In this document: positions 1 through 42,009 of the stretch, one piece after another | Layout of the letters: the number at the start of each line of letters is the position of its first letter | Numbering within the stretch: the stretch's first letter is position 1 | IMG/VR virus record: IMGVR_UViG_2541047963_000003 | Direction: 5' to 3' (one strand) | From: a virus | Lineage: Duplodnaviria > Heunggongvirae > Uroviricota > Caudoviricetes | Length of the DNA stretch: 42,009 bases | Notes under the pieces: generated by a model | Seen by the model: the letters and a program-made list of their open reading frames with translations, nothing else | What the model was told of the DNA's origin: nothing | Database searches by the model: none | Made by a program: the position numbers and the translations under genes

Positions 1-1143
1 CTATGCTGTTTTGATATCTACGATAATCCAGTCTTTACCACGATCATCATTGTATCGGTCGGTCATTTTTCTGGATTTATGGCCTAACAACTTTTGCGTA
101 TCCAGACCCTGTTCCCGATATAACCGTTCTGACAGAGATCGCTGCTCATGAAATGTGGGCGCAGTTCCTTGCTCCCATTTTATGCCACATTTTTCCCTGG
201 CCTTTTTAAAAGCCGTTGTCAGAGTATTTGCAGAAACCTGGTCTCCTCTGTTTGCTTGAGAGGTAGTGTGACGGTAATGGACCAGATATTTACTAACAAC
301 AGCATCCCTGCACTGAGATATAACTTCACGAAGGGTAATATTCAGAGCATCGCATTTCAGGCTAAGCGGAATAGCAAGTTTTGAACCGGTTTTTTCCTGA
401 GTAATGTGCAACATGTCGTCCCATATATCAGAGAATTTCAAATTGCAGATATCGCCTAAACGTTGTCCAGTAACAAGAGCAAGTAGCATGCCGCATTTTA
501 AATAGGGCTGCCGTCTGCTTACGCTTTCAAATATTGCCTGCCATTCGGGCAGTGATAATCTTTGGCGGTTTACTCGATTTCGCGGTTGTTTTGTTGCCTG
601 CGCTGGGTTAAATCCTGGCGGAACATGTCCTGCGTGTTGTGCTTCTTTGAAGACGTCGATCAACACCATTCTCACGACTTGCGCCATCCTGTTATGACCT
701 TCAGCCTTTACAGCATCAATTATTTCGGCAATATCAAGTGCGGTAATATCCTTGAGGCGTTGCATTCCACAATGCTCACGGAAAAGACGAATGGGTTTAC
801 CTTTTTGCCGATAGGAGTTGGGTCTTAGTTCATTATGTTGCAGCCTGTCCTCCTGGATAGAAATATATTTATCAAGCCATTCTGTCACCGTAATGTCTGA
901 GCGCCTGCCTTTCATTCTTTCTAGACGCTCATTGACGCTTAATATTTGTCGGGTACGTTGTTCAGCAATAATGGTATTTGCTTCAGTAGCAACTTGTTTT
1001 GCTTCATTCTCATCAGTTCCTAAGCTATGAAAACGACCGGATAGTGGATGTTTGTATTGCCAATATACCTTTCCGGTTCGCTTATCTAATTTGCAATATA
1101 AATTGGGTATAGAGATTTTGTGAGATCGGGGTCTAGCAGCCAT
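1..1143 (-). CDS. int: Tyrosine integrase, lambda Int family
   Basis: 380-aa ORF; C-terminal region aligns by eye with lambda Int (HELRSLSARLY-like segment, LGHKS, RYxDDRG, WxxxxI); overlaps xis by 11 nt as in lambda; stop codon at nt 1-3. Confidence 0.9.
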   Translation of the reverse strand: MAARPRSHKISIPNLYCKLDKRTGKVYWQYKHPLSGRFHSLGTDENEAKQVATEANTIIAEQRTRQILSVNERLERMKGRRSDITVTEWLDKYISIQEDRLQHNELRPNSYRQKGKPIRLFREHCGMQRLKDITALDIAEIIDAVKAEGHNRMAQVVRMVLIDVFKEAQHAGHVPPGFNPAQATKQPRNRVNRQRLSLPEWQAIFESVSRRQPYLKCGMLLALVTGQRLGDICNLKFSDIWDDMLHITQEKTGSKLAIPLSLKCDALNITLREVISQCRDAVVSKYLVHYRHTTSQANRGDQVSANTLTTAFKKAREKCGIKWEQGTAPTFHEQRSLSERLYREQGLDTQKLLGHKSRKMTDRYNDDRGKDWIIVDIKTA

Positions 1144-1369
1144 CAGCGATTATCCGTTGGAGTTTTGGGTTTGCGTTTATTGGGAGTTGCGGTTCTGCAA
1201 GCGTTCCTACAAAACGGGAATTTCGGTCAATCATCCAGTAGCGACCAACTTTTATAGCGGGTGGGGCCATCATTTTCCCTTGCGCGTATTTTTTCAGAAC
1301 TCGCTCACTTGGTGCTAAGTCCCCAAATTCTTCTTTAGCCCAGTCCTGTAAAGTGATTAGTCGAGACAT
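1133..1369 (-). CDS. xis: Excisionase (Xis-like DNA-binding protein)
   Basis: 78-aa ORF directly upstream of and overlapping int; N-terminus ITLQDW...APPAIKVGRYWMI resembles lambda Xis LTLQEW...FPPPVKDGREYLF. Confidence 0.7.
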   Translation of the reverse strand: MSRLITLQDWAKEEFGDLAPSERVLKKYAQGKMMAPPAIKVGRYWMIDRNSRFVGTLAEPQLPINANPKLQRIIADGC

Positions 1370-1508
1370 TTGTCCTCCTCTTAGCTGCTGAGGGAGTTTG
1401 TGACCGATATATCTGACATGATATTAAGCTCATGGCAGGTACATCTCTTGACTGGTCATAGAGATAAATTTAATGCTGAGAAATGCAGTATTGAATTTAT
1501 CAATTTTT

Positions 1509-1748
1509 CTATTTCCTGCGTATGGCGCGTAACTTCTTAATGTGTTCTGCTGTATCGATCTCTTCGGCTATCCGCTCTGATTCCACTTTACTCACAGGTT
1601 CAAAGTCATGATTAAAGCGGAACATGCTGGCGATACATGTTCTGCCTTTTCGGATGTAGTGAACTTTGTTGTGGGTAGAACGCAGGATTTTGCAGGGAGT
1701 GCCGTGGTGGTCGACGTACCAGGTGTTAGGGTAAATCACTCTGAACAT
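1509..1748 (-). CDS. Hypothetical early protein (ea/delta region)
   Basis: 79-aa ORF in same orientation as the early-left operon; no family recognised. Confidence 0.4.
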   Translation of the reverse strand: MFRVIYPNTWYVDHHGTPCKILRSTHNKVHYIRKGRTCIASMFRFNHDFEPVSKVESERIAEEIDTAEHIKKLRAIRRK

Positions 1749-2061
1749 TCTTGACCTTGTGTTGTGCGGATTGATATTCAGTGCTGATATTCACCTTTAT
1801 AGCGAACACCTTTACCGGTTTATCGCCAAAGTGCGGATGTGTGATTGTCTTCACTTCATATCCGTCATACGGAACATCAATTCTGCGACTGGAATCGTCG
1901 CGCTTCGGATATCCCTTTGTGATAATCAGGCGGTCATATTCCCGGAACATAATTCGCTTATTCCAGTAGTCATTACACAAGCGATACTCTTCTGTTTTCT
2001 CTCCGCGAATCATGGCATCGAAGTATTCACTTTTAACAGCAAGTTGCAGGTTAGCCATCAC
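1726..2061 (-). CDS. Hypothetical early protein
   Basis: 111-aa ORF, tightly packed between neighbours (overlaps by 23 nt and 4 nt); no family recognised with confidence. Confidence 0.45.
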   Translation of the reverse strand: MMANLQLAVKSEYFDAMIRGEKTEEYRLCNDYWNKRIMFREYDRLIITKGYPKRDDSSRRIDVPYDGYEVKTITHPHFGDKPVKVFAIKVNISTEYQSAQHKVKNVQSDLP

Positions 2062-2279
2062 TTAATCCCCCTTTGTTTGCGGATAAGCTCCAGATCTTGC
2101 TGGCAACTGGCGCAAGTACGACAACCCTGAACGGCCAGTCGTCTTCGTTCATCTATCGGATCGCCACACTCACAACAATGAGTGGCAGATACAGCCAGGT
2201 AGTTCAGGCGGCGCATTTTTATTGCTGTGTTGCGCTGTAATTCTTCTATTTCTGATGCTGAATCAATGATGTCTGCCAT
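2058..2279 (-). CDS. TraR/DksA-family C4 zinc-finger protein
   Basis: 73-aa ORF with CxxC...CxxC (CCECGDPIDERRRLAVQGCRTCASCQ), typical of phage TraR-like RNAP-binding proteins. Confidence 0.7.
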   Translation of the reverse strand: MADIIDSASEIEELQRNTAIKMRRLNYLAVSATHCCECGDPIDERRRLAVQGCRTCASCQQDLELIRKQRGIK

Positions 2280-2285
2280 CTTTCA

Positions 2286-2375
2286 TTAATCCCTGAACTG
2301 TTGGTTAATACGCTTGAGGGCGAATGCGAATAATAAAAAAGGAGCCTGTAGCTCCATGATGATTTTGTTTTTCAT
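2286..2375 (-). CDS. Putative 29-aa small protein (hydrophobic core)
   Basis: Minus-strand ATG at 2375; translation MKNKIIMELQAPFLLFAFALKRINQQFRD; wedged between two ORFs with 2-6 nt spacing; below the 60-aa ORF-track cutoff. Confidence 0.25.
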   Translation of the reverse strand: MKNKIIMELQAPFLLFAFALKRINQQFRD

Positions 2376-2377
2376 GT

Positions 2378-2593
2378 TCACCGTTCCTTAAAGACGCCGT
2401 TTAACATGCCGATCGCCAGGCTTAAATGAGTCGGTGTGAATCCCATCAGCGTTACCGTTTCGCGGTGCTTCTTCAGTACGCTACGGCAAATGTCATCGAC
2501 GTTTTTATCCGGAAACTGCTGTCTGGCTTTTTTGATTTCATAATTAGCCTGACGGGCAATACTGCGAAGGGCGTTTTCTTGCTGAGGTGTCAT
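2378..2593 (-). CDS. Hypothetical early protein (lambda orf63-position)
   Basis: 71-aa product from internal ATG (MTPQQENALRS...); start overlaps the stop of the upstream small ORF in an ATGA arrangement. Confidence 0.5.
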   Translation of the reverse strand: MTPQQENALRSIARQANYEIKKARQQFPDKNVDDICRSVLKKHRETVTLMGFTPTHLSLAIGMLNGVFKER

Positions 2594-2673
2594 TGAACAA
2601 GTCCCATGTCGGCAAGCATAAGCACACAGAATATGAAGCCCGCTGCCAGAAAAATGCATTCAGTGGTTGTCAT
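2590..2673 (-). CDS. Putative 27-aa hydrophobic peptide
   Basis: Minus-strand ATG at 2673 preceded by GAGAGAG 7 nt upstream; translation MTTTECIFLAAGFIFCVLMLADMGLVQ; stop overlaps next start (ATGA). Confidence 0.25.
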   Translation of the reverse strand: MTTTECIFLAAGFIFCVLMLADMGLVQ

Positions 2674-2887
2674 ACCTGGTCTCTCTCATCTGCTTCTGCT
2701 TTCGCCACCATCATTTCCAGCTTTTGTGAAAGGGATGTGGCTAACGTATGAAATTCTTAGTCTGTTTCTACTGGTATTGGCACAAACCTGACTCCAATTT
2801 GAGCGAGGCTATGTGCCATCTCGATACTCGTTCTTAACTCAACGGGAGATGCTTTGTGCATACAGCCCCTCGTTTATTATTTATCTC

Positions 2888-3016
2888 CTAAGCCAGCCGC
2901 TGGGCTTTCAGTGGATTTTGGATAACAGAAAGGCCGGGAAATACCCAGTCTCGCTTTGTAACGGAGTAGATGAAAGTGATCGCGCCTACCCGGATATTAT
3001 CGTGAGGGTGCGTCAT
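2888..3016 (-). CDS. Lambda orf60a-like protein, 42 aa (shorter than the 60-aa lambda form)
   Basis: Translation [42 protein letters not shown] matches my recollection of the lambda orf60a N-terminus; start overlaps exo stop (ATGA). Confidence 0.4.
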
Positions 3017-3693
3017 CGCCATTGCTCCCCAAATACAAAACCAATTTCAGCCAGTGCCTCGTCCATTTTTTCGATGAACTCCGGCACCATCTCGTCAAAA
3101 CTCGCCATGTACTTTTCATCCCGCTCAACCACGACATAATGCAGTCCTTCACGCTTCATACGCGGGTCATAGTTGGCAAAGTACCAGGCATCTTTTCGCG
3201 TCACCCACATGCTGTACTGCACCTGGGCCATGTAAGCTGACTTTATGGCCTCGAAACTACCGAGCCGGAACTTCATGAAATCCCGGGAGGTAAACGGGCA
3301 TTTCAGTTCAAGGCCGTTGCCGTCACTGCATAAACCATCTGGAGAGCAGGCGGTACGCATACTTTCGTCGCGATAGATGATCGGTGATTCAGTAACATTC
3401 ACGCCGGAAGTGAACTCAAACAGGGCTCTGGCGTCGTTCTCGTACTGTTTTCCCCAGGCCAGCGCTTTAGCGTTAACTTCCGGAGCCACACCGGTGCAAA
3501 CCTCAGCAAGCAGGGTGTGGAAGTAGGACATTTTCATGTCAGGCCACTTTTTTCCGGAGCGGGGTTTTGCTATTACGTTATGAACTTCTGAAGCTGTGAT
3601 GACGCCGAGCCGTAATTTGTGCCACGCATCATCCCCCTGTTCGACAGCTCTCACGTCGATCCCGGTACGCTGCAGGATAATGTCCGGTGTCAT
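3013..3693 (-). CDS. exo: Lambda exonuclease (Red-alpha)
   Basis: 226-aa ORF; full-length, near-identical by recollection to lambda Exo ([50 protein letters not shown]...). Confidence 0.95.
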
Positions 3694-4475
3694 GCTGCCA
3701 CCTTCTGCTCTGCGGCTTTCTGTTTCAGGAATCCAAGAGCTTTTACTGCTTCGGCCTGTGTCAGTTCTGACGATGCGCGAATGTCGCGGCGAAATATCTG
3801 GGAACAGAGCGGCAATAAGTCGTCATCCCATGTTTTATCCAGGGCGATCAGCAGAGTGTTAATCTCCTGCATGCTTTCATCGTTAACCGGAGTGATGTCG
3901 CGTTCCGGCTGGCGTTCTGCAGTGTATGCGGTATTTTCGACAATGCGCTCGGCTTCATCCTTGTCATAGATACCAGCAAATCCGAAGGCCAGGCGGGCAC
4001 ACTGAATCATGGCTTTATGCCGTAACATCCGTTTGGGATGCGACTGCCACGGGCCGGTGATTTCTCTGCCTTCGCGGGTTTTGAATGGTTCGCGGCGGCA
4101 TTCATCCATCCATTCGGTAACGCAGATCGGATGATTACGGTCCTTGCGGTAAATCCGGCATGTACAGGATTCATTGTCCTGCTCAAAGTCCATGCCATCA
4201 AACTGCTGGTTTTCATTGATGATGCGGGACCAGCCATCAACGCCCACCACCGGAACAATGCCGTTCTGCTTATCAGGGAAGGCGTAAATTTCTTTCGTCC
4301 ACGGATTAAGGCCGTACTGGTTGGCGACGATCAACAATGCGATGAACTGCGCATCGCTGGCATCACCTTTAAATGCCGTCTGGCGAAGAGTGGTGATCAG
4401 TTCCTGTGGGTCGACAGAATCCATGCCGACACGTTCAGCCAGCTTCCCTGCCAGCGTTGCGAGTGCTGTACTCAT
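3690..4475 (-). CDS. bet: Recombination protein Bet (Red-beta, ssDNA annealing)
   Basis: 261-aa ORF; full-length match to recalled lambda Bet; overlaps exo start by 4 nt. Confidence 0.95.
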
Positions 4476-4480
4476 CCGTT

Positions 4481-4777
4481 TTATACCTCTGAATCAATAT
4501 CAACCTGGTGGTGAGCAATGGTTTCAACCATGTACCGGATGTGTTCTGCCATGCGCTCCTGAAACTCAACATCGTCATCAAACGCACGGGTAATGGCTTT
4601 TTTGCTGGCCCCGTGGCGTTGCAAATGATCGATGCAGAGTGATTCAAACAGGTGCTGGGACAGACCCTTTTCCATGTCGTCTGCCAGTTCTGCCTCTTTC
4701 TCTTCACGGGCGATCTGCTGGTAGTGACGTGCCCAGCTCTGAGCCTCAAGACGATCCTGAATGTAATAAGCGTTCAT
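4481..4777 (-). CDS. gam: Gam (RecBCD inhibitor), 98-aa short form
   Basis: [21 protein letters not shown]... matches lambda GamS; the in-frame upstream region reads ...FRSSA then hits a stop, so the 138-aa long form is not encoded. Confidence 0.9.
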
Positions 4778-4852
4778 GGCTGAACTCCTGAAAATGGCTG
4801 TGAAAATATCGCCCGCGAAATGCCCGGCTGATTAGGAAAACAGGAAAGGGGA

Positions 4853-5143
4853 TTAGTGATTGAGGCCGTTGCCGCGTCCGTCGAGAAAAACTTCCACGAG
4901 CAAATCACGGGTATAAGTGCGCTCGATGCCGCGATGCAGATAAAGCCGTCCGCGTAAATTAGCTGATGCAGTCCAGGTACCATCTTTGTGTTTGACCAGC
5001 ATTCCTGGCATGACCGCACCTCGATTAACGGTCTGCGTTCCGTAATGTTGATGAACCATAAAAACTCCTGCCCGTAAGCTGGGCTGCTGAACATATAGAG
5101 ACTTCTGCGCGTATTCAGGCGGTGGATGGCCGCCGGTTGTCAT
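4853..5143 (-). CDS. Hypothetical protein at the kil position (possibly shorter from an internal Met)
   Basis: 96-aa ORF; stop lies 76 nt upstream of the gam ATG, the spacing I recall for lambda kil relative to GamS; sequence not recognised. Confidence 0.35.
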
Positions 5144-5335
5144 AACTAAGCCGCCTCGTTGAAGCGACTAAGGTATGAAATGTTGAGTTGATTTCAGCTG
5201 GTCACACCGACGTTCACGCGTCCGTTTCACCCCTCGCACTCCCCGAAGCCTGCTGAAATTCAAACTGCGGATCTAAGCGGTCATCGCAACGGTGAATCAG
5301 GTAGTTGCCGTATCGTTGTGTTGTTGCGATGAACT

Positions 5336-5410
5336 TATTTAAAACTATAGTTGTTTTATCGTCAACAACAAAAGTTGTTTTATTGGTTGTTTTAGATATA
5401 ACTGGTTGTA
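5336..5410 (-). promoter_or_regulatory. Putative pL promoter and oL operator cluster
   Basis: On the minus strand, -35 TTGACG (plus 5360-5365), 17-18 nt spacer, -10 TTAAAT/TAAATA; spacer ATAAAACAACTATAGTT nearly identical to the pR spacer; GTTGTT/AACAAC inverted repeats at 5350-5369 and 5364-5379; repeated (A/G)GTTGTT at 5349, 5373, 5385, 5403. Confidence 0.5.
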
Positions 5411-5504
5411 TTTAGGATGGATTTATTTTGTGACTTGAATCGCATAGCGATAACTGAAGCGAGGTTATGGTGGTTTTTTTAACGGTGTGTGTGATGAGGG
5501 GAGG

Positions 5505-5533
5505 GCAAAAGAAAACCCGGCACGGTGACCGGG
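5505..5533 (-). terminator. Candidate intrinsic terminator downstream of the repressor gene
   Basis: Minus-strand hairpin CCCGG-N8-CCGGG (plus 5516-5533) followed by TTTTCTTTT on the minus strand; stem is only 5 bp. Confidence 0.35.
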
Positions 5534-5654
5534 ATTCTTACGCCGTTAGGTAAAGATATTATTGCGGTGGCTTAATATTACTACCTAGAGCAAAGATAGG
5601 AATTAGTTCTTTACTGAATGAGCACAATGCCCAGTTGATAATTTTTAATTGGTA

Positions 5655-6344
5655 CTACCCATGCTTCCTATATGTCTGCGGCATGCTCCCAATAACCTTA
5701 CCGAAGATGAACACCCGGTTCATCTCGTCTTTCTCGATCGGGTCCCACGGTGAGTAGCTTTTGTTATCAGAGATGACCAGCAGCTTATCCTTCATCATTT
5801 GCAGGCGCTTTACATGGGCTGTGTCGTCGTACAGAAACGCATAGATACCATCACCGTCGAAAGATTTAACTGTGATATCAACGAACAGCAGATCACCTGG
5901 TTCGATCGTTCCTGACATGCTGTCACCACGCACGTTAATGATGCGGATATTTTCCGCCTTCCTACCATCGAACATGTGACGAGCATCGTCAAACGAGTAC
6001 TCAACCGAGCGTAGAACTTCTACAAACTCACGGTTGATGACTCCCGGCCCAGCACTGACTTCTATATCAAGAACGTCAATCTTGAAGTATTTGGAATGGC
6101 TGACAGTTGATTGTATTGGTTGCACTGTACTGTCTGACATATTTCCAACGCCAGAAGATAACCATTCTGCGCGCACACCCAAAGCGTTCGCGATCTCCAC
6201 GATTTTAGTTGTTTGATTAGCTTTCCCTGTTTCGATTTTCTGAATAGCAGCCTGGCTAACCCCGACCAAATCCCCAAGCGCCTTTTGTGTAAGGCCTCGC
6301 GCTAATCTGGCTTCTTTAAGTCTTTCTGAGAGTGTTGTTTTCAT
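5655..6344 (-). CDS. cI: Prophage repressor, cI-like (XRE-family HTH plus S24 LexA-like peptidase domain)
   Basis: 229 aa from MKTTLSERLKEARLARGLTQKALGDLVGVSQAAIQKIETG (HTH); C-terminal GDSM...KRL resembles the S24 Ser/Lys dyad region; divergent from cro across an operator region. Confidence 0.85.
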   Translation of the reverse strand: MKTTLSERLKEARLARGLTQKALGDLVGVSQAAIQKIETGKANQTTKIVEIANALGVRAEWLSSGVGNMSDSTVQPIQSTVSHSKYFKIDVLDIEVSAGPGVINREFVEVLRSVEYSFDDARHMFDGRKAENIRIINVRGDSMSGTIEPGDLLFVDITVKSFDGDGIYAFLYDDTAHVKRLQMMKDKLLVISDNKSYSPWDPIEKDEMNRVFIFGKVIGSMPQTYRKHG

Positions 6345-6353
6345 AGTCCAAAT

Positions 6354-6421
6354 GTACAACCAAGGTTTTATTCCATCAAACGAAAATGGTTGTTGACTAA
6401 AAACAACCATAGTTTTAATCT
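6354..6421 (+). promoter_or_regulatory. oR operators and pR promoter
   Basis: Perfect palindrome ATGGTTGTT-GACTAAA-AACAACCAT at 6386-6410 overlapping -35 TTGACT (6393-6398); 17-nt spacer; -10 TAATCT (6416-6421); imperfect site ACAACCAAGGTTTT at 6354-6369 beside the cI start; cro RBS GGAGG at 6439-6443. Confidence 0.6.
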
Positions 6422-6448
6422 TGATTCAAGTTAACCACGGAGGTTGTT

Positions 6449-6679
6449 ATGAACCCAGCTATCAAAACAGCGATCAATATCGTTGGTTCACAAAAGAAAC
6501 TGGGCGCTGCTTGCGAAGTTTCACAGCAGGCCGTCTATAAGTGGCTTCACAACAAAGCAAAGGTATCCCCTGAACATGTCGGCAGCATTGTTACGGCTAC
6601 TGGTGGAGTAGTGAAGGCATACCAGATTCGCCCGGATCTTCCGAAGTTGTTTCCACACACCGAAAAGAACGCAGCTTAA
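6449..6679 (+). CDS. cro: Cro-like repressor (YdaS/Cro-type HTH)
   Basis: 76-aa ORF divergent from the repressor; VGSQKKLGAACEVSQQAVYKW is an HTH like Rac YdaS/Cro-family proteins. Confidence 0.8.
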   Translation: MNPAIKTAINIVGSQKKLGAACEVSQQAVYKWLHNKAKVSPEHVGSIVTATGGVVKAYQIRPDLPKLFPHTEKNAA

Positions 6680-6748
6680 ATTTCCATTTCACGCTCTTTA
6701 ACAATAAGCAATCAACTTAACAGTCAATTCAAACTAAAGGAGTCAATT

Positions 6749-7288
6749 ATGCAACCACTTACATACCAACAGACTAGCGGATTTAGCCCGACTGCGGTGA
6801 TAAATCGTTCTCAAACAAAACAGGTGCCAGGCCACGAAAAAATCCGTGATGCCGTCCGCGCCTGGTCGGCTGTAGATAATCAGGATGTCGTTGCCACACT
6901 CATTGTGAATGAGTATCGGGAGCAGGGCGGCGGCACCATCGATTTCCCTGATGATGTCAGCCGTGCACGCCAGAAGCTGTTCCGCTTCCTCGATAACAAA
7001 TTCGATTCTGAAAAATACCGAAATAACGTGCGTGAACTGACCCCGGCAATTCTGGCGGTACTACCGCTGGAATATCGCGGTTACCTGGTTGAGCAGGATA
7101 GCTTCATGGCTAGGTTGGCTGAAATGGAAAAGGAACTCAGTGAGGCAAAACAGGCTGTCATTCTCAACGCACCACGCCACCAGAAACTGAAGGAAATTAG
7201 TGAAGGTATTGTGTCGATGTTTCGTGTGGACCCAGATCTGGCTGGTCCATTGATGGCGATGGTTACTACCATGCTGGGGGCGATATGA
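6749..7288 (+). CDS. CII-position regulator, possibly CP76/phage-186-CII-like
   Basis: 179-aa ORF between cro and O with RBS AGGAG; size and position fit the CP76-type CII family rather than 97-aa lambda CII; family assignment from memory only. Confidence 0.5.
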   Translation: MQPLTYQQTSGFSPTAVINRSQTKQVPGHEKIRDAVRAWSAVDNQDVVATLIVNEYREQGGGTIDFPDDVSRARQKLFRFLDNKFDSEKYRNNVRELTPAILAVLPLEYRGYLVEQDSFMARLAEMEKELSEAKQAVILNAPRHQKLKEISEGIVSMFRVDPDLAGPLMAMVTTMLGAI

Positions 7289-7374
7289 CAGGTTCAGAAA
7301 TGGCGAAAGCCGGTCTGCTGGAACAGAACCGACTTTCAGGTGCAAATCGTAACACACTCATTGCGGGAGGAATT

Positions 7375-8304
7375 ATGGCAAACACTGCTGAGATATTCAA
7401 TTTTCCAGTGCCGGATGCGGCACAAAAGGAGCCGCGCGTGGCAGATCTCGATGATGGTTATACGCGCATTGCAAATGAGTTGCTGGAAGCTGTGATGCTG
7501 GCCGGATTAACACAGCACCAGCTTCTGGTCTTCCTGGCTGTCATGCGCAAAACATATGGCTTTAATAAAAAACTGGATTGGGTGAGCAACGAGCAACTTT
7601 CCGAGTTGACCGGGATATTGCCGCACAAGTGTTCTGCTGCAAAAAGTGTTCTGGTAAAGCGTGGGATTTTTATTCAGAGCGGGCGGAATATCGGCATTAA
7701 TAATGTGGTCAGTGAATGGTCAACATTACCCGAATCAGGTAAGAAAAATAAAGTTTACCTGAAAGAGGTAAATTTACCTGAATCAGGTAAGAAAAGTTTA
7801 CCCAAATCAGGTAAAGACGTTTACCCGAATCAGGTAAACACAAAAGACAAACTAACAAAAGACAATATAAAACCTTTTTCGTCCGAGAATTCTGGCGAAT
7901 CCTCTGACCAGCCAGAAAACGATCTTCCTGTGGTGAAACCGGATGCTGCAATTCAGAGCGGCAGCAAGTGGGGGACAGCAGAAGACCTGACCGCCGCAGA
8001 GTGGATGTTTGACATGGTGAAGACCATCGCGCCATCAGCCAGAAAACCGAATTTTGCAGGGTGGGCTAACGATATCCGCCTGATGCGTGAACGTGACGGA
8101 CGTAACCACCGCGACATGTGTGTACTGTTCCGCTGGGCATGCCAGGACAACTTCTGGTCCGGTAACGTGCTAAGTCCGGCCAAACTCCGCGACAAGTGGA
8201 CCCAACTCGAAATCAACCGTAACAAGCAACAGGCTGGCGTGACAGCCGGAAAATCAAAACTCGACCTGACAAACACTGACTGGATTTATGGGGTGGATTT
8301 ATGA
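7375..8304 (+). CDS. O: Replication initiator O
   Basis: NVADLDDGYxR...LLEA, RKTYG, LPESGK repeats and the C-terminal LSPxKxRDKWTQLEINRNKQQAGVTAGKxKLDLTNTDWIYGVDL match lambda O; start placed at ATG 7375 (RBS GGGAGG); track ORF opens at 7285. Confidence 0.9.
   Translation: MANTAEIFNFPVPDAAQKEPRVADLDDGYTRIANELLEAVMLAGLTQHQLLVFLAVMRKTYGFNKKLDWVSNEQLSELTGILPHKCSAAKSVLVKRGIFIQSGRNIGINNVVSEWSTLPESGKKNKVYLKEVNLPESGKKSLPKSGKDVYPNQVNTKDKLTKDNIKPFSSENSGESSDQPENDLPVVKPDAAIQSGSKWGTAEDLTAAEWMFDMVKTIAPSARKPNFAGWANDIRLMRERDGRNHRDMCVLFRWACQDNFWSGNVLSPAKLRDKWTQLEINRNKQQAGVTAGKSKLDLTNTDWIYGVDL
7726..7875. repeat. Replication origin: five ~18-bp iterons plus AT-rich segment inside O
   Basis: TTACC(C/T)GAAtCAGGTAA-like repeats at 7726-7742, 7754-7772, 7773-7791, 7797-7815, 7820-7838, followed by the A-rich stretch CACAAAAGACAAACTAACAAAAGACAATATAAAACC. 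Confidence 0.7.
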
Positions 8305-9002
8305 AAAACATCGCCGCACAGATGGTTAACTTTGACCGTGAGCAGATGCGTCGGATCGCCAACAACATGCCGGAACAGTACGACGAAAAGCCGCAGGTAC
8401 AGCAGGTAGCGCAGATCATCAACGGTGTGTTCAGCCAGTTACTGGCAACTTTCCCGGCGAGCCTGGCTAACCGTGACCAGAACGAACTGAACGAAATCCG
8501 CCGCCAGTGGGTTCTGGCTTTCCGGGAAAACGGGATCACCACGATGGAACAGGTTAACGCAGGAATGCGCGTAGCCCGTCGACAGAATCGACCATTCCTG
8601 CCATCACCCGGGCAGTTTGTTGCCTGGTGTCGTGAAGAAGCATCTGTTATTGCCGGACTGCCAAACGCCAGCGAGCTGGTTGATATGGTTTACGAGTATT
8701 GCCGGAAGCGTGGACTGTATCCAGATGCAGAGTCTTATCCGTGGAAATCAAACGCGCACTACTGGCTGGTTACCAATCTGTACCAGAACATGCGGGCCAA
8801 TGCGTTGACTGACGCGGAATTACGGCGCAAGGCTGCCGATGAACTGTCCTGTATGACCGCGCGAATTAACCGTGGTGAGGCTATACCTGAACCAGTAAAA
8901 CAACTTCCTGTCATGGGCGGTAGACCTCTAAATCGTGCACAGGCTCTGGCGAAGATCGCAGAAATCAAAGCTAAGTTCGGACTGAAAGGAGCCAGTGTAT
9001 GA
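8301..9002 (+). CDS. P: Replication protein P (DnaB helicase loader)
   Basis: 233-aa ORF; full-length match to recalled lambda P; overlaps O stop. Confidence 0.95.
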   Translation: MKNIAAQMVNFDREQMRRIANNMPEQYDEKPQVQQVAQIINGVFSQLLATFPASLANRDQNELNEIRRQWVLAFRENGITTMEQVNAGMRVARRQNRPFLPSPGQFVAWCREEASVIAGLPNASELVDMVYEYCRKRGLYPDAESYPWKSNAHYWLVTNLYQNMRANALTDAELRRKAADELSCMTARINRGEAIPEPVKQLPVMGGRPLNRAQALAKIAEIKAKFGLKGASV

Positions 9003-9301
9003 CGGGAAAAGAAGCAATTATTCATTACCTGGGGGCTCATAAGAGCTTCTGTGCGCAGGACGTTGCTGCGGTAACAGGCGCAACAGTAACCAGCATAAAT
9101 CAGGCTGCGGCTAAAATGGCGCGGACAGGAATCTTAGTTATTGATGGTAAGGTCTGGCGAACGGTGTATTACCGGTTCGCTACCAGGGAAGAACGGGAAG
9201 GAAAGGTGAGCACGAATCTGATTTTCAAGGAGTGTCGCCAGAGTGCCGCGATGAAGCGGGTATTGAGGGTATATAAAAGAACATCAATGGGTACACAATG
9301 A
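8999..9301 (+). CDS. ren: Ren exclusion protein
   Basis: MTGKEAIIHYLGAHKSFCAQDVAAVTGATVTSINQAAAKMAR... matches lambda Ren. Confidence 0.9.
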   Translation: MTGKEAIIHYLGAHKSFCAQDVAAVTGATVTSINQAAAKMARTGILVIDGKVWRTVYYRFATREEREGKVSTNLIFKECRQSAAMKRVLRVYKRTSMGTQ

Positions 9302-9314
9302 TGAAACAGGTGAG

Positions 9315-9701
9315 TTGAGTTCAAACTGTAGTACAATTCTCTCCAGTTTGAACAGGAAAGAATATGCTATTAACCCTTATATTTATCTTGGTGGTGCAAT
9401 ACTTGCAGAGGTCATTGGTACAACCTTAATGAAGTTTTCAGAAGGTTTTACACGGTTATGGCCATCTGTTGGTACAATTATTTGTTATTGTGCATCATTC
9501 TGGTTATTAGCTCAGACGCTGGCTTATATACCTACAGGGATTGCTTATGCTATCTGGTCAGGAGTCGGTATTGTCCTGATTAGCTTACTATCATGGGGAT
9601 TTTTCGGCCAACGGTTGGACCTGCCAGCCATTATAGGCATGATGTTGATTTGTGCCGGTGTGTTGGTTATTAATTTATTGTCACGAAGCACACCACATTA
9701 A
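9315..9701 (+). CDS. emrE: SMR-family multidrug efflux protein EmrE (start codon uncertain)
   Basis: Residues from NPYIYLGGAILAEVIGTTLMKFSEGFTRLWPSVGTII... to ...LSRSTPH match E. coli EmrE; the position of the canonical Met reads ATT (9369-9371); the track ORF starts at TTG 9315; RBS AGGAAAG at 9354-9360. Confidence 0.8.
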   Translation: MSSNCSTILSSLNRKEYAINPYIYLGGAILAEVIGTTLMKFSEGFTRLWPSVGTIICYCASFWLLAQTLAYIPTGIAYAIWSGVGIVLISLLSWGFFGQRLDLPAIIGMMLICAGVLVINLLSRSTPH

Positions 9702-9956
9702 AAATAATTTATTTTTAAACGACTAAAATATGGAGGTTCGTATATTTGTATGGGCCTCGTTTTATGCTTTTTGTTAATGTCTTTAGTTTTTATTCATTCT
9801 TTTGATCTTTCAAGATTATGGTGTAAGAAAATTGCAATACGATTATTGTTGTATATTCAAGATAATGTGACCTTAATTGTCTTTTTAAATAAAAATTAAA
9901 CAAAAATCATATCTCACCACTAAGGTTTATAAAAGCATACTTTAGCAGGTGTCACC

Positions 9957-11483
9957 ATGAAAAAAGCCATAGCATATATGCGATTTTCATCACCAGGTCA
10001 GATGTCTGGTGATTCATTAAACCGCCAGAGAAGGCTTATTACTGAATGGCTAAAGGTAAATAGTGATTATTACCTTGATACCGTAACGTATGAAGATTTG
10101 GGGTTAAGCGCATTCAATGGAAAGCATGCACAATCAGGAGCTTTTTCGGAATTTTTAGATGCTATAGAACATGGTTACATATTGCCAGGGACTACATTGT
10201 TAGTTGAAAGTCTGGACAGACTTTCAAGAGAAAAAGTCGGTGAAGCGATTGAGCGTCTGAAATTGATTTTGAATCACGGTATTGATGTTATAACTCTTTG
10301 CGATAATACAGTCTATAATATAGACTCATTGAATGAGCCATATTCATTAATAAAAGCCATACTTATAGCACAAAGGGCAAATGAAGAAAGCGAGATAAAG
10401 TCAAGTCGGGTTAAATTATCATGGAAGAAAAAACGGCAGGATGCACTGGAATCAGGCACGATTATGACGGCGTCTTGTCCGAGATGGCTCTCATTGGATG
10501 ACAAAAGAACAGCTTTTATTCCAGACCCCGACAGGGTGAAAACGATTGAGCTAATTTTTAAACTCAGGATGGAAAGGCGATCATTGAATGCAATAGCTAA
10601 GTATTTAAATGATCATGCTGTAAAAAATTTTTCAGGAAAAGAAAGTGCATGGGGGCCTTCTGTAATTGAAAAATTATTAGCGAATAAAGCTCTGATAGGT
10701 ATATGCGTACCTTCATATCGTGCAAGAGGGAAAGGGATAAGTGAAATCGCTGGCTATTATCCCAGAGTCATATCAGATGATTTGTTTTACGCTGTACAGG
10801 AAATTCGGTTGGCACCTTTTGGTATTAGCAATAGTAGCAAGAATCCTATGCTAATAAATCTACTTCGAACAGTTATGAAGTGTGAGGCTTGTGGTAATAC
10901 CATGATTGTTCATGCGGTATCTGGACGTTTGCATGGCTATTATGTTTGTCCGATGAGAAGATTACATCGATGTGACAGGCCATCAATAAAAAGAGATTTG
11001 GTTGATTATAATATCATTAATGAATTGCTTTTTAATTGTAGCAAAATTCAACCAGTTGAAAACAAGAAAGATGCTAATGAAACTTTAGAGTTAAAAATTA
11101 TTGAGCTTCAGATGAAAATTAATAATTTAATCGTTGCATTGTCTGTCGCGCCTGAAGTTACCGCTATAGCAGAGAAAATAAGACTATTAGATAAGGAATT
11201 ACGAAGGGCTTCGGTATCATTAAAAACTTTGAAGAGTAAAGGGGTGAGTTCACTTGGTGATTTTCATGCTATTGATTTAACCAGTAAAAATGGGCGAGAG
11301 CTATGTCGTACACTTGCCTATAAAATATTCGAAAAAATTATAATTAATACAGATAATAAAACCTGTGATATCTATTTTATGAATGGCATTGTTTTTAAAC
11401 ACTATCCTTTAATGAAAGTAATATCCGCCCAGCAGGCGATAAGTACTCTTAAATATATGGTTGATGGTGAGATTTATTTTTGA
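9957..11483 (+). CDS. ybcK: Large serine recombinase (YbcK-like)
   Basis: 508 aa; N-terminal resolvase-type catalytic region (AIAYMRFSSPGQ...LLVESLDRLSR), Cys-rich zinc-ribbon-like segment (CEACGN...CPMRRLHRCD), C-terminal coiled-coil-like region; matches my recollection of DLP12 YbcK; visibly AT-rich gene. Confidence 0.85.
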   Translation: MKKAIAYMRFSSPGQMSGDSLNRQRRLITEWLKVNSDYYLDTVTYEDLGLSAFNGKHAQSGAFSEFLDAIEHGYILPGTTLLVESLDRLSREKVGEAIERLKLILNHGIDVITLCDNTVYNIDSLNEPYSLIKAILIAQRANEESEIKSSRVKLSWKKKRQDALESGTIMTASCPRWLSLDDKRTAFIPDPDRVKTIELIFKLRMERRSLNAIAKYLNDHAVKNFSGKESAWGPSVIEKLLANKALIGICVPSYRARGKGISEIAGYYPRVISDDLFYAVQEIRLAPFGISNSSKNPMLINLLRTVMKCEACGNTMIVHAVSGRLHGYYVCPMRRLHRCDRPSIKRDLVDYNIINELLFNCSKIQPVENKKDANETLELKIIELQMKINNLIVALSVAPEVTAIAEKIRLLDKELRRASVSLKTLKSKGVSSLGDFHAIDLTSKNGRELCRTLAYKIFEKIIINTDNKTCDIYFMNGIVFKHYPLMKVISAQQAISTLKYMVDGEIYF

Positions 11484-11808
11484 GTAATAATCACTTTTTC
11501 AACCGTGCTATGGTATGAAAGTAAAGTAACTAATATGATATTAACTATCTTGAACGAAGCGCCCTGAGCTATAGTTTTACTATAGGCACTGTCACTGGAT
11601 GTTGGCATTCTTGCTCTAGTAGCTCAACAATACCCAATCACAAAACAATTCACTGATAACAAACTTTGTGCACGTGCTTGGTTATGGCGAACAGGTGATG
11701 TTAACCTCTTGCCAGAATGCCACTCCACTTCATTAAGTATCTGAGCACCGAGAGGCTGGTCACGCCCCCATTAAAAATAATTTCTTTTGAATCGAGTGAA
11801 ATAGGTTA

Positions 11809-11834
11809 GCCCGCATAAGTGCGGGCTGCTTTTT
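11809..11834 (+). terminator. Intrinsic terminator hairpin between ybcK region and the convergent esterase gene
   Basis: GCCCGC-ATAAGT-GCGGGC stem-loop followed by TGCTTTTT; overlaps the esterase stop codon. Confidence 0.5.
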
Positions 11835-12876
11835 ACAGGTCAGCGTTTGTTTTTTGTTGTTGGGTAGCGGTTTTTATGGGGGTTCCCAGGTTTTTAGTAA
11901 ACCACTCAACAACTCTGTTTATAATAATTGGCTGATACCATGTATTATCGCCATGCTCGGCCCCTTCTACCAGCACGTACTCAGCGTTATCACCGTTCTT
12001 CTTCAACATCCTGAATAGTTTGGCGCTTTGCTCAGGTGAAACCAGAGTGTCTTTGCTACCATGCATAATAAGAAATGGGGGTTTTACTCCTTTCATATGT
12101 CCGATTGGACTGGCGTTTAGCGCTTTTTCTTTTGACGCTGTGATGGGGGCTCCCGCAAAATTTCTGAATGCAGGGCCATTGATCATTAAGGCTTCGGTTA
12201 CGGCAGGAGAGCGATGAACCTCCTGCACTGATTCAGGGAACCCCTCGCCAATATTCAACAAGTCAGAAATCCCATAAAGTGTGGCAACTGCCTGAACATC
12301 TGAGGATTGCTGAAGAAAGTCACCTTTATCAAAGGTTTTGTCACCATTTGTAGTTCCCATCATCTGGGCAAGCCATCCACCGGCAGAGTCACCCAGAACT
12401 CCGATTCTTTGAGGATCAATCCCATAATTGCTGGCATGCTCTCTCAGGTAACGTATTGCAGCTTTTCCATCCTCAACTGGTGCTGGAAATGTATCAGGAA
12501 TTGTTCTGTATTCTACAGCGGCCACAACAAAACCAGCTTCTGCCAGAGCCATTCTCATTTCAATAAATTTGTCATGTTCAGAAGACATGAATCCGCCGCC
12601 GGGATAATAAATAATGGCTGGTTTTAAATCATTTGTTCGCGGGACAAGAACTGACATGTGAAGCTGTCTGACAGAACGAGTTCCTTTTATCTGGGAATAA
12701 ACAACATCACCAATGAGATCGACCTGGTTTCTGGTCGGTGAAACACTAATGATATCTGCACCCGGGGTGTAACCAGGAAGATTAGTCTGGACAGGTGTTG
12801 CACAACTCCCGACCGACATGGCCATTGACATACCATACAATAGTGTTGCAGATGATAATATCTTGTTAATTTTCAT
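11833..12876 (-). CDS. Secreted alpha/beta-hydrolase, hormone-sensitive-lipase-family esterase/lipase (possible lipoprotein)
   Basis: 347 aa; N-terminal signal peptide with possible lipobox (MSVGSC); oxyanion-hole PGGGF; nucleophile elbow GDSAGG; downstream HGSKD and AEHG consistent with an Asp/His triad. Confidence 0.8.
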   Translation of the reverse strand: MKINKILSSATLLYGMSMAMSVGSCATPVQTNLPGYTPGADIISVSPTRNQVDLIGDVVYSQIKGTRSVRQLHMSVLVPRTNDLKPAIIYYPGGGFMSSEHDKFIEMRMALAEAGFVVAAVEYRTIPDTFPAPVEDGKAAIRYLREHASNYGIDPQRIGVLGDSAGGWLAQMMGTTNGDKTFDKGDFLQQSSDVQAVATLYGISDLLNIGEGFPESVQEVHRSPAVTEALMINGPAFRNFAGAPITASKEKALNASPIGHMKGVKPPFLIMHGSKDTLVSPEQSAKLFRMLKKNGDNAEYVLVEGAEHGDNTWYQPIIINRVVEWFTKNLGTPIKTATQQQKTNADL

Positions 12877-13174
12877 GTTTTACATGCCTTGACTTATCGG
12901 ATGAAATTCTCTTACTGAATTTAACGGCAGTTTAATAGCCGTACAACTCGTGGTAGCCAGGGAAATATCCCAGTCGTGGTTAAGGTTGTACTTGACGGCT
13001 ATTATTTCAACAATGCTTAAAGTGAGAGCTTAAGGTTATGCGTATGTTTTACAGTCCGAGTAGATTCTGACCAATAGCTTCTTTGTATAATTCTGTCAGA
13101 AATAAATCTTGGCTTGCATGAAGTTTGAGACCTTATCTTGTTTGATTATGAATAATCAATTCGCCATAATTGTA

Positions 13175-13201
13175 TCACCGGAGCCTGAACAACTCCGGTG
13201 A
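13175..13201. promoter_or_regulatory. Perfect 9-bp inverted repeat upstream of ybcN
   Basis: TCACCGGAG-CCTGAACAA-CTCCGGTGA; no adjacent T-run on either strand, so not a canonical terminator. Confidence 0.35.
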
Positions 13202-13323
13202 CTTCTGCGCTAAACGGGGACGTTTATGCGCACACACAATCCAAACTCTCTTCTCCCTTCACAGATGCAGAAATGCACCTGCGTTTTTTTGCATCCAGCG
13301 TCTGACCTCTGTGGAGGTGAAGC

Positions 13324-13779
13324 GTGAACCTACCACAAGATGGCATCAAACTGCATCGCGGTAACTTCATCGCTATCGGCCAGCAGATCCAGCCTTATCT
13401 GGAGGACGGAAAATGCTTTCGCATGGTGCTTAAACCGTGGCGTGAGAAACGCAGTCTTTCCCAGAATGCACTCAGCCACATGTGGTACAGCGAAATCAGT
13501 GAATACCTCATCAGCAGGGGTAAAACGTTCGCCACTCCAGCTTGGGTAAAAGATGCTCTCAAACACACTTATCTCGGTTATGAAACCAAAGAACTGGTTG
13601 ATGTCGTAACCGGTGAAATCACCACCATTCAGTCATTACGTCATACCTCCGATCTCGATATCGGAGAGATGTATGTCTTCCTGTGTAAGGTTGAAGCCTG
13701 GGCGATGAATATTGGCTGCCACCTGACTATTCCGCAGAGCTGCGAGTTCCAGCTGCTGCGCGACAAGCAGGAGGCGTAA
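13324..13779 (+). CDS. ybcN: YbcN-like nin-region protein (DLP12 YbcN, reported DNA base-flipping protein)
   Basis: 151-aa ORF starting at GTG with RBS GGAGGTG; sequence matches my recollection of K-12 YbcN; same position in the nin operon. Confidence 0.75.
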
Positions 13780-13949
13780 TGGCTACACCGCTTATTCGTG
13801 TCATGAACGGACACATCTACAAAGTACCAAATCGTCGTAAGCGTAAACCTGAGCTGAAGCCATCCGAAATACCAACACTGCTCGGGTATACCGCCAGCCT
13901 GGTTGATAAAAAATGGTTGCGACTGGCAGCAAGGAGGAATAATGGCTGA
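13779..13949 (+). CDS. ninE: NinE-like protein
   Basis: 56-aa ORF ([56 protein letters not shown]); start overlaps the ybcN stop (TAATG); below the track cutoff. Confidence 0.65.
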   Translation: MATPLIRVMNGHIYKVPNRRKRKPELKPSEIPTLLGYTASLVDKKWLRLAARRNNG

Positions 13950-14232
13950 TTTAAGAAAAGCAGCGCGTGGTCGGGAATGCCAGGTAAGAATCCCTGGCGT
14001 ATGTAATGGCAATCCTGAAACGTCAGTACTGGCACATATCCGGCTGGCTGGATTGTGCGGTACCGGTATCAAACCGCCAGACCTGATTGCCACCATTGCA
14101 TGTTCTGCCTGCCACGACGAAATCGACCGTCGCACGCATTTTGTTGACGCTGGATATGCAAAAGAATGCGCGCTGGAAGGTATGGCGAGAACACAGGTTA
14201 TCTGGTTGAAAGAGGGGGTTATTGAGGCGTGA
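13942..14232 (+). CDS. ybcO: YbcO-like putative Cys-rich metal-binding nuclease
   Basis: 96 aa from [37 protein letters not shown]...; matches recalled DLP12 YbcO; overlaps the ninE stop. Confidence 0.75.
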
Positions 14233-14591
14233 ATACCTACAGCATCACATTACCCTGGCCTCCGAGCAATAATCGCTATTACCGCCATAATCGTGGGCGC
14301 ACGCATATCAGCGCAGAGGGGCAGGCATACCGCGATAATGTCGCCCGAATCATTAAAAACGCAATGCTGGATATCGGCCTGGCTATTCCTGTGAAAATCA
14401 GCATTGAGTGCCACATGCCGGATCGCCGTCGCCGTGACCTTGATAATCTGCAAAAGGCCGCTTTTGACGCACTCACCAAAGCAGGTTTCTGGCTGGATGA
14501 TGCTCAGGTCGTTGATTACCGCGTTGTGAAGATGCCCGTTACCAAAGGTGGGAAGCTGGAGCTGACTATCACTGAACTGGGAGATGAATGA
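14229..14591 (+). CDS. rusA: Holliday-junction resolvase RusA
   Basis: 120-aa ORF matching E. coli RusA ([28 protein letters not shown]...[29 protein letters not shown]). Confidence 0.9.
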
Positions 14592-14728
14592 TGTTTGAGT
14601 CTTATATGGCAGAGCGTCTTCGCCGCCGCTGGGTGCGCCTGCGCTTATATCGTTTTCCTGGTTCTGTTTTGACCGATTACCGGATACTGAAGAATTACGC
14701 CAAAACACTGAAAGGAGCTGCCGCATGA
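14588..14728 (+). CDS. ylcG: YlcG-like small protein
   Basis: 46-aa [49 protein letters not shown], overlapping rusA stop and the next start; below the track cutoff. Confidence 0.5.
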
Positions 14729-15414
14729 ATACCCAATATTTACAGTATGTCCGCGAGCAACTCATTGTGGCTACCGCTGATTTGAGCGGAGCAACGAAAG
14801 GACAGCTTGAAGCCTGGCTGGAGCATGCACAATTTGATACTGGTACATACAAACGAAAGAAGCCGCGCATTCTGGATGAGGTAACTGGCAGGATGATTAC
14901 GCTGGATAATCCGCCGATTTCCGGTAAGCAGTCGTACGTAAAAGGTTCATCCATTGCACTGGTCAGCCAGGTTGAGTTCTCAACCTCGTCATGGCGCCGC
15001 GCGGTTCTGTCTCTCGAAGAACATCAGAAAGCGTGGTTGCTGTGGAGTTACAGCGAAAGTGTTCGCTGGGAACATCAGGTCACCATAACGCAGTGGGCAT
15101 GGAGCGAGTTTAAGACTCTGTTGGGTACCAGGAAAATTGCAGGTAAAACACTGGAACGTTTGAAGAAGTTGATCTGGCTGGCGGCACAGGATGTGAAGAA
15201 CGAGCTGGCAGGGCGTAAGACCTATGAATACCAGGAGCTGGCATCACTGGTGGGAGTGACATCAAAAAACTGGTCTGAGACATTTACTGAACGCTGGGTT
15301 GCAATGAAGCACATTTTTCTACAGCTTGATAGCCAGGCTTTATTGCTTTTAACGAAAACACGTTCAAAACAAAAGACCATATTTTCACAGCAAGATATTG
15401 CAAAACTGGATTAA
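14725..15414 (+). CDS. Putative late-gene antiterminator Q (non-lambda type)
   Basis: 229-aa ORF sitting between rusA/ylcG and the lysis cassette, followed by a promoter-like element and terminator hairpins; not similar to lambda Q; call is positional. Confidence 0.55.
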   Translation: MNTQYLQYVREQLIVATADLSGATKGQLEAWLEHAQFDTGTYKRKKPRILDEVTGRMITLDNPPISGKQSYVKGSSIALVSQVEFSTSSWRRAVLSLEEHQKAWLLWSYSESVRWEHQVTITQWAWSEFKTLLGTRKIAGKTLERLKKLIWLAAQDVKNELAGRKTYEYQELASLVGVTSKNWSETFTERWVAMKHIFLQLDSQALLLLTKTRSKQKTIFSQQDIAKLD

Positions 15415-15443
15415 AAATCATATATTTTATGTAAATCTGATAT

Positions 15444-15472
15444 TTTGCCAATGTTGTACGCACTGGCAGTAA
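15444..15472 (+). promoter_or_regulatory. Candidate late promoter pR'
   Basis: -35 TTGCCA (15444-15449), 17-nt spacer, -10 AGTAAT (15467-15472); weak -10, so tentative. Confidence 0.3.
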
Positions 15473-15480
15473 TCCAAATT

Positions 15481-15516
15481 CAAGCCCGAGGTTTAAAGCC
15501 TTGGGCTTTTCTGTTT
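15481..15516 (+). terminator. Hairpin with U-rich tail (pause/terminator-like; possible qut-proximal element)
   Basis: AAGCCCGAGG-TTTAAAG-CCTTGGGCTT (10-bp stem with one G-U pair) followed by TTCTGTTTCTG. Confidence 0.4.
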
Positions 15517-15595
15517 CTGAACGGTGAGTAGCCTTCCAACCTACCCCAGCCAGGGTGTCTTCAGCTGTTGAGTTGATATTGCTTAACCCTCTGTT

Positions 15596-15620
15596 GCCAG
15601 CTACATGCTGGCTTTTTTAT
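15596..15620 (+). terminator. Intrinsic terminator, tR'-like, upstream of the lysis genes
   Basis: GCCAGC-TACAT-GCTGGC followed by TTTTTTATT. Confidence 0.6.
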
Positions 15621-15734
15621 TCCAGGCTTGCGGGGAGCATCAACTCCGTGCTTTGTCGTTAAATTACCCCGTGAGCCTGATTTCTGACATTTAACGTCCC
15701 GGCCTTTTGTCGGCGGCGAAACATTGGCTATTCA

Positions 15735-16041
15735 TATGCACGAAAAAGAGAGCCTTGCCGGAGCGTTCTGGCTCGTTTTGCTGATCATCGCAGGTTGGGG
15801 CGGTCTGGTCCGCTACCTGATAGATGTGAAGCAGAGTAAAGCAACGTGGAGTTGGATAAATGCTCTGGCTCAAATAGTGGTATCAGGATTCACCGGTGTT
15901 ATTGGTGGCCTGATCAGCATCGAAAGTGGATTCAGTATTTACATGATTCTCGCGACAGCGGGGATTAGTGGTGCGATGGGTTCGGTTGCACTGACGTACT
16001 TCTGGGAACGACTGACAGGGGTGAAAAATGCAAAATCTTAA
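15735..16041 (+). CDS. Holin, class I (three predicted transmembrane segments), non-lambda sequence
   Basis: Hydrophobic segments LAGAFWLVLLIIAGWGGLV, INALAQIVVSGFTGVIGGLI, IYMILATAGISGAMGSVAL; charged C-terminus; immediately upstream of and overlapping R; an in-frame TTG at 15724 gives a possible dual-start. Confidence 0.75.
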
Positions 16042-16504
16042 TCCTCAGCGTAAAGCTTTCCTCGATATGTTGGCGTGGTCAGAAGGAACGGATAACGGAC
16101 GGCAGCCAACCCGCAATCACGGCTACGACGTCATTGTTGGCGGAGAGCTATTCACTGATTACTCCGATCACCCTCGCAAACTTGTCACGCTAAACCCCAA
16201 ACTCAAATCAACAGCAGCCGGACGTTACCAGCTTCTTTCCCGTTGGTGGGATGCTTACCGTAAGCAGCTTGGCCTGAAAGACTTCTCTCCCAAAAGTCAG
16301 GACGCTGTGGCACTGCAACAGATTAAAGAGCGTGGCGCTTTACCGATGATTGACCGCGGTGATATTCGTCAGGCAATCGACCGTTGCAGCAATATCTGGG
16401 CTTCACTGCCGGGCGCTGGTTATGGCCAGTTCGAGCATAATGCTGACAGCCTGATTGCAAAATTCAAAGAAGCAGGCGGAACGGTCAGAGAGATTGAGGT
16501 ATGA
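16028..16504 (+). CDS. R: Endolysin R (lambda-type lytic transglycosylase)
   Basis: 158-aa ORF near-identical by recollection to lambda R ([21 protein letters not shown]...). Confidence 0.95.
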
Positions 16505-16962
16505 GCAGAGTCACCGCGATTATCTCCGCTCTGATTATCTGCATCATCGTCTGCCTGTCATGGTCTGTTAATCATTACCGTGATAACGCCATTACCTACA
16601 AAGCCCAGCGCGACAAAAATGCCAGAGAACTGAAGCTGGCGAACGCGGCAATTACTGACATGCAGATGCGTCAGCGTGATGTTGCTGCGCTCGATGCAAA
16701 ATACACGAAGGAGTTAGCTGATGCGAAAGCTGAAAATGATGCTCTGCGTGATGATGTTGCCGCTGGTCGTCGTCGGTTGCACATCAAAGCAGTCTGTCAG
16801 TCAGTGCGTGAAGCCACCACCGCCTCCGGCGTGGATAATGCAGCCTCCCCCCGACTGGCAGACACCGCTGAACGGGATTATTTCACCCTCAGAGAGAGGC
16901 TGATCACTATGCAAAAACAACTGGAAGGAACCCAGAAGTATATTAATGAGCAGTGCAGATAG
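16501..16962 (+). CDS. Rz: Spanin inner-membrane subunit Rz
   Basis: 153 aa with N-terminal TM segment and coiled-coil body; matches lambda Rz. Confidence 0.9.
16721..16903 (+). CDS. Rz1: Spanin outer-membrane lipoprotein Rz1, embedded in Rz in the +1 frame
   Basis: 60-aa ORF with lipobox (VVGC) and the proline run [15 protein letters not shown], as in lambda Rz1. Confidence 0.85.
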
Positions 16963-16993
16963 AGCTGCCCATATCGATGGGCAACTCATGCAA

Positions 16994-17287
16994 TTATTGT
17001 GAGCAATACACACGCGCTTCCAGCGGAGTATAAATGCCTAAAGTAATAAAACCGAGCAATCCATTTACGAATGTTTGCTGGGTTTCTGTTTTAACAACAT
17101 TTTCTGCACCACCACAAATTTTTGCTGCATCGACAGTTTTCTTCTGCCCAATTCCCGAAACGAAGAAATGATGGGTGATGGTTTCCTTTGGTGTTACTGC
17201 TGTAGGTTTGTTTCCAACAGTAAATGTCTGTTGAGCACATCCTGTAATAAGCATTGCCAGAGCGGCAGAAAACAACATTTTTTTCAT
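16994..17287 (-). CDS. bor: Bor lipoprotein (serum-resistance moron)
   Basis: 97 aa from MKKMLFSAALAMLITGCAQQTF...; matches lambda Bor; the track ORF extends 16 codons further upstream. Confidence 0.9.
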   Translation of the reverse strand: MKKMLFSAALAMLITGCAQQTFTVGNKPTAVTPKETITHHFFVSGIGQKKTVDAAKICGGAENVVKTETQQTFVNGLLGFITLGIYTPLEARVYCSQ

Positions 17288-17767
17288 CTTATTATCCTGC
17301 ATTGTTAAAAACGGCAGAATCCTATGTGACAACAATTAAACGATAGTTAAATGGATTGATGAAAATTAAAACTACACAGGTGGGCTCAGACTATTGGAGG
17401 AAGTTGGGGACACTCAGAATCCTGTGGAATGAAATAAACCGGTCTATCCGTCCATTACCCTTTTAGCTGCGCTGTATCGTCGCCGGATTCCCGCATTAAC
17501 CATGACCGTAGCCCGACGGGGAATTCCTTCTGCGTGAGTGTGCGGGAATAATTAAAAACGATGCACACCGGGTTTTTACCGCGTTAATGATTCGCGGGTT
17601 TATCCCGGTGCGATGGTGGAAGAAACAGGAAGCTGTATTACAGAAAGTGCTACTACTGTATCCCGATGCGATGTATGTAATGTGAGTCAGATAATGGCAC
17701 AGGATGTGGTGATGTGGCAGTCTGGAACACAGGATATATTGTCAGAATAAGACCCGTAGGAATAAAA

Positions 17768-18094
17768 ATGAAAAGACGCCTTTTACTACTTTTTCTGTTA
17801 TCTGTCCTGGCAGTGGGATGCTCGCAGCAAAAAGCTGATGAGCCCCGGCAATTAGTGACGGTGTATCCACGATATCCGGAATATGCTGCAGCAAATTATA
17901 TCAAGGGGCTGGTTGAGGTTAAGTTCGATATTGGTGCTGATGGGACTGTGACACGGATCGTTTTTCTCCGCTCAGAGCCTCATAATTTGTTTCGTGATGA
18001 AGTGGTGAAGGCCATGGCGAAATGGCGATTTGAAAAGAATCGCCCCTGTCAGGGAGTGAAGAGACAATTTATCTTTACGCCGTCACGTCCTTGA
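17768..18094 (+). CDS. Lipoprotein with a TonB C-terminal-like domain
   Basis: Signal peptide plus lipobox (MKRRLLLLFLLSVLAVGC); segment YPEYAAANYIKGLVEVKFDIGADGTVTRIVFLRSEPHNLFRDEVVKAMAKWRFE aligns by eye with E. coli TonB C-terminal domain ([45 protein letters not shown]); RBS AGGA 7 nt upstream. Confidence 0.6.
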   Translation: MKRRLLLLFLLSVLAVGCSQQKADEPRQLVTVYPRYPEYAAANYIKGLVEVKFDIGADGTVTRIVFLRSEPHNLFRDEVVKAMAKWRFEKNRPCQGVKRQFIFTPSRP

Positions 18095-18457
18095 TGCTTC
18101 CAGGTAGAGAGGGGCTGGAAGCAGGAGAAAAATGAAAGAGCCAGCGGTTATATTTTTGTCATGGCTGACGAGGAATGATGGAAGAAGGCGTTGTATGCCA
18201 CACAACGCCTCACTGTTCATTTCTTCTTTTTCTCTGGTGGAACCCGATGAATAAGAGTTGCACTGGTTTCCGATGAGATGGCGATATACTCGGGCAAAGT
18301 ATGCTGGCAGTTTTCCAACTGGTCAAAAATACCTGCTCTCGTCTGTTGCAATGCCTGCAGCATGCGGCGGCAATGCGCCTTGCTTTTACTAACCATCTTT
18401 CCTTCCTCTATCAGTCGCTGCGTGAACTCATCATGGAATACCAGGTAAATGCGGATG

Positions 18458-18709
18458 TTATCGGTTTTGGCTACGCAGCATAGTACAAAACGGACAGGTG
18501 CATCCCGGGACGGGGGAGGCGTCACATGTCCCTGTGATGGTTGTTCCGGGTAATGTACTGTGTGGGGCATAAAAATGTCCGATAATTTTACTTTCTACCG
18601 CAGTTAGTTGATTCGTTGGTCCTGGTAGCACATTGGGCGAGGATTTAAATGCCAGGCAACTGAAGGATGATGTCGCAAGGGAGATAGCGAGAATATTTCT
18701 GATTTTCAT
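18458..18709 (-). CDS. Hypothetical small secreted Cys-containing protein
   Basis: 83 aa from internal ATG (MKIRNILAISLATSSFSCLA...) with signal-peptide-like N-terminus and GTCDASPVPGCTCPFC; overlaps other ORFs on both strands, so the true coding frame here is uncertain. Confidence 0.25.
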   Translation of the reverse strand: MKIRNILAISLATSSFSCLAFKSSPNVLPGPTNQLTAVESKIIGHFYAPHSTLPGTTITGTCDASPVPGCTCPFCTMLRSQNR

Positions 18710-18829
18710 TTGATGATGCCTCTGTGTGAAATGACGGTAAACGACGCACTTGTGCCGGCACGTAATAGCAAGCACCATAATAGATCAGATTCGATTCTTG
18801 CTGTAAGTGATAATTATTCTCGTTTTTGG

Positions 18830-19040
18830 GTCCTTTCCGTCGATCCAACAGGTTACGGGGCGGCGACCTCGCGGGTTTTCGCTATTTATGAAAATTTTCC
18901 GGTTTAAGGCGTTTCCGTTCTTCTTCGCCGTAACTTAATGTTTTTATTTAAAATACCCCCTGAAAAGAAAGGAAGCGACAGGTGCTGAAAACGGGCTTTT
19001 TGGCCTCTGTCGTTTCCTTTCTCTGTTTTTGTCCGTGGAA
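18830..19040. other. cos: cos packaging site (cosQ, cosN, cosB)
   Basis: GGGCGGCGACCT at 18858-18869 is the lambda 12-nt cohesive end, followed by CGCGGGTTTTCGCTATTTATGAAAATTTTCCGG (lambda left-end sequence); Nu1 starts 178 nt downstream. Confidence 0.85.
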
Positions 19041-19046
19041 TGAACA

Positions 19047-19566
19047 ATGGAAGTCAACAAAAAGCAGCTGGCTGACATTTTCGGTGCGAGTATCCGTACC
19101 ATTCAGAACTGGCAGGAACAGGGAATGCCCGTTCTGCGAGGCGGTGGCAAGGGTAATGAGGTGCTTTATGACTCTGCCGCCGTTATAAAATGGTATGCCG
19201 AAAGGGATGCTGAAATTGAGAACGAAAAGCTGCGCCGGGAGGTTGAAGAACTGCGACAGGCCAGCGAGGCAGATCTCCAGCCAGGGACTATTGAGTACGA
19301 ACGCCATCGACTTACGCGTGCGCAGGCCGACGCACAGGAGCTGAAAAATGCCAGAGACTCCGCTGAAGTGGTGGAAACTGCATTCTGTACTTTCGTGCTG
19401 TCGCGGATCGCAGGTGAAATTGCCAGTATTCTCGACGGGATCCCCCTGTCGGTGCAGCGGCGTTTTCCGGAACTGGAAAACCGACATGTTGATTTCCTGA
19501 AACGGGATATCATCAAAGCCATGAACAAAGCAGCCGCGCTGGATGAACTGATACCGGGGTTGCTGA

Positions 19567-19592
<26 letters not shown>
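19047..19592 (+). CDS. nu1: Terminase small subunit Nu1
   Basis: 181-aa ORF matching lambda Nu1 (MEVNKKQLADIFGASIRTIQNWQEQGMPV...). Confidence 0.95.
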
Positions 19593-23273
<3,681 letters not shown>

Positions 23274-23293
<20 letters not shown>

Positions 23294-24593
23294 TCTCCCG
23301 CATATTGCCAGTATGGCCTTTAATGAGCCGCTGATGCTTGAACCCGCCTATGCGCGGGTTTTCTTTTGTGCGCTTGCAGGCCAGCTTGGGATCAGCCGCC
23401 TGACGGATGCGGTATCCGGCGACAGCCTGACTGCCGGAGAGGCACCCGCGGCGCTGGCGTTATCCGTTGATGATGACGGACCACGACAGGCCCGCAGTTA
23501 TCAGGTCATGAACGGCATCGCCGTGCTGCCGGTGTCCGGCACGCTGGTCAGTCGGACGCGAGCGCTGCAGCCGTATTCGGGGATGACCGGTTACAACGGC
23601 ATTATCGCCCGTCTGCAACAGGCTGCCAGCGACCCGATGGTGGACGGCATTCTGCTCGATATGGATACGCCAGGCGGGATGGTGGCAGGGGCATTTGACT
23701 GCGCTGACATCATCGCCCGTGTGCGTGACATAAAGCCGGTATGGGCGCTGGCCAACGACATGAACTGCAGTGCAGGTCAGCTGCTTGCCAGCGCCGCCTC
23801 CCGACGTCTGGTCACGCAGACCGCCCGGACAGGCTCCATCGGCGTCATGATGGCTCACAGTAATTACGGTGCTGCGCTGGAGAAACAGGGTGTGGAAATC
23901 ACGCTGATTTACAGCGGCAGCCATAAGGTGGATGGCAACCCCTACAGCCATCTACCGGATGATGTCCGGGAAACACTGCAGTCCCGGATGGATGCAACCC
24001 GCCGGATGTTTGCACAGAAGGTGTCGGCATATACCGGCCTGTCCGTGCAGGCTGTGCTGGATACCGAGGCTGCAGTGTACAGCGGTCAGGAGGCCATTGA
24101 TGCCGGACTGGCTGATGAACTTGTTAACAGTACCGATGCGATCACCGTCATGCGTGATGCACTGGATACACGTAAATCCCGTCTCTCAGGAGGGCGAATG
24201 ACCAAAGAGACTCAATCAACAACTGTTTCAGCCACTGCTTCGCAGGCTGACGTTACTGGCGTGGTGCCAGCGACGGAGGGCGAGAACGCCAGCGCTGCGC
24301 AGCCGGACGTGAACGCGCAGATCACCGCAGCGGTTGCGGCAGAAAACAGTCGCATTATGGGGATCCTCAACTGTGAGGAGGCTCACGGACGCGAAGAACA
24401 GGCACGCGTGCTGGCCGAAACCCCCGGTATGACCGTGGAAACGGCCCGCCGCATTCTGGCCGCAGCACCACAGAGTGCACAGGCGCGCAGTGACACTGCG
24501 CTGGATCGTCTGATGCAGGGGGCACCGGCACCGCTGGCTGCAGGTAACCCGGCATCTGATGCCGTTAACGATTTGCTGAACACACCAGTGTAA
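23274..24593 (+). CDS. C: Prohead protease / minor capsid protein C
   Basis: GTG start at 23274 (VTAELRNLPHIASMAF...), 439 aa, overlapping the B end by 20 nt as in lambda. Confidence 0.9.
23988..24593 (+). CDS. nu3: Scaffolding protein Nu3 (in-frame internal start within C)
   Basis: In-frame ATG at 23988 (MDATRRMFAQK...) sharing the C stop, as in lambda. Confidence 0.75.
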   Translation: MDATRRMFAQKVSAYTGLSVQAVLDTEAAVYSGQEAIDAGLADELVNSTDAITVMRDALDTRKSRLSGGRMTKETQSTTVSATASQADVTGVVPATEGENASAAQPDVNAQITAAVAAENSRIMGILNCEEAHGREEQARVLAETPGMTVETARRILAAAPQSAQARSDTALDRLMQGAPAPLAAGNPASDAVNDLLNTPV

Positions 24594-24602
24594 GGGATGT
24601 TT

Positions 24603-24935
24603 ATGACGAGCAAAGAAACCTTTACCCATTACCAGCCGCTGGGCAACAGTGACCCGGCACATACCGCAACCGCGCCCGGCGGATTGAGTGCGAAAGCGCC
24701 TGCAATGACCCCGCTGATGCCGGATACCTCCACCCGTAAGCTGGTTGCGTGGGATGGCACCACCGACGGTGCTGCCGTTGGCATCCTGGCGGTTGCTGCT
24801 GACCAGACCAGCACCACGCTGACGTTCTACAAGTCAGGCACGTTCCGTTATGAGGATGTGCTCTGGCCGGAGACTGCCACCGACGAGACGAAAAAACGGA
24901 CCGCGTTTGCCGGAACGGCAATCAGCATCGTTTAA
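24603..24935 (+). CDS. D: Head decoration protein D
   Basis: 110 aa from [27 protein letters not shown]...; matches lambda gpD. Confidence 0.9.
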
Positions 24936-24990
24936 CCTTACCCTTCATCACTAAAGGCCGCCTGTGCGGCTTTTTTTACGGGATTTTTTT

Positions 24991-26016
24991 ATGTCGATAT
25001 ACACAACCGCCCAGCTGCTGGCGGCAAATGAGCAGAAATTTAAGTTTGATCCGCTGTTTCTGCGTCTCTTTTTCCGTGAGAGCTATCCCTTCACCACGGA
25101 GAAAGTCTATCTCTCACAAATTCCGGGACTGGTAAACATGGCGCTGTACGTTTCGCCGATTGTTTCCGGTGAGGTTATCCGCTCCCGTGGCGGCTCCACC
25201 TCTGAATTTACGCCGGGATATGTCAAACCCAAGCATGAGGTGAATCCGCAGATGACCCTGCGTCGAACGCCTGATGAAGACCCGAAGAATCTGGCAGACC
25301 CTGCTTACCGCCGCCGTCGCATCATCCTGCAGAACATGCGCGATGAGGAGCTTGCCATTGCCCAGGTCGAAGAGATGCAGGCCGTTTCTGCCGTGCTCAA
25401 GGGCAAATACACCATGACCGGTGAAGCCTTCGATCCGGTTGAGGTGGATATGGGCCGCAGTGCGGCGAATAACATCACGCAGTCCGGCGGCACGGAGTGG
25501 AGCAAGCGTGACAAGTCCACGTATGACCCGACCGACGATATCGAAGCCTACGCGCTGAACGCCAGCGGTGTGGTGAATATCATCGTGTTCGATCCGAAAG
25601 GCTGGGCGCTGTTCCGTTCCTTCAAAGCCGTCAAGGAGAAGCTGGATACCCGTCGCGGCTCAAATTCCGAGCTGGAGACAGCGGTAAAAGACCTGGGCGA
25701 AGCGGTGTCCTATAAGGGGATGTATGGCGATACGGCGATCGTCGTGTATTCCGGACAGTACGTGGAAAACGACGTCAAAAAGAACTTCCTGCCGGACAAC
25801 ACGATGGTGCTGGGGAACACTCAGGCACGCGGTCTGCGCACCTATGGCTGCATTCAGGATGCGGACGCACAGCGCGAAGGTATTAACGCCTCTGCCCGCT
25901 ACCCGAAAAACTGGGTGACCACCGGCGATCCGGCGCGTGAGTTCACCATGATTCAGTCAGCACCGCTGATGCTGCTGGCTGACCCTGATGCGTTCGTGTC
26001 CGTACAACTGGCGTAA
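24991..26016 (+). CDS. E: Major capsid protein E
   Basis: 341 aa from MSIYTTAQLLAANEQKFKFDPLFLRLFFRESYPFTTEKVY...; matches lambda gpE. Confidence 0.95.
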   Translation: MSIYTTAQLLAANEQKFKFDPLFLRLFFRESYPFTTEKVYLSQIPGLVNMALYVSPIVSGEVIRSRGGSTSEFTPGYVKPKHEVNPQMTLRRTPDEDPKNLADPAYRRRRIILQNMRDEELAIAQVEEMQAVSAVLKGKYTMTGEAFDPVEVDMGRSAANNITQSGGTEWSKRDKSTYDPTDDIEAYALNASGVVNIIVFDPKGWALFRSFKAVKEKLDTRRGSNSELETAVKDLGEAVSYKGMYGDTAIVVYSGQYVENDVKKNFLPDNTMVLGNTQARGLRTYGCIQDADAQREGINASARYPKNWVTTGDPAREFTMIQSAPLMLLADPDAFVSVQLA

Positions 26017-26057
26017 TCATGGCCCTTCGGGGCCATTTTCTCTCTGTGGAGGAGTCC

Positions 26058-26453
26058 ATGACGAAAGATGAACTGATTGCCCGTCTTCAGGTGCTGGGTG
26101 AGCAACTGAACCGTGATGTCAGCCTGACGGGGACGAAAGAAGAACTGGCACTCCGTGTGGCAGAGCTGGAAGAGGAGCTTGATGACACGGATGACGCTGC
26201 CGGTCAGGACACATCTGTCAGCCCGGAAAATGCGTTGACCGGACATGAAAATGAGGTGGTATCAGCGCAGCCGGATACCGTGACTGATACGGCTGATCTG
26301 GTCACGGTTGTGGCACTGGTGACGCTGCATACTGATGCACTTCACGCCACGCGGGATGAGGCTGTGGCATTTGTGCTGCCGGGAACGGCGTTCCGTGTCT
26401 CTGCCGGTGTGGCAGCCGAAATGACAGCGCGCGGCCTGGCCAGAATGCAATAA
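26058..26453 (+). CDS. FI: DNA packaging protein FI
   Basis: 131 aa from MTKDELIARLQVLGEQLNRDVSLTGTKEELALRVAELEEELDD...; matches lambda FI. Confidence 0.85.
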   Translation: MTKDELIARLQVLGEQLNRDVSLTGTKEELALRVAELEEELDDTDDAAGQDTSVSPENALTGHENEVVSAQPDTVTDTADLVTVVALVTLHTDALHATRDEAVAFVLPGTAFRVSAGVAAEMTARGLARMQ

Positions 26454-26464
26454 CGGGAGGCGCT

Positions 26465-26818
26465 GTGGCTGATTTCGATAACCTGTTCGATGCTGCCATT
26501 GCCCGCGCCGATGAAACGATACGCGGGTACATGGGAACGTCAGCCACCATGACATCCGGTGAGCAGTCAGGTGCTGTGATACGTGGTGTTTTTGATGACC
26601 CTGAAAATATCAGCTATGCCGGACAGGGCGTGCGCGTTGAAGGCTCCAGCCCGTCCCTGTTTGTCCGGACTGATGAGGTGCGGCAGCTGCGGCGTGGAGA
26701 CACGCTGACCATCGGTGAGGAAAACTTCTGGGTAGACCGGGTTTCGCCGGATGATGGCGGAAGCTGTCATCTCTGGCTTGGGCGTGGCGTGCCGCCTGCC
26801 GTTAACCGTCGTCGCTGA
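26465..26818 (+). CDS. FII: Head completion protein FII
   Basis: 117-aa ORF matching lambda FII. Confidence 0.9.
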   Translation: MADFDNLFDAAIARADETIRGYMGTSATMTSGEQSGAVIRGVFDDPENISYAGQGVRVEGSSPSLFVRTDEVRQLRRGDTLTIGEENFWVDRVSPDDGGSCHLWLGRGVPPAVNRRR

Positions 26819-26829
26819 AAGGGGGATGT

Positions 26830-27408
26830 ATGGCCATACAGGGTCTTGAGCAGGCCGTTGAAAACCTCAGCCGTATCAGCAAAACGGCGGTGCCCGGTGC
26901 CTCCGCAATGGCCATTAACCGCGTTGCTTCATCCGCGATATCGCAGTCTGCGTCACAGGTTGCCCGTGAGACAAAGGTACGCCGGAAACTGGTAAAGGAA
27001 AGGGCCAGGCTGAAAAGGGCCACGGTCAAAAATCCGCAGGCCAGAATCAAGGTTAACCGGGGGGATTTGCCCGTAATCAGGCTGGGTAACGCGCGGGTTG
27101 TCCTGTCCCGACGCAGGCGTCGTAAAAAGGGGCAGCGTTCATCCCTGAAAGGTGGCGACAGCGTGCTTGTGGTGGGAAACCGTCGTATTCCCGGCGCGTT
27201 TATTCAGCAACTGAAAAATGGCCGGTGGCATGTCATGCAGCGTGTGGCCGGGAAAAACCGTTACCCCATTGATGTGGTGAAAATCCCGATGGCAGTGCCG
27301 CTGACCACGGCGTTTAAACAGAATATTGAGCGGATACGGCGTGAACGTCTTCCGAAAGAGCTGGGCTATGCGCTGCAGCATCAACTGAGGATGGTAATAA
27401 AGCGATGA
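26830..27408 (+). CDS. Z: Tail completion protein Z
   Basis: 192-aa ORF matching lambda Z. Confidence 0.9.
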   Translation: MAIQGLEQAVENLSRISKTAVPGASAMAINRVASSAISQSASQVARETKVRRKLVKERARLKRATVKNPQARIKVNRGDLPVIRLGNARVVLSRRRRRKKGQRSSLKGGDSVLVVGNRRIPGAFIQQLKNGRWHVMQRVAGKNRYPIDVVKIPMAVPLTTAFKQNIERIRRERLPKELGYALQHQLRMVIKR

Positions 27409-27800
27409 AACATACAGAACTCCGTGCAGCCGTACTGGATGCACTGGAAAAACATGACACCGGGGCGACGCTTTTTGATGGTCGCCCCGCTGTTTTTGAT
27501 GAGGAGGATTTTCCGGCAGTTGCCGTTTATCTCACCGGCGCTGAATACACGGGCGAAGAGCTGGACAGCGATACCTGGCAGGCGGAGCTGCATATCGAAG
27601 TTTTCCTGCCTGCTCAGGTGCCGGATTCAGAGCTGGATGCGTGGATGGAGTCCCGGATTTATCCGGTGATGAGCGATATCCCGGCACTGTCAGATTTGAT
27701 CACCAGTATGGTGGCCAGTGGCTATGACTACCGGCGCGACGATGATGCGGGCCTGTGGAGTTCAGCCGATCTGACTTATGTCATTACCTATGAAATGTGA
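27405..27800 (+). CDS. U: Tail terminator protein U
   Basis: 131-aa ORF matching lambda U. Confidence 0.9.
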
Positions 27801-27807
27801 GGACGAT

Positions 27808-28548
27808 ATGCCAACACCAAATCCTCTGGCACCGGTGAAAGGGGCCGGGACCACACTGTGGGTTTATAACGGGAACGGCGACCCATATGCAAACCCGCTT
27901 TCAGACAATGACTGGTCGCGTCTGGCAAAGGTTAAAGACCTGACGCCCGGCGAACTGACCGCTGAGTCCTATGACGACAGTTATCTCGATGATGAAGATG
28001 CGGACTGGGCCGCGACCGGACAGGGGCAGAAATCCGCTGGAGATACCAGCTTCACGCTGGCGTGGATGCCCGGAGAGCAGGGGCAGCAGGCGCTGCTGGC
28101 GTGGTTTAATGAAGGTGATACCCGTGCCTATAAAATCCGCTTCCCGAACGGCACGGTCGATGTGTTCCGCGGCTGGGTCAGCAGTATCGGTAAGGCGGTG
28201 ACGGCGAAGGAAGTGATCACCCGCACGGTGAAAGTCACCAACGTGGGACGTCCGTCGATGGCAGAAGATCGCAGCACGGTAACAGCGGCAACCGGCATGA
28301 CCGTGACGCCTGCCAGCACCTCGGTGGTGAAAGGGCAGAGCACGACGCTGACCGTGGCATTCCAGCCGGAAGGCGCAACCGACAAGAGCTTCCGTGCGGT
28401 GTCTGCGGATAAAACAAAAGCCACCGTGTCGGTCAGTGGTATGACCATCACCGTGAAAGGTGTTGCTGCAGGCAAGGTCAACATTCCGGTCGTATCCGGT
28501 AATGGTGAGTTTGCTGCGGTTGCAGAAATCAACGTCACCGCCAGTTAA
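27808..28548 (+). CDS. V: Major tail tube protein V (with C-terminal Ig-like domain)
   Basis: 246 aa from [20 protein letters not shown]...; matches lambda gpV. Confidence 0.9.
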
Positions 28549-28563
28549 TCCGGAGAATCAGCG

Positions 28564-28986
28564 ATGTTCCTGAAAACCGAATCATTTGAACATAACGGCG
28601 TGACCGTCACGCTTTCTGAACTGTCAGCCCTGCAGCGTATTGAGCATCTCGCCCTGATGAAACGGCAGGCAGAACAGGCGGAGTCAGACAGCAACCGGAA
28701 GTTTACTGTGGAAGACGCCATCAGAACCGGCGCTTTTGTGGTGGCGATGTCCCTGTGGCATAACCATCCGAAGAAGACGCAGATGCCGTCCATGAATGAA
28801 GCCGTTAAACAGATTGAGCAGGAAGTGCTTACCACCTGGCCCGCGGAGGCAATTTCTCATGCTGAAAACGTGGTGTACCGGCTGTCCGGTATGTATGAGT
28901 TTGTGGTGAATGATGCCCCTGAACAGGCAGAGGACGCCGGGCCTGCAGAGCCTGTTTCTGCGGGAAAGTGTTCGACGGTGAGCTGA
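28564..28986 (+). CDS. G: Tail assembly chaperone G
   Basis: 140-aa ORF matching lambda gpG; slippery heptamer GGGAAAG at 28962-28968 near its 3' end. Confidence 0.9.
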   Translation: MFLKTESFEHNGVTVTLSELSALQRIEHLALMKRQAEQAESDSNRKFTVEDAIRTGAFVVAMSLWHNHPKKTQMPSMNEAVKQIEQEVLTTWPAEAISHAENVVYRLSGMYEFVVNDAPEQAEDAGPAEPVSAGKCSTVS

Positions 28987-29402
28987 GTTTTGCCCTGAAA
29001 CTGGCGCGCGAGATGGGGCGACCCGACTGGCGTGCCATGCTTGCCGGGATGTCATCCACGGAGTATGCCGACTGGCACCGCTTTTACAGTACCCATTATT
29101 TTCATGATGTTCTGCTGGATATGCACTTTTCCGGGCTGACGTACACCGTGCTCAGCCTGTTTTTCAGCGATCCGGATATGCATCCGCTGGATTTCAGTCT
29201 GCTGAACCGGCGTGAGGCTGACGAAGAGCCTGAAGATGATGTGCTGATGCAGAAAGCGGCAGGGCTTGCCGGAGGCGTTCGTTTTGGCCCGGACGGGAAT
29301 GAAGTTATCCCCGCTTCCCCGGATGTGGCGGACATGACGGAGGATGACGTAATGCTGATGACAGTATCAGAAGGGATCGCAGGAGGAGTCCGGTATGGCT
29401 GA
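28968..29402 (+). CDS. T: T-frame extension of the G-T tail assembly chaperone (made by -1 programmed frameshift from G)
   Basis: Open -1 frame continues from the GGGAAAG slip site (VFDGELSFALKLAREMGRPDW...) and ends overlapping H, as in lambda gpGT. Confidence 0.8.
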   Translation: MFDGELSFALKLAREMGRPDWRAMLAGMSSTEYADWHRFYSTHYFHDVLLDMHFSGLTYTVLSLFFSDPDMHPLDFSLLNRREADEEPEDDVLMQKAAGLAGGVRFGPDGNEVIPASPDVADMTEDDVMLMTVSEGIAGGVRYG

Positions 29403-31944
29403 ACCGGTAGGCGATCTGGTCGTTGATTTAAGTCTGGATGCGGCCAGATTTGACGAGCAGATGGCCAGAGTCAGGCGTCATTTTTCCGGTACGGAAAGTG
29501 ATGCGAAAAAAACAGCGGCAGTCGTTGAACAGTCGATGAGCCGGCAGGCGCTGGCTGCACAGAAAGCGGGGATTTCCGTCGGGCAGTATAAAGCCGCCAT
29601 GCGTATGCTGCCTGCGCAGTTCACCGACGTGGCCACGCAGCTTGCAGGCGGGCAGAGTCCGTGGCTGATCCTGCTGCAACAGGGTGGTCAGGTGAAGGAC
29701 TCCTTCGGCGGGATGATCCCCATGTTCAGGGGGCTTGCCGGTGCGATCACCCTGCCGATGGTCGGGGCCACCTCGCTGGCAGTGGCGACCGGTGCACTGG
29801 CGTATGCCTGGTATCAGGGCAACTCAACCCTGTCTGAGTTCAACAAAACGCTGGTCCTTTCCGGTCATCAGTCAGGTCTGACGGCAGATCGCATGCTGGT
29901 CCTGTCCAGAGCCGGGCAGGCGGCAGGGCTGACGTTTAACCAGACCAGCGAGTCACTCAGCGCACTGGTTAAGGCGGGGGTAAGCGGTGAGGCTCAGATT
30001 GCGTCCATCAGCCAGAGTGTGGCGCGTTTCTCCTCTGCATCCGGCGTGGAGGTGGACAAGGTCGCTGAAGCCTTCGGGAAGCTGACCACAGACCCGACGT
30101 CGGGGCTGACGGCGATGGCGCGCCAGTTCCATAACGTGACGGCGGAGCAGATTGCGTATGTTGCTCAGTTGCAGCGTTCCGGCGAAGAAGCCGGGGCATT
30201 GCAGGCGGCGAACGAGGCCGCGACGAAAGGGTTTGATGACCAGACCCGCCGCCTGAAAGAGAACATGGGCACGCTGGAGACCTGGGCAGACAGGACAGCG
30301 CGGGCATTCAAATCCATGTGGGATGCGGTGCTGGATATTGGTCGTCCTGATACCGCGCAGGAGATGCTGATTAAGGCAGAGGCTGCGTTTAAGAAAGCAG
30401 ACGACATCTGGAATCTGCGCAAGGATGATTATTTTGTTAACGATGAAGCGCGGGCGCGTTACTGGGATGATCGTGAAAAGGCCCGTCTTGCGCTTGAAGC
30501 CGCCCGAAAGAAGGCTGAGCAGCAGAGTCAACAGGACAAAAATGCGCAGCAGCAGAGCGATACCGAAGCGTCACGGCTGAAATATACCGAAGAGGCGCAG
30601 AAGGCTTACGAACGGCTGCAGACGCCGCTGGAGAAATATACCGCCCGTCAGGAAGAACTGAATAAGGCCCTGAAAGACGGAAAAATCCTGCAGGCAGATT
30701 ACAACACGCTGATGGCGGCGGCGAAAAAGGACTATGAAGCGACACTGAAAAAGCCGAAACAGTCCGGCGTGAAGGTGTCTGCAGGAGAGCGTCAGGAAGA
30801 CAGTGCTCATGCCGCCCTGCTGACGCTTCAGGCAGAACTCCGGACGCTGGAGAAGCATGCCGGAGCGAATGAGAAAATCAGCCAGCAGCGCCGGGATTTG
30901 TGGAAGGCGGAGAGTCAGTTCGCGGTACTGGAGGAGGCGGCGCAACGTCGCCAGCTGTCTGCACAGGAGAAATCCCTGCTGGCGCATAAAGATGAGACGC
31001 TGGAGTACAAACGCCAGCTGGCTGCACTTGGCGACAAGGTCACCTATCAGGAGCACCTGAACGCGCTGGCACAGCAGGCGGATAAATTCGCACAGCAGCA
31101 ACGGGCAAAACGGGCCGCCATTGATGCAAAAAACCGGGGGCTGACTGACCGGCAGGCAGCGCGGGAAGCCACGGAACAGCGCCTGAAGGAACAGTATGGC
31201 GATAATTCTCTGGCGCTGAATAACGTCATGTCAGAGCAGAAAAAGACCTGGGCGGCTGAAGGCCAGCTTCGCGGGAGCTGGATGGCAGGCCTGAAGTCCG
31301 GCTGGAGTGAGTGGGAAGAGAGCGCCACGGACAGTATGTCGCAGGTAAAAAGTGCAGCCACGCAGACCTTTGATGGCATTGCACAGAATATGGCGGCGAT
31401 GCTGACCGGCAGTGAGCAGAACTGGCGCAGCTTCACCCGTTCCGTGCTGTCCATGATGACAGAAATTTTGCTTAAGCAGGCAATGGTGGGGATTGTCGGA
31501 AGTATCGGCAGCGCCATTGGCGGCGGCGCATCAGCGTCAGGCGTTACAGCCATTCAGGCAGCTGCGGCGAAATTCCATTTTGCGACCGGAGGATTTACGG
31601 GAACCGGCGGCAAATATGAGCCAGCGGGGATTGTTCACCGTGGTGAATTTGTCTTCACGAAGGAGGCAACCAGCCGGATTGGCGTAGGAAATCTTTACCG
31701 GCTGATGCGCGGCTATGCCACCGGTGGTTATGTCGGTGGCACCGGAAGTCCGGCGCAAATGCGGCGTTCAGAGGGTATCAGATTTGAGCAGAACAACAAC
31801 GTGGTGATTCAGAACGACGGTACGAATGGTCTGCCAGGTCCACAGATGCTGAAGGCAGTGTATGACATGGCCCGCAAGGGTGCCCGTGATGAAATTCAGG
31901 CACAGATGCGCGATGGTGGTCTGTTCTCCGGAGGTGGACGATGA
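29395..31944 (+). CDS. H: Tape-measure protein H
   Basis: 849-aa ORF in the lambda H position with coiled-coil-rich centre and Gly-rich C-terminus. Confidence 0.9.
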   Translation: MAEPVGDLVVDLSLDAARFDEQMARVRRHFSGTESDAKKTAAVVEQSMSRQALAAQKAGISVGQYKAAMRMLPAQFTDVATQLAGGQSPWLILLQQGGQVKDSFGGMIPMFRGLAGAITLPMVGATSLAVATGALAYAWYQGNSTLSEFNKTLVLSGHQSGLTADRMLVLSRAGQAAGLTFNQTSESLSALVKAGVSGEAQIASISQSVARFSSASGVEVDKVAEAFGKLTTDPTSGLTAMARQFHNVTAEQIAYVAQLQRSGEEAGALQAANEAATKGFDDQTRRLKENMGTLETWADRTARAFKSMWDAVLDIGRPDTAQEMLIKAEAAFKKADDIWNLRKDDYFVNDEARARYWDDREKARLALEAARKKAEQQSQQDKNAQQQSDTEASRLKYTEEAQKAYERLQTPLEKYTARQEELNKALKDGKILQADYNTLMAAAKKDYEATLKKPKQSGVKVSAGERQEDSAHAALLTLQAELRTLEKHAGANEKISQQRRDLWKAESQFAVLEEAAQRRQLSAQEKSLLAHKDETLEYKRQLAALGDKVTYQEHLNALAQQADKFAQQQRAKRAAIDAKNRGLTDRQAAREATEQRLKEQYGDNSLALNNVMSEQKKTWAAEGQLRGSWMAGLKSGWSEWEESATDSMSQVKSAATQTFDGIAQNMAAMLTGSEQNWRSFTRSVLSMMTEILLKQAMVGIVGSIGSAIGGGASASGVTAIQAAAAKFHFATGGFTGTGGKYEPAGIVHRGEFVFTKEATSRIGVGNLYRLMRGYATGGYVGGTGSPAQMRRSEGIRFEQNNNVVIQNDGTNGLPGPQMLKAVYDMARKGARDEIQAQMRDGGLFSGGGR

Positions 31945-32270
31945 AGACCTTCCGCTGGAAAGTGAAACCCGGTATGGATGTGGCTTCGGCCCCTTCCGTC
32001 AGGAAAGTGCGCTTTGGTGATGGCTATTCCCAGCGAGCGCCTGCCGGGCTGAATGCCGACCTGAAAACGTACAGCGTGACGCTTTCTGTTCCCCGTTGGG
32101 AGGCCACGGCGCTGGAGTCGTTTCTGGCTGAGCACGGGGGCTGGAAAGCCTTTCTGTGGACGCCGCCTTATGAGTGGCGGCAGATAAAGGTGACCTGCGC
32201 AAAATGGTCGTCGCGGGTCAGTATGCTGCGTGTTGAGTTCAGCGCAGAGTTTGAACAGGTGGTGAACTGA
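31941..32270 (+). CDS. M: Minor tail protein M
   Basis: 109-aa ORF matching lambda M. Confidence 0.9.
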   Translation: MKTFRWKVKPGMDVASAPSVRKVRFGDGYSQRAPAGLNADLKTYSVTLSVPRWEATALESFLAEHGGWKAFLWTPPYEWRQIKVTCAKWSSRVSMLRVEFSAEFEQVVN

Positions 32271-32968
32271 TGCAGAATATCCGGCAGGAAACACTGAATG
32301 AATGCACCCGTGCGGAGCAGTCGGCCAGCGTGGTGCTCTGGGAAATCGATCTGACAGAGGGCGGTGGAGAACGTTATTTTTTCTGTAATGAGCAGAACGA
32401 AAAAGGTGAGCCGGTCACCTGGCAGGGGCGACAGTATCAGCCGTATCCCATTCAGGGGAGTGGTTTTGAACTGAATGGCAAAGGCACCAGTACGCGCCCC
32501 ACGCTGACGGTTTCTAACCTGTACGGTATGGTTACCGGTATGGTGGAAGATATGCAGAGTCTGGTCGGCGGAACGGTGGTCAGGCGTAAGGTTTACGCCC
32601 GTTTTCTGGATGCGGTGAACTTCGTCAACGGAAACAGCGATGCCGATCCGGAGCAGGAGGTGATCAGTCGCTGGCGCATCGAGCAGTGCAGCGAACTGAG
32701 CGCGGTCAGTGCCTCCTTTGTACTGTCCACACCGACGGAAACGGACGGCGCTGTTTTTCCGGGACGTATCATGCTGGCCAACACCTGCACCTGGACCTAT
32801 CGCGGTGATGAGTGCGGTTATCACGGTCCGGCAGTCGCGGATGAATATGACCAGCCGACGTCCGATATCACGAAGGATAAATGCAGCAAATGCCTGAGCG
32901 GCTGTAAGTTTCGCAATAACGTCGGCAACTTTGGCGGCTTCCTTTCCATTAACAAACTTTCGCAGTAA
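32270..32968 (+). CDS. L: Minor tail protein L
   Basis: 232-aa ORF matching lambda L. Confidence 0.9.
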   Translation: MQNIRQETLNECTRAEQSASVVLWEIDLTEGGGERYFFCNEQNEKGEPVTWQGRQYQPYPIQGSGFELNGKGTSTRPTLTVSNLYGMVTGMVEDMQSLVGGTVVRRKVYARFLDAVNFVNGNSDADPEQEVISRWRIEQCSELSAVSASFVLSTPTETDGAVFPGRIMLANTCTWTYRGDECGYHGPAVADEYDQPTSDITKDKCSKCLSGCKFRNNVGNFGGFLSINKLSQ

Positions 32969-32973
32969 ATCCC

Positions 32974-33717
32974 ATGACAGAAACAGAATCAGCGATTCTG
33001 GCGCACGCCCGGCGATGTGCGCCAGCGGAGTCGTGCGGCTTCGTGGTGAGAACGCCGGAGGGAGAAAGATATTTTCCCTGCGTGAATATCTCCGGTGAGC
33101 CGGAGGCGTATTTCCGGATGTCGCCGGAGGACTGGCTGCGGGCAGAAATGCAGGGTGAGATTGTGGCGCTGGTCCACAGCCACCCCGGTGGTCTGCCCTG
33201 GCTGAGTGAGGCTGACCGGCGGCTGCAGGTGCAGAGTGATTTGCCGTGGTGGCTGGTCTGCCGGGGTGAGATTCATAAATTCCGCTGTGTGCCGCATCTC
33301 ACCGGGCGGCGCTTTGAGCACGGGGTGACGGACTGTTACACGCTGTTCCGGGATGCTTACCATCTGGCAGGGATTGAGATGCCGGATTTTCATCGCGGGG
33401 ATGACTGGTGGCGTAACGGTCAGAATCTCTATCTGGATAATCTGGAGGCCACAGGGCTGTATCAGGTGCCGTTGTCAGCGGCGCAGCCGGGCGATGTGCT
33501 GCTGTGCTGTTTTGGTTCATCGGTGCCGAATCATGCCGCTATTTACTGCGGCGACGGCGAGCTGCTGCACCATATTCCTGAACAACTGAGCAAACGAGAG
33601 AGGTATACCGACAAATGGCAGCGACGCACACACTCCCTCTGGCGTCACCGGGCATGGCGCGCATCTGCCTTTACGGGGATTTACAACGATTTGGCCGCCG
33701 CATCGACCTTCGTGTGA
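32974..33717 (+). CDS. K: Tail assembly protein K (JAMM/MPN plus NlpC/P60 domains)
   Basis: 247-aa ORF from ATG 32974; JAMM-like HSHPGGLPWLSEAD and NlpC/P60-like Cys/His region (GVTDCYTLF...NHAAIY); overlaps I by 103 nt as in lambda. Confidence 0.85.
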   Translation: MTETESAILAHARRCAPAESCGFVVRTPEGERYFPCVNISGEPEAYFRMSPEDWLRAEMQGEIVALVHSHPGGLPWLSEADRRLQVQSDLPWWLVCRGEIHKFRCVPHLTGRRFEHGVTDCYTLFRDAYHLAGIEMPDFHRGDDWWRNGQNLYLDNLEATGLYQVPLSAAQPGDVLLCCFGSSVPNHAAIYCGDGELLHHIPEQLSKRERYTDKWQRRTHSLWRHRAWRASAFTGIYNDLAAASTFV

Positions 33718-34286
33718 AAACGGGGGCTGAAGCCATCCGCGCACTGGCCACACAGCTCCCGGCGTTTCGTCAGAAACTGAGCGACGGCTGGTATCAGGTA
33801 CGGATTGCCGGGCAGGATGTCAGCACGTCCGGATTAACGGCGCAGTTACATGAGACTCTGCCTGATGGCGCTGTGATTCATATTGTTCCCAGAGTCGCCG
33901 GGGCCAAGTCAGGTGGTGTATTCCAGATTGTCCTGGGAGCAGCCGCCATTGCCGGATCATTCTTTACTGCCGGAGCCACCCTTGCAGCGTGGGGGGCAGC
34001 CATTGGGGCCGGTGGTATGACCGGCATCCTGTTTTCTCTCGGTGCCAGTATGGTGCTCGGTGGTGTGGCCCAGATGCTGGCACCGAAAGCCAGAACTCCC
34101 CGTACACAGACAACGGATAACGGCAAACAAAACACCTATTTCTCCTCACTGGATAACATGGTTGCCCAGGGCAATGTTCTGCCCGTTCTGTACGGTGAAA
34201 TGCGCGTGGGATCACGTGTGGTTTCTCAGGAGATTAGCACGGCAGACGAAGGGGATGGTGGTCAGGTTGTGGTGATTGGTCGCTGA
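33615..34286 (+). CDS. I: Tail assembly protein I
   Basis: 223-aa ORF matching lambda gpI. Confidence 0.9.
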   Translation: MAATHTLPLASPGMARICLYGDLQRFGRRIDLRVKTGAEAIRALATQLPAFRQKLSDGWYQVRIAGQDVSTSGLTAQLHETLPDGAVIHIVPRVAGAKSGGVFQIVLGAAAIAGSFFTAGATLAAWGAAIGAGGMTGILFSLGASMVLGGVAQMLAPKARTPRTQTTDNGKQNTYFSSLDNMVAQGNVLPVLYGEMRVGSRVVSQEISTADEGDGGQVVVIGR

Positions 34287-34346
34287 TGCAAAATGTTTTA
34301 TGTGAAACCGCCTCCGGGCGGTTTTATCGTTTATGGAGCATGACGA

Positions 34347-37300
34347 ATGGGTAAAGGCAGCAGTAAGGGGCATACCCCGCGCGAAGCGAAGGACAACCTG
34401 AAGTCCACGCAGCTGCTGAGTGTGATCGATGCCATCAGCGAAGGGCCGGTTGAAGGTCCGGTGGATGGATTAAAAAGCGTGCTGCTGAACAGTACGCCGG
34501 TGCTGGACAGTGAGGGGAATACCAATATATCCGGCGTCACGGTGGTGTTCCGGGCCGGTGAGCAGGAGCAGACACCGCCGGAGGGATTTGAATCCTCCGG
34601 CTCCGAGACGGTGCTCGGTACAGAAGTGAAATATGACACGCCGATCACCCGGACCATCACGTCGGCAAATATTGACCGTCTGCGTTTTACTTTCGGCGTG
34701 CAGGCACTGGTGGAAACCACCTCAAAGGGGGACAGGAATCCATCGGAAGTCCGCCTGCTGGTTCAGATACAACGTAACGGTGGCTGGGTGACGGAAAAAG
34801 ACATCACCATTAAGGGTAAAACCACTTCACAGTATCTGGCCTCGGTGGTGGTGGATAACCTGCCGCCGCGCCCGTTCAGTATCCGGATGCGCAGGATGAC
34901 GCCGGACAGCACCACAGACCAGCTGCAGAACAAAACGCTCTGGTCGTCATACACCGAAATTATCGATGTGAAACAGTGCTACCCGAACACGGCACTGGTC
35001 GGCGTGCAGGTGGACTCGGAGCAGTTCGGCAGCCAGCAGGTGAGCCGTAATTATCATCTGCGCGGGCGTATTCTGCAGGTGCCGTCGAATTATAACCCGC
35101 AGACGCGGCAATACAGCGGTATCTGGGACGGAACGTTTAAACCGGCATACAGCAACAACATGGCCTGGTGTCTGTGGGATATGCTGACCCATCCGCGCTA
35201 CGGCATGGGGAAACGTCTTGGTGCGGCGGATGTGGATAAATGGGCGCTGTATGTCATCGGCCAGTACTGCGACCAGTCGGTGCCGGACGGCTTTGGCGGC
35301 ACGGAGCCGCGCATCACCTGTAATGCGTACCTGACCACACAGCGCAAGGCGTGGGATGTGCTCAGTGATTTCTGCTCGGCGATGCGCTGTATGCCGGTAT
35401 GGAACGGGCAGACGCTGACGTTCGTGCAGGACCGACCATCAGATAAGGTGTGGACCTATAACCGCAGTAATGTGGTGATGCCGGATGATGGCGCGCCGTT
35501 CCGCTACAGCTTCAGCGCCCTGAAGGACCGCCATAATGCCGTTGAGGTGAACTGGATTGACCCGAACAACGGCTGGGAGACGGCGACAGAGCTTGTTGAA
35601 GATATGCAGGCCATTGCCCGTTACGGTCGTAATGTTACGAAGATGGATGCCTTTGGCTGTACCAGCCGGGGGCAGGCACACCGCGCCGGGCTGTGGCTGA
35701 TTAAAACGGAGCTGCTGGAGACGCAGACCGTGGATTTCAGCGTGGGTGCCGAAGGGCTTCGCCATGTGCCGGGTGATGTTATTGAAATCTGCGATGATGA
35801 CTATGCGGGGATCAGCATCGGCGGGCGCGTGCTGGCTGTGAACAGCCAGACCCGGACGCTGACGCTCGACCGTGAAATCACGCTGCCATCCTCCGGTACC
35901 ACGCTGATAAGCCTGGTTGACGGAAGTGGCAATCCGGTCAGCGTGGAGGTCCAGTCCGTCACCGACGGCGTGAAGGTAAAAGTGAGCCGTGTTCCTGACG
36001 GCGTTGCCGGATACAGCGTATGGGGGCTGAAGCTGCCGACGCTGCGCCAGCGCCTGTTCCGCTGCGTGAGTATCCGTGAGAACGATGACGGCACGTATGC
36101 CATCACCGCCGTGCAGCATGTACCGGAAAAAGAGTCCATCGTGGATAACGGGGCGCACTTTGACGGCGACCAGAGCGGCACGGTGAATGGTGTCACGCCG
36201 CCAGCGGTGCAGCACCTGACTGCCGAAGTCACCGCAGACAGCGGGGAATATCAGGTGCTGGCGCGCTGGGACACGCCGAAGGTGGTGAAGGGGGCGAGCT
36301 TTATGCTTCGCCTGACCGTGGCAGCGGATGACGGCAGTGAGCGGCTGGTCAGCACGGCCCGGACGACGGAAACCACATACCGCTTCACGCAACTGGCGCT
36401 GGGGAACTACAGGCTGACAGTCCGGGCGGTAAATGCGTGGGGACAGCAGGGCGATCCGGCATCGGTATCGTTCCGGATTGCCGCACCGGCAGCGCCGTCT
36501 CGGATTGAGCTGACACCGGGCTATTTTCAGATAACCGCCACGCCGCATCTTGCGGTTTATGACCCGACGGTACAGTTTGAGTTCTGGTTCTCGGAAAAGC
36601 GGATTGCGGATATCAGGCAGGTTGAAACCACAGCCCGCTATCTTGGTACGGCGCTGTACTGGATAGCCGCCAGTATCAATATCAAACCGGGCCATGATTA
36701 TTACTTTTATATCCGCAGTGTGAACACCGTAGGCAAATCGGCATTTGTGGAGGCCGTCGGTCGGGCGAGCGATGATGCGGAAGGTTACCTGGATTTTTTC
36801 AAAGGGCAGATAACCGAATCCCATCTCGGCAAGGAGCTGCTGGAAAAAGTCGAGCTGACGGAGGATAACGCCAGCAAACTGGAGGAGTTTTCGAAAGAGT
36901 GGAAGGACGCCAACGATAAATGGAATGCCATGTGGGGCGTCAAAATTGAGCAGACCGAAGACGGTAAGCATTATGTCGCGGGGCTTGGCCTCAGCATGGA
37001 GGATACAGAGGAAGGCAAACTGAGCCAGTTTCTGGTTGCCGCCAATCGTATCGCGTTTATTGACCCGGCAAACGGGAATGAAACGCCGATGTTTGTGGCG
37101 CAGGGCAACCAGATATTCATGAACGACGTGTTCCTGAAACGCCTGACGGCCCCCACCATTACCAGTGGTGGAAATCCACCGGCATTTTCCCTGACACCGG
37201 ACGGAAAGCTGACTGCTAAAAATGCGGATATCAGTGGCAGTGTGAATGCGAACTCCGGGACGCTCAACAACGTCACGATTAATGAGAATTGTACGATTAA

Positions 37301-37742
37301 GGGGAAGCTGTCAGCCAACCAGATTGAAGGTGATATTGTCAAAACAGTGGGTAAGGCTTTCCCGCGGGACTCCCGGGCACCGGAGCGGTGGCCATCAGGG
37401 ACCATTACCGTCAGGATTTATGACGATCAGCCTTTTGACAGGCAAATTGTTATTCCGGCGGTGGCATTCAGCGGCGCTAAACATGAGCGGGAGAATAACG
37501 ATATTTATTCGTCATGCCGCCTGATAGTACGGAAAAACGGTGCTGAAATTTATAACCGTACCGCGCTGGATAATACGCTGATTTACAGTAGTGTTATTGA
37601 TATGCCAGCTGGTCGCGGCCACATGACGCTGGAGTTTTCGGTGTCAGCATGGCTGGTAAATGACTGGTATCCCACAGCAAGTATCAGTGATTTGCTGGTT
37701 GTGGTGATGAAGAAAGCCACCGCAGGCATCAGTATCAGCTGA
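34347..37742 (+). CDS. J: Central tail fibre / host-specificity protein J
   Basis: 1131-aa ORF matching lambda gpJ in position and length. Confidence 0.95.
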
Positions 37743-37760
37743 ATTTTATAACCCCAATAC

Positions 37761-37788
37761 GGGCGCCAGAAATGGCGCCTTTTTTATT
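37761..37788 (+). terminator. Intrinsic terminator after J
   Basis: GGGCGCC-AGAAAT-GGCGCC followed by TTTTTTATT. Confidence 0.7.
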
Positions 37789-37809
37789 GCAGAAAAGCGA
37801 GAGGTAATT

Positions 37810-38409
37810 ATGCGTAAAGTTTATGCAGCCATTTTGTCCGCAGCCATCTGTCTGGCCGTATCCGGTGCGCCTGCATGGGCATCTGAGCAGCAGGCCACAC
37901 TGAGCGCAGGGTATCTTCATGCCCGTACGAACGCTCCCGGCAGCGATAATCTGAACGGGATTAACGTGAAATACCGTTATGAGTTTACGGACACGCTGGG
38001 GCTGATTACGTCATTCAGTTATGCCAACGCTGAAGATGAGCAAAAAACGCATTACAGCGATACCCGCTGGCATGAGGATTCCGTGCGTAACCGCTGGTTC
38101 AGCGTGATGGCGGGACCGTCTGTGCGCGTGAATGAATGGTTCAGCGCGTATGCGATGGCGGGGGTGGCTTACAGCCGTGTTTCGACCTTCTCCGGGGATT
38201 ATCTGCAGGTGACCGACAACAAGGGGAAAACGCACGATGTGCTGACCGGAAGTGATGACGGTCGCCACAGCAACACGTCTCTGGCGTGGGGGGCTGGCGT
38301 GCAGTTTAACCCGACCGAATCCGTGGCCATTGATATTGCTTATGAAGGCTCCGGCAGTGGTGACTGGCGCACTGACGGTTTCATCGTGGGTGTCGGTTAT
38401 AAATTCTGA
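37810..38409 (+). CDS. lom: Outer-membrane protein Lom (Ail/Lom family moron)
   Basis: 199-aa ORF with signal peptide and C-terminal ...GVGYKF beta-barrel terminus; matches lambda Lom. Confidence 0.9.
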   Translation: MRKVYAAILSAAICLAVSGAPAWASEQQATLSAGYLHARTNAPGSDNLNGINVKYRYEFTDTLGLITSFSYANAEDEQKTHYSDTRWHEDSVRNRWFSVMAGPSVRVNEWFSAYAMAGVAYSRVSTFSGDYLQVTDNKGKTHDVLTGSDDGRHSNTSLAWGAGVQFNPTESVAIDIAYEGSGSGDWRTDGFIVGVGYKF

Positions 38410-38435
38410 TTAGCCAGGTAACACAGTGTTATGAC

Positions 38436-38463
38436 AGCCCGCCGGTTCAGGCGGGCTTTTTTG
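38436..38463 (+). terminator. Intrinsic terminator after lom
   Basis: AGCCCGCC-GGTTCA-GGCGGGCT followed by TTTTTTG; ends 5 nt before the stf start. Confidence 0.75.
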
Positions 38464-38467
38464 TGGG

Positions 38468-41428
38468 GTGAATATGGCAGTAAAGATTTCAGGTGTACTG
38501 AAAGACGGCACAGGAAAACCGGTACAGAACTGCACAATCCAGCTGAAAGCAAAACGTAACAGTACCACGGTGGTGGTGAACACGCTGGCCTCAGAAAATC
38601 CGGATGAAGCCGGGCGTTACAGTATGGACGTTGAGTATGGTCAGTACAGCGTTATTCTGTTGGTGGAGGGATTCCCGCCGTCACATGCCGGGACTATCAC
38701 CGTGTATGAAGATTCTCAACCCGGTACGCTGAATGATTTTCTCGGTGCCATGACGGAGGATGATGCCCGTCCGGAGGCACTGCGCCGTTTTGAAGTGATG
38801 GTGGAAGAGGTGGCGCGTAACGCGTCCGCAGTGGCACAGAACACGGCAGCCGCGAAGAAGTCAGCCGGCGATGCCAGCACATCAGCCCGTGAGGCGGCAA
38901 CCCATGCGACTGATGCTGCAGACTCAGCACGCGCAGCCAGCACGTCAGCCGGACAGGCCGTGTCGTCGGCTCAGTCAGCGTCTTCCAGCGCAGGAACGGC
39001 ATCAGCAAAGGCCACTGAAGCATCAAAAAGTGCTGCCGCTGCAGAGTCCTCAAAAAGCGCGGCGGCCACCAGTGCCGGTGCGGCAAAAACGTCAGAAACG
39101 AATGCTGCAGCGTCACAACAATCAGCAGCCACTTCTGCATCCACCGCGACCACGAAAGCGTCAGAAGCTGCCACCTCAGCCCGGGATGCGGCGGCCTCAA
39201 AAGAGGCAGCGAAATCATCAGAAACGAACGCATCCTCGAGCGCCAGTAGTTCCGCTTCCTCGGCAACGGCGGCAGGAAATTCCGCGAAGGCGGCAAAAAC
39301 GTCCGAGACGAACGCCAGGTCTTCTGAGACGGCAGCGGGACAGAGCGCCTCAGATGCGGCAGGCTCAAAAACAGCGGCTGCATCATCTGCCAGTGCCGCG
39401 TCAACAAGTGCCGGGCAGGCCTCAGCCAGTGCCACTGCCGCCGGAAAATCGGCAGAAAGCGCTGCATTGTCCGCTTCAACAGCCACAACGAAGGCTGGCG
39501 AAGCCGCTGAACAGGCCAGCGCAGCAGCGAGGTCTGCATCCGCAGCGAAGACATCCGAAACGAACGCGAAAGCCTCGGAAACCAGTGCAGAATCCTCAAA
39601 AATGGCAGCTGCATCGTCCGCCAGTTCGGCGGCGTCATCGGCATCATCTGCGTCTGCTTCAAAAGATGAGGCGAGCAGACAGGCATCAGCAGCGAAAGGC
39701 AGCGCCACGACGGCATCCACGAAGGCGACAGAGGCAACTGGTAGTGCGACGGCGGCAGCTCAGAGCAAAAGTACGGCGGAATCCGCGGCAACGCGCGCCG
39801 AGACAGCAGCAAAACGGGCAGAGGATATTGCATCCGCCGTGGCGCTTGAGGATGCGAGCACGACGAAAAAGGGGATAGTACAGCTCAGCAGTGCGACCAA
39901 CAGCACGTCTGAAACGCTGGCGGCAACGCCAAAGGCAGTAAAAGCAGCCAATGACAATGCTGAGAAACGTCTGCAGAAAGATCAGAACGGTGCGGATATC
40001 CCTGGCAAAGACACCTTTACGAAAAATATTGGTGCCTGCCGTGCCTTCGGTGGGTCAGTAAGCACAACAACAGGAAACTGGACGACTGCACAGTTTATCG
40101 AGTGGCTGGATTCTCAGGGAGCATTTAACCATCCATACTGGATGTGCAAGGGTTCCTGGTCTTATGGCAATAATAAAATCATTACTGATACTGGCTGCGG
40201 TAATATTCATCTCGCCGGAGCTGTCATTGAAGTAATGGGGATAAAGTCAGCGATGACGATCCGCATTACCACTCCGACCACATCCAGCGGTGGCGGAACA
40301 ACCAACGCCCAGTTTACCTATATTAATCACGGAACAGATTATTCACCTGGTTGGCGAAGGGACTATAACTCCAGAAATAAGCCAACGGCATCAGAGATCG
40401 GGGCGCTACCGTCAGGTGGAACAGCAGTATCATCAGTTAATCTGGCTTCAAAAGGTCGGGTAGCCGCGCTGACAGACAATACGCAGGGGGCAGCAGGTCT
40501 TGAGTTATACGAGGTGTATAACAACGGATATCCAACAGCGTATGGAAATATCATTCACCTGAAAGGGATGACAGCCGTTGGCGAAGGTGAGTTACTCATC
40601 GGCTGGAGTGGTACAAGCGGTGCTCATGCTCCGGCATTTATTCGTTCACGACGGGATACGACCGACGCAAACTGGTCGCCGTGGGCGCAGCTTTACACCT
40701 CGGCTCATCCTCCTGCAGAGTTTTATCCAGTCGGCGCACCAATCCCGTGGCCATCAGATACCGTTCCGTCTGGCTATGCCCTGATGCAGGGGCAGACTTT
40801 TGACAAATCTGCATACCCGAAACTTGCAGTTGCTTATCCGTCAGGCGTGATCCCTGATATGCGTGGCTGGACGATTAAGGGCAAACCCGCCAGTGGCCGG
40901 GCCGTATTGTCTCAGGAACAGGACGGCATTAAATCGCACACCCACAGCGCCAGCGCATCCAGTACGGATTTGGGGACGAAAACCACATCGTCGTTTGATT
41001 ACGGCACTAAATCCACGAATAACACCGGGTCGCATACGCACAGTCTGAGTGGCTCTACGGGGTCTGCCGGTGCTCATACTCATGGTAATGGTATTCGTTG
41101 GCCAGGAGGCGGCGGTTCTGCGTTAGCATTTTATGATGGCGGTGGGTTCACTTATGTCAAGGATTCACAGTATCAAGTAAGCCCGGGGACTTCTTCCAGT
41201 AGATCGTATTATCAACGTATTCAGACACAGTCAGCAGGTGCTCATACCCACTCGCTGTCTGGTACTGCAGCAAATGCTGGCGCACATGCACATACTGTAG
41301 GTATTGGTGCGCATACGCACTCGGTTGCGATTGGGTCACATGGACACACCATCACCGTTAACGCTGCTGGTAACGCGGAAAACACCGTCAAAAACATCGC
41401 ATTTAACTATATTGTGAGGCTCGCATAA
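38468..41428 (+). CDS. stf: Side tail fibre protein Stf (intact, mosaic)
   Basis: 986-aa ORF; N-terminus [26 protein letters not shown]... and C-terminus ...[31 protein letters not shown] match recalled Ur-lambda Stf; long Ala/Ser/Thr-rich repeat region; HxH-rich C-terminal region. Confidence 0.85.
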
Positions 41429-42009
41429 TGGCATTCAGAATGAGTGAACAAGCACGGACCATAAAAATTTATAACCTGCTGGCCGGAACTAATGAATTTA
41501 TTGGTGAAGGTGACGCATATATTCCTCCTCATACAGGTCTGCCTGCAAACAGTACCGATATTGCACCGCCAGATATTCCGGCTGGCTTTGTGGCTGTTTT
41601 CAACAGTGATGAGGCATCGTGGCATCTCGTTGAAGACCATCGGGGAAAAACGGTCTATGACGTGGCTTCCGGCGACGCGTTATTTATTTCTGAACTCGGC
41701 TCATTACCGGAAAATGTCACCTGGTTATCCCCGGAAGGGGAGTTTCAGAAGTGGAACGGTACAGCCTGGGTGAAGGATACGGAAGCAGAAAAACTGTTCC
41801 GGATCCGGGAGGCGGAAGAAACAAAAAACAGCCTGATGCAGGTAGCCAGTGAGCATATAGCGCCGCTTCAGGATGCTGCAGATCTGAAAATTGCAACGGA
41901 GGAAGAAACCTTGTTGCTGGAAGCCTGGAAAAAGTATCGGGTGTTGCTGAACCGTGTTGATACATCAGTAGTACCGGATATTGAGTGGCCAGTAGCACCT
42001 ATAGGGTAA
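41428..42009 (+). CDS. tfa: Tail fibre assembly protein Tfa
   Basis: 193-aa ORF matching lambda Tfa; start overlaps the stf stop; stop at 42007-42009. Confidence 0.9.

Follow-up and report, generated by a model that had tools for sequence, protein, structure and literature searches.

Transcription of the early genes of phage lambda follows a cascade in which N is succeeded by the delayed-early genes and these by Q. The window analysed here, a stretch of 42,009 nucleotides from a virus of the class Caudoviricetes (IMG/VR record IMGVR_UViG_2541047963_000003), is a lambda-like E. coli prophage and carries kil, gam, bet and exo downstream of a leftward promoter, pL, in an early-left region that holds no N gene, which raises the question of how these genes are reached by RNA polymerase. 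The reading that we favour, with confidence slightly above even, is that pL runs ungated into kil, gam, bet and exo, that N is not needed there, and that the region is the standard one of a common lambdoid family.

The interval is bordered by the start of gam and by the stop of the repressor open reading frame (ORF), correctly placed in the preliminary description at 4777 and 5655, and kil is the only gene between them. The whole window was searched by tblastn with lambda N, cIII, Ea10, Ral, SieB, RexA and RexB, with P22 gp24, C3, Ral, SieB and gp17, and with phi80 N, HK022 Nun and the early-left proteins of HK225 and HK639. The only real match was Kil (85% identity to HK225 Kil at 5059..4856); no other query scored better than E = 0.005, and the weak matches at that value or worse fall within bet or tail genes. 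Likewise, the six-frame translation of 4778–5654, with stops masked, matched only Kil among PHROGs and Pfam (phrog_294, E = 3.5e-38). No antiterminator homologue is encoded in the interval, and N, Nun, cIII, Ea10, Ral, SieB and Rex are absent from all of its frames, which confirms the absences relative to lambda listed in the preliminary description (N, cIII, ral, sieB and rex). The absence of ORFs of at least 60 amino acids from 5144–5654, reported there too, extends to ORFs longer than 40 amino acids on both strands, and the RefSeq/PGAP annotation of a genome with 100% identity across the interval shows no feature between the repressor and kil. About 500 nt without long ORFs is statistically unremarkable by itself; it is the contrast with lambda that is of interest.

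As in lambda, an S24-type repressor lies between divergent pL and pR promoters that have multiple operators, a boxA follows cro, and pL is followed by kil, gam, bet and exo, of which gam, bet and exo are close homologues of equal length. In lambda, however, pL is followed by nutL, N and tL1, and then by cIII, kil and the Red genes, whereas the window has no N, boxB, nutL or tL1-type terminator and no cIII, ea10, ral, sieB or rex. Moreover, its Kil belongs to phrog_294, which lambda Kil does not match, and its gene in the CII position is of the YdaT-domain type. The protein in the CII position being of a different family, cIII would be dispensable, and ral, sieB, ea10 and rex may be regarded as optional accessory genes. 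The Red and replication genes look intact and lambda-like, as had been noted: the ORFs of exo, bet and P are of precisely the same length as in lambda, and gam spans the full 98-residue PHROG profile.

The ORF of 96 amino acids that had been described in the kil position is kil by family, but probably not in length, and it is not the only ORF there. The gene most likely encodes 68 residues, as in HK225, HK639 and the PGAP annotation, with an ATG at 5059 preceded by AGGAG 5 nt upstream; residues 1–68 align to positions 13–80 of the 83-position phrog_294 profile (E = 1.3e-37), as expected of a full-length family member, and identity to HK639 Kil is 38%. The longer reading begins at 5143, with the AUG of an upstream ORF, itself conserved, which is by chance in frame with kil here. 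A further ORF of 106 residues (4774–5094, minus strand) overlaps kil in another frame and has no family match. The repressor is probably 229 residues long with its start at about 6344, in an ORF that is open up to 6410.

Table 1 Features of the early region of the window and the basis of their assignment.
Feature	Position	Strand	Basis and remarks
gam (98 aa)	4481..4777	-	phrog_259 over 1–98 of 98, E = 8.6e-60; PGAP: Gam family protein
kil (68 aa, most likely), FtsZ-inhibitor family	4853..5059	-	phrog_294, E = 1.3e-37; PGAP calls the 68-aa form
Second small hairpin, GGCGG-CCAUCCA-CCGCC	5118..5134	-	Within first codons of upstream ORF; predicted in consensus fold
Conserved RNA hairpin	5141..5177	-	3' arm holds AUG (5143–5141) and GAGG of upstream ORF; covariation
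Arginine-rich 31-aa TTG ORF (..RGVRGVKRTRERR..)	5168..5263	-	Inside leader core X; judged non-coding
Leader core X, conserved non-coding	5182..5296	-	In related phages, this slot is occupied by put or N cassettes
5' end of pL transcript, C-rich	5297..5330	-	UCAUCGCAAC can pair with GUUGCGAUGA (5290–5281); sequence and consensus fold
pL (putative)	5337..5365	-	-35 TTGACG (5365–5360), 17-nt spacer, -10 TTAAAT (5342–5337); read from sequence
OL operator cluster, GTTGTT/AACAAC-type repeats	5339..5415		Tied to OR by direct repeats D1, D3 and inverted repeats I1, I2, I4, I5, I8
Intrinsic terminator of repressor (pRM) transcript	5516..5533	-	CCCGGTCACCGTGCCGGG then UUUUCUUUU; terminator scan
CI-like S24/LexA-family repressor (229 aa, probably)	5655..6344	-	phrog_4, E = 5e-73; PGAP: S24 family peptidase, 690 nt
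pR (putative)	6393..6421	+	-35 TTGACT, 17-nt spacer, -10 TAATCT; within OR (6356–6420)
cro-like gene (76 aa)	6449..6679	+	phrog_35, E = 1.5e-27
Perfect rrn-type boxA, CGCTCTTTAACAA	6692..6704	+	13/13 match; 13 nt after cro stop (nutR position)
CII-position gene, YdaT-domain family (179 aa)	6749..7288	+	phrog_163, E = 3.9e-67; PGAP: toxin YdaT domain-containing protein

The same layout is widespread. It is found, at 92–99% identity, in the plaque-forming phages PhiR34_1, Turner, 4A7 and Perceval, and among 5426 complete E. coli genomes, 1987 contain no less than 80% of the interval. A putative pL-type promoter likewise stands a short distance ahead of kil in Citrobacter, Kluyvera, Enterobacter and Silvania, and the short leader between them leaves no room for an N gene; a search of genome contigs with Kil gave nine loci, whose leaders are not homologous to the core of the leader described below and added no covariation data. 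The N-less layout is the normal state of a very common family of working E. coli lambdoid phages and is in that respect largely ordinary, and literature searches on mechanisms in N-less lambdoid phages turned up nothing on this family in particular. Decay of the prophage, with N, cIII, ral and sieB recently deleted, would fit an interval that is short relative to lambda, but is very improbable, given that the identical architecture recurs in plaque-forming phages as well as in numerous independent genomes, that three immunity types are found attached to the leader, and that tblastn, six-frame scans and leader comparisons detect no remnant of N-region genes. The preliminary description had argued against simple decay, and the near-identical regions in plaque-forming phages and the intact exo, bet, gam and P bear this out; the possibility of a deletion, which it had left to comparison with relatives, does not survive that comparison. 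Since the region lacks N and near-identical regions occur in plaque-forming phages, early expression must be N-independent, in support of one of the options it had put forward. The textbook cascade is often assumed in prophage annotation, and a missing N gene should not be taken for a sign of decay.

Transcription from pL is predicted from the promoter sequence to start near 5330. The promoter is an inverted copy of the core of pR (19-nt inverted repeat, 95% complementary, 5339–5357 with 6400–6418), and OR contains a 9-bp palindrome at 6386–6410 as well as repeats common to OL. Homology between the immunity types of the window and of 4A7 begins at 5329–5330, and that with a third type near 5296. 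A terminator scan of the minus strand found nothing terminator-like from pL to kil (5330–5060), including no terminator of the tL1 type. Beyond this segment, it returned weak in-gene candidates at 4910–4894 and 4357–4339, and then, at 2355–2341, a short hairpin with a run of six U residues, which lies between exo and xis-int and is conserved in relatives.

What occupies the position of the missing terminator in other phages was surveyed in 201 phage loci that carry the conserved hairpin and upstream ORF ahead of kil, 121 with the leader type of the window and 80 without it. In 76 of these 80, the hairpin directly follows an intrinsic terminator, which closes variable gene cassettes and, in phi80, the N gene itself. 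By contrast, all 121 loci with the leader type of the window lack the T-run upstream of the hairpin and have neither cassette nor terminator, which shows that this leader type goes together with the lack of a terminator next to the hairpin. Unforeseen in the preliminary description was that the window also lacks the cassette with the terminator on account of which related phages need N or put, and antitermination is perhaps unnecessary for reaching exo, bet and gam.

With pL followed by neither an N gene nor the kind of terminator that N and put systems exist to overcome, derepression would lead RNA polymerase to start near 5330, to transcribe a leader of approximately 270 nt and to continue straight through kil, gam, bet and exo; to judge from the sequence, the pL transcript would not be terminated in vivo. 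Such uninterrupted transcription would make kil, gam, bet and exo behave as immediate-early genes, without a timing gate of the N type, and the recombination and kil genes should come on at repressor loss in this family. As counterpoints to an ungated pL operon, the 270-nt leader with its C-rich 5' end is a plausible substrate for Rho, whose termination sites are invisible in sequence, the conserved terminator-like hairpin at 2355–2341 still lies in the path of the transcript, and the 115-nt core of the leader has been kept downstream of three promoter types.

The hairpin at 5177–5141 is proven by covariation. Seven of its 14 pairs show compensatory double changes, and 98.7% of cells are paired, as against 82% in shuffles (none of 500 as high) and 27–41% when the partners are slid. 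It sequesters the AUG of the upstream ORF and most plausibly tunes translation of the toxic kil rather than transcription elongation. The upstream ORF, MTTGGHPPP, is short and conserved, and is fused in frame to kil in the window. The smaller hairpin at 5118–5134 is part of a nearly invariant string, UUAUGACAACCGGCGGCCAUCCACCG, which is found in more than 200 loci; its counterpart was annotated as a terminator by the depositors of HK639, and here no U-run lies behind it. The module defined by the covariation-supported hairpin and the upstream ORF is common to phi80, HK225, HK639 and hundreds of contigs. In phi80, HK225 and KO-TP1, it precedes kil or its equivalent with compensatory changes in the stem, as here, but it stands directly behind the intrinsic terminator that ends the N gene or an accessory-gene cassette, whereas in the window it stands behind a 150-nt non-coding leader without a terminator.

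The leader itself could contain the antitermination device. For N-independent expression, the preliminary description had suggested a cis-acting RNA of the HK022 put type, an RNA that acts via the beta-prime zinc-binding domain of RNA polymerase (PMC9378689). The window resembles HK022 and HK639 in being N-less and in having a non-coding RNA segment directly downstream of pL, and put of contig L103 lies between pL and the conserved hairpin, in the very slot of the leader core X here. However, a put covariance model (R1, built from HK022 putL, HK022 putR and HK639 putL) scored no higher than 7.9 bits anywhere in the window (E = 1.1, at a site within gene O), as against 97.7 and 65 bits on HK022 and 91.6 and 90.5 bits on contigs L103 and L096, both outside the training set, and no pair of stem-loops of approximately 70 nt of the put kind is present on the pL or the pR side. 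With the model blank here and at 90–98 bits on HK022 and the two independent contigs, membership of the put family is rejected; one of the commonest E. coli lambdoid early regions (1987 of 5426 genomes) has neither N, put, nor a terminator requiring them. X (115 nt, seen in 121 loci) might instead be a new cis-acting antiterminator or anti-pausing RNA, put-like in function and unrelated in sequence, that renders the polymerase from pL resistant to Rho and to downstream terminators such as that at 2355–2341. Its position exactly in the putL place of L103, its lack of conserved coding capacity, its retention at approximately 97% identity behind three unrelated promoter/operator types, and the invariance of 5217–5193 in 40 unique leaders all favour this idea. 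We nevertheless consider it improbable, for there is no terminator immediately downstream for X to act on, and no second copy downstream of pR, where HK022 has putR (only chance matches of 9–11 nt elsewhere in the window). Rfam at a permissive threshold gave only chance-level matches in 4700–6800 (E = 0.7 or worse), the leader folds no better than shuffled sequences (z = -0.01 over 270 nt and +0.67 over 155 nt), and no double change was seen at any of the 63 predicted pairs across 46 sequences, an outcome that is uninformative at approximately 97% identity. Comparisons of X with the leaders of ENT1, HK639, KO-TP1, HK225, phi80, L103, a Klebsiella phage and lambda all gave z of 2.6 or lower. 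If such an activity did exist, X would be a previously undescribed polymerase-modifying RNA (processive antitermination or anti-pausing) in a family present in about one-third of E. coli genomes. A protein solution from the same segment, in which the 31-residue ORF at 5263–5168 encodes a miniature N-like peptide, is more improbable still. Its KRTRERR stretch is similar to the arginine-rich motifs with which lambda N (TRRRERR) and P22 gp24 (KTRRHERRR) bind RNA, and its commonest polymorphisms are synonymous in this frame. In relatives with CAG for TAG at 5170–5168, the frame would continue into kil as an N-terminal extension; in 29 of 40 unique leaders, no stop interrupts it between 5272 and the end of kil, and PhiR47_2 is annotated with a Kil of 128 residues. 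The start, however, is a TTG without a Shine–Dalgarno sequence, no PHROG or Pfam family matches, and indels of +1, -1 and +5 nt break the frame in 6 of the 40 leaders. The stop-codon position is itself variable (T in 11 of 40, C in 29), the changes comprise 5 synonymous and 11 non-synonymous sites, including Arg to Trp and Arg to Cys, there is no boxB-type hairpin for the peptide to bind, and the peptide is far too short to hold the NusA- and polymerase-binding regions of N. The broken frame, the variable stop and the lack of a ribosome-binding site or family led us to reject both this ORF and a long Kil as N-like proteins.

On the right arm, the host could supply antitermination. The rrn-type (Nus-factor) system of rRNA operons, CRISPR arrays and suhB requires no phage protein, and the early pR operon contains an exact consensus boxA, CGCUCUUUAACAA, approximately 265 nt from the predicted pR start; it is the only site within two mismatches in the window, and by our own estimate about 0.003 exact matches would be expected in 84 kb. 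Within the favoured reading, this boxA may recruit host NusB/NusE and protect the pR transcript from Rho. That early antitermination is delegated to the host system through boxA alone, with NusB/NusE, NusA, NusG and SuhB making the pR elongation complex resistant to Rho, is an alternative that we regard as possible but doubtful. Antitermination of Rho by boxA and Nus factors without N is established (PMC7665894), and the C/A-rich, G-poor stretch behind the site resembles a Rho utilisation site. Against it, the pL leader has no boxA (its best site has 5 of 13 mismatches), and the one after cro, lacking boxC and followed by no boxB hairpin on reading the sequence, could be half of a nutR site left over after module exchange had removed N and boxB; boxA with boxB in both transcripts, as in a nut system, is not found. 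Among relatives of the same immunity type, the site is present in 23 of 41 loci; it was not found at 35 loci of one further type and 3 of another in the 2.5 kb covered, which may not reach past cro, and it is absent from 4A7, which has the same N-less left arm and whose locus covers the post-cro region. Confined to one immunity type, boxA cannot be a general solution and is rejected as such. Two strong intrinsic terminators, at 9733–9758 and 11807–11828, lie between pR and nin/Q, as they also do in the working phage PhiR34_1, so full delayed-early and late expression needs a read-through device or internal promoters. An intrinsic terminator still cut expression strongly in a reporter control (PMC7665894), and boxA complexes may or may not pass those ahead of Q.

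The stretch at 5415–5654, next to the repressor, is the position of rex in lambda. The terminator at 5516–5533 is also found 3' of ASCH/GevAT accessory genes in 4A7 and PhiR47_2, so that the stretch is an accessory-gene slot, empty in the window and filled by other accessory genes in relatives, together with a 3' untranslated region.

The left 9 kb of the window reads as a lambdoid prophage gene order, with exo, bet and P ORFs exactly as long as those of lambda. The pL promoter is an inverted copy of pR (19-nt inverted repeat, 95% complementary), and its transcript would start near 5330, placing the kil AUG approximately 270 nt downstream. The accessory-gene slot that separates the repressor gene from its terminator (5415-5654), which is the rex position of lambda, is simply empty in the window. 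In phages 4A7 and PhiR47_2, two accessory genes are inserted after cI and followed by the same terminator; one has an ASCH domain and the other encodes 350 aa (GevA/GevT in the PhiR47_2 annotation; comparison loci L002 4263-5691 and L003 4258-5674).

Features of the window and copies of the hairpin and upstream-ORF module in other loci
Feature	Coordinates	Strand	Remarks
int	1-1143	-	xis alongside
lambda b-region-like small genes	left 9 kb
terminator-like hairpin	2341-2355	-	GGAGCUACAGGCUCC then U6; short; beyond exo
exo	3013-3693
bet	3690-4475
gam	4481-4777		equals full 98-residue PHROG gam profile
kil-family gene			between gam and repressor
second small hairpin	5118-5134	-	annotated as terminator in HK639 record
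upstream-ORF AUG	5143-5141	-	within 3' arm of hairpin
hairpin	5177-5141	-	5' part of the conserved element; compensatory stem changes
pL	5365-5337	-	TTGACG, 17-nt spacer, TTAAAT
OL	5415-5339
3' UTR of repressor transcript	5654-5415	-
intrinsic terminator of repressor transcript	5533-5516	-	good
S24 repressor	5655-6344/6410	-
pR	6393-6421		TTGACT, 17-nt spacer, TAATCT
cro	6449-6679
rrn-type boxA CGCTCTTTAACAA	6692-6704	+	exact consensus; 13 nt past cro stop
YdaT-domain gene	6749-7288		CII position
O, P, ren			right of YdaT-domain gene
emrE	9315-9701		DLP12-type accessory gene, right of ren
ybcK-like serine recombinase			DLP12-type accessory gene, with emrE
intrinsic terminator after emrE	9733-9758		strong; between pR and nin/Q region
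intrinsic terminator after recombinase	11807-11828		strong; between pR and nin/Q region
module copies in other loci	L005 33104-33165; L006 3001-3059; L007 3501-3563; L092 2501-2600

The preliminary description held that the 877 nt between gam and the repressor (4778-5654) lack N and the other early-left genes, and this is borne out by translated searches, profile scans, ORF sizes and annotation. The tblastn queries, all taken from the phage records and searched against the whole window, were lambda N, cIII, Ea10, Ral, SieB, RexA and RexB, P22 gp24, C3, Ral, SieB and gp17, N of phi80, Nun of HK022, and the proteins encoded early-left in HK225 and HK639. Only Kil was matched (HK225 Kil with 85% identity at 5059..4856, HK639 Kil with 38%); nothing else fell below E = 0.005, and the weak matches lie inside bet or tail genes. 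The stop-masked six-frame translation of 4778-5654 contains phrog_294 (Kil) alone in the PHROGs scan and has no match in Pfam. The biggest ORFs in 5144-5654 are 31-40 aa long, and in a genome identical over the interval, the PGAP annotation has nothing from kil to the repressor. The 96-aa ORF previously assigned to the kil position does hold a kil gene, but its length comes from an upstream ORF running in frame into kil. Most likely the gene proper encodes 68 aa and begins at 5059 behind an AGGAG ribosome-binding site, so that the non-coding gap is 5060-5654.

An origin of the short interval by deletion is ruled out by the near-identical layout in phages and E. coli genomes. On alignment, PhiR34_1, a phage able to plate on MG1655, shares 99.3% identity with the interval and phage Turner 98.7%, and 4A7 (genus Bievrevirus), 4C10, 1W, 3W and IdasGreatGrand are 92-96% identical to it across 95% of its length; the three annotated records examined (PhiR34_1, PhiR47_2 and 4A7) contain no N gene. 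Among 5426 complete E. coli genomes, the interval is matched in 3143, and at least 80% of it in 1987. Since a very widespread phage family normally has this N-less early-left layout, the finding is only modestly interesting. The literature already describes lambdoids without N, namely HK022 (PMC9378689) and LLS, whose put-type mechanism was no more than a conjecture (PMC12315714). What novelty is left resides in the conserved leader core, the hairpin and upstream-ORF module, and the question of read-through in the right arm. In E. coli MS1170 (L224, NZ_CP056077.1), a prophage with a 100% identical interval sits beside icd, and right of its P gene an inverse autotransporter gene replaces ren and emrE, which indicates mosaic right arms. 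This enterobacterial kil also turns up, 100% and 85% identical, in contigs assigned to metagenome-assembled genomes of Bacillota and Atopobium (L214, L220), probably through binning contamination.

With the N-less region confirmed, the earlier inference of N-independent early expression is correct; the HK022-type put RNA offered as an example of a mechanism is not supported. A covariance model built from HK022 putL, HK022 putR and HK639 putL scored 97.7 and 65 bits on HK022; two contigs that had no part in building it scored 91.6 and 90.5 bits. Run over the whole window with filters off, it reached at best 7.9 bits, at a site within gene O (E = 1.1), and hence no HK022-type put is present there. 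Among 201 loci carrying the hairpin element (5180-5118 in the window), those with other leader types have an intrinsic terminator abutting the hairpin in 76/80 cases (for example GCCGCCUAACCAGCGGCUUUUUU-CAUACC), compared with 0/121 for the leader type of the window. This terminator closes a variable upstream gene cassette with a wide variety of accessory ORFs, which in phi80 is the N gene itself; in contig L103, a genuine put (91.6 bits) separates pL from the hairpin. This slot is thus filled in one of three ways: by a terminator-ended cassette, by put alone or, in the window, by a 150-nt non-coding leader. Polymerase would have to read through a terminator-ended cassette, for which N or put would be needed, and the leader of the window would present nothing to be read through. 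A terminator scan of the transcribed strand detected nothing terminator-like from pL to kil, and further on only weak in-gene candidates (4910-4894 and 4357-4339) before the hairpin at 2355-2341, the first plausible barrier on the way from exo to xis-int. The most parsimonious reading is an early-left operon without any termination gate.

The leader core (5296-5182, minus strand), the 115-nt conserved non-coding part of the pL leader, may, with low probability, be a functional analogue of put, a possibility suggested by its conservation and position. In 80 fetched viral contigs whose Kil is 100% identical to that of the window, the leaders are approximately 97% identical to its leader. The leader is joined to three unrelated promoter/operator types, with homology starting at 5329-5330 in two and at about 5296 in the third, and is thus a module in its own right. 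Its fold stability is not unusual (z = -0.01 and +0.67), compensatory changes occur in 0/63 predicted pairs (46 sequences), and Rfam gives no match. The core does not significantly resemble the other leader types compared, and no second copy was found in the window. In most variants the kil frame is open from 5272 onward, and its arginine-rich stretch (..RGVRGVKRTRERR..) recalls the RNA-binding motifs of N proteins. As a gene it was rejected: it has no ribosome-binding site and no family match, 6/40 unique leaders carry frame-breaking indels (+1, -1, +5 nt), the stop at 5170 varies between leaders (T in 11, C in 29), and replacements occur at arginine codons.

Prophages of Citrobacter, Kluyvera, Enterobacter and Silvania also have a short leader, with kil close behind a sequence reading as a pL-type promoter. 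Leaders from these genera (L215-L221) differ from that of the window and are conserved among themselves, with a 5' stem GACAAC..GUUGUC, the string GUUCCGCCAGCCUGGCGACAAGG and, in some, a longer structured segment. The hairpin at 2341-2355, its exact sequence kept in 31 fetched loci, lies inside a 31-codon ORF between orf61-like and TraR/DksA-like genes.

Positions 5180-5118 are the sole part of the leader with homologues beyond this phage group, in phi80, HK225, KO-TP1 and Enterobacter phages. A pattern search with the invariant core UUAUGACAAYCGGCGGCCAUCCACCG added HK639 and many further contigs, giving 201 usable loci; the module is common to phi80, HK225, HK639, Klebsiella and Enterobacter phages and >200 contigs, and matches no Rfam family. 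The hairpin stem varies as GUCGC/GCGGC, GCAAC/GUUGC, ACGGG/CCUGU, GUCAU/GUGGC, CCGUUC/GUGCGG and GGCAGA/UCUGCC, with double changes in 7/14 pairs; 98.7% of its cells are paired, against 82% in shuffles (0/500 reach the observed value) and 27-41% with slid partners. The first nine codons of the upstream ORF (MTTGGHPPP, which includes a polyproline motif) are constant, and the remainder varies in sequence and length (16 to 43 codons); in this phage group it continues in frame into kil. We infer that the element may regulate how the toxic kil gene is translated, possibly by start-codon occlusion or RNase III processing.

In the right operon, CGCTCTTTAACAA is the sole site of the window within two mismatches of the boxA consensus. 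It occupies the nutR position, with no boxB hairpin after it and no N gene, and is perhaps one half of an earlier nutR site. NusB/NusE can be recruited by BoxA on its own, which together with NusA, NusG and SuhB can prevent Rho termination (PMC7665894); this site may protect the pR transcript from Rho in the same manner. It is limited to the immunity type of the window (23/41 loci), absent from 4A7, and not found in the examined DNA of the other two types, which may not extend beyond cro. The pL leader has no boxA either, and on these grounds the site is not a general answer for the phage family. BoxA-like sequences (UGCUUUUUAACAA, UGCUCAUUAAGAA) occur early in the pL leaders of KO-TP1 and ENT1 (L092 1895-1915; L093 1555-1575), which start like that of HK639 but without its put core.

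A 13-nt motif, AATCAACTYAACA, is present in sense in both early transcripts (5193-5181, minus strand; 6710-6722, plus strand, 5 nt past boxA); a third copy, antisense and with one mismatch, lies between Q and the holin gene (15578-15566, minus strand). By chance, 0.10 matches are expected. Because the pL copy varies among relatives, including a 5-nt duplication, its constraint looks weak. Between ren and the nin/Q region, 9315-12876 comprises emrE, the ybcK-like serine recombinase and an opposite-strand 347-aa gene. The plaque-forming PhiR34_1, a complete DLP12-like phage, likewise has emrE and ybcK, behind which come ybcL-ybcO, rusA and Q, and also carries nmpC.

Follow-up and report, generated by a model that had tools for sequence, protein, structure and literature searches.

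Lambdoid phages have more than one means of carrying transcription from the early-left promoter, pL, past terminators: lambda uses N together with nutL, and HK022 uses putL. The HK022 putL and putR elements are cis-acting, protein-independent antiterminator RNAs of ~70 nt that consist of two adjacent stem-loops, and one copy is located downstream of each early promoter (pL and pR). Antitermination by put is blocked by mutations in the zinc-binding domain of the beta' subunit of RNA polymerase. To our knowledge, put, which occurs in HK022-like phages, is the sole RNA family that renders E. coli RNA polymerase resistant to termination without a protein.

Some phages have neither N nor put, yet possess a conserved terminator between pL and xis/int, and about two fifths of complete E. 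coli genomes harbor such phages. Here, we describe the pL leader of one of them. It is contained in a 42,009-nt stretch of viral DNA (IMG/VR record IMGVR_UViG_2541047963_000003, the whole of which is referred to as the window) that represents a lambda-like lambdoid prophage of E. coli with a Q gene and no N gene. Of 5426 complete E. coli genomes, 2210 contain the leader element, and it was likewise detected in numerous prophage contigs of IMG/VR; none of these genomes has it annotated, and no publication describing it was found in the literature searched. If its central module, designated M2, carries RNA polymerase through terminators, it would represent a second solution to protein-free antitermination, provide a new handle on the control of elongation by nascent RNA, and explain the early program of a very common prophage group. 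Should it prove not to be an antiterminator, it would remain a leader RNA that is widespread and unannotated and that annotators mis-translate as an N-terminal extension of Kil.

The early-left leader and its setting

Left of the leader, on the minus strand, are kil, gam (4481-4777), bet, exo (3013-3693), a TraR-like gene, xis and int (1-1143), and the pL operon is organized as kil-gam-bet-exo ... xis-int. The first early-left gene, kil, codes for an FtsZ inhibitor and matches phrog_294 (E 3e-38); PHROG matches were also obtained for this early-left gene set. To the right follow, in this order, cI (5655 to ~6344, minus strand), cro (6449-6679), a CII-like gene, O, P, a moron block, Q (14725-15414) and a holin gene. 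The absence of an N gene, as claimed in the original prediction, was confirmed: none lies between cI and kil, where the transcribed strand contains no ORF of at least 40 aa, and PHROG scans of the early ORFs detected Q and no member of an N-type antiterminator family.

Several other features of the window were observed in passing. A QacE/EmrE-like transporter gene and a gene for a 508-aa serine recombinase are located between ren and the nin-like genes (9315-11483, plus strand), a layout that we take to resemble that of DLP12 of K-12. Terminator-like hairpins follow these two genes (9733-9758 and 11807-11828, plus strand), obstacles that rightward transcription would need to cross on its way to Q. 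Near the right end of the window, 41771-41969 (plus strand) gives a full-length match to the Rfam family IS009 (RF02111; 218 bits). One more terminator-like hairpin (5705-5725, plus strand) is found inside the 3' end of cI, and svsR, a co293-like prophage sRNA, was reported at the corresponding position in another lambdoid prophage (PMC12803456).

The pL promoter was read from the sequence at 5337-5365 (minus strand), with a -35 hexamer, TTGACG (5365-5360), a 17-nt spacer and a -10 hexamer, TTAAAT (5342-5337). It is embedded in oL operators of the form GTTGTT-N8-AACAAC (5350-5369), which recurs at oR (6389-6407). In an alignment of eight related phages comprising two immunity types, TTGATA and TATTAT of the second type line up with the -35 and -10 hexamers of the window. 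The two types diverge only between ~5415 and 5331, and identity returns at a purine, 5330, which is A or G in the relatives. Resumption of identity at this position fixes the predicted start within 1-2 nt. The leftward pL with a start near 5330, as first proposed, is thus borne out by hexamers that match column by column across two immunity types and by conservation that resumes at the start itself.

Upstream of oL, the cI transcript ends at an intrinsic terminator (CCCGGTCACCGTGCCGGG followed by a T-run; 5507-5533, minus strand) that is conserved across immunity types. So is a block of ~115 nt between this terminator and oL (window 5420-5533), which includes the palindrome ATCGCTATGCGAT (5451-5439); our guess would be an IHF site or an UP-element-like sequence serving pL. 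On the other side of the terminator, at the position of rexAB in lambda, only ~120 nt (5534-5654) separate it from cI in the window. In relatives, this interval holds cassettes of two or three genes (GevAT and others; loci L002 3441-4869, L003 3439-4989 and L010 3949-5471), and it looks like a defence-moron hotspot.

The early-left operon transcribed from pL has its untranslated leader at 5069-5330 (minus strand). The kil gene (4853-5078, minus strand, with AGGAG at 5078-5074 and the stop codon at 4853) most likely begins at ATG 5068 and not at ATG 5143. Its ribosome-binding site and ATG 5068 are invariant in the aligned relatives; ATG 5143 is in frame with kil in the window, and relatives have 1-nt indels between the two ATGs. 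A leader of ~190 nt that ends at a first ORF with ATG 5143 had been predicted. That ATG exists, but the first gene starts at 5068, and the leader, counted from the start at ~5330 to the kil ATG, is therefore ~262 nt. The broader view of a transcribed, non-coding pL leader in an N-less lambdoid phage is upheld by sequence comparison and by the ORF and PHROG scans.

The central module M2 and the inverted repeat

As judged by sequence comparison, the leader is a mosaic of three modules on the minus strand, M1 (5298-5330), M2 (5297-5196) and M3 (~5195-5100), of which M2 is a portable central module specific to this phage group. Divergent relatives of M2 were identified by a genome-wide scan for an M3 motif and a second scan of IMG/VR. 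These Enterobacter-type (E-type) copies, with ~80% identity, occur in Enterobacter, Trabulsiella and uncultured IMG/VR prophages, in which M2 is fused to a phi80-type transcript start. The genes that follow E-type M2 code for an HNH endonuclease, a TerB-like protein and unknown proteins, none of them N-like, and in several relatives M3 does not directly follow M2. Since M2 is found ahead of unrelated genes, its function goes with pL and not with kil. A metagenome scan with a degenerate M2 pattern was set aside: its 25 loci consisted of 20 chance matches in GC-rich genomes and 5 ordinary E. coli-type copies.

The core of M2 is an 84-nt non-coding RNA composed of two directly adjacent irregular hairpins, D1 and D2, with G-poor tracts on both sides. 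Its structure is the RNAalifold consensus of a gap-free, 103-column alignment of the E. coli (W-type) variants and E-type copies. D1 (5235-5279, minus strand) contains helix A (CGC/GCG), helix B (CCG/CGG) and helix C (5266-5261/5252-5247), capped by the loop AAUUUCAG (5260-5253). D2 (5196-5234, minus strand) has a GGU/ACC base, an internal loop and an inner stem, ACGGACG/CGUCGGU, whose loop, CGUGAA, differs among relatives. In this alignment, 99.4% of the cells in D1 and D2 are paired. In helix C of D1, pair 5266-5247 changes from A-U to C-G and pair 5265-5248 from G-C to A-U between W-type and E-type; in D2, pair 5225-5206 occurs as A-U, G-U and G-C, and pair 5221-5210 changes from A-U to G-C. 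Paired changes on both sides thus number four in D1/D2 versus 0-1 in slid controls, and the covariation score was matched by 0 of 500 shuffles, with the compensatory changes derived from three or four lineages and the structure from the alignment that was tested.

Variation within E. coli is compatible with this structure, although insufficient to separate models: in 72 distinct variants, each candidate helix is ~99% paired. Two common polymorphisms at paired sites retain pairing, the common C/U polymorphism at 5264 is opposite a G, and a recurrent change, G5230A, breaks one D2 pair in 6 of the 72 variants. When the 84-nt RNA is folded in isolation, D1+D2 is both the minimum-energy and the centroid fold. 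Its folding energies are no better than those of shuffles, and D2 of the E. coli variant faces competition from a long-range alternative fold. The leader at large, originally described as structured, is likewise unexceptional in energy (z -1.67 over 211 nt, +0.51 over the initial 140 nt and -1.16 for the hairpin formed by the inverted repeat discussed below), and the shorter GC-rich inverted repeats that had been noted further downstream do exist. A long-range stem, AUUUCAGC/GCUGAAAU, around the GC-rich part was rejected, as it lacks compensation and competes with the covarying helix C.

Sequence conservation within E. coli tells less. Diversity of D1/D2 is 0.033-0.042, versus 0.043-0.056 at third codon positions of kil and gam, i.e., barely lower, and the idea that the leader is exceptionally conserved in E. 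coli was dropped. The near-identity of the leader among E. coli prophages mostly reflects recent common ancestry. The case for function therefore rests on modular retention, lost coding frames and covariation.

With regard to coding frames, a mini-ORF for an arginine-rich peptide, MKRTRERRCDQLKSTQHFIP, extends on the minus strand from GTG 5230 to TAG 5168 (window 5168-5230). It has GGAG 7 nt upstream of the GTG, which is ATG in 6 variants, and its KRTRERR motif recalls the arginine-rich motif of lambda N. In two thirds of the E. coli variants, the TAG is replaced by CAG, which fuses the frame to kil; hence the database Kil entries of 128-139 aa (extended annotations, e.g., L002 2754-3140 and L003 2754-3173). 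That the leader codes for this peptide or for an N-terminal extension of Kil is, however, already largely refuted, and we see almost no chance for it. E-type copies have stops in all three frames, 5-nt and 1-nt indels are present inside the frame in W-type variants, one variant has GGG in place of the start codon, the substitutions are not codon-like, and no PHROG family is matched. A Kil protein of 128-139 aa that reads through the non-coding leader is probably an annotation artefact.

The feature first noticed in this leader was a perfect 9-bp inverted repeat with a 32-nt loop, with arms on the plus strand of CATCGCAAC (5282-5290) and GTTGCGATG (5323-5331). It is present and in fact extends to 10 bp (5281-5290/5323-5332, with 32 nt between the arms); perfect repeats of 10 bp or more whose loop does not exceed 60 nt are found in 0.66% of shuffled 200-nt leaders, and the whole window has six of them. 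In the minus-strand orientation, the 5' arm, UCAUCGCAAC (5323-5332), falls in the immunity-linked part of the leader and includes the inferred start at ~5330; an RNA that starts at 5330 carries only 8 of the 10 pairs. The 3' arm, GUUGCGAUGA (5281-5290), has an alternative partner, CGCAGY (5269-5264), and diversity is low over 5297-5280 (pi 0.017). The repeat had been regarded as the key structure, but it is not the conserved core: it is broken without compensation in several variants, shows zero compensatory changes, was not found in the divergent E-type relatives, which retain the downstream module, and is excluded from the minimum-energy fold of the RNA starting at 5330. In our model, it would be an accessory 5'-terminal stem of the E. 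coli variant. Folding and covariance analysis, which had been suggested as a check, therefore favored D1/D2 and left the repeat without compensation. The expectation of a cis-acting or regulatory RNA in the leader holds insofar as a covariation-backed element is present there, but its core is M2 rather than the repeat.

At the DNA level, the repeat could instead be a protein-binding palindrome near pL, or the leader might have no function and be a hitch-hiking scar of a lost N-nutL segment. The position of the repeat arms, which flank the transcription start, would suit the former; the near-neutral diversity of D1/D2 within E. coli and the fact that the leader joins M3 exactly at the position of the phi80 N terminator would suit the latter. 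However, the common polymorphisms (A/G opposite U and C/U opposite G) are G-U-compatible, and since such changes keep an RNA helix and not a DNA palindrome, a DNA site, as also considered in the original prediction, is disfavored. The compensatory pairs in D1/D2 and the retention of M2 as a module in differing genomic contexts further argue against this explanation, and we consider it decidedly unlikely.

Flanking modules and candidate functions

M1, where transcription begins, is rich in CA and poor in G. Its sequence is similar to that at the beginning of the phi80 pL transcript, AUCGAAACGAAACAUCGA, and is partly immunity-linked, a third immunity type diverging up to 5297. Positions 5328-5312 (minus strand; CGCAACAACACAACGAU) are complementary to the R1 seed of the host sRNA GcvB, with 15 contiguous pairs. 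The beginning of the pL RNA, as such or processed to a fragment, could thus pair with GcvB in trans, as sponge or target, and link induction to the control of amino-acid and peptide transport. GcvB was the one sRNA, out of ~100, that was considered, after the fact; its predicted duplex with the first 40 nt has an energy of -35.9 kcal/mol, which 0.2% of shuffles attain (shuffle mean -23.7, sd 3.5). All 5426 genomes carry the GcvB sequence that was used. There is also a precedent in AgvB of EHEC prophages, a stand-alone sRNA of 51-60 nt with its own terminator, located 3' of pR', that uses CACAACA as a mimic (PMC4104026). Like the leader, AgvB comes from a prophage and has, in its 5' region, CA-rich sequence that complements the GcvB R1 seed. 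Unlike AgvB, the leader tract is the start of an mRNA (+3 to +19) that is repressed in lysogens and is not followed by a terminator, and both AgvB and svsR were rejected as a match for the leader, as these prophage sRNAs are located elsewhere. Moreover, the tract is changed in several variants and missing in one immunity type, and the CA-rich start is shared with phi80, where the match is weaker. A trans-acting role via GcvB is therefore, in our opinion, a long shot.

In the RNA, C greatly exceeds G on both flanks of M2 (5330-5290 and 5199-5160). The composition profile of the second flank includes a G-less tract of 26 nt, AAAUCAACUCAACAUUUCAUACCUUA, with rut-like composition (5169-5194, minus strand). 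This tract contains AAUCAACUCAACA, which recurs as AAUCAACUUAACA after the boxA of the pR operon (6710-6722); read from the pR side, AATCAACTTAACA at 6710-6722 reappears as AATCAACTCAACA at 5193-5181 of the pL leader. Rho and NusG are known to silence prophage kil genes, such as rac kilR. The leader might accordingly be a Rho-dependent attenuator that stops stray or leaky transcription before kil and keeps the prophage silent, with the hairpins only spacing or presenting the rut tracts. The ~262 untranslated nt and the skewed flanks are what such an attenuator would have, but it would leave the covariation of the hairpin stems and the passage of induced pL transcription unexplained, and no part of the leader is less conserved than the G-poor tracts (pi 0.073 for the 26-nt tract, the most variable part besides M1). 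We consider this explanation unlikely.

M3 is common to phi80, HK225 and Enterobacter phages. Other genes precede it in phi80 and HK225; in phi80, an intrinsic terminator and the gene that the phi80 record labels N lie upstream of it. M3 includes a hairpin, SL3 (AGUCGCUUC-AAC-GAGGCGGCU; 5149-5169, minus strand), which hides a GAGG located 10 nt upstream of AUG 5143 and is the sole part of the leader clearly more stable than shuffles (z-score -2.78). In phi80, SL3 has the sequence AGUCAUU-UACG-AGUGGCU, with one G-C to A-U exchange, and its W-type polymorphisms are wobble-compatible. The rest of M3 (5100-5148, minus strand; pi 0.017) contains the conserved AUG (5143-5141) and a hairpin formed by GGCGG (5134-5130) and CCGCC (5122-5118).

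These features suggest that the leader might act post-transcriptionally, by setting the stability or translation of early-left mRNA: a 5' stem would shield the transcript from RNase E, and SL3 would gate a short upstream frame and thereby the toxic kil. 5'-terminal stem-loops of the ompA type stabilize E. coli mRNAs, and the stem of the inverted repeat begins at the predicted +1; the stability of SL3 and its joint occurrence with the conserved AUG in phi80, HK225 and Enterobacter phages would fit a gate. However, M2 precedes unrelated genes, sometimes without M3 directly after it, so that the core is not specific to kil. Outside the E. coli variant, the 5' stem is not retained, and some members have it broken, and 1-nt indels after AUG 5143 alter the frame relative to kil. 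Post-transcriptional control appears to us a lesser possibility, rather improbable as the main role of the leader.

A different line of evidence comes from the downstream part of the operon. A strong terminator-like hairpin, GGAGCTACAGGCTCC (2355-2341), followed by T6 (2335-2355, minus strand), interrupts the pL operon before the TraR-like gene, xis and int are reached. More than 100 related loci, among them some of the phi80 type and one of the put type, share this motif on the same strand at a distance of ~2.9 kb from pL. A conserved intrinsic terminator ~3 kb downstream in the operon implies that some read-through device is needed. We propose, as the simplest interpretation, that M2 may be this device, as a cis-acting, protein-independent RNA that controls elongation or termination of pL transcription, and assign this model a probability of roughly 40%. 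It is suggested by the conserved terminator, the lack of N and put, the long leader flanked by G-poor tracts, and the association of the module with pL. M2 would fold on the nascent pL transcript and act in cis on the elongating RNA polymerase or on its termination factors. Rho would then fail to stop pL transcription in the long untranslated leader, and polymerase would continue past the intrinsic terminator. M2 would thus replace the function of N/nutL in lambda or of putL in HK022, without a phage protein. Several negative results speak against this model: the put covariance model reveals no likeness, Rfam offers no matching family, the leader lacks a boxA, and, in contrast to put and nut, BLAST and the M2 covariance model show no second copy for the pR operon.

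Relationship to known leader and antitermination elements

Searches with known elements were carried out over the leader and the window. No relevant match was obtained in an Rfam scan of the window at gathering thresholds or in a permissive scan of 4800-5700; on the RNA strand of the leader, no family scored at E below 1, and the permissive matches near the leader were at chance level only and were on the opposite strand or outside the element. A search for boxA (CGCUCUUUA-like; GCTCTTTAACA with up to 2 mismatches) gave no match in 5069-5335, and the sole perfect boxA in the GCTCTTTAACA search was at 6693-6703 in the pR operon. There, a perfect rrn-type boxA, CGCTCTTTAACAA (6692-6704, plus strand), is located between cro and the CII-like gene in this immunity type only, and no boxB-like hairpin follows it. 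In the other immunity type, no boxA is present after cro, and a hairpin, GCCGC-CTAATCT-GCGGC, is found instead.

A short-word BLAST search of the leader against the window yielded noise, save a 13-mer after boxA. Neither this search nor the M2 covariance model detected a second, putR-like copy of M2 in the window, the pR operon being empty, and a 22-bit match of the model inside a tail-fibre ORF (39149-39231) was judged to be due to chance. The same model detected one copy per phage and gave no match in 100 other lambdoid loci, including phi80-type leaders.

Some similarity is seen to 5' stem-loops of the ompA type, in that the inverted repeat would give the transcript a stem from its very first nucleotide on. 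Unlike those structures, this stem is not conserved across the family and encloses a 32-nt loop.

The phi80-type pL leader is similar over the first ~25 nt after pL, and M3 is common to both leaders. It differs in that it carries boxA, has a structured domain of its own (~190 nt) and leads into other genes. Homology of M2 to it was suggestive by eye but unsupported by nhmmer and the M2 covariance model, neither of which gave significant similarity. The phi80-type leader is a separate and very widespread conserved element (phi80 itself, locus L006, X13065, ~1140-870, minus strand; 120 IMG/VR loci, L153-L272), in which boxA is followed by the ~190-nt domain closed by CAGCGUCAA/UUGGCGCUG. One of its stems shows a C-G to U-A exchange (CACCG...CGGUG versus CAUCG...CGAUG), it occurs with many immunity types and many downstream genes, and an Rfam scan of the phi80 leader gave no family match. 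We also noticed a conserved junction in phi80-like phages, the hairpin CCCGC-AUCA-GCGGG followed by UAACGACAGAGGGUAAGGGGAUG, before several different early-left ORFs (L006 ~775-725, minus strand; L132, L299, L307 and L323), which looks like a portable expression signal or a recombination joint.

With respect to lambda nutL and N, the leader occupies the same place on the map, between pL and the recombination and kil genes. In lambda tR1, rutA and rutB flank boxB, and G-poor tracts flank the hairpins of the leader in a similar manner. Unlike the lambda system, however, there is no N gene and no boxA in the leader, and the loops of its hairpins are not boxB-like and vary among relatives.

For comparison with put, HK022 putL and putR were read from the genome, and a covariance model was built from 13 put sequences. 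It scored HK022 putR at 96.4 bits and putL at 76.4 bits and gave no match in the leader, the E-type loci or phi80. Identity with HK022 put was therefore rejected, as both comparison by eye and the covariance model showed no relation, and the parallel with putL that had been suggested for checking does not extend to sequence. Three differences stand out: M2 starts at ~+52 and put at +3; each phage has M2 only once, the pR operon lacking a copy; and M2, the activity of which is putative, has no similarity to put in sequence or structure. The likeness is in architecture only, with D1+D2 spanning 84 nt without a spacer and put ~70 nt. We offer, as a doubtful but attractive possibility, that D1-D2 evolved independently as another class of processive antiterminator RNA that needs no protein. 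It would then be equivalent to put in function and be carried by the pL operons of N-less lambdoid prophages in ~40% of sequenced E. coli genomes. Like put, it is a leader element located just downstream of pL in an N-less lambdoid phage, non-coding and independent of the gene that follows.

Follow-up and report, generated by a model that had tools for sequence, protein, structure and literature searches.

Putative 14-bp operators in the immunity region of a lambdoid, DLP12-like prophage

The stretch of DNA analysed here (42,009 nt, hereafter the window) contains a control region in which short GGTTGT/ACAACC repeats surround divergent early promoters, and the question it raises is which unit would be read by the regulators encoded beside it. 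The original prediction, that pL and pR of the prophage contain matched operators, is supported, and the immunity region to which these belong is lambdoid. Its operator sets and promoters hold, whereas the concrete binding-site model built on them does not. A DLP12-like, lambdoid prophage very probably has its genetic switch here, with a 14-bp palindrome, ACAAC-N4-GTTGT, as the binding unit, and the repeats are putative repressor-binding sites laid out as in lambda and 434.

Of 5426 complete E. coli genomes, 1524 carry this immunity region, including the ST131 strain EC958 and one O157:H7 strain. Literature searches on the sister phages PhiR34_1 and IdasGreatGrand and on DLP12 immunity yielded nothing on these operators, and those of the present immunity type appear to be undescribed so far.

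Regulators and promoters of the immunity region

The genes cI and cro diverge from a 104-bp gap, the arrangement of a lambdoid immunity region (Table 1). Pfam identifies in the repressor an N-terminal HTH_3 domain (5.4e-13) and a C-terminal Peptidase_S24 domain (1.2e-18), in which Ala98-Gly99, Ser142 and Lys179 were read as cleavage and catalytic residues against the S24 motif. Its start at 6344 is supported by the conservation of MKTTL in relatives. When the N-terminal domain was compared with the PDB (phmmer), residues 5-68 aligned without gaps to the 434 repressor (1per/2or1, E 4.5e-9), the other best relative being the engineered 434 variant dh434; Gln28, Gln17 and Arg10 are conserved between cI and the 434 repressor. 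Cro belongs to the YdaS family (YdaS_toxin, 4.1e-17, with weak matches to P22_Cro, 8.1e-5, and HTH_3), and together with the YdaT-family protein encoded downstream of pR (YdaT_toxin, 8.5e-30) it gives the locus the composition of a YdaS/YdaT switch. Thus, both neighbours anticipated for the operators, an S24-type repressor and a Cro-like protein, are present.

Predicted pR and pRM face each other in the cI-cro gap, and their hexamers are kept in 18 aligned oR regions: TTGAyT and TAnnnT in the case of pR, and TTGa and TAnnTT in that of pRM, the latter pair at fixed positions, always 6-7 nt before the ATG. The geometry of pRM equals that of lambda cI, and transcription from it is predicted to begin at the A of the cI ATG (6344), hence yielding a leaderless mRNA. 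The pR hexamers proposed previously were found at 6393-6398 and 6416-6421, separated by AAAAACAACCATAGTTT, with a predicted start at about 6428. Likewise, CGTCAA at 5360-5365 is indeed present as the predicted minus-strand -35 of pL, followed on that strand by ATAAAACAACTATAGTT; its -10 register is ambiguous by 1 nt, and the start is predicted at about 5330. The positions of both -35 elements are conserved in relatives, and the pL element GTTGTTGAC and a downstream (T)TAAT-like element keep their position in 23 of them. Neither pR nor pL was called by a simple promoter scan, owing to weak -10 hexamers (TAATCT has 3/6 matches and TTAAAT lacks the A at position 2). The plus-strand TTGCGA-16-TATAGT that the scan reported at 5324-5351 was rejected as fortuitous, since it lies partly over oL1 and would read into the terminator.

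This terminator is conserved beside oL in sister phages, where cargo genes are inserted between it and cI. The 188-nt pL leader (5331-5144, minus strand) was folded as a possible put-like antiterminator RNA and had no extra stability compared with shuffles (z = -0.38), and an Rfam scan of 4000-9500 with E up to 1 returned two chance-level matches and no put-/nut-type family.

Table 1. Predicted features of the immunity region, in window coordinates; distances are measured between centres of sites, or from the centre of a site to the cI start.
Feature	Position	Strand	Sequence	Remarks
pL (predicted)	5336-5365	-	-35 TTGACG (5365-5360); -10 TTAAAT (5342-5337) or TAAATA (5341-5336)	17-nt or 18-nt spacer, respectively
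oL1	5341-5354		AAAACTATAGTTGT (minus strand ACAACTATAGTTTT)	in pL spacer; one mismatch to ACAAC-N4-GTTGT
oL2	5365-5378		ACAACAAAAGTTGT	perfect arms; abuts pL -35 (1-nt overlap)
auxiliary half-sites	5386-5390, 5405-5409		GTTGT	upstream of oL2
candidate weak oL3	5396-5409		ATATAACTGGTTGT	good half is GTTGT 5405-5409; 31 bp from oL2
intrinsic terminator, t_imm-like	5506-5533	-	CCCGGTCACCGTGCCGGG then TTTTCTTTT	after cI
cI repressor	5655-6344	-		229 aa; 434-like HTH domain and S24 autocleavage domain
pRM (predicted)	6351-6379	-	-35 TTGATG (6379-6374); -10 TACATT (6356-6351)	17-nt spacer
oR3	6356-6369		ACAACCAAGGTTTT	inside pRM spacer; 18.5 bp from cI start
oR2	6380-6393		ACGAAAATGGTTGT	weak, two mismatches; abuts pRM -35; 1-nt overlap with pR -35; 42.5 bp from cI start
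pR (predicted)	6393-6421	+	TTGACT, TAATCT	17-nt spacer; read from sequence
oR1	6403-6416		ACAACCATAGTTTT	in pR spacer; overlaps first -10 base; 65.5 bp from cI start
candidate fourth operator (oR4)	6434-6447		ACCACGGAGGTTGT	one mismatch; central 4 bp are the cro Shine-Dalgarno GGAG; 31 bp from oR1
cro	6449-6679	+		76 aa; YdaS-family HTH; recognition helix SQQAVYKW
YdaT-family CII equivalent	6749-7288			downstream of pR

The 14-bp unit and its arrangement

The repeated unit, ACAAC-N4-GTTGT, can also be written as ACAA-N6-TTGT, the operator format of phage 434, and has the fuller consensus ACAAC(C/T)AT(G/A)GTTGT. With up to one mismatch it occurs five times in 42 kb, and the two control regions hold all five; in 2000 local dinucleotide shuffles the mean was 0.04 and the count never reached five. 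When all 1024 5-mer arms were enumerated with gaps of 0-12 in these regions, ACAAC with a gap of 4 ranked first (five sites), and ACAAC-based palindromes dominated both. Five non-overlapping sites of the ACAA-N6-TTGT format are present in the two control regions, apart from the one at the cro ribosome-binding site, and oL2 is the only occurrence of ACAAC-N4-GTTGT in the window without mismatches. The word GGTTGTT is not enriched in the whole window (8 found, 6.05 expected); the informative signal is the gapped palindrome only, and not the count of this word.

The three oR sites form a tandem, with centres 24 and 23 bp apart, as in a lambdoid operator. About 1 kb away, inside pL, oL1 and oL2 are of the same operator type and 24 bp apart. 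The map proposed originally had missed oR3, oR2, pRM and the probable operator at the cro ribosome-binding site. Among the repeats it listed, AACAAC-AAAA-GTTGTT (5364-5379) is present and is the sole one that equals an operator, oL2. The "perfect 25-bp palindrome" at pR has its arms, ATGGTTGTT at 6386-6394 and AACAACCAT at 6402-6410, although in fact only these 9-bp arms are inverted repeats, the 7 nt between them (GACTAAA) not being palindromic, and what it joins are halves of two neighbouring 14-bp operators, the right one of the first and the left one of the second. The same occurs with GTTGTT-N8-AACAAC (5350-5369), a string that exists but lies at the junction of neighbouring operators. 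The similarity noticed between the pL and pR spacers is real, with cores 95% complementary over 19 nt, but from the -35 to the CAAC motif their register differs by 1 nt, which explains the arm spacing of N8 in one and N7 in the other. As for the additional (A/G)GTTGTT copies, GGTTGTT lies at 5385-5391, while the copy located at 5403 is GGTTGTA, at 5404-5410.

The site at 6434-6447 is a probable fourth operator. At equal position and with up to one mismatch, it recurs in Salmonella phage UPF_BP1 and, among the 17 other aligned loci where cro is adjacent, in 11. Its half upstream of the Shine-Dalgarno sequence (Ac.a.) is conserved and the 12 columns before it are not, and this conservation could in part come from constraint on the ribosome-binding site or from an RNA hairpin.

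Upstream of oL2, ACAAC copies were counted in 23 loci: 33 have one orientation and one the other (6.9 expected), and they lie at 12, 22, 31 and 42 bp from oL2. Candidate oL3 has one good half only, its partner half not being conserved. The probable role of these half-sites is that of a weak oL3 or of helper or DNA-bending elements.

Other candidates were discarded. A 17-bp lambda-style palindrome, AAAAC-N7-GTTTT, has three sites, ranks below the 14-mer and fits neither oR3 nor oR2. GTTGTT at 6334-6339 corresponds to cI codons 2-4 (MKTT), residues that most relatives encode with other codons (ACG AC), and the similarity of an operator-like 14-mer within cI (6199-6212) tracks the conserved peptide QTTKIV. 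Regarding a YdaT-type site, TTGATT-N6-AATCAA, at the pR-adjacent TTGATT (6421-6426), the second arm matches by eye at 3/6, and relatives do not conserve this stretch.

Conservation, co-variation and alternative readings

The positions, spacing and conservation of the sites, and their co-variation with both recognition helices, were observed in a set of 35 related loci from genome representatives. About 30 relatives, from a dozen or more genera, keep the 14-mers in constant positions; no 14-mers were found in three distant or partial matches among the 35. Nearly every repressor with the helix SQAAIQKIE is accompanied by 14-mers at -25, -49, -72 and about -103, in Klebsiella, Kosakonia, Providencia, Pectobacterium, Serratia and Pantoea; in a Rhizobiaceae genome bin the offsets of the sites are different. 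Across relatives the arms are invariant and the centres variable. Nearly all relatives that have the SQAAIQK helix carry oR3 at -25, in most cases a perfect ACAACnnnnGTTGT whose centre varies; oR2 has one consensus half and, in the other, a conserved ACGAA instead of ACAAC; and oR1 lies at -72/-73. Most relatives have an oL pair with centres 22-24 bp apart, located 860-3275 nt downstream of the cI start. In most of them the oL2 position has perfect arms and a variable 4-bp centre, and the counterpart of oL1 is, in nearly all, a ACAACnnnnGTTTT 14-mer, most often ACAACTATAGTTTT, 24 bp from oL2 (23 bp in locus L014). The oL sequence differences among four sister phages all fall outside oL1, oL2 and the -35.

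Three immunity types can be distinguished. In the present one, cI SQAAIQK and Cro SQQAVYK go with ACAAC sites. In the type of HK639 and Stx1 phages, cI SQPAIQK and Cro SQPAVHK go with ATAAC-N4-GTTAT at -25, -49 and -74, and in that of 4A7, ST104 and Raoultella L006, cI AQPTIWR and Cro AQPTVWR go with sites of the ATACGC..GCGTAT type, no ACAAC sites being found in these three loci. Across the three types, therefore, the half-site of the operator changes along with both helices, that of cI and that of Cro. A rather doubtful reading of this pattern is a code in which helix residue 3 (Ala or Pro) would set operator position 2 (C or T), in cI and Cro alike, and in which the Lys that replaces Gln33 of 434 would set half-site position 5 (C). 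The pattern also agrees with the earlier proposal that these sites define immunity specificity, since relatives with the same helix keep them and L006, whose repressor is 72% identical but has another helix, has none.

Taking these data into account, three alternative readings have to be weighed. According to the model proposed originally, each promoter would have one long inverted repeat spanning the -35 (ATGGTTGTT-N7-AACAACCAT at pR and GTTGTT-N8-AACAAC at pL), the other GGTTGTT copies being accessory. Both repeats are present, each improbable on its own (0/2000 and 1/2000 local shuffles), and the 9-bp arms at pR are perfect. However, their arm spacing differs between the two control regions (7 at pR, 8 at pL) and varies among relatives, as would follow from an underlying centre-to-centre distance of 22-24 bp, whereas the internal gap of the 14-mer is always 4. 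The long repeat also ranks below the 14-mer in the unbiased enumeration, its half-sites have the opposite orientation to those of the closest homologue, 434, and it leaves unexplained the isolated perfect 14-mer at -25, which occurs even in Pectobacterium rdgA-like genes without neighbouring sites. We consider this model very improbable.

Still less probable is a bending or UP-like role of the ACAAC/AAAAC elements, above all of those upstream of oL2, as phased A-tracts conserved for promoter stimulation. The upstream copies do lie at multiples of about 10 bp, in a single orientation, within A-rich runs and without their palindromic partners. Nevertheless, the core sites are real palindromes, invariant in their arms, and change with the cI and Cro helices, unlike bending elements, and HK639-type relatives have ATAAC at these positions rather than generic A-tracts, so that this reading is tenable for the auxiliary half-sites only. 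Least probable of all, in our opinion, is that one regulator alone, e.g., cI, reads the 14-mers, with the YdaS-family Cro, unrelated to 434 Cro, using different overlapping sequences. In CP-933P the footprints of the repressor and YdaS overlap, their exact recognition sequences were left open and two repeat types were noted (PMC8630535). Against this, the Cro helix resembles that of cI and switches with it (SQQAVYK/SQAAIQK, SQPAVHK/SQPAIQK and AQPTVWR/AQPTIWR), which argues for a shared half-site.

Proposed operation of the switch and comparison with known systems

With the 14-bp palindrome as operator unit, the operation of the switch can be proposed after lambda and 434, from which binding, cooperativity, activation, looping and transcription starts would be carried over. 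In a cI dimer, each HTH would read one half of a 14-mer, and Cro would read the halves as well. Bound at oR1 and at the weak oR2, cI would block pR and, from oR2, beside the pRM -35, would activate the leaderless cI transcript. Cro, or an excess of cI, would shut pRM from oR3. On the left side, oL1 and oL2, positioned in pL like the oR sites in pR, would repress this promoter, and the site at 6434-6447 would probably add cro repression or Cro autoregulation. Induction of the prophage would result from autocleavage through the S24 domain, stimulated by RecA.

The homology of the HTH domain relates the repressor to that of 434, whose annotated operators are also 14-mers of the ACAA-N6-TTGT format. 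Both phages have triple sites per operator region (the third oL site being here a candidate), spaced by 22-23 bp in 434 and by 22-24 across both, and the 31 bp that separate the oL2 and oL3 centres in 434 are repeated for candidate oL3. In spite of this, the specificity is not identical. Half-site position 5 is always C here and G, T or A in the six annotated 434 operators, and the helix SQAAIQK replaces TQQSIEQ (Q29A, S30A, E32Q and Q33K, in 434 numbering). Since four of the five solvent-exposed residues of the recognition helix differ, base contacts are not simply transferable from 434. Moreover, Cro is of the YdaS family and not of the 434 Cro type, there is no N gene after pL, and the operators are displaced one step further upstream of pR; in 434, the start site lies under oR1 and the spacer under oR2.

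With lambda, the locus shares the divergent cI and cro, the leaderless cI start (predicted here), the overlap between pR -35 TTGACT and the end of oR2, and a terminator and cargo slot between cI and oL. Operator centres lie at 19, 42 and 66 bp from the cI start in lambda, and at 18.5, 42.5 and 65.5 bp here; the distance between the cI and cro starts is 101 and 105 bp, respectively; and the spacings of 23/24 (oR) and 24 bp (oL1-oL2) in lambda correspond to 24/23 and 24 bp. However, the operators have 14 bp instead of 17 and unrelated sequence, the repressor has an HTH domain of the 434/XRE type, a YdaT-family protein takes the place of CII, and there is an extra candidate site over the cro ribosome-binding site.

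The combination of a YdaS-family Cro and a YdaT-family CII equivalent is that of CP-933P (PaaR2/YdaS/YdaT) from E. coli O157:H7. In this system, a leaderless repressor mRNA has been demonstrated experimentally (PMC8630535), as have multiple operators over the divergent PRM/PR and a PL with the same operators, and the intergenic region contains four repeats, not three (PMC8630535; PMC9986795). Its operators differ in being 18-bp palindromes with GTTTAGTAA half-sites (PMC8630535), and its repressor, PaaR2, heads a toxin-antitoxin operon. The HK639/Stx1-phage type has the same architecture, with 14-mers at -25, -49 and -74, a cI N-terminal domain 56-58% identical and a homologous Cro. The half-site is ATAAC instead of ACAAC, and the third helix residue changes from Ala to Pro in cI and from Gln to Pro in Cro; owing to these differences, the two types are presumably heteroimmune.

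The helix SQAAIQKIE has also been found in rdgA-like repressors of about a dozen genomes of Pectobacterium and the related Samsonia, equated with the published RdgA of the RdgA/RdgB system (DNA-damage control of pectin lyase) by gene order and the annotation of phage phiEt88 only. RdgA has been described as a DNA-damage-responsive regulator (PMC13566846). These genes have a perfect ACAACnnnnGTTGT at -25, and their module includes a pL-like promoter with an oL1-like site before a Mor-family gene. The module is, however, host-domesticated and chromosomal, without an adjacent cro and without oR1/oR2.

As a whole, this is an uncharacterised switch of a well-known type and represents ordinary phage-switch biology, which confirms the lambda/434 paradigm conceptually and does not alter it. 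It is conceivable, though rather doubtful, that the immunity group departs from the textbook scheme in a fourth operator over the cro Shine-Dalgarno sequence, phased half-sites of one orientation upstream of oL2, and a residue-base code common to cI and Cro. The corrected operator map predicts which prophages are homoimmune, can be used in the rational design of reporters or induction-defective constructs, and corrects the annotated cI start of some phage records. In addition, the ACAAC, ATAAC and ATACGC types form a series in which nature has swapped helices and half-sites, useful for studies of HTH specificity. Finally, since the chromosomal RdgA of Pectobacterium keeps the same helix and operator, prophages of the present immunity type and the DNA-damage regulons of their hosts might cross-regulate each other.

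The proposed 14-bp operator unit

All inverted repeats made of two 5-nt arms separated by 0-12 nt were enumerated in the two control regions, and ACAAC with a gap of 4 took the top rank, with five sites. With at most one mismatch, ACAAC-N4-GTTGT matches five times in 42 kb (oL1, oL2, oR3, oR1 and a fourth site before cro), always inside the control regions, a count reached in 0 of 2000 local dinucleotide shuffles; oR2 is added when two mismatches are permitted. Centre-to-centre distances are 24 bp for oL1-oL2 and oR3-oR2, 23 bp for oR2-oR1 and 31 bp from oR1 to the fourth site. The -35 hexamer of pR overlaps the end of oR2, and its spacer is filled by oR1. Neither pR nor pL is called by a simple consensus promoter scan, because of their weak -10 hexamers.

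Features of the prophage and its immunity region (window positions)
Feature	Position	Strand	Remark
int	1-1143	-
exo/bet/gam	3013-4777	-
kil-like ORF	4853-5143	-
13-mer	5181-5193	-	AATCAACTCAACA
pL	5336-5365	-	predicted
oL1	5341-5354
oL2	5365-5378
ACAAC half-sites	5386-5390, 5405-5409
Upstream element	5420-5435	-	AAAATAAAT
Slot after cI	5534-5654		empty
cI repressor	5655-6344	-	HTH_3 and Peptidase_S24 domains
Intragenic 14-mer	6199-6212		ACGATTTTAGTTGT, at QTTKIV codons
pRM	6351-6379	-	predicted
oR3	6356-6369
oR2	6380-6393
pR	6393-6421	+	predicted
oR1	6403-6416
Fourth site	6434-6447		probable operator
cro	6449-6679	+	YdaS-family protein
boxA and 13-mer	6693-6722	+	GCTCTTTAACAA; AATCAACTTAACA
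CII equivalent	6749-7288	+	YdaT-family protein
O- and P-like replication genes, ren, then SMR transporter and ybcK-like recombinase	downstream of CII equivalent
13-mer copy	15566-15578	-	1 mismatch

The original prediction, of matched oL and oR operators at pL and pR, was right in its general idea but wrong in its specific binding-site model. Its quoted strings all lie where it placed them, the pL and pR cores are 95% complementary over 19 nt, with a 1-nt offset between them, and AACAAC-AAAA-GTTGTT is oL2 itself, a genuine 14-mer. The "25-bp palindrome" at pR contains a 9-bp inverted repeat, but its 7-nt spacer is not palindromic; a GGTTGTT copy assigned to 5403 exists nearby, but ends in A instead of T, and as a word GGTTGTT is not enriched across the window. 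Each of its long inverted repeats straddles a -35 hexamer, with arms taken from two neighbouring 14-mers: the right half of the first and the left half of the second. A motif search over control regions and relatives retained the 14-mers, but found the junction palindromes without fixed spacing: the gap within a site is constant at 4, while between-site distances differ by 1-2 bp, which excludes these palindromes as a rigid binding unit.

The operator-like 14-mer within cI, with ACAACCAAAATTGT at the equivalent codons of Pectobacterium relatives, probably follows from the conserved peptide, although it is possibly a weak intragenic site.

Conservation among relatives

Scanning a single genome for each bacterial species gave 35 loci encoding cI relatives. 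Nearly all repressors with the SQAAIQKIE helix have 14-mers at -25, -49, -72 and about -103 from their own start, in genera including Klebsiella, Kosakonia, Providencia, Morganella, Photorhabdus, Xenorhabdus, Izhakiella, Enterobacter, Pectobacterium, Brenneria, Erwinia, Serratia and Pantoea. The arms of the -25 site are usually perfect. A Rhizobiaceae genome bin also has such sites, but at different offsets, and L036-L038, three matches that are distant or partial, lack them. Most loci carry an oL pair at 22-24 bp spacing, whose distance downstream of the cI start ranges with cargo from 860 to 3275 nt, and almost no other 14-mers match in the ~6.7 kb scanned per locus. In an alignment of 18 oR regions, operator arms, promoter hexamers, SD and start codons are conserved, whereas operator centres and spacers vary.

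The fourth site, whose central 4 bp are the cro SD (GGAG), recurs in UPF_BP1 and, of the 17 other aligned loci having an adjacent cro, in 11, each time with no more than one mismatch. Its conservation could alternatively reflect a ribosome-binding-site constraint or a small RNA hairpin; the half 5' of the SD is conserved, and the 12 columns before that half are not. A fourth operator is the probable reading.

Upstream of oL2, relatives have 33 ACAAC half-sites in one orientation versus 1 in the other (6.9 expected), standing 12, 22, 31 and 42 bp from oL2. They could act as weak helpers or as bending elements in helical phase; in 434, oL3 occupies the place equivalent to the window half-site at 5405-5409. 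Many relatives also conserve AAAAATAAAT some 50-60 bp upstream of oL2, which may be a UP-like, bending or IHF-type element for pL.

The rdgA-like chromosomal repressors of Pectobacterium and related bacteria (L016-L028; e.g., L016 3001-4528) share the helix SQAAIQKIE and have, at -25, a perfect ACAACnnnnGTTGT; 3' of them lie a pL-like promoter and an oL1-like site, followed by a Mor-family (rdgB-like) gene. A host DNA-damage regulon thus appears to share its operator type with the E. coli prophage.

Proposed recognition by cI and Cro

Among solved structures, the N-terminal domain of cI is closest to 434 repressor (E 4.5e-9, gapless over residues 5-68), if dh434, an engineered form of 434, is set aside. 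Gln28, Gln17 and Arg10 of 434 are retained, whereas Ala, Ala, Gln and Lys take the place of Gln29, Ser30, Glu32 and Gln33, respectively. The annotated 434 genome has six 14-bp operators of the form ACAA-N6-TTGT, 22-23 bp apart, with 31 bp between oL3 and oL2; therefore, operator format and half-site core are common to both. Half-site position 5 is never C in 434 and always C here.

The Cro helices of the ACAAC group are (S/T)QQAVYKW or TQAAVQKW, and additional isolated phages extend the series. Both oR and oL hold ACAAC sites in UPF_BP1 (cI SQAAIQK, Cro SQAAVQK) and phiEt88 (cI SQANIQK, Cro SQAAVGK). HK639 and Stx1 phages (cI SQPAIQK, Cro S/TQPAVHK) have three perfect ATAAC-N4-GTTAT at -25, -49 and -74, and look like a sister immunity type differing by one half-site position and one helix residue. 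The cI-cro intergenic region is 110-111 nt in HK639 (L041) and SH2026Stx1 (L042); in the HK639 record, its sole annotated element is a putative pR. Lastly, 4A7, ST104 and a Raoultella locus (L006) combine cI AQPTIWR and Cro A/KQPTVWR with ATACGC..GCGTAT-type sites at equivalent places; the Raoultella repressor, 72% identical overall, has no ACAAC site at all. Thus, cI helix, Cro helix and half-site covary within a constant architecture, the strongest support available short of a footprint that both proteins would read the 14-mers. By analogy with contacts reportedly seen in 434 co-crystals, we infer that base pair 2 varies with the third residue of the helix (434 Gln29), and that the C:G pair at position 5 may be contacted by the Lys replacing 434 Gln33 in cI and Cro.

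The prophage and its proposed switch

The window carries a lambdoid prophage, whose gene order resembles that of the K-12 DLP12 element in a more intact version. PhiR34_1 and Turner have the same immunity region at 99.8-99.9% identity, PhiR47_2, PhiR5_1 and PhiR26_1 have it with other cargo genes between cI and its terminator, and among 5426 complete E. coli genomes it was found in 1524. Downstream of cI, as far as the oL-adjoining terminator, lies an insertion site for morons that matches lambda rexAB in position. In sister phages it is filled by GevA/GevT, a HipA-like toxin-antitoxin pair or a lipoprotein gene (2560-3988 in the PhiR47_2 locus L002, 2304-3877 in PhiR5_1, L003, and 2441-2821 in PhiR26_1, L004).

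A perfect rrn-type boxA lies 14 nt past the cro stop, with the 13-mer 5 nt beyond; the same 13-mer occurs on the leftward transcript ~137 nt past the predicted pL start. There is no N-like ORF between pL and the kil-like gene. Together, boxA and 13-mer are a possible signal for antitermination, either nut-like or N-independent.

The start of cI is annotated at an upstream ATG, 6410 (251 aa), in PhiR34_1 (L001) and PhiR5_1, and at 6344 (229 aa) in PhiR47_2 and PhiR26_1. The former falls within oR1/pR; in relatives, a conserved MKTTL start and the -10 element argue for 6344. From a conserved TAnnTT 6-7 nt 5' of this ATG, the cI mRNA is predicted to be leaderless, like that of lambda. In CP-933P, which has a YdaS/YdaT switch, a leaderless repressor mRNA has been demonstrated by experiment (PMC8630535). 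Promoter geometry is also that of lambda, with operator centres at 18.5, 42.5 and 65.5 bp from the cI ATG (19, 42 and 66 bp in lambda).

By analogy with lambda and 434, cI dimers filling oR1 and oR2, and oL1 and oL2, would repress pR and pL, and cI at oR2, adjoining the pRM -35, would stimulate its own leaderless transcript. Cro would prefer oR3, shutting pRM, and RecA-stimulated cleavage of cI at Ala98-Gly99 would induce the prophage. Binding order, cooperativity, looping and transcription starts are likewise predicted features. Nothing on these operators was found in the literature searched. Widespread yet uncharacterised, the switch is a new member of the lambdoid family, with operators in a 434-type format, a geometry of the lambda type and partners of the YdaS/YdaT type.

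Follow-up and report, generated by a model that had tools for sequence, protein, structure and literature searches.

The E. coli large serine recombinases (LSRs) of the clade sister to YbcK belong to the same Enterobacterales family and are integrases of ~15-kb phage-like elements in yecE or mdtG. Specifically, these proteins (L182, L181) share 44% amino acid identity and the same three Pfam domains with YbcK; one interrupts yecE at a precise point, without duplication, and a second interrupts mdtG. Their genes lie 36–70 bp from a precise host junction, the core is 7 nt long, the attP is dyad-symmetric, and empty sites are numerous; none of this applies to ybcK. With the serine integrases A118/LI, Bxb1, PhiC31, and TP901-1, YbcK shares domain order and fold, at 13–21% sequence identity only. 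Unlike them, it is encoded in the nin region of a phage with a tyrosine Int and Xis, not beside the phage att, has no identifiable cognate attP/attB or RDF, and carries an extra beta domain (residues 458–507).

Two further groups provide points of comparison. By likeness to TnpX/Tn4451, TndX/Tn5397, and IS607, it is conceivable that a serine recombinase moves a small element without duplicating its target, but multiple insertion sites, conserved ends, and a circular junction were not found for ybcK; IS607 transposases are also small, and their domains are arranged in another order. Lambdoid nin- and b-region morons, the products of Hendrix-type illegitimate recombination (as in emrE-ybcK-ybcL-ybcM of DLP12), likewise combine variable cargo with conserved flanks, atypical composition, module-bounding terminators, and fragments and partial duplications at joints. 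ybcK differs from a classical moron in encoding a DNA recombinase, not a host-fitness factor, and apparently also in being undetected in lysogen expression. Among the papers listed by a literature search on ybcK, none treats YbcK as a recombinase, and the papers searched assign it no function.

Layout and variability of the nin-region slot

Positions 9302–13140 of the window (the whole 42,009-nucleotide stretch of viral DNA analysed) are the nin-region accessory-gene slot, from ren to ybcN/ninB, of a Perceval/DLP12-like lambdoid prophage. The features of the phage that bear on ybcK are as follows:

1..1143, − strand: lambda-type tyrosine integrase of the host phage (Pfam Arm-DNA-bind_1, 1.8e-28; Phage_integrase, 8.7e-24)
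1133..1369, − strand: excisionase (Pfam Exc, 6.7e-06)
9369..9701, + strand: emrE, SMR efflux pump moron and left slot anchor (Pfam Multi_Drug_Res, 3.5e-35)
9693..9730, + strand: direct repeat copy 1 (last 8 nt of emrE, stop codon, ~29 nt of 3′UTR)
9733..9758, + strand: terminator-like hairpin and T-run, the emrE terminator, overlapping the ylcJ ATG
9750..9899, + strand: ylcJ, 49-aa hydrophobic ORF in the 26%-GC leader of ybcK (Pfam YlcJ-like)
9957..11483, + strand: ybcK, large serine recombinase of the integrase type (Pfam, alignment, AF2 model)
11484..11555, + strand: 3′ flank of ybcK, common to all E. coli types; right edge of the ybcK module
11595..11761, + strand: frameshifted internal fragment (~aa 145–200) of a Rha/P22AR-type antirepressor gene (tblastn and blastn against full-length rha of PhiR5_1 and of an O111 prophage)
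11766..11803, + strand: direct repeat copy 2, the 3′ remnant of a second emrE (8 nt coding, stop codon, 3′UTR)
11807..11828, + strand: GC-rich terminator hairpin, common to the lost emrE copy and the convergent esterase gene
11833..12876, − strand: convergent alpha/beta-hydrolase cargo gene (BD-FAE family esterase; Pfam BD-FAE, 5.5e-45)
12877..13140, no strand: esterase upstream region, the final part of the variable slot, in esterase-bearing types only
13141..13779, + strand: right slot boundary, with the ybcN leader, a small ORF, and a ybcN/ninB-like gene (13324–13779)

The Int and Xis genes bear out the original prediction that the phage already has a tyrosine integrase, and the integrase region is 98.7% identical to its counterpart in phage Perceval. 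The GC content is 0.405 in emrE, 0.263 in 9702–9956, 0.358 in ybcK, 0.410 in 11484–11832, and 0.446 in the esterase gene, with 0.49–0.53 in the flanking genes P, ybcN, and ninE–Q and 0.517 in the whole window. The GC minimum of the window for a 2064-bp stretch falls at 9601–11664 (35% vs 52% overall). The AT trough comprises the emrE 3′ end, ylcJ, and ybcK; the esterase gene, which had been placed in the same AT-rich island, is just mildly AT-rich (45%). The extent proposed for that island, 9702–13170, was close to the one obtained by comparison with relatives, ~9265–9302 to 13140, which is slightly wider. The slot has the hallmarks of moron DNA, namely atypical GC (0.36–0.45 vs 0.52), terminators, and conserved boundaries (~9265–9302 and 13141), and promoter-like sites show no excess over shuffle expectation.

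The left part of the slot is constant and the right part is not. Among 80 IMG/VR loci, the context ren-emrE-ylcJ-ybcK is present in all 76 with the left flank covered, and emrE is 98–99.7% identical over all types (RefSeq names emrE in L001, 99.5% identical). To the right of ybcK, at least four architectures occur: the esterase gene in the window; ybcL-ybcM in K-12, in line with the DLP12 arrangement described beforehand; a truncated antirepressor gene and a 260-aa gene in most other loci; and a deletion. Homology between the window and K-12 stops at 11522 by BLAST or ~11555 by global alignment, and homology returns at 13141–13142 in every architecture, with ybcK present or absent. The antirepressor fragment of the window is 81–87% identical to its type C counterpart. 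The esterase matches the PHROG 3341 esterase and has a lipoprotein-type signal peptide (lipobox by eye). The variable neighbourhood and the cargo-exchange hotspot that had been proposed are, to the right of ybcK, real. The idea that ybcK drives the exchange finds no support: the ren..ybcN slot is equally variable in phages without ybcK that have the same boundary at 13141 (L007, L183, L184, L009, and L008), the left context is the same in the 76 loci, cargo type does not follow ybcK allele, and the ybcK alleles are themselves mosaic, their 5′ and 3′ halves having different nearest alleles.

In K-12, a Rho/NusG-dependent terminator lies in the untranslated region upstream of ybcK (PMC4150792). 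In Perceval, emrE is induced in DMEM, and the list of morons expressed by the lysogen in LB includes neither ybcK nor the esterase gene (PMC9928086). On the strength of the K-12 data and the gene order, ybcK would probably be silent in the lysogen, behind the emrE terminator and the Rho/NusG-dependent terminator, and would be transcribed solely on N-antiterminated early readthrough, after infection or induction.

YbcK and its family

YbcK (508 aa) matches Pfam Resolvase (8.2e-19), Recombinase (2.3e-14), and Zn_ribbon_recom (4.6e-08), and comprises a catalytic domain, a long helix E, a recombinase domain, a zinc ribbon with an inserted coiled coil (368–430; helices 368–397 and 401–430 in the AF2 model), and the additional C-terminal beta domain. 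A Foldseek search with the AF2 model returned full-length serine integrase matches (E 2e-18 to 1e-10), and the match to the PHROG 95 integrase is 6e-120. In a 19-sequence family alignment, Y7, R9, S11, Q15, D87-R88-L89-S90-R91, R140, E143, and E144 are invariant, as are the zinc-ribbon cysteines C309, C312, C331, and C339. Domains, alignment, and model agree with the recombinase layout proposed beforehand, the catalytic serine motif being present on proper alignment, and YbcK is, as judged from them, a complete large serine recombinase of the integrase type, predicted to be catalytically competent.

The gene is intact in 87 of 87 copies (50 alleles). The dN/dS ratio is 0.064–0.077 between diverged allele types (dS ~0.12–0.18) and 0.16 in the closely related L002–L004 pair. 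These values show strong purifying selection on ybcK, which is predicted to maintain its function. In 34 of 83 loci, a truncation or frameshift breaks ylcJ, and its conservation as an ORF is inconsistent. None of YbcK, YlcJ, the esterase, and the type C neighbours has a PADLOC defence match. ybcK is carried by 1,399–1,690 of 5,426 complete E. coli genomes, roughly a quarter to a third. That YbcK has no visible substrate and yet is under strong purifying selection is an observation that counts against a simple mosaic account.

In at least six genera, members of the YbcK family recur in two kinds of phage accessory slot, one in the nin region and one after the tail-fibre genes. In particular, a recombinase module of ~1.8 kb is 94% identical in unrelated flanks of two Pantoea species, and the Atlantibacter orthologue has two contexts. 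In E. coli as in Pantoea, the module extends from ~−220/−250 to +60/+70, a compactness that would fit a self-mobile cassette too; between genera its edges are fuzzy (upstream −68 to −248, downstream +0 to +72). In one Pantoea locus (L039), P and a 75%-identical P′ fragment flank the recombinase gene, an analogous scar to that in the window; this is the sole flanking direct repeat in 17 non-E. coli loci. A tRNA or tmRNA gene lies beside the orthologue in Atlantibacter (L011, ssrA) alone; inspection by eye also showed the 3′ fragment of a tRNA in Yersinia (L014).

The direct repeat and the empty sites

The two copies of the 38-nt repeat are 84% identical, with none expected in shuffles. They share a 15-bp core, CATTAAAAATAATTT, with homology running 20 nt past the core, and a terminator hairpin lies 3–4 nt downstream of each. 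Copy 1 includes a 10+1+10 AT palindrome, TTAAAAATAA-T-TTATTTTTAA, the right arm of which differs among ybcK types. Copy 2 adjoins the frameshifted antirepressor fragment, and 11769–11832 is 100% identical to the emrE 3′ end of phage L009, in which emrE is joined directly to the esterase gene and the 11807–11828 hairpin sits between the two. Copy 2 and the antirepressor fragment have, at the level of sequence, the pattern of an out-of-register recombination scar, and the repeat is a duplicated, diverged emrE 3′UTR and, we infer, not an att site.

The original prediction had placed att sites in the non-coding flanks of ybcK, and a repeat is present in both, but it lacks the outer dyad symmetry of a sister recombinase's real attP. 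Specifically, an attP rebuilt from the repeats has a dyad symmetry of 12/26, which is reached by 246 of 300 shuffles, whereas the real attP of a sister-clade recombinase has 17/26, reached by 2 of 300. A scan of 9200–13400 for attP-like dyad symmetry found none. No cognate attP/attB with a short core was found for YbcK, whereas the sister clade has such sites, and the sequence did not point to an RDF candidate. LSR att sites are sometimes so short and so divergent that symmetry alone does not reveal them. Inverted repeats had also been envisaged in the flanks: as mini-element ends, the best 14-mers in 21 loci are no better than shuffles, and a 17-nt pair (9903–9919 / 11465–11481) is taken as chance, given this result. 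No terminal or inverted repeats are kept around the gene in the 21 loci. A candidate boundary motif, A[AT]CGA[CG]T (~−239 in E. coli, −220 in Pantoea), is missing in the O157-type allele and in all other orthologues.

Occupied and empty versions of one target site exist. The window and L009 differ by 2073 bp, and K-12 and L008 (a remnant at the fliE locus) differ by 2083 bp; in both pairs, the additional ylcJ-ybcK segment is placed within ~30 bp of the emrE stop codon, which is somewhat more regularity than would be expected of random illegitimate joining. Empties are rare (2 of 5426 genomes vs 172 filled, and four in IMG/VR). Because they have a single common junction and are 95–97% identical to the window on both sides (3–5% diverged), they represent, on this sequence evidence, an old lineage. 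The L009 junction has the sequence of copy 1 on its left, the 15-bp core in the middle, and the sequence of copy 2 on its right, exactly as expected from recombination within CATTAAAAATAATTT, so that a site-specific or short-homology event could have produced it. The right ends of the insertions are not alike: past +72, K-12 has an unrelated tail, and there is no repeat at its right junction. The possibility that the K-12 tail (268 bp) is homologous to the window tail, making one 2.07-kb element, was rejected on global alignment (z = 1.2 beyond ~+72). Independent insertions with the same ends, at more than one locus or with recent gain or loss, were not found. A circle junction (...GGTCACGCCCCCATTAAAAATAATTT/ATTTTTAAACGACT...) had 0 matches in IMG/VR, and permuted prophages ending in ybcK were not seen in E. 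coli.

Origin of the slot and its meaning

We consider it fairly probable that the slot is a mosaic patchwork of phage–phage recombination and that YbcK is a captured or left-behind integrase kept functional by selection. According to this account, successive recombination events between phages would have assembled, in order, emrE with its 3′UTR and terminator, the AT-rich ylcJ-ybcK segment, the antirepressor fragment, the copy of the emrE end, and the convergent lipoprotein esterase moron. Neighbours would be swapped by homologous recombination in the conserved sequence to the left (emrE/ybcK) and to the right (the ybcN leader at 13141) and, occasionally, when related phages join illegitimately and out of register. 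One such join, of a ybcK-rha′ phage with an emrE-esterase phage, would have left the 38-bp direct repeat as its scar. YbcK would most probably be an integrase captured from, or abandoned by, an LSR-type integrative element, since its relatives integrate ~15-kb phage-like elements into yecE and mdtG.

One rival, a nested mobile module as originally envisaged, holds that an emrE-esterase phage received ylcJ-ybcK(-rha′), 2.07 kb in all, in its emrE 3′ flank by the action of YbcK, with CATTAAAAATAATTT as the core, copy 1 as attL, copy 2 as attR, and L009 as the unoccupied attB. The repeats lie in exactly the predicted flanks, the composition of the L009 junction and the K-12/L008 difference at the same place fit an insertion, YbcK-family relatives are real integrases, and a compact module of similar extent exists in Pantoea. 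We nevertheless regard this origin as unlikely: the P arm of the putative attR falls within an antirepressor gene that is truncated and frameshifted and that continues as an intact ORF in the commonest architecture; the homology past the core, followed by terminators, fits diverged emrE 3′UTRs; the rebuilt attP lacks LSR-type dyad symmetry, and the palindrome arm is not conserved among alleles; and the K-12 right junction has no repeat. Current mobility of ylcJ-ybcK as a nested element is not supported: its location, after emrE, is single in the 76 loci with the left flank covered, the empties are old and have one common junction, and no circle junction was found in IMG/VR.

Two other readings concern what YbcK does now. 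YbcK-family genes might persist as still active, either in an LSR-only homing cassette or as a trans-acting system that benefits the phage at a distant site, and the strong purifying selection with 0 decayed copies, the Pantoea module in unrelated flanks, the two Atlantibacter contexts, and the spread of the family over two kinds of slot would all agree with this. We hold it to be possible but not probable, as conserved terminal or inverted repeats and permuted E. coli prophages were not found, the module edges are fuzzy and differ between genera, the E. coli location is single in the 76 sampled loci although ~1,400–1,700 genomes carry ybcK, and moron-like single-gene transfer by illegitimate recombination gives the same pattern. 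In its more specific form, in which the family would consist of ~1.8–2.1-kb recombinase-only homing cassettes, or YbcK would catalyse cargo joins at the emrE 3′ flank, continued activity is doubtful. At the other extreme, ybcK would be a decaying, functionless relic of an old integration event, consistent with the lack of visible cognate att sites, its silencing in lysogens, and the broken gene fragments around it. This is very improbable and strongly disfavoured by the intact alleles (dS ~0.12–0.18, dN/dS ~0.07), by catalytic and zinc-binding residues that are invariant across genera, and by the contrast with the neighbouring ylcJ, which is often broken.

The sequence evidence favours the usual mosaic evolution of lambdoid nin regions over ybcK-driven swapping, and it cautions against taking a variable neighbour as a sign of recombinase-driven cargo capture. 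ybcK is left as a strongly conserved gene, predicted to be fully equipped for catalysis and kin to real integrases, without a visible substrate. Inducible phages also carry the gene, among them Perceval from LF82, a Crohn's-associated strain, and the resulting question is cheap to ask: does YbcK cut or join DNA on phage induction? If YbcK does join cargo at the emrE flank, the 38-bp repeats would be genuine recombination sites, unusual in the length of their AT core (15 bp), and YbcK would constitute a compact new E. coli-native serine-recombinase system of some use in genome engineering.

A conserved serine recombinase gene in a lambdoid prophage

The window carries a Perceval/DLP12-type lambdoid prophage. 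Escherichia phage Perceval (OV696612), which E. coli LF82 harbours as an inducible prophage, matches positions 1-1749, 2100-5524, 6748-14718, and 16502-18857 at 96-99%, and identity across the ybcK region is 99.9% in Perceval, 4A7, Lambda_4C10, D2, 1W, 3W, and PhiR47_2. The original prediction, that ybcK encodes a protein with the layout of a large serine recombinase in a phage that already has a tyrosine integrase, is borne out.

Recombination genes in the window
1-1143, minus strand: lambda-type tyrosine integrase (Arm-DNA-bind_1 and Phage_integrase), the host phage's own integration system
1133-1369: excisionase, belonging with the tyrosine integrase
9957-11483, plus strand: ybcK, 508 aa (Pfam Resolvase, Recombinase, and Zn_ribbon_recom)

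The assignment of YbcK rests on its Pfam domains, its catalytic residues, and full-length structural matches. Specifically, R9, S11, Q15, D87-R88-L89-S90-R91, R140, E143, E144, and four Cys residues are invariant in a 19-sequence family alignment spanning E. coli to alpha-proteobacteria. An AlphaFold model (pLDDT 79) contains the long helix E, the zinc ribbon, and, at 368-430, a pair of long coiled-coil helices; with this model, Foldseek retrieves full-length serine integrases, including PhiC31, Bxb1, and A118 (E 2e-18 to 1e-10), and YbcK matches PHROG 95 "integrase" at 6e-120. Beyond the coiled coil, the model has an extra C-terminal beta-rich domain (aa 458-507, DNA ~11328-11480), which corresponds to PHROG 2371 (function unassigned there), is conserved within the Enterobacterales family, and was not matched to solved integrases. 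No defence-system match was found for ybcK.

The gene is intact in 87 of 87 copies examined (50 alleles), with a dN/dS of 0.064-0.077 at a dS of 0.12-0.18, and is always intact in the ybcK-bearing loci, 34 of 83 of which have a truncated or frameshifted ylcJ ORF. These patterns of conservation indicate that ybcK is functional and under selection. The annotated ylcJ (9750-9899; 49 aa, Pfam YlcJ-like) begins inside the emrE terminator hairpin; it lies in the ybcK leader and, as an ORF, may be spurious or dispensable.

ybcK lies in the rightward early operon, beyond the emrE terminator. In K-12, a Rho/NusG-dependent terminator is located in the untranslated region upstream of ybcK, and ybcK mRNA is increased in rho and nusG mutants (PMC4150792); in the LF82 lysogen, ybcK and the esterase gene are not among the expressed Perceval genes, and emrE is induced in DMEM (PMC9928086). 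YbcK would be made only through N-antiterminated read-through transcription that follows infection or induction. The literature searched on ybcK contained no description of YbcK as a recombinase.

Variation of the ren-ybcN slot

ybcK is carried by 1,399-1,690 of 5,426 complete E. coli genomes. Among 80 IMG/VR loci, the left context ren-emrE-ylcJ-ybcK is constant in all 76 whose contig reaches that far (two loci begin at ybcK and two at emrE), and four types of right context occur. Common sequence resumes at window position 13141 in all types. Comparison also confirms that ybcK is followed by ybcL-ybcM in K-12 and that an unrelated, convergent BD-FAE esterase gene fills the slot in the window.

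Sequence to the right of ybcK in 80 IMG/VR loci
Type A (window), 11 loci: antirepressor fragment, emrE 3' remnant, and esterase
Type B (K-12), about 22 loci: 268 bp followed by ybcL-ybcM
Type C, about 41 loci: truncated antirepressor gene and a 260-aa gene
Type D, 6 loci: deletions

Phages that lack ybcK fill the same slot differently, with the same boundary at 13141: two hypothetical genes in one phage (L007), full-length Rha antirepressor plus other genes in PhiR5_1 and an O111 prophage, emrE-esterase in another (L009), and emrE-ybcL-ybcM in a prophage remnant adjoining fliE (L008). Thus the predicted cargo-exchange hotspot exists to the right of ybcK, but it belongs to the nin-region slot itself rather than to ybcK. 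In the remnant (L008 5078-6937, E. coli AH19B041), which lies between fliE and yedF, traces of the ybcN leader and of quuD come after emrE-ybcL-ybcM; this remnant occurs in many E. coli strains, lacks ylcJ-ybcK between emrE and ybcL, and is ~90% identical to DLP12.

The ybcK alleles are mosaic, with different nearest alleles for the 5' and 3' halves, and cargo type does not track allele; homologous exchange therefore takes place inside the conserved left flank. In particular, relative to type C alleles the window ybcK has 98.5% identity in its 5' half and 95.7% in its 3' half, whereas relative to K-12 alleles the pattern is reversed, and therefore recombination breakpoints lie inside ybcK.

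The proposed AT-rich island is confirmed in part. GC content is 0.405 in emrE, 0.263 in 9702-9956, 0.358 in ybcK, 0.410 in 11484-11832, and 0.446 in the esterase gene, versus 0.49-0.53 in P, ybcN, and ninE-Q and 0.517 in the whole window. The 2-kb stretch with the lowest GC in all 42 kb begins at 9601; therefore the AT-rich core is ylcJ-ybcK, and the esterase gene is only mildly low. The esterase (11833-12876, minus strand) is a BD-FAE alpha/beta hydrolase (PHROG 3341) with, by eye, a lipoprotein-type signal (…MSVGS/C); it shares one bidirectional terminator with the lost emrE copy and is found in LF82, ST131, and other strains, also in truncated prophages adjoining IS66.

Relatives of YbcK

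Orthologues with 40-60% identity are present in Atlantibacter, Yersinia, Erwinia, Ewingella, Citrobacter, Kluyvera, and Pantoea, and recur in two phage positions: in the nin region (Atlantibacter L018; Pantoea L039 and L180) and just after tail-fibre genes at the prophage edge (Atlantibacter L011, by ssrA; Yersinia L014; L020/21; L027; Erwinia L176, by lepA; Ewingella L178). Close pairs in different contexts have only the gene and short flanks in common (-222 to +58, 94%, for the Pantoea pair; -68 to the stop codon, 76%, for the Atlantibacter pair), and therefore the gene travels as a compact ~1.8-kb module. No conserved terminal repeats or inverted repeats were found around the ybcK-family module. 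In L011 (8001-10432), L176 (8001-10954), L178, and L014, the orthologue lies beyond the tail-fibre assembly gene as the final phage gene and reads toward the host junction (ssrA, lepA); these orthologues could be the primary integrases of their prophages.

A sister clade with 44% identity to YbcK is carried by ~300 E. coli genomes. In E. coli YJ1 (L182, 19883-35297), a ~15-kb element splits yecE precisely, and in FDAARGOS_944 (L181, ~19965-35142), mdtG is split by a similar element. At least 5,139 genomes have an intact yecE. The elements are phage-like: they include genes for tape-measure and baseplate proteins, and no tyrosine integrase is annotated in them. The yecE sites have a 7-nt core, TGATTTT, without duplication; the recombinase ATG is ~60 bp inside attL; and the attP is dyad-symmetric (TAGTGTATTTA...TAAATACACTA). 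Given these precise junctions, family members with resolvable boundaries are true integrases.

Attachment sites of the yecE element (L182)
attB: GGGTGATTTT / AGACAGCC
attL: GGGTGATTTT / TATTAGACACG...
attR: ...GATGATTTT / AGACAGCC

The direct repeat flanking ybcK

The original prediction placed att sites of a nested mobile module in the non-coding flanks 9702-9956 and 11484-11832. A 38-nt imperfect direct repeat (84% identical, copies 2073 bp apart, none expected in shuffles) does lie exactly in both flanks, but it is probably not an att site.

Repeat copies and adjoining hairpins
9693-9730: copy 1, CCACATTAAAAATAATTTATTTTTAAACGACTAAAATA
9733-9758: terminator hairpin beyond copy 1
11766-11803: copy 2, CCCCATTAAAAATAATTTCTTTTGAATCGAGTGAAATA
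11807-11828: terminator hairpin beyond copy 2

Taken alone, the repeats fit a nested element, as do two presence/absence pairs: the junction of L009, where emrE adjoins the esterase gene, consists of the left part of copy 1, the shared 15-bp core, and the right part of copy 2, and K-12 and the fliE remnant differ by 2083 bp at the same place. Excision would leave the empty junction CACACCACATTAAAAATAATTT / CTTTTGAATCGAGTG. However, the emrE stop codon and 3'UTR lie within the repeat, and a terminator hairpin follows 3-4 nt beyond each copy. Copy 2 represents the remains of a second emrE, because it has the emrE 3'UTR and hairpin and because window 11769-11832 is 100% identical to the L009 emrE 3' end. 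A 167-bp frameshifted piece (aa ~145-200) of an antirepressor gene adjoins copy 2 on the left; this gene is complete in phages without ybcK and runs on as an ORF in type C. An element end in mid-gene-fragment is what an out-of-register join of two phages produces. An analogous arrangement is present in Candidatus Pantoea alvi (L039, 9253-12859), in which the recombinase gene is inverted between a full P and a partial P' (aa 77-224); the two are only 75% identical and so come from two different phages, and the arrangement is a clear scar of out-of-register recombination.

The attP rebuilt from the window repeats also argues against a nested element: it has an inner AT palindrome only, with a dyad symmetry of 12/26 (reached by 246/300 shuffles), versus 17/26 (2/300 shuffles) and an 11-bp outer inverted repeat in the reconstructed sister attP. 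The right arm of the palindrome varies among ybcK alleles, and a dyad-symmetry scan of 9200-13400 revealed no attP-like dyad. Empty sites are rare (2 versus 172 filled in 5,426 genomes; 4 versus 14 in IMG/VR), have a single junction in common, and match the window at 95-97% to either side of it; they represent an old lineage that probably donated the esterase half, rather than fresh excisions. The hypothetical circle junction, GGTCACGCCCCCATTAAAAATAATTT / ATTTTTAAACGACTAAAATATGG, is absent from IMG/VR. Beyond about +72, the tails of K-12 and the window are unrelated, and therefore the two "insertions" have no common right end. We consider an active nested element improbable, and an active cassette or trans-acting recombinase unlikely.

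In the best-supported reading, which we judge probable, ordinary lambdoid mosaicism surrounds a conserved recombinase gene without an identifiable att partner, and the 38-nt repeat would be a scar left by an out-of-register join between two phages. This reading does not account for the strong selection on ybcK or for the regular placement of the junctions at the emrE stop codon. Every component of the slot has been annotated before, and the phenomenon itself is not new. We infer that ybcK is a captured or left-over integrase gene.

Follow-up and report, generated by a model that had tools for sequence, protein, structure and literature searches.

A predicted exported BD-FAE-family esterase carried as stand-alone cargo in the nin region of a lambdoid prophage

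A cargo cassette between ybcK and ybcN

The locus described here consists of an esterase gene and its non-coding surroundings, standing between two conserved genes of a lambdoid prophage of E. coli (Table 1); it belongs to a viral record of 42,009 nucleotides (IMGVR_UViG_2541047963_000003), the whole of which is referred to as the window. Comparison with E. coli K-12 by blastn detected homology only at positions 9088-11522 and 13141-14729 of the window, with 94-96% identity to DLP12 in these flanks. The cassette between them stands where DLP12 of K-12 has the 1813-bp ybcL-ybcM segment, i.e., between ybcK and ybcN, and the esterase gene runs in the direction opposite to both of these neighbours. 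The initial annotation had described a moron transcribed against the nin operon and absent from the gene sets of lambda and of K-12 DLP12, and this clean swap of one cassette for another agrees with it on both points. The G+C content is 43.1% in the cassette and 44.6% in the esterase gene (GC3 38.5%), for 51.7% in the window. DNA homology between the cassette and its relatives is limited to the coding region; the cassette contains no regulator gene, Rfam gave no match in or around it, and no remnant of a phenolic-acid decarboxylase was detected in the cassette or in the whole window (best tblastn E value, 0.22). The cassette is a discrete, phage-borne moron of the nin region.

Table 1. Features of the esterase locus, in window coordinates
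Feature	Position	Strand	Remarks
ybcK-type large serine recombinase	9957..11483	+	conserved DLP12-like gene, left flank
Whole cargo cassette	11523..13140	.	1618 bp; blastn against K-12
GC-rich hairpin	11807..11828	.	8-bp stem; 5 nt beyond the esterase stop codon
Esterase gene	11833..12876	-	347 aa, ATG start; ORF call
His308, predicted triad base	11953..11955	-	aligns with BD-FAE His269
Asp276, predicted triad acid	12049..12051	-	aligns with BD-FAE Asp237
GDSAGG nucleophile elbow	12376..12393	-	aa 162-167; Ser164 codon 12385-12387
PGGGF oxyanion-hole loop	12589..12603	-	aa 92-96; read from sequence
Predicted Sec signal peptide	12802..12876	-	codons 1-25; K2, K5, hydrophobic core; ends V-G-S-Cys25
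Cassette-specific upstream non-coding region	12877..13140	-	K-12 DLP12 homology resumes at 13141
Promoter candidate	-35 at 13023-13028; -10 ending at 13001	-	CTCTCA; 16-nt spacer; extended -10 TGaAATAAT; relaxed scan
ybcN (NinB-like)	13324..13779	+	start of the nin/rusA/Q block, right flank

Family assignment and catalytic residues

The 347-aa reading frame is present as first described. Its product is identical to WP_000700204.1, named 'alpha/beta hydrolase', which is PERCE_52/LF82_159 in phage Perceval, and it is already catalogued in phrog_3341 'esterase' (1.3e-129). The protein had been assigned to the hormone-sensitive-lipase (HSL) family, with a search against Abhydrolase_3 proposed as a check. 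This Pfam family does match (81.3 bits, 1.1e-22), but as a secondary hit; the best match is BD-FAE (PF20434), with 153.9 bits and 5.5e-45 (cut-off 26.8), which covers positions 7-214 of the 215 in the model with residues 80-290 of the protein. A C-terminal match to Peptidase_S9 is also secondary, and the same hybrid pattern, with Abhydrolase_3 in the N-terminal half and Peptidase_S9 in the C-terminal half, was described in the paper on BD-FAE. Among the solved relatives found by sequence over the whole domain are 6NKF (1e-37), 6MLY (3e-22) and BD-FAE itself (6XYC/6TKX, ~2e-21). BD-FAE-type structures align over residues 48-330 of the esterase, in contrast with HSL-type structures, for which the alignment is restricted to residues ~75-185.

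The structure prediction that had been called for points in the same direction. An AlphaFold model built from a 99-sequence alignment reached a pLDDT of 86.2 (an earlier model, from 17 sequences and with a pLDDT of 56.8, was set aside), and Foldseek placed it nearest to 6NKF (TM 0.86), followed by BD-FAE (0.78-0.81) and 6MLY, with HSL esterases at 0.55-0.70. The first eight places, with TM values of 0.78-0.87 normalised by target length on single-domain chains, are all occupied by 6NKF, 6XYC, 6TKX and 6MLY; the acetyl ester-xyloside hydrolase 6A6O is also among the structural neighbours. By contrast, the NCBIfam models of the HSL subfamilies GTSAG, GESAG and GCSAG gave 54.8, 47.5 and 32.3 bits, far short of cut-offs of 380-430, and the oxyanion histidine of the HGGG motif is missing, since the stretch is Y-Y-P-G-G-G-F in this protein, with a Pro92 that does not vary within the clade. 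As judged from sequence and modelled fold, the family is that of BD-FAE, a bifunctional feruloyl/acetyl-xylan esterase, and not the HSL family.

These results also bear on the possibility that the protein is a general short-chain carboxylesterase or lipase, similar to the HSL/family IV enzymes or to the rumen Lip_vut4, whose substrates are lipids or simple esters and which is not specifically connected with plant phenolics. The GDSAGG elbow and the GGG oxyanion loop are common to family IV esterases, the Abhydrolase_3 match is significant, the nearest structure (6NKF) was deposited as a lipase, and promiscuity on p-nitrophenyl esters is frequent among alpha/beta hydrolases of this type. We nevertheless consider this reading unlikely, given that BD-FAE far outscores Abhydrolase_3, that the HSL structures cover the N-terminal half only, that all HSL subfamily models of NCBIfam are far under their cut-offs (for example, 54.8 against 380 bits), that a proline replaces the HGGG histidine, and that the recurrent decarboxylase neighbour of the homologues (see below) points to esters of phenolic acids.

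The motifs on which the initial annotation rested, i.e., PGGGF, GDSAGG and downstream Asp and His candidates, are all there. No variation was observed in P92-G93-G94-G95-F96 across 99 aligned sequences, and Gly93-95, Ser164, Asp276 and His308 are unchanged in both homologue alignments (n = 17 and n = 99). Ser164 aligns with the nucleophile Ser121 of chain 6XYC, which is Ser128 of BD-FAE, and Ser164, Asp276 and His308 fall on the triad columns of 6XYC/6TKX, corresponding to Ser128/Asp237/His269 in the published numbering (PMC8165983). The catalytic residues are thereby established through homology to the BD-FAE crystal structure, and, as read from its sequence, the window protein is an intact serine esterase, predicted to be exported and active, whose triad is complete.

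Signal peptide and a candidate lipobox

As had been noted at first, the N-terminus, MKINKILSSATLLYGMSMAMSVGSC-, is organised like a Sec signal peptide, and a signal peptide is common to the whole family; residues 1-28 have a pLDDT below 50 in the AlphaFold model. The 'possible lipobox' of the initial annotation stands in part: V-G-S-C25 fits a permissive PROSITE-type pattern, but it breaks the classical one, [LVI][ASTVI][GAS]C, by the glycine at position -2, and S-C-A/T27 offers an alternative site for signal peptidase I. V-G-S-Cys25 is therefore best described as an atypical lipobox candidate. Cys25 is the major E. coli allele, found on at least 1000 contigs, and a Tyr25 allele is found on 4 contigs; tyrosine replaces Cys25 in two close variants. 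A comparable terminal cysteine is confined to the nearest subclade (P0002, P0003 and P0005), and the rest of the family has ordinary A-x-A signal peptides.

Transcription of the cassette

An upstream region of its own, from 12877 to 13170, and a 3' hairpin had been attributed to the gene. The upstream region exists, although it ends at 13140, where homology to K-12 DLP12 takes over. A standard scan for sigma-70 promoters returned no minus-strand match in this interval (12877-13140), and a relaxed scan gave one weak candidate with an 8/12 match and a TG extension; the corresponding candidate start site is near 12994. The hairpin is real, with folding energies of -14.8 kcal/mol (z -3.1) on the minus strand and -20.4 kcal/mol (z -3.9) on the plus strand. 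Its T-run, however, lies on the plus strand only, so that the terminator scan scores it for transcription from the ybcK side and not for the esterase. It is probable that the hairpin protects the cassette against read-through from ybcK, and it may also terminate the transcript of the esterase.

Expression in a lysogen can be followed in strain LF82, where LF82_159/PERCE_52 encodes the identical protein with the same gene spacing as in the window. In the RNA-seq data of this strain (PMC9928086, tables S1 and S4), LF82_159 has 1650/1665 reads in condition B1, as compared with 10/17 for ybcN and 54/61 for ybcK, i.e., it is 30- to 100-fold above its neighbours in this one condition. It is also up in macrophages versus LB (log2FC 2.26, q = 2.7e-13; PMC9928086). 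In the stationary phase in LB, our calculation gave a value only ~3.8-fold above the floor value of the silent neighbours, which is below the 5-fold cut-off used for morons by the authors of the LF82 study. The esterase is transcribed in this lysogen while the flanking phage genes are silent, and lysogenic expression was one of the points that the initial annotation had proposed to check.

Distribution, conservation and literature

Of 5426 complete E. coli genomes, 671 have the gene, nearly always in the same ybcN-side context, and eight records of lambdoid phages contain it with 100% identity: 4A7 (two records), Lambda_4C10, D2, 1W, 3W, Perceval and PhiR47_2. This prevalence, together with the copies in isolated phage genomes, rules out a core gene that is merely adjacent to the prophage. 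In ST131 an inverse autotransporter adjoins the esterase, and ST131 strain ZH193 keeps the gene in a prophage with a different other flank. The dN/dS values against relatives range from 0.05 to 0.10. A pseudogene reading was rejected, the frame being intact, the triad kept and dN/dS low.

A neutral passenger, i.e., an intact gene brought in by illegitimate recombination and of no benefit to the phage or to its E. coli host, would be in line with the low expression in LB, with the lack of a clear promoter in the scans and with the fact that, of a decarboxylase-esterase module, just the esterase part was captured. We regard this reading as highly improbable, given that the gene is intact, with its triad preserved, in ~670 complete genomes and eight phage records, that it is retained in prophages in which the other flank differs, as in ZH193, and that its transcript exceeds those of its neighbours 30- to 100-fold in one condition.

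No mention of the accession numbers or locus tags of the gene was found in the main texts of the literature searched, and the esterase has no entry in the supplement that was checked of a CRISPRi gut-fitness study of LF82. A paper on 'feruloyl esterases' of E. coli MC3 refers to generic CE1 annotations and is uninformative for this gene.

Relatives and their gene neighbourhoods

Chromosomal genes of Enterobacterales that live in association with plants, and of other bacteria, make up the relatives with 60-80% identity, among them a Dickeya 'ferulate esterase'. The Dickeya aquatica protein with the UniRef name 'Ferulate esterase' (P0079) is 63-66% identical to the window esterase, and an adjoining paralogue is 47% identical; Dickeya genomes have two feruloyl esterases, the type II secreted FaeD and FaeT. 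No enzyme assay was found for the protein itself or for any sequence-verified member with more than ~50% identity, so that what ties the protein to proven feruloyl esterases is a database name together with the D. aquatica pair of paralogues. BD-FAE itself is only ~25% identical to the window esterase.

Of the relatives outside E. coli with neighbours that were read, two of the three closest, P0002 (80% identity) and P0005 (74%), have a phenolic-acid decarboxylase gene (PF05870) immediately upstream in the same orientation. The arrangement recurs in 10 of 80 species-representative loci, spread over Gamma- and Alphaproteobacteria and Bacteroidota, nine of them with a divergent LysR regulator; the decarboxylase with its LysR regulator is the only recurrent functional neighbour of the homologues. 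In the gut Bacteroidota, Sutterellaceae and Parasutterella no genes for the utilisation of xylan or other glycans were found beside the homologues, only unrelated housekeeping and efflux genes.

This neighbourhood is relevant to a second possible activity, in which the enzyme would be mainly a glycan O-acetyl esterase that acts on acetylated xylan or pectin, or on host-derived O-acetylated sugars, and frees acetate or unmasks sugars for the bacterium, as NanS-p does on sialic acids. BD-FAE, a bifunctional enzyme, deacetylates birchwood xylan (PMC8165983), the acetyl-xylan and pectin acetylesterase models AxeA1 and PaeX of NCBIfam match weakly (3.8e-11 and 1.4e-12), and 6A6O is a structural neighbour. 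The AxeA1 and PaeX scores are nevertheless far below cut-off, glycan-utilisation genes do not recur beside the homologues, and the signal that does recur is one of phenolic acids. Likewise, there is no similarity to the fold of NanS-p, since Pfam returned no SGNH/SASA domain and every match was to an alpha/beta hydrolase family. An enzyme devoted mainly to deacetylation is, from these data, quite unlikely.

The initial annotation raised the possibility of a role at the cell surface, where an envelope esterase would deacylate the LPS, the capsule or a surface receptor of the lysogen and bring about superinfection exclusion or seroconversion. The protein is predicted to be exported, possibly lipid-anchored at the outer membrane, and the slot is one in which temperate phages keep other host-interaction morons (ybcL in K-12, the adjoining inverse autotransporter in ST131). 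The homologues do not bear this proposal out: they are stand-alone chromosomal genes, among the 59-80% identity relatives that were read only the copy of phage PHB10 is phage-borne and none lies beside LPS or capsule genes, and most members of the family are soluble secreted proteins, not anchored in the envelope. PADLOC detected 0 defence families at E <= 0.001, and in the known cases of seroconversion by phages, O-acetyl groups are added or removed by other protein families. We regard surface modification as highly improbable.

Proposed role

It is proposed, with a probability of about 0.6, that the gene, captured by a lambdoid phage as stand-alone cargo, codes for an exported serine carbohydrate esterase of the BD-FAE family, to which FaeD and FaeT of Dickeya also belong, and that this enzyme acts most likely on hydroxycinnamoyl esters. 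The closest relatives are credited with the release of ferulic acid and other phenolic acids of plants, which gives the gene the look of diet-related cargo instead of that of a lipase or a cell-surface modifier. A lambdoid phage would have taken the gene into the variable slot between ybcK and ybcN. In the lysogen the gene would be transcribed on its own, as is the identical gene in the LF82 prophage Perceval, and its product would be exported through Sec, as the family-wide signal peptide suggests. The E. coli allele might then be lipid-anchored at Cys25 and carried to the outer membrane, a step to which we give about even odds. Ser164, Asp276 and His308, with the Gly93-95 oxyanion loop, are predicted by homology to a crystal structure to cut ester bonds; judging from the biochemistry of the family and the gene neighbourhood, the likeliest substrates would be feruloyl, caffeoyl or p-coumaroyl esters on oligosaccharides of the plant cell wall, or soluble esters such as chlorogenic acid, with acetyl esters as a possible side activity. 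[quoted passage not shown]

Several observations go against a feruloyl esterase: the nearest solved structure, 6NKF, carries the name of a lipase, the phage cassette has no decarboxylase or remnant of one, and the homologues of gut Bacteroidota and Sutterellaceae stand in uninformative contexts and not in xylan loci. E. coli is not known to catabolise ferulate; with no decarboxylase in the cassette, this places the benefit to the host in doubt.

A wider version of the feruloyl esterase proposal is tentative, with well under an even chance of being right. In it, gut E. coli lineages such as ST131, the AIEC strains LF82/NRG857c and SE15 would acquire from a temperate phage a hydroxycinnamoyl (feruloyl/chlorogenate) esterase of the cell surface, whose gene would serve as an auxiliary metabolic gene for a plant diet; this would be the enzyme behind the strain-variable hydrolysis of chlorogenic acid and hydroxycinnamate esters by human colonic isolates, and a single cysteine at the cleavage site of the signal peptide would have turned a secreted enzyme into an outer-membrane lipoprotein in the phage-borne subclade.

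If the cleavage of feruloyl or caffeoyl esters is true, about 1/8 of the sequenced E. coli, including the pandemic ST131 and the adherent-invasive LF82, would owe to a lambdoid prophage a diet-related activity that frees bioactive phenolic acids from fibre or from chlorogenic acids of the coffee type, and the gene would be a candidate for the cinnamoyl-esterase activity reported in gut E. coli. The phage-borne fitness genes of enterobacteria are mostly toxins, adhesins, serum-resistance and defence genes, and an enzyme for plant polymers or xenobiotics would be added to them. If the protein is just a promiscuous esterase, the gene would be an ordinary annotated moron.

Comparison with known systems

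BD-FAE (PF20434; 6TKX/6XYC) is a bifunctional feruloyl/acetyl-xylan esterase from a xylan-utilisation locus of Bacteroidetes. The window esterase shares with it the Pfam family, the hybrid profile, the positions of the triad, the fold (TM 0.78-0.81) and the signal peptide. It differs in the low overall identity, in the oxyanion loop (GGG instead of Y-G-S) and in the elbow (GDSAGG instead of GFSSGG), and its gene, phage-borne within a proteobacterium, lies outside any polysaccharide-utilisation locus. The closest solved structure, 6NKF, is that of Lip_vut4, a 'lipase' from a goat-rumen metagenome, with 32-33% identity and a TM of 0.86 over residues 48-330; no published biochemistry was found for Lip_vut4, and 6NKF is therefore uninformative on the substrate.

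The feruloyl esterases of Dickeya, i.e., FaeT and FaeD, the latter secreted through the Out type II system, were formerly placed in CAZy family CE10. The D. aquatica sequences that were compared are similar in length (328-347 aa) to the window protein, and have a signal peptide and the same motifs. The Dickeya genes are chromosomal, stand beside LysR regulators and are part of a set that degrades the plant cell wall, whereas the window gene stands alone in a prophage, has no regulator and no type II secretion partner that was identified, and has in its E. coli allele a cysteine at the end of the signal peptide. Induction by ferulic acid in Dickeya goes through FaeR, a regulator encoded alongside; its lack in the cassette counts against a regulation equal to that of FaeD and FaeT, and not against an equal catalysis. 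With the HSL family (E. coli Aes, EST2) the protein shares the alpha/beta hydrolase fold, an elbow of the GDSAG type and a glycine-rich oxyanion loop upstream of it; unlike in that family, proline takes the place of the HGGG histidine, the C-terminal half is of the Peptidase_S9/BD-FAE type, and the protein is predicted to be exported, whereas Aes is cytoplasmic.

As a phage gene, it resembles the lambdoid morons (ybcL-ybcM of DLP12; bor/iss, lom and nmpC elsewhere), in that it occupies exactly the ybcL-ybcM slot, has a lower G+C content, is dispensable to the phage, should yield a product that is exported or located in the envelope, and shows transcription in the lysogen. It differs from them in its orientation against the nin operon and in its product, which would be an enzyme for plant polymers or phenolic esters and not an adhesin, a porin, a serum-resistance lipoprotein or an immune modulator. 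NanS-p, from the Stx prophages of EHEC, is also a prophage-borne esterase, and both enzymes would open gut-derived substrates to the bacterial host. NanS-p belongs to the SGNH/SASA type with DUF1737 and not to the alpha/beta hydrolases of the BD-FAE family, and it occupies a different position in the phage genome; the likeness between the two enzymes may be an ecological one.

A cargo cassette in a variable lambdoid slot

The window matches the DLP12 prophage of E. coli K-12 at 94-96% identity as far as position 11522 and then from 13141 onwards. Between these sharp break-points, which lie 41 bp past the ybcK stop codon and 85 bp ahead of ylcH, it carries the esterase where the slot of K-12 (L087, 2971-4783) holds ybcL-ybcM on the plus strand; the gene is therefore absent from DLP12, as the initial annotation had supposed. 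The 347-codon reading frame was recovered exactly as first described, on the strand opposite to ybcK and ybcN. The G+C content is 43.1% in the cassette and 44.6% in the esterase gene (GC3 38.5%), versus 51.7% in the whole window. The cassette is thus delimited as a classical lambdoid moron in a known variable slot, and its description as a moron on the opposite strand holds both for this discrete insertion and for the transcription reported below. The adjoining emrE-ybcK block (9200-11600; emrE, a ylcJ-like ORF and ybcK) has a G+C content of 0.30-0.40, against about 0.50-0.55 in the neighbouring phage genes, and is therefore itself foreign cargo.

The hairpin noticed at the 3' end of the gene is present; since its T-run is on the plus strand, it resembles a terminator of transcription that enters from ybcK, and it may work in both directions. 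Upstream of the esterase, a standard scan of the minus strand detected no sigma-70 promoter, and with relaxed criteria a single weak candidate appeared, an extended -10 element whose end is at 13001. No Rfam family matched at the cassette.

Features of the esterase locus and of two compared loci
Feature	Position	Strand	Remarks
ybcK, left flank	9957-11483	+	neighbour of esterase
Cargo cassette	11523-13140		1618 bp, with esterase on -; from comparison with K-12 DLP12
GC-rich hairpin	11807-11828	T-run on +	5 nt beyond esterase stop codon; folds much better than shuffled controls
Esterase gene	11833..12876	-	347 aa, ATG start; read from sequence
PGGGF	aa 92-96	-	read directly from esterase sequence
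GDSAGG	aa 162-167	-	read directly from esterase sequence
Asp276 and His308	esterase residues	-	read directly from sequence
ybcN, right flank	13324-13779	+	neighbour of esterase
Dickeya aquatica BD-FAE paralogues	L006 8001-9032 and 12089-13075		both with signal peptides; MFS transporter and LysR between
Inverse autotransporter (intimin/invasin-like), ST131 ZH193	L092 15081-19346		1421 aa; 3' of esterase at 14001-15044

Expression in a lysogen

In the AIEC strain LF82, phage Perceval has a gene for an identical esterase protein, spaced identically from its neighbours; this gene (LF82_159/PERCE_52) is covered, with two replicates per condition, in the supplementary RNA-seq tables of PMC9928086. 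Esterase reads were 1650 and 1665 in condition B1, where ybcN had 10 and 17 and the recombinase 54 and 61, 266 and 258 in B6, 27 and 15 in LB stationary phase, 203 and 364 in macrophages at 1 h, and 145 and 191 at 6 h (log2FC 2.26 for 6 h against LB, q = 2.7e-13; PMC9928086). From the table descriptions, B1 and B6 are most likely bacteria alone in DMEM at 1 h and 6 h. By our calculation from these tables, the LB value is about 3.8-fold over the floor of silent neighbours, below the 5-fold cut-off used by the LF82 authors, on whose moron list the gene does not appear (PMC9928086). The expression in a lysogen that the initial annotation proposed to check is therefore documented: the esterase is autonomously transcribed, at a level that varies with conditions, and is thereby a moron in the functional sense.

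Family, fold and catalytic residues

The oxyanion-hole and nucleophile-elbow motifs and the Asp and His candidates pointed out initially are all readable in the protein. Alignments of 17 and of 99 homologues show no variation at Gly93-95, Ser164, Asp276 and His308, and dN/dS against three relatives is 0.05-0.10, a qualitative value since dS is saturated. Low dN/dS together with invariant catalytic residues argues for a working enzyme; that the gene is a neutral passenger is unlikely, given that it is conserved and expressed.

The initial assignment to the HSL family needs revision. In Pfam, BD-FAE (PF20434) scored 153.9 bits and Abhydrolase_3 81.3 bits, with Peptidase_S9 over the C-terminal part, the same hybrid pattern that is described for BD-FAE itself. 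Full-domain matches to known structures were Lip_vut4 (6NKF, 1e-37), BD-FAE (6TKX/6XYC, about 2e-21) and 6MLY, the esterase domain of a Bacteroides eggerthii GH43-CE, whereas classical HSL-type esterases align with residues of about 75-185 only. AlphaFold gave a poor model on a shallow alignment; on the 99-sequence alignment it reached a pLDDT of 86.2 and a pTM of 0.84, with disorder only at the signal peptide, loop 238-241 and the last residues, and Foldseek placed 6NKF, 6XYC, 6TKX and 6MLY on top and HSL esterases lower. Residue counts along the alignment place Ser164, Asp276 and His308 at Ser128, Asp237 and His269, the triad defined for BD-FAE (PMC8165983), which bears out the proposed triad. 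Strict HSL membership was rejected, with NCBIfam HSL subfamily models far below their cut-offs and no NCBIfam model at cut-off. From these profile and structure comparisons the predicted protein belongs to the BD-FAE Pfam family, and "BD-FAE-family carbohydrate esterase" replaces the earlier label; both families are alpha/beta hydrolases and are related. A general esterase or lipase is possible, given the lipase name of the closest solved structure and the promiscuity of enzymes of this type; so is a glycan O-acetylesterase, BD-FAE being bifunctional (PMC8165983).

Export and possible anchoring

All members of the family carry a signal peptide at the N-terminus, in most cases with an ordinary A-x-A cleavage site. 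In the E. coli protein the hydrophobic core ends in V-G-S-Cys25, a sequence that agrees with a permissive lipobox pattern and departs from the classical one; in three of its five nearest relatives, S-[AT]-G-Cys stands one residue closer to the N-terminus. Cys25 predominates among the E. coli alleles, and a Tyr25 variant occurs on four contigs. The residue at +2 is Ala, which by the E. coli sorting rule would direct a lipoprotein to the outer membrane. The odds that the esterase is lipidated appear about even. At the putative lipidation site (codon 25 of the esterase, 12802-12804), Cys and Tyr alternate in two separate lineages, E. coli (Tyr25 rare) and the relatives P0005 (Cys24) and P0004 (Tyr24); one G/A substitution would thus be enough to turn a possible lipoprotein into a soluble protein, or the reverse. 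The C-terminal tail (aa 331-347; 11836-11886), disordered in the AlphaFold model, has the low-complexity form G.P.K......[ND]A[NSD]L-COOH in nearly all 99 family members, with the last Leu conserved, and could be a sorting or secretion signal.

Relatives and likely substrate

Homologues are numerous (2587 proteins at E <= 1e-10), with 59-80% identity. Their hosts are mostly plant-associated Enterobacterales (Dickeya, Pectobacterium, Pantoea, Kosakonia, Kluyvera, Klebsiella oxytoca, Raoultella); others are Rhizobium, Agrobacterium, leaf Sphingomonas, Vibrio and Aeromonas, and gut Bacteroides, Prevotella, Parasutterella, Campylobacter and Desulfovibrio. Identity between Enterobacterales and gut Bacteroides, Phocaeicola, Prevotella, Parasutterella, Campylobacter and Desulfovibrio is 58-64% (L007-L086), unusually high across phyla, which suggests repeated horizontal transfer of the family; two close relatives (L002, L088) are flanked by IS elements.

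In Dickeya, FaeD and FaeT reportedly both cleave feruloyl esters, and faeD is said to be induced by ferulic acid. Dickeya genomes have been described with these two feruloyl esterases, both filed under CE10, of which FaeD leaves the cell through the Out type II system. D. aquatica encodes a "Ferulate esterase" (P0079) 63-66% identical to the phage protein and, 3 kb away and beside a LysR regulator, a second BD-FAE paralogue with 47% identity; presumably these are faeD and faeT, and the phage esterase is probably an orthologue of one of the Dickeya feruloyl esterases.

P0002 (80%), the nearest relative outside E. coli, has IS elements flanking a gene pair in which a phenolic-acid decarboxylase gene (PF05870) ends 33 bp ahead of the esterase start; this pairing recurs in P0005 (74%), together with a divergent LysR regulator. 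The decarboxylase lies directly upstream on the same strand in 10 of 80 species-representative loci (Serratia, Mangrovibacter, two Symbiopectobacterium, two Azospirillum, Acinetobacter, Aeromonas, a proteobacterial MAG and Pedobacter), and all-against-all clustering of neighbours gave LysR and the decarboxylase as the only recurrent families beyond local synteny. A decarboxylase acting on free ferulic, p-coumaric and caffeic acids is expected beside an exported esterase if the latter liberates these acids from esters, so the neighbourhood lends independent support to phenolic-acid esters as the probable substrate. No decarboxylase remnant was found in the window; of the pair, the phage captured the esterase alone. 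Homologues in gut Bacteroidota and Sutterellaceae showed no informative neighbours. For the host-surface modification (superinfection exclusion, seroconversion) first suggested, we found no positive evidence: the esterase matched no defence family in PADLOC, LPS or capsule genes do not adjoin the family members whose loci were read, and most members are soluble and secreted.

Distribution and significance

Of 5426 complete E. coli genomes, 671 carry the esterase ORF with an identity of at least 95%, almost always as a single chromosomal copy; a query with flanks was covered to at least 80% in 672 records, and the right-hand context is therefore constant. The prophage adjoins icd in SE15 and in the ST131 strain ZH193. 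In ZH193 the left neighbour is an inverse autotransporter and not emrE-ybcK, so the esterase module travels independently of its left flank. Further along this locus are an iss (bor-like) gene and a TonB-fragment gene; by its gene content, the region from replication gene P to ybcN is thus a multi-moron island of variable content. Eight lambdoid phage records (4A7 in two records, Lambda_4C10, D2, 1W, 3W, Perceval and PhiR47_2) encode the protein with 100% identity; it is assigned to phrog_3341 "esterase" and occurs exactly on at least 1000 contigs, with a UniProt entry from strain NRG 857C. It is neither a core gene merely beside the prophage, given these genome counts and phage records, nor undescribed, being already annotated as "alpha/beta hydrolase" or "esterase"; we found no literature discussing the function of the phage-borne esterase. 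In phage PHB10 (L091, 1-5915), a 73%-identical homologue just upstream of the rus/Q genes is accompanied by bacterial-type LysR, amidohydrolase, gluconolactonase and aromatic alcohol reductase genes, either a second, larger capture or a record including host DNA.

The novelty is modest and lies in a predicted plant-phenolic or carbohydrate esterase among lambdoid cargo genes, in its wide spread through B2 lineages and in its possible conversion to a lipoprotein. Couteau et al. are said to have described, in 2001, chlorogenic-acid-hydrolysing E. coli from human faeces, the gene not being identified. Reviews name E. coli among the gut bacteria converting hydroxycinnamate esters, and the cassette is a reasonable candidate for the gene behind the chlorogenic-acid hydrolysis of faecal strains. 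Overall, the initial observation is confirmed and its interpretation partly supported.

Follow-up and report, generated by a model that had tools for sequence, protein, structure and literature searches.

A lambdoid prophage carries, downstream of its lysis genes, a selectively maintained gene for a small predicted outer-membrane lipoprotein with a single TonB C-terminal domain, and this lipoprotein probably interferes with the TonB-powered entry of nutrients, toxins, and other phages, a reading that we base on analogy with known systems. The prophage is complete and makes up the 42,009-nt stretch of viral DNA analyzed here (IMG/VR record IMGVR_UViG_2541047963_000003), referred to below as the window. 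The open reading frame extends on the plus strand from an ATG at 17768 to a TGA ending at 18094, encodes 108 amino acids (108 codons, with the stop codon included in the coordinates), and lies where the first-pass annotation had placed it. A Shine-Dalgarno sequence, AGGA, is read from the sequence at 17758 to 17761 on the plus strand, 6 nt 5' of the ATG, and the phage 21 record annotates it as the ribosome-binding site. A longer reading frame starting at GTG-17714 is not supported, as the 70-72%-identical variants all begin at MKR and an indel just upstream disrupts the frame. By tblastn, the protein is 100% identical to CPT_21_73 of phage 21, annotated as "TonB C-terminal domain protein," and to WP_000830178 of Escherichia coli Nissle 1917, annotated as "TonB family protein"; the domain assignment is therefore already public (phage 21, RefSeq). 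Full-text literature searches found no functional study of the gene, and in the literature searched its function, the architecture of its lipoprotein family, its late-strand position after the lysis genes, and the Fur-box contrast described below appear to be unreported.

The TonB C-terminal domain occupies residues 26-103 (17843 to 18076, plus strand), corresponding to E. coli TonB 153-230, as assigned by ungapped alignment, HMMER, and fold match. We annotate the domain from Pro26, and the alignment with TonB begins already at Asp24: from there to the C-terminus the protein aligns gap-free with E. coli TonB 151-235, with 32 of 85 residues identical (38%). This resemblance, first noticed by eye, holds up in profile searches, with matches above cut-off to Pfam PF03544 TonB_C (E=7.3e-13, 49.2 bits versus a cut-off of 24.6, residues 33-99) and to TIGR01352 tonB_Cterm (47.4 bits versus a cut-off of 27.1), and phmmer against the PDB gives E values of ~1e-14 to the TonB C-terminal-domain chains 1u07, 2gsk_B, and 2grx_C. 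Structure prediction points the same way. An AlphaFold model built from a shallow alignment has a mean pLDDT of only 65, with 70-80 across most of the domain, and its order of helix, two strands, helix, and strand is that expected of the TonB C-terminal fold, in which short helices accompany a three-stranded sheet. In a Foldseek search of this model against the PDB, the best matches are 1u07, 2grx_C, and 2gsk_B (probability 1.0; target-normalized TM 0.76-0.82), among them the TonB chains solved together with FhuA and BtuB, and all significant fold matches are TonB C-terminal domains.

Residues of the TonB core are kept, namely YP (Y36 P37), F53, G59, F75, W86, F88, and F103; TonB G186 and all five aromatics (F180, F202, W213, Y215, and F230) are retained, Y215 as Phe. 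Also kept are the positions aligned to the last strand of the TonB domain (TonB 225-231), a strand that reportedly pairs with the TonB box in the FhuA and BtuB co-crystal structures. TonB Q160, R158, and R166, presumably TonB-box contacts or suppressor sites, are not conserved and read Y/L, T/K, and Y, respectively. With these changes the protein may or may not bind the partners of TonB, and to that extent they argue against competition for TonB boxes. TonB-like domains can bind other proteins: the C-terminal domain of the TonB homologue FusB, which was solved with ferredoxin, ranks with the best matches by fold and by sequence (7zc8, 9hi3). This and the changed positions are the grounds for supposing that the TonB-like domain binds some other periplasmic partner, be it a substrate protein, ExbD, peptidoglycan, or a phage protein. 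We consider this improbable: the closest sequence relatives are enterobacterial TonB proteins, the TonB core residues are retained, and a search of window open reading frames longer than ~90 amino acids in all six frames found no TonB-box-like motif ([DE]T[ILMV][VT]V), so that there is no obvious phage-encoded partner.

What remains of TonB in this protein is the tip alone, in agreement with the earlier observation that both the N-terminal membrane anchor and the proline-rich spacer are missing. Full-length TonB equivalog HMMs (NCBIfam, PRK10819) align only at their positions ~150-240 and score 45-69 bits (best 69.2 versus a cut-off of 315), below cut-offs of 265-448. The sole N-terminal hydrophobic stretch is a cleavable lipoprotein signal, and in place of a proline-rich spacer there are seven residues (SQQKADE) between Cys18 and Pro26. 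The signal peptide and lipobox (M1-G17), together with the Cys18 codon (17819-17821), were read from the sequence at 17768 to 17821 on the plus strand. The product begins MKRRLLLLFLLSVLAVGC, comprising a basic n-region, a 12-residue hydrophobic core, and a lipobox that ends at Cys18 and is followed by Ser; written out, the signal is MKRR, then LLLLFLLSVLAV, then G17 and C18 (LAVG-C18). Judged by eye against the classical rule, it fits the pattern {DERK}(6)-[LIVMFWSTAG](2)-[LIVMFYSTAGCQ]-[AGS]-C, so the lipoprotein signal (LAVGC) reported at first pass is present. Furthermore, MKRR-LLLLFLLSVLAVG-C18-S19 has the lipobox Cys and no Asp at +2, which is the arrangement of an outer-membrane lipoprotein. 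Because the +2 residue is Ser, sorting to the outer membrane by Lol is expected, and the signal suggests that the protein is acylated and located there. The mature protein is ~91 residues long. The lipobox Cys is kept in nearly all short relatives examined, and the +2 residue is Ser, Thr, or Ala in the phage variants and most relatives.

Two alleles of the gene occur in E. coli. The first is that of the window, and phages 21, ev017, and Perceval, three PhiR phages, and E. coli Nissle 1917 all encode the identical protein; the second, 70-72% identical, is found in Stx1a phages, JLK-2012, and Lys8385Vzw. Between the two alleles dN/dS is 0.07-0.12, with dS saturated at 1.5-2.7, and within the second allele group it is 0.18; the 108-aa length, the lipobox, and the domain are all kept between alleles. 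Given dN/dS of 0.07-0.2 at saturated dS between variants, the protein is maintained: the gene is under purifying selection and is a real, selectively maintained gene with its own architecture, and older labels such as "partial" or "truncated tonB" are therefore misleading. Such labels ([quoted passage not shown] "TonB fragment," "truncated TonB-like membrane protein") favor a functionless remnant of a captured tonB gene. We give this explanation hardly any credence and place it last among the rivals, as the protein carries a signal peptide and lipobox of its own, features missing from tonB; its length is constant between variants; its exact sequence is present on at least 1000 contigs within a whole family of the same architecture; and the low dN/dS across saturated synonymous divergence contradicts it.

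Across E. coli the gene is widely retained. The locus, defined as a match to at least 80% of the region 17440-18100, is found in 1614 of 5426 complete E. coli genomes (~30%), whereas only 15 of 50,697 phage records contain the gene. Nissle 1917, avian pathogenic (APEC), and ST131 strains carry it. A 41%-identical relative resides in a Klebsiella prophage, and an exhaustive HMMER search returned many proteins of 105-133 aa with a single TonB_C domain and 35-49% identity, most with a lipobox, that come from Salmonella, Klebsiella, Gibbsiella, and Rahnella and are labeled only "TonB family protein." In representative genomes of Klebsiella, Raoultella, Serratia, and Erwinia, the chromosomal relatives lie in ordinary neighborhoods, and at the loci examined in these genera the lysis and packaging genes of the window are not nearby. 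Judged by these sequence matches, the gene is one member of a broader family of TonB-tip lipoproteins in Enterobacterales. A BFVD fold search of viral proteins gave no match at E<=1e-3.

Within the window, genes are arranged in the order int, exo/bet-type recombination, CI-like repressor, O, P, Q, S, R, Rz/Rz1, and bor, followed by the TonB_C gene, cosN, Nu1, A, and onward to J, lom, and stf. A lambda-type Q lies at 14725-15414. From open reading frames and the phage 21 annotation, Rz (i-spanin), which ends the lysis cassette, is located at 16501 to 16962 on the plus strand with Rz1 (16721-16903) embedded in it. The neighboring moron bor, encoding a serum-resistance lipoprotein, is located at 16994 to 17287 on the minus strand (Pfam Lambda_Bor E=1.7e-30), and the cohesive-end sequence cosN, GGGCGGCGACCT, is an exact match at 18858 to 18869 on the plus strand, 764 bp beyond the end of the TonB_C gene. 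The TonB_C gene shares the strand of the late operon and runs in the opposite direction to bor. It is in late-operon orientation in all 80 viral contigs recovered and in the annotated phage records examined, with R/Rz/Rz1 preceding it wherever upstream sequence exists and terminase genes following it wherever downstream sequence exists. Among those loci, the lysozyme encoded upstream may be lambda R or phage 21 R, and the terminase Nu1/A or HNH-TerS-TerL; the post-lysis position is common to the 100%, 72%, and 41% variants from E. coli and Klebsiella. The first-pass description of a gene beside bor and near cos is accurate for the window, but does not stand as a rule, as about a third of the TonB_C-bearing viral contigs have no recognizable bor, making bor an optional neighbor. 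The C-terminus of J is uninformative as to the receptor: it resembles Stx-phage and 2G7b-type J proteins, and carriage of the TonB_C gene does not track J type. A search of PADLOC-DB 2.0, a catalog of anti-phage defense systems, matched 0 families at E<=1.

The position of the gene bears on its annotation in PHROG, where it matches phrog_1267, "Rz-like spanin," at E=5e-43; TonB_C and phrog_1267/34172 are its only family matches in Pfam and PHROG. A lysis accessory or spanin-like protein, as this name implies, would suit a gene that is always directly 3' of R/Rz/Rz1 on the same strand and a product that is, like Rz1, a predicted outer-membrane lipoprotein. It is nevertheless very unlikely, since the prophage already has a complete Rz/Rz1 pair (16501-16962), the product is a folded 90-residue domain rather than a short proline-rich peptide, relatives are found in chromosomes without nearby lysis genes, and there is no Pfam match but TonB_C at E<=1, hence none to Rz1 (PF06085). 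Identity with Rz1 or an o-spanin, as the phrog_1267 name might be taken to mean, was rejected because the true Rz1 is at 16721-16903 inside Rz and PF06085 is not matched. The PHROG label looks like annotation by position.

In lambda, the Q-modified late transcript, starting just after Q, must read through a gene in this place, and because the gene is positioned on the late strand after Rz/Rz1, late lytic expression is expected. Expression in the lysogen would depend on a predicted extended -10 promoter, TGTCAGAAT, found by eye and by a regular-expression motif scan at 17740 to 17748 on the plus strand, 20-28 nt before the ATG. Its counterpart in the 72% variant is TGTTAGAAT, and the element sits in an upstream block that is conserved between alleles despite the saturated synonymous sites of the open reading frame. 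A two-hexamer sigma-70 scan detected no plus-strand promoter between bor and the TonB_C gene.

A non-coding element of ~175 nt, conserved and predicted to fold as plus-strand RNA, also lies upstream of the gene, at 17468 to 17645. Its conservation exceeds that of the TonB_C gene, and it is matched in 4583 of 5426 E. coli genomes; matches to the 661-nt query, which are mostly to the 175-nt element alone, occur at up to 11 places per genome. In the loci examined the element is independent of TonB_C and so is not specific to this gene, and one copy adjoins iss on a ColV plasmid. RNAalifold predicts 43 pairs with 98.2% of cells paired, three of the pairs showing compensatory changes. G-U pairs make up ~70 of the 601 cells, so pairing is better on the plus strand than it would be on the minus strand. 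An Rfam search of 16900-19100 at E<=1 returned nothing relevant and no match for the element, and the fold of the whole 321-nt leader is no better than that of shuffled sequences (z=-1.18).

The region before the start codon differs between the chromosomal members of the family and the copy in the window. Fur boxes were scored out of 19 against the consensus GATAATGATAATCATTATC, and matches are found 24-79 nt before the ATG in chromosomal relatives. Serratia grimesii has a 17/19 box that is unique in 12.3 kb on both strands, Klebsiella sp. R390 has a 16/19 box together with an exact 7-1-7 motif, TGATAATnATTATCA, and Raoultella has a 15/19 box. Chromosomal relatives score 14-17/19, and at 11 of the 14 chromosomal loci tested, the observed score is reached by only 0-8 of 500 composition-matched shuffles. 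Moreover, a match of at least 14/19 within 150 nt upstream is present at 17 of 28 distinct metagenomic loci of the family versus 0.4% of 485 windows drawn at random from those contigs, an enrichment that ties the family to the iron/TonB regulon. In the phages the site is weaker or missing. The Klebsiella phage copy scores 12/19, and the 72% allele has at the same offset a Fur-box-like palindrome, AGAATAAGaCTTATTCT, that scores 13/19 with a shuffle fraction of 0.08. In the window, a 13-nt deletion took the right half of this palindrome, and the best Fur-box score is 10-11/19, which 95% of shuffles equal. A GATAAT at ~17690 was considered as a Fur site and rejected, with all sites in the window at or below 11/19 and no better than shuffles. 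These sequences suggest that the chromosomal family members are iron-regulated. The phages would have taken the gene, promoter included, from such Fur-regulated chromosomal lipoprotein genes and put it after the lysis cassette, keeping a short promoter-like element while the Fur operator decayed.

Given the Fur boxes, the chromosomal relatives would be induced when TonB-dependent uptake is most needed. This is a poor fit for a pure "brake" and would allow for modulation or a positive effect; indeed, a pure inhibitor of iron uptake seems counter-productive in these chromosomes, and induction by iron starvation suits a modulator or helper no less than a brake. Such an accessory of TonB might dock or concentrate TonB at the outer membrane or cap idle transporters, the prophage copy then being a fitness factor in iron-poor niches, like bor/iss. 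Along with the strong boxes in Serratia (17/19), Klebsiella (16/19), Raoultella, and several metagenome lineages, this explanation draws on the presence of the gene in Nissle 1917, APEC, and ST131 strains and on its frequent location next to bor/iss. We rank it first among the rivals, ahead of another binding partner, a lysis accessory, and a remnant, in that order, and still regard it as unlikely. The phage copies have a lost or degraded Fur box (10-13/19, with the window within the shuffle range), which argues against an iron-regulated use of the gene by the phage. We also know of no way in which a TonB tip without energy coupling could promote transport. In addition, the sole experimental precedent cited for a free TonB periplasmic domain is one of inhibition (PMC9841981).

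Our leading reading, still a tentative one, is that the protein acts as an outer-membrane-tethered competitor for the partners of TonB. Without the transmembrane helix that couples TonB to ExbB/ExbD and without the proline-rich rod, it cannot transduce energy. Tethered by its lipid, the TonB-tip domain would sit at the outer membrane beside the periplasmic face of the transporters, where, by homology, it may occupy the TonB boxes carried by TonB-dependent transporters and by group-B colicins on their way in, or possibly the TonB tip itself. In a protein with no energy coupling, the simplest outcome would be competition with TonB. TonB-dependent entry of T1/phi80-type phages, colicins, and microcins would then fall, to the presumed benefit of the phage or its lysogen and at the cost of some loss of siderophore and B12 uptake. 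This is in essence the dominant-negative decoy put forward by the first-pass annotation, and it is mechanistically plausible, with precedents in periplasmic TonB fragments, Llp, and Cor. The inhibition by isolated TonB fragments that was cited in its favor is on record: the overexpressed periplasmic TonB domain inhibits TonB-dependent (iron) import (Howard et al. 2001, as cited in PMC9841981). The small phage outer-membrane lipoproteins Llp and Cor cause superinfection exclusion by acting on the periplasmic face of FhuA, so that targeting this side of a TonB-dependent transporter is already an established means of exclusion; TonB and Llp compete for the face in question, which TonB binding partially occludes (bioRxiv 10.64898/2026.03.26.714494).

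Further considerations, besides the changed contact positions and the Fur boxes of the relatives, count against the decoy. One is the lack of a PADLOC match, and another is that expression in the lysogen would depend on a mere -10-like motif, the sigma-70 scan having found no plus-strand promoter. A third is geometry: the short tether must run back to the outer membrane from the N-terminal end of the domain, and in native TonB that end presumably leads toward the inner membrane. The last is timing: for a protein produced mainly, or solely, toward the end of the lytic cycle, the gain from blocking TonB or from excluding phages and colicins is not obvious.

Comparison with known systems places the protein between several of them. 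It shares with E. coli TonB 150-239 (1u07, 2grx_C, 2gsk_B) a homologous domain, 38% identical without gaps over 85 residues and with the same predicted order of helices and strands. Unlike TonB, it is without the anchor, the rod, and the last four TonB residues, has Q160, R158, and R166 replaced, and possesses a lipoprotein signal, so that it is expected on the outer rather than the inner membrane. Engineered periplasmic TonB fragments, in which the periplasmic domain is likewise uncoupled from ExbB/ExbD, are the model for the decoy. Those studied by Howard, Herrmann, Stratilo, and Braun in 2001 (J Bacteriol 183:5885) were reportedly soluble laboratory constructs of E. coli TonB made at high level, whereas the phage protein is natural, diverged, and predicted to be lipid-anchored. 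Like Llp of T5 and Cor of phi80, N15, and HK022, it is a small phage-encoded lipoprotein of predicted outer-membrane location; however, no PHROG, Pfam, or fold match links it to them, and they are unrelated to it in sequence and fold. Each of these lipoproteins targets one receptor, whereas a TonB tip would address the TonB box that all such transporters share. The same architecture, a lipobox and a single TonB_C domain in 105-133 aa, is seen at 35-49% identity in chromosomal lipoproteins labeled "TonB family protein" from Klebsiella, Raoultella, Serratia, Erwinia, Salmonella, Gibbsiella, and Rahnella. Most of the chromosomal loci examined (Klebsiella, Raoultella, Serratia, and Erwinia) have a strong Fur-box-like site upstream that is absent from the window copy.

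TonB-dependent transporters are the entry route for many coliphages, group-B colicins, several microcins, and siderophore-antibiotic conjugates, and they are central to iron acquisition by pathogens. If the decoy reading is true, the protein would be of a known kind, a phage outer-membrane lipoprotein that disables TonB-dependent receptors, acting through mimicry of the shared transducer rather than by receptor-specific binding. As a natural and mobile version of the TonB tip held by a lipid anchor, it would modulate TonB-dependent entry in general, and the response of lysogens to phage therapy cocktails, bacteriocin competitors, and "Trojan horse" antibiotics could change. Taken more broadly, and as a speculation that we think is rather less than probable, the Enterobacterales TonB-tip lipoproteins may be an unrecognized Fur-controlled component of the TonB system, one of which lambdoid phages captured, placed in the late operon, uncoupled from iron, and turned into a receptor-independent shield against TonB-dependent phages, group-B colicins, and microcins. 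The chromosomal relatives, with their predicted Fur control, also look like a so far undescribed part of the iron-starvation response.

Upstream of the TonB_C lipoprotein gene lies a non-coding element of ~175 nt (window 17468-17645, plus strand) that is 75-99% conserved among lambdoid prophages. The element occurs independently of the TonB_C gene at the loci examined and is matched in 4583 of the 5426 complete E. coli genomes; up to 11 places per genome match the 661-nt query (window 17440-18100), the majority of which are the ~175-nt element alone. In every case it is positioned 3' of the lysis genes in the orientation of the late strand, and one copy adjoins iss on a ColV plasmid. The predicted consensus fold of the element contains 43 pairs (98.2% paired), with three compensatory pairs and numerous G-U pairs, the latter possible only on the plus strand. 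Rfam has no family for this element.

On the other side of the gene, the block that separates it from cos (window 18132-18778) accompanies the allele encoding a protein identical to that of the window in nearly all loci. Four candidate ORFs are found here: two small ones on the plus strand at 18132-18254 and 18301-18483, the latter annotated as hypothetical protein WP_000881610, and two overlapping ones on the minus strand at 18217-18570 and 18458-18778. None of the four has a match in Pfam.

The product of the TonB_C gene itself (window 17768-18094) matches PHROGs family 1267 (E=5e-43), labeled "Rz-like spanin" in the lysis category. What the gene encodes is a lipoprotein with a TonB_C domain, and the genuine Rz/Rz1 genes are located upstream. 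The label looks like annotation by position, and it will spread to further annotations. The 418-bp contig L003 (NZ_SJEX01000172.1), from the assembly of the actinobacterium Modestobacter excelsi, shows 100% protein identity to this E. coli prophage segment; its presence in that assembly is almost certainly due to contamination.

Elsewhere in the prophage, a large serine recombinase of 508 aa with Resolvase, Recombinase and Zn-ribbon domains (window 9957-11483, plus strand) and, in the opposite orientation, an alpha/beta-hydrolase of the BD-FAE esterase family (11833-12876, minus strand) are located between the replication genes and Q. The pair resembles cargo or a second mobile element nested within the prophage, which also carries a lambda-type integrase (1-1143). 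A plus-strand ORF with a YdaT_toxin domain (6749-7288, E=8.5e-30) directly follows the CI-like repressor region on its right side and precedes replication gene O.

Compared with the 72% allele, the window is missing 13 nt just 5' of the Shine-Dalgarno sequence (window 17750-17757 versus 2444-2470 of L016, a locus carrying that allele). Missing with these bases is the right arm of AGAATAAGaCTTATTCT, an 8-1-8 palindrome overlapping a conserved, predicted extended -10 motif; the deletion may represent the loss of an operator.

The chromosomal relatives of the lipoprotein gene have strong Fur-box-like sites 24-79 nt upstream of each gene (L011 5925-5943 and L004 5972-5986, and likewise at related loci L005-L009 and L104-L141), the best matching 17 of 19 consensus positions, in addition to an exact TGATAATnATTATCA. 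Such sites are present in Serratia, Klebsiella and Raoultella as well as on numerous metagenome contigs, and scores of at least 14/19 were reached at 17 of 28 loci of the lipoprotein family versus 0.4% of control windows. The sites lead us to predict that these relatives form an undescribed family induced by iron starvation.
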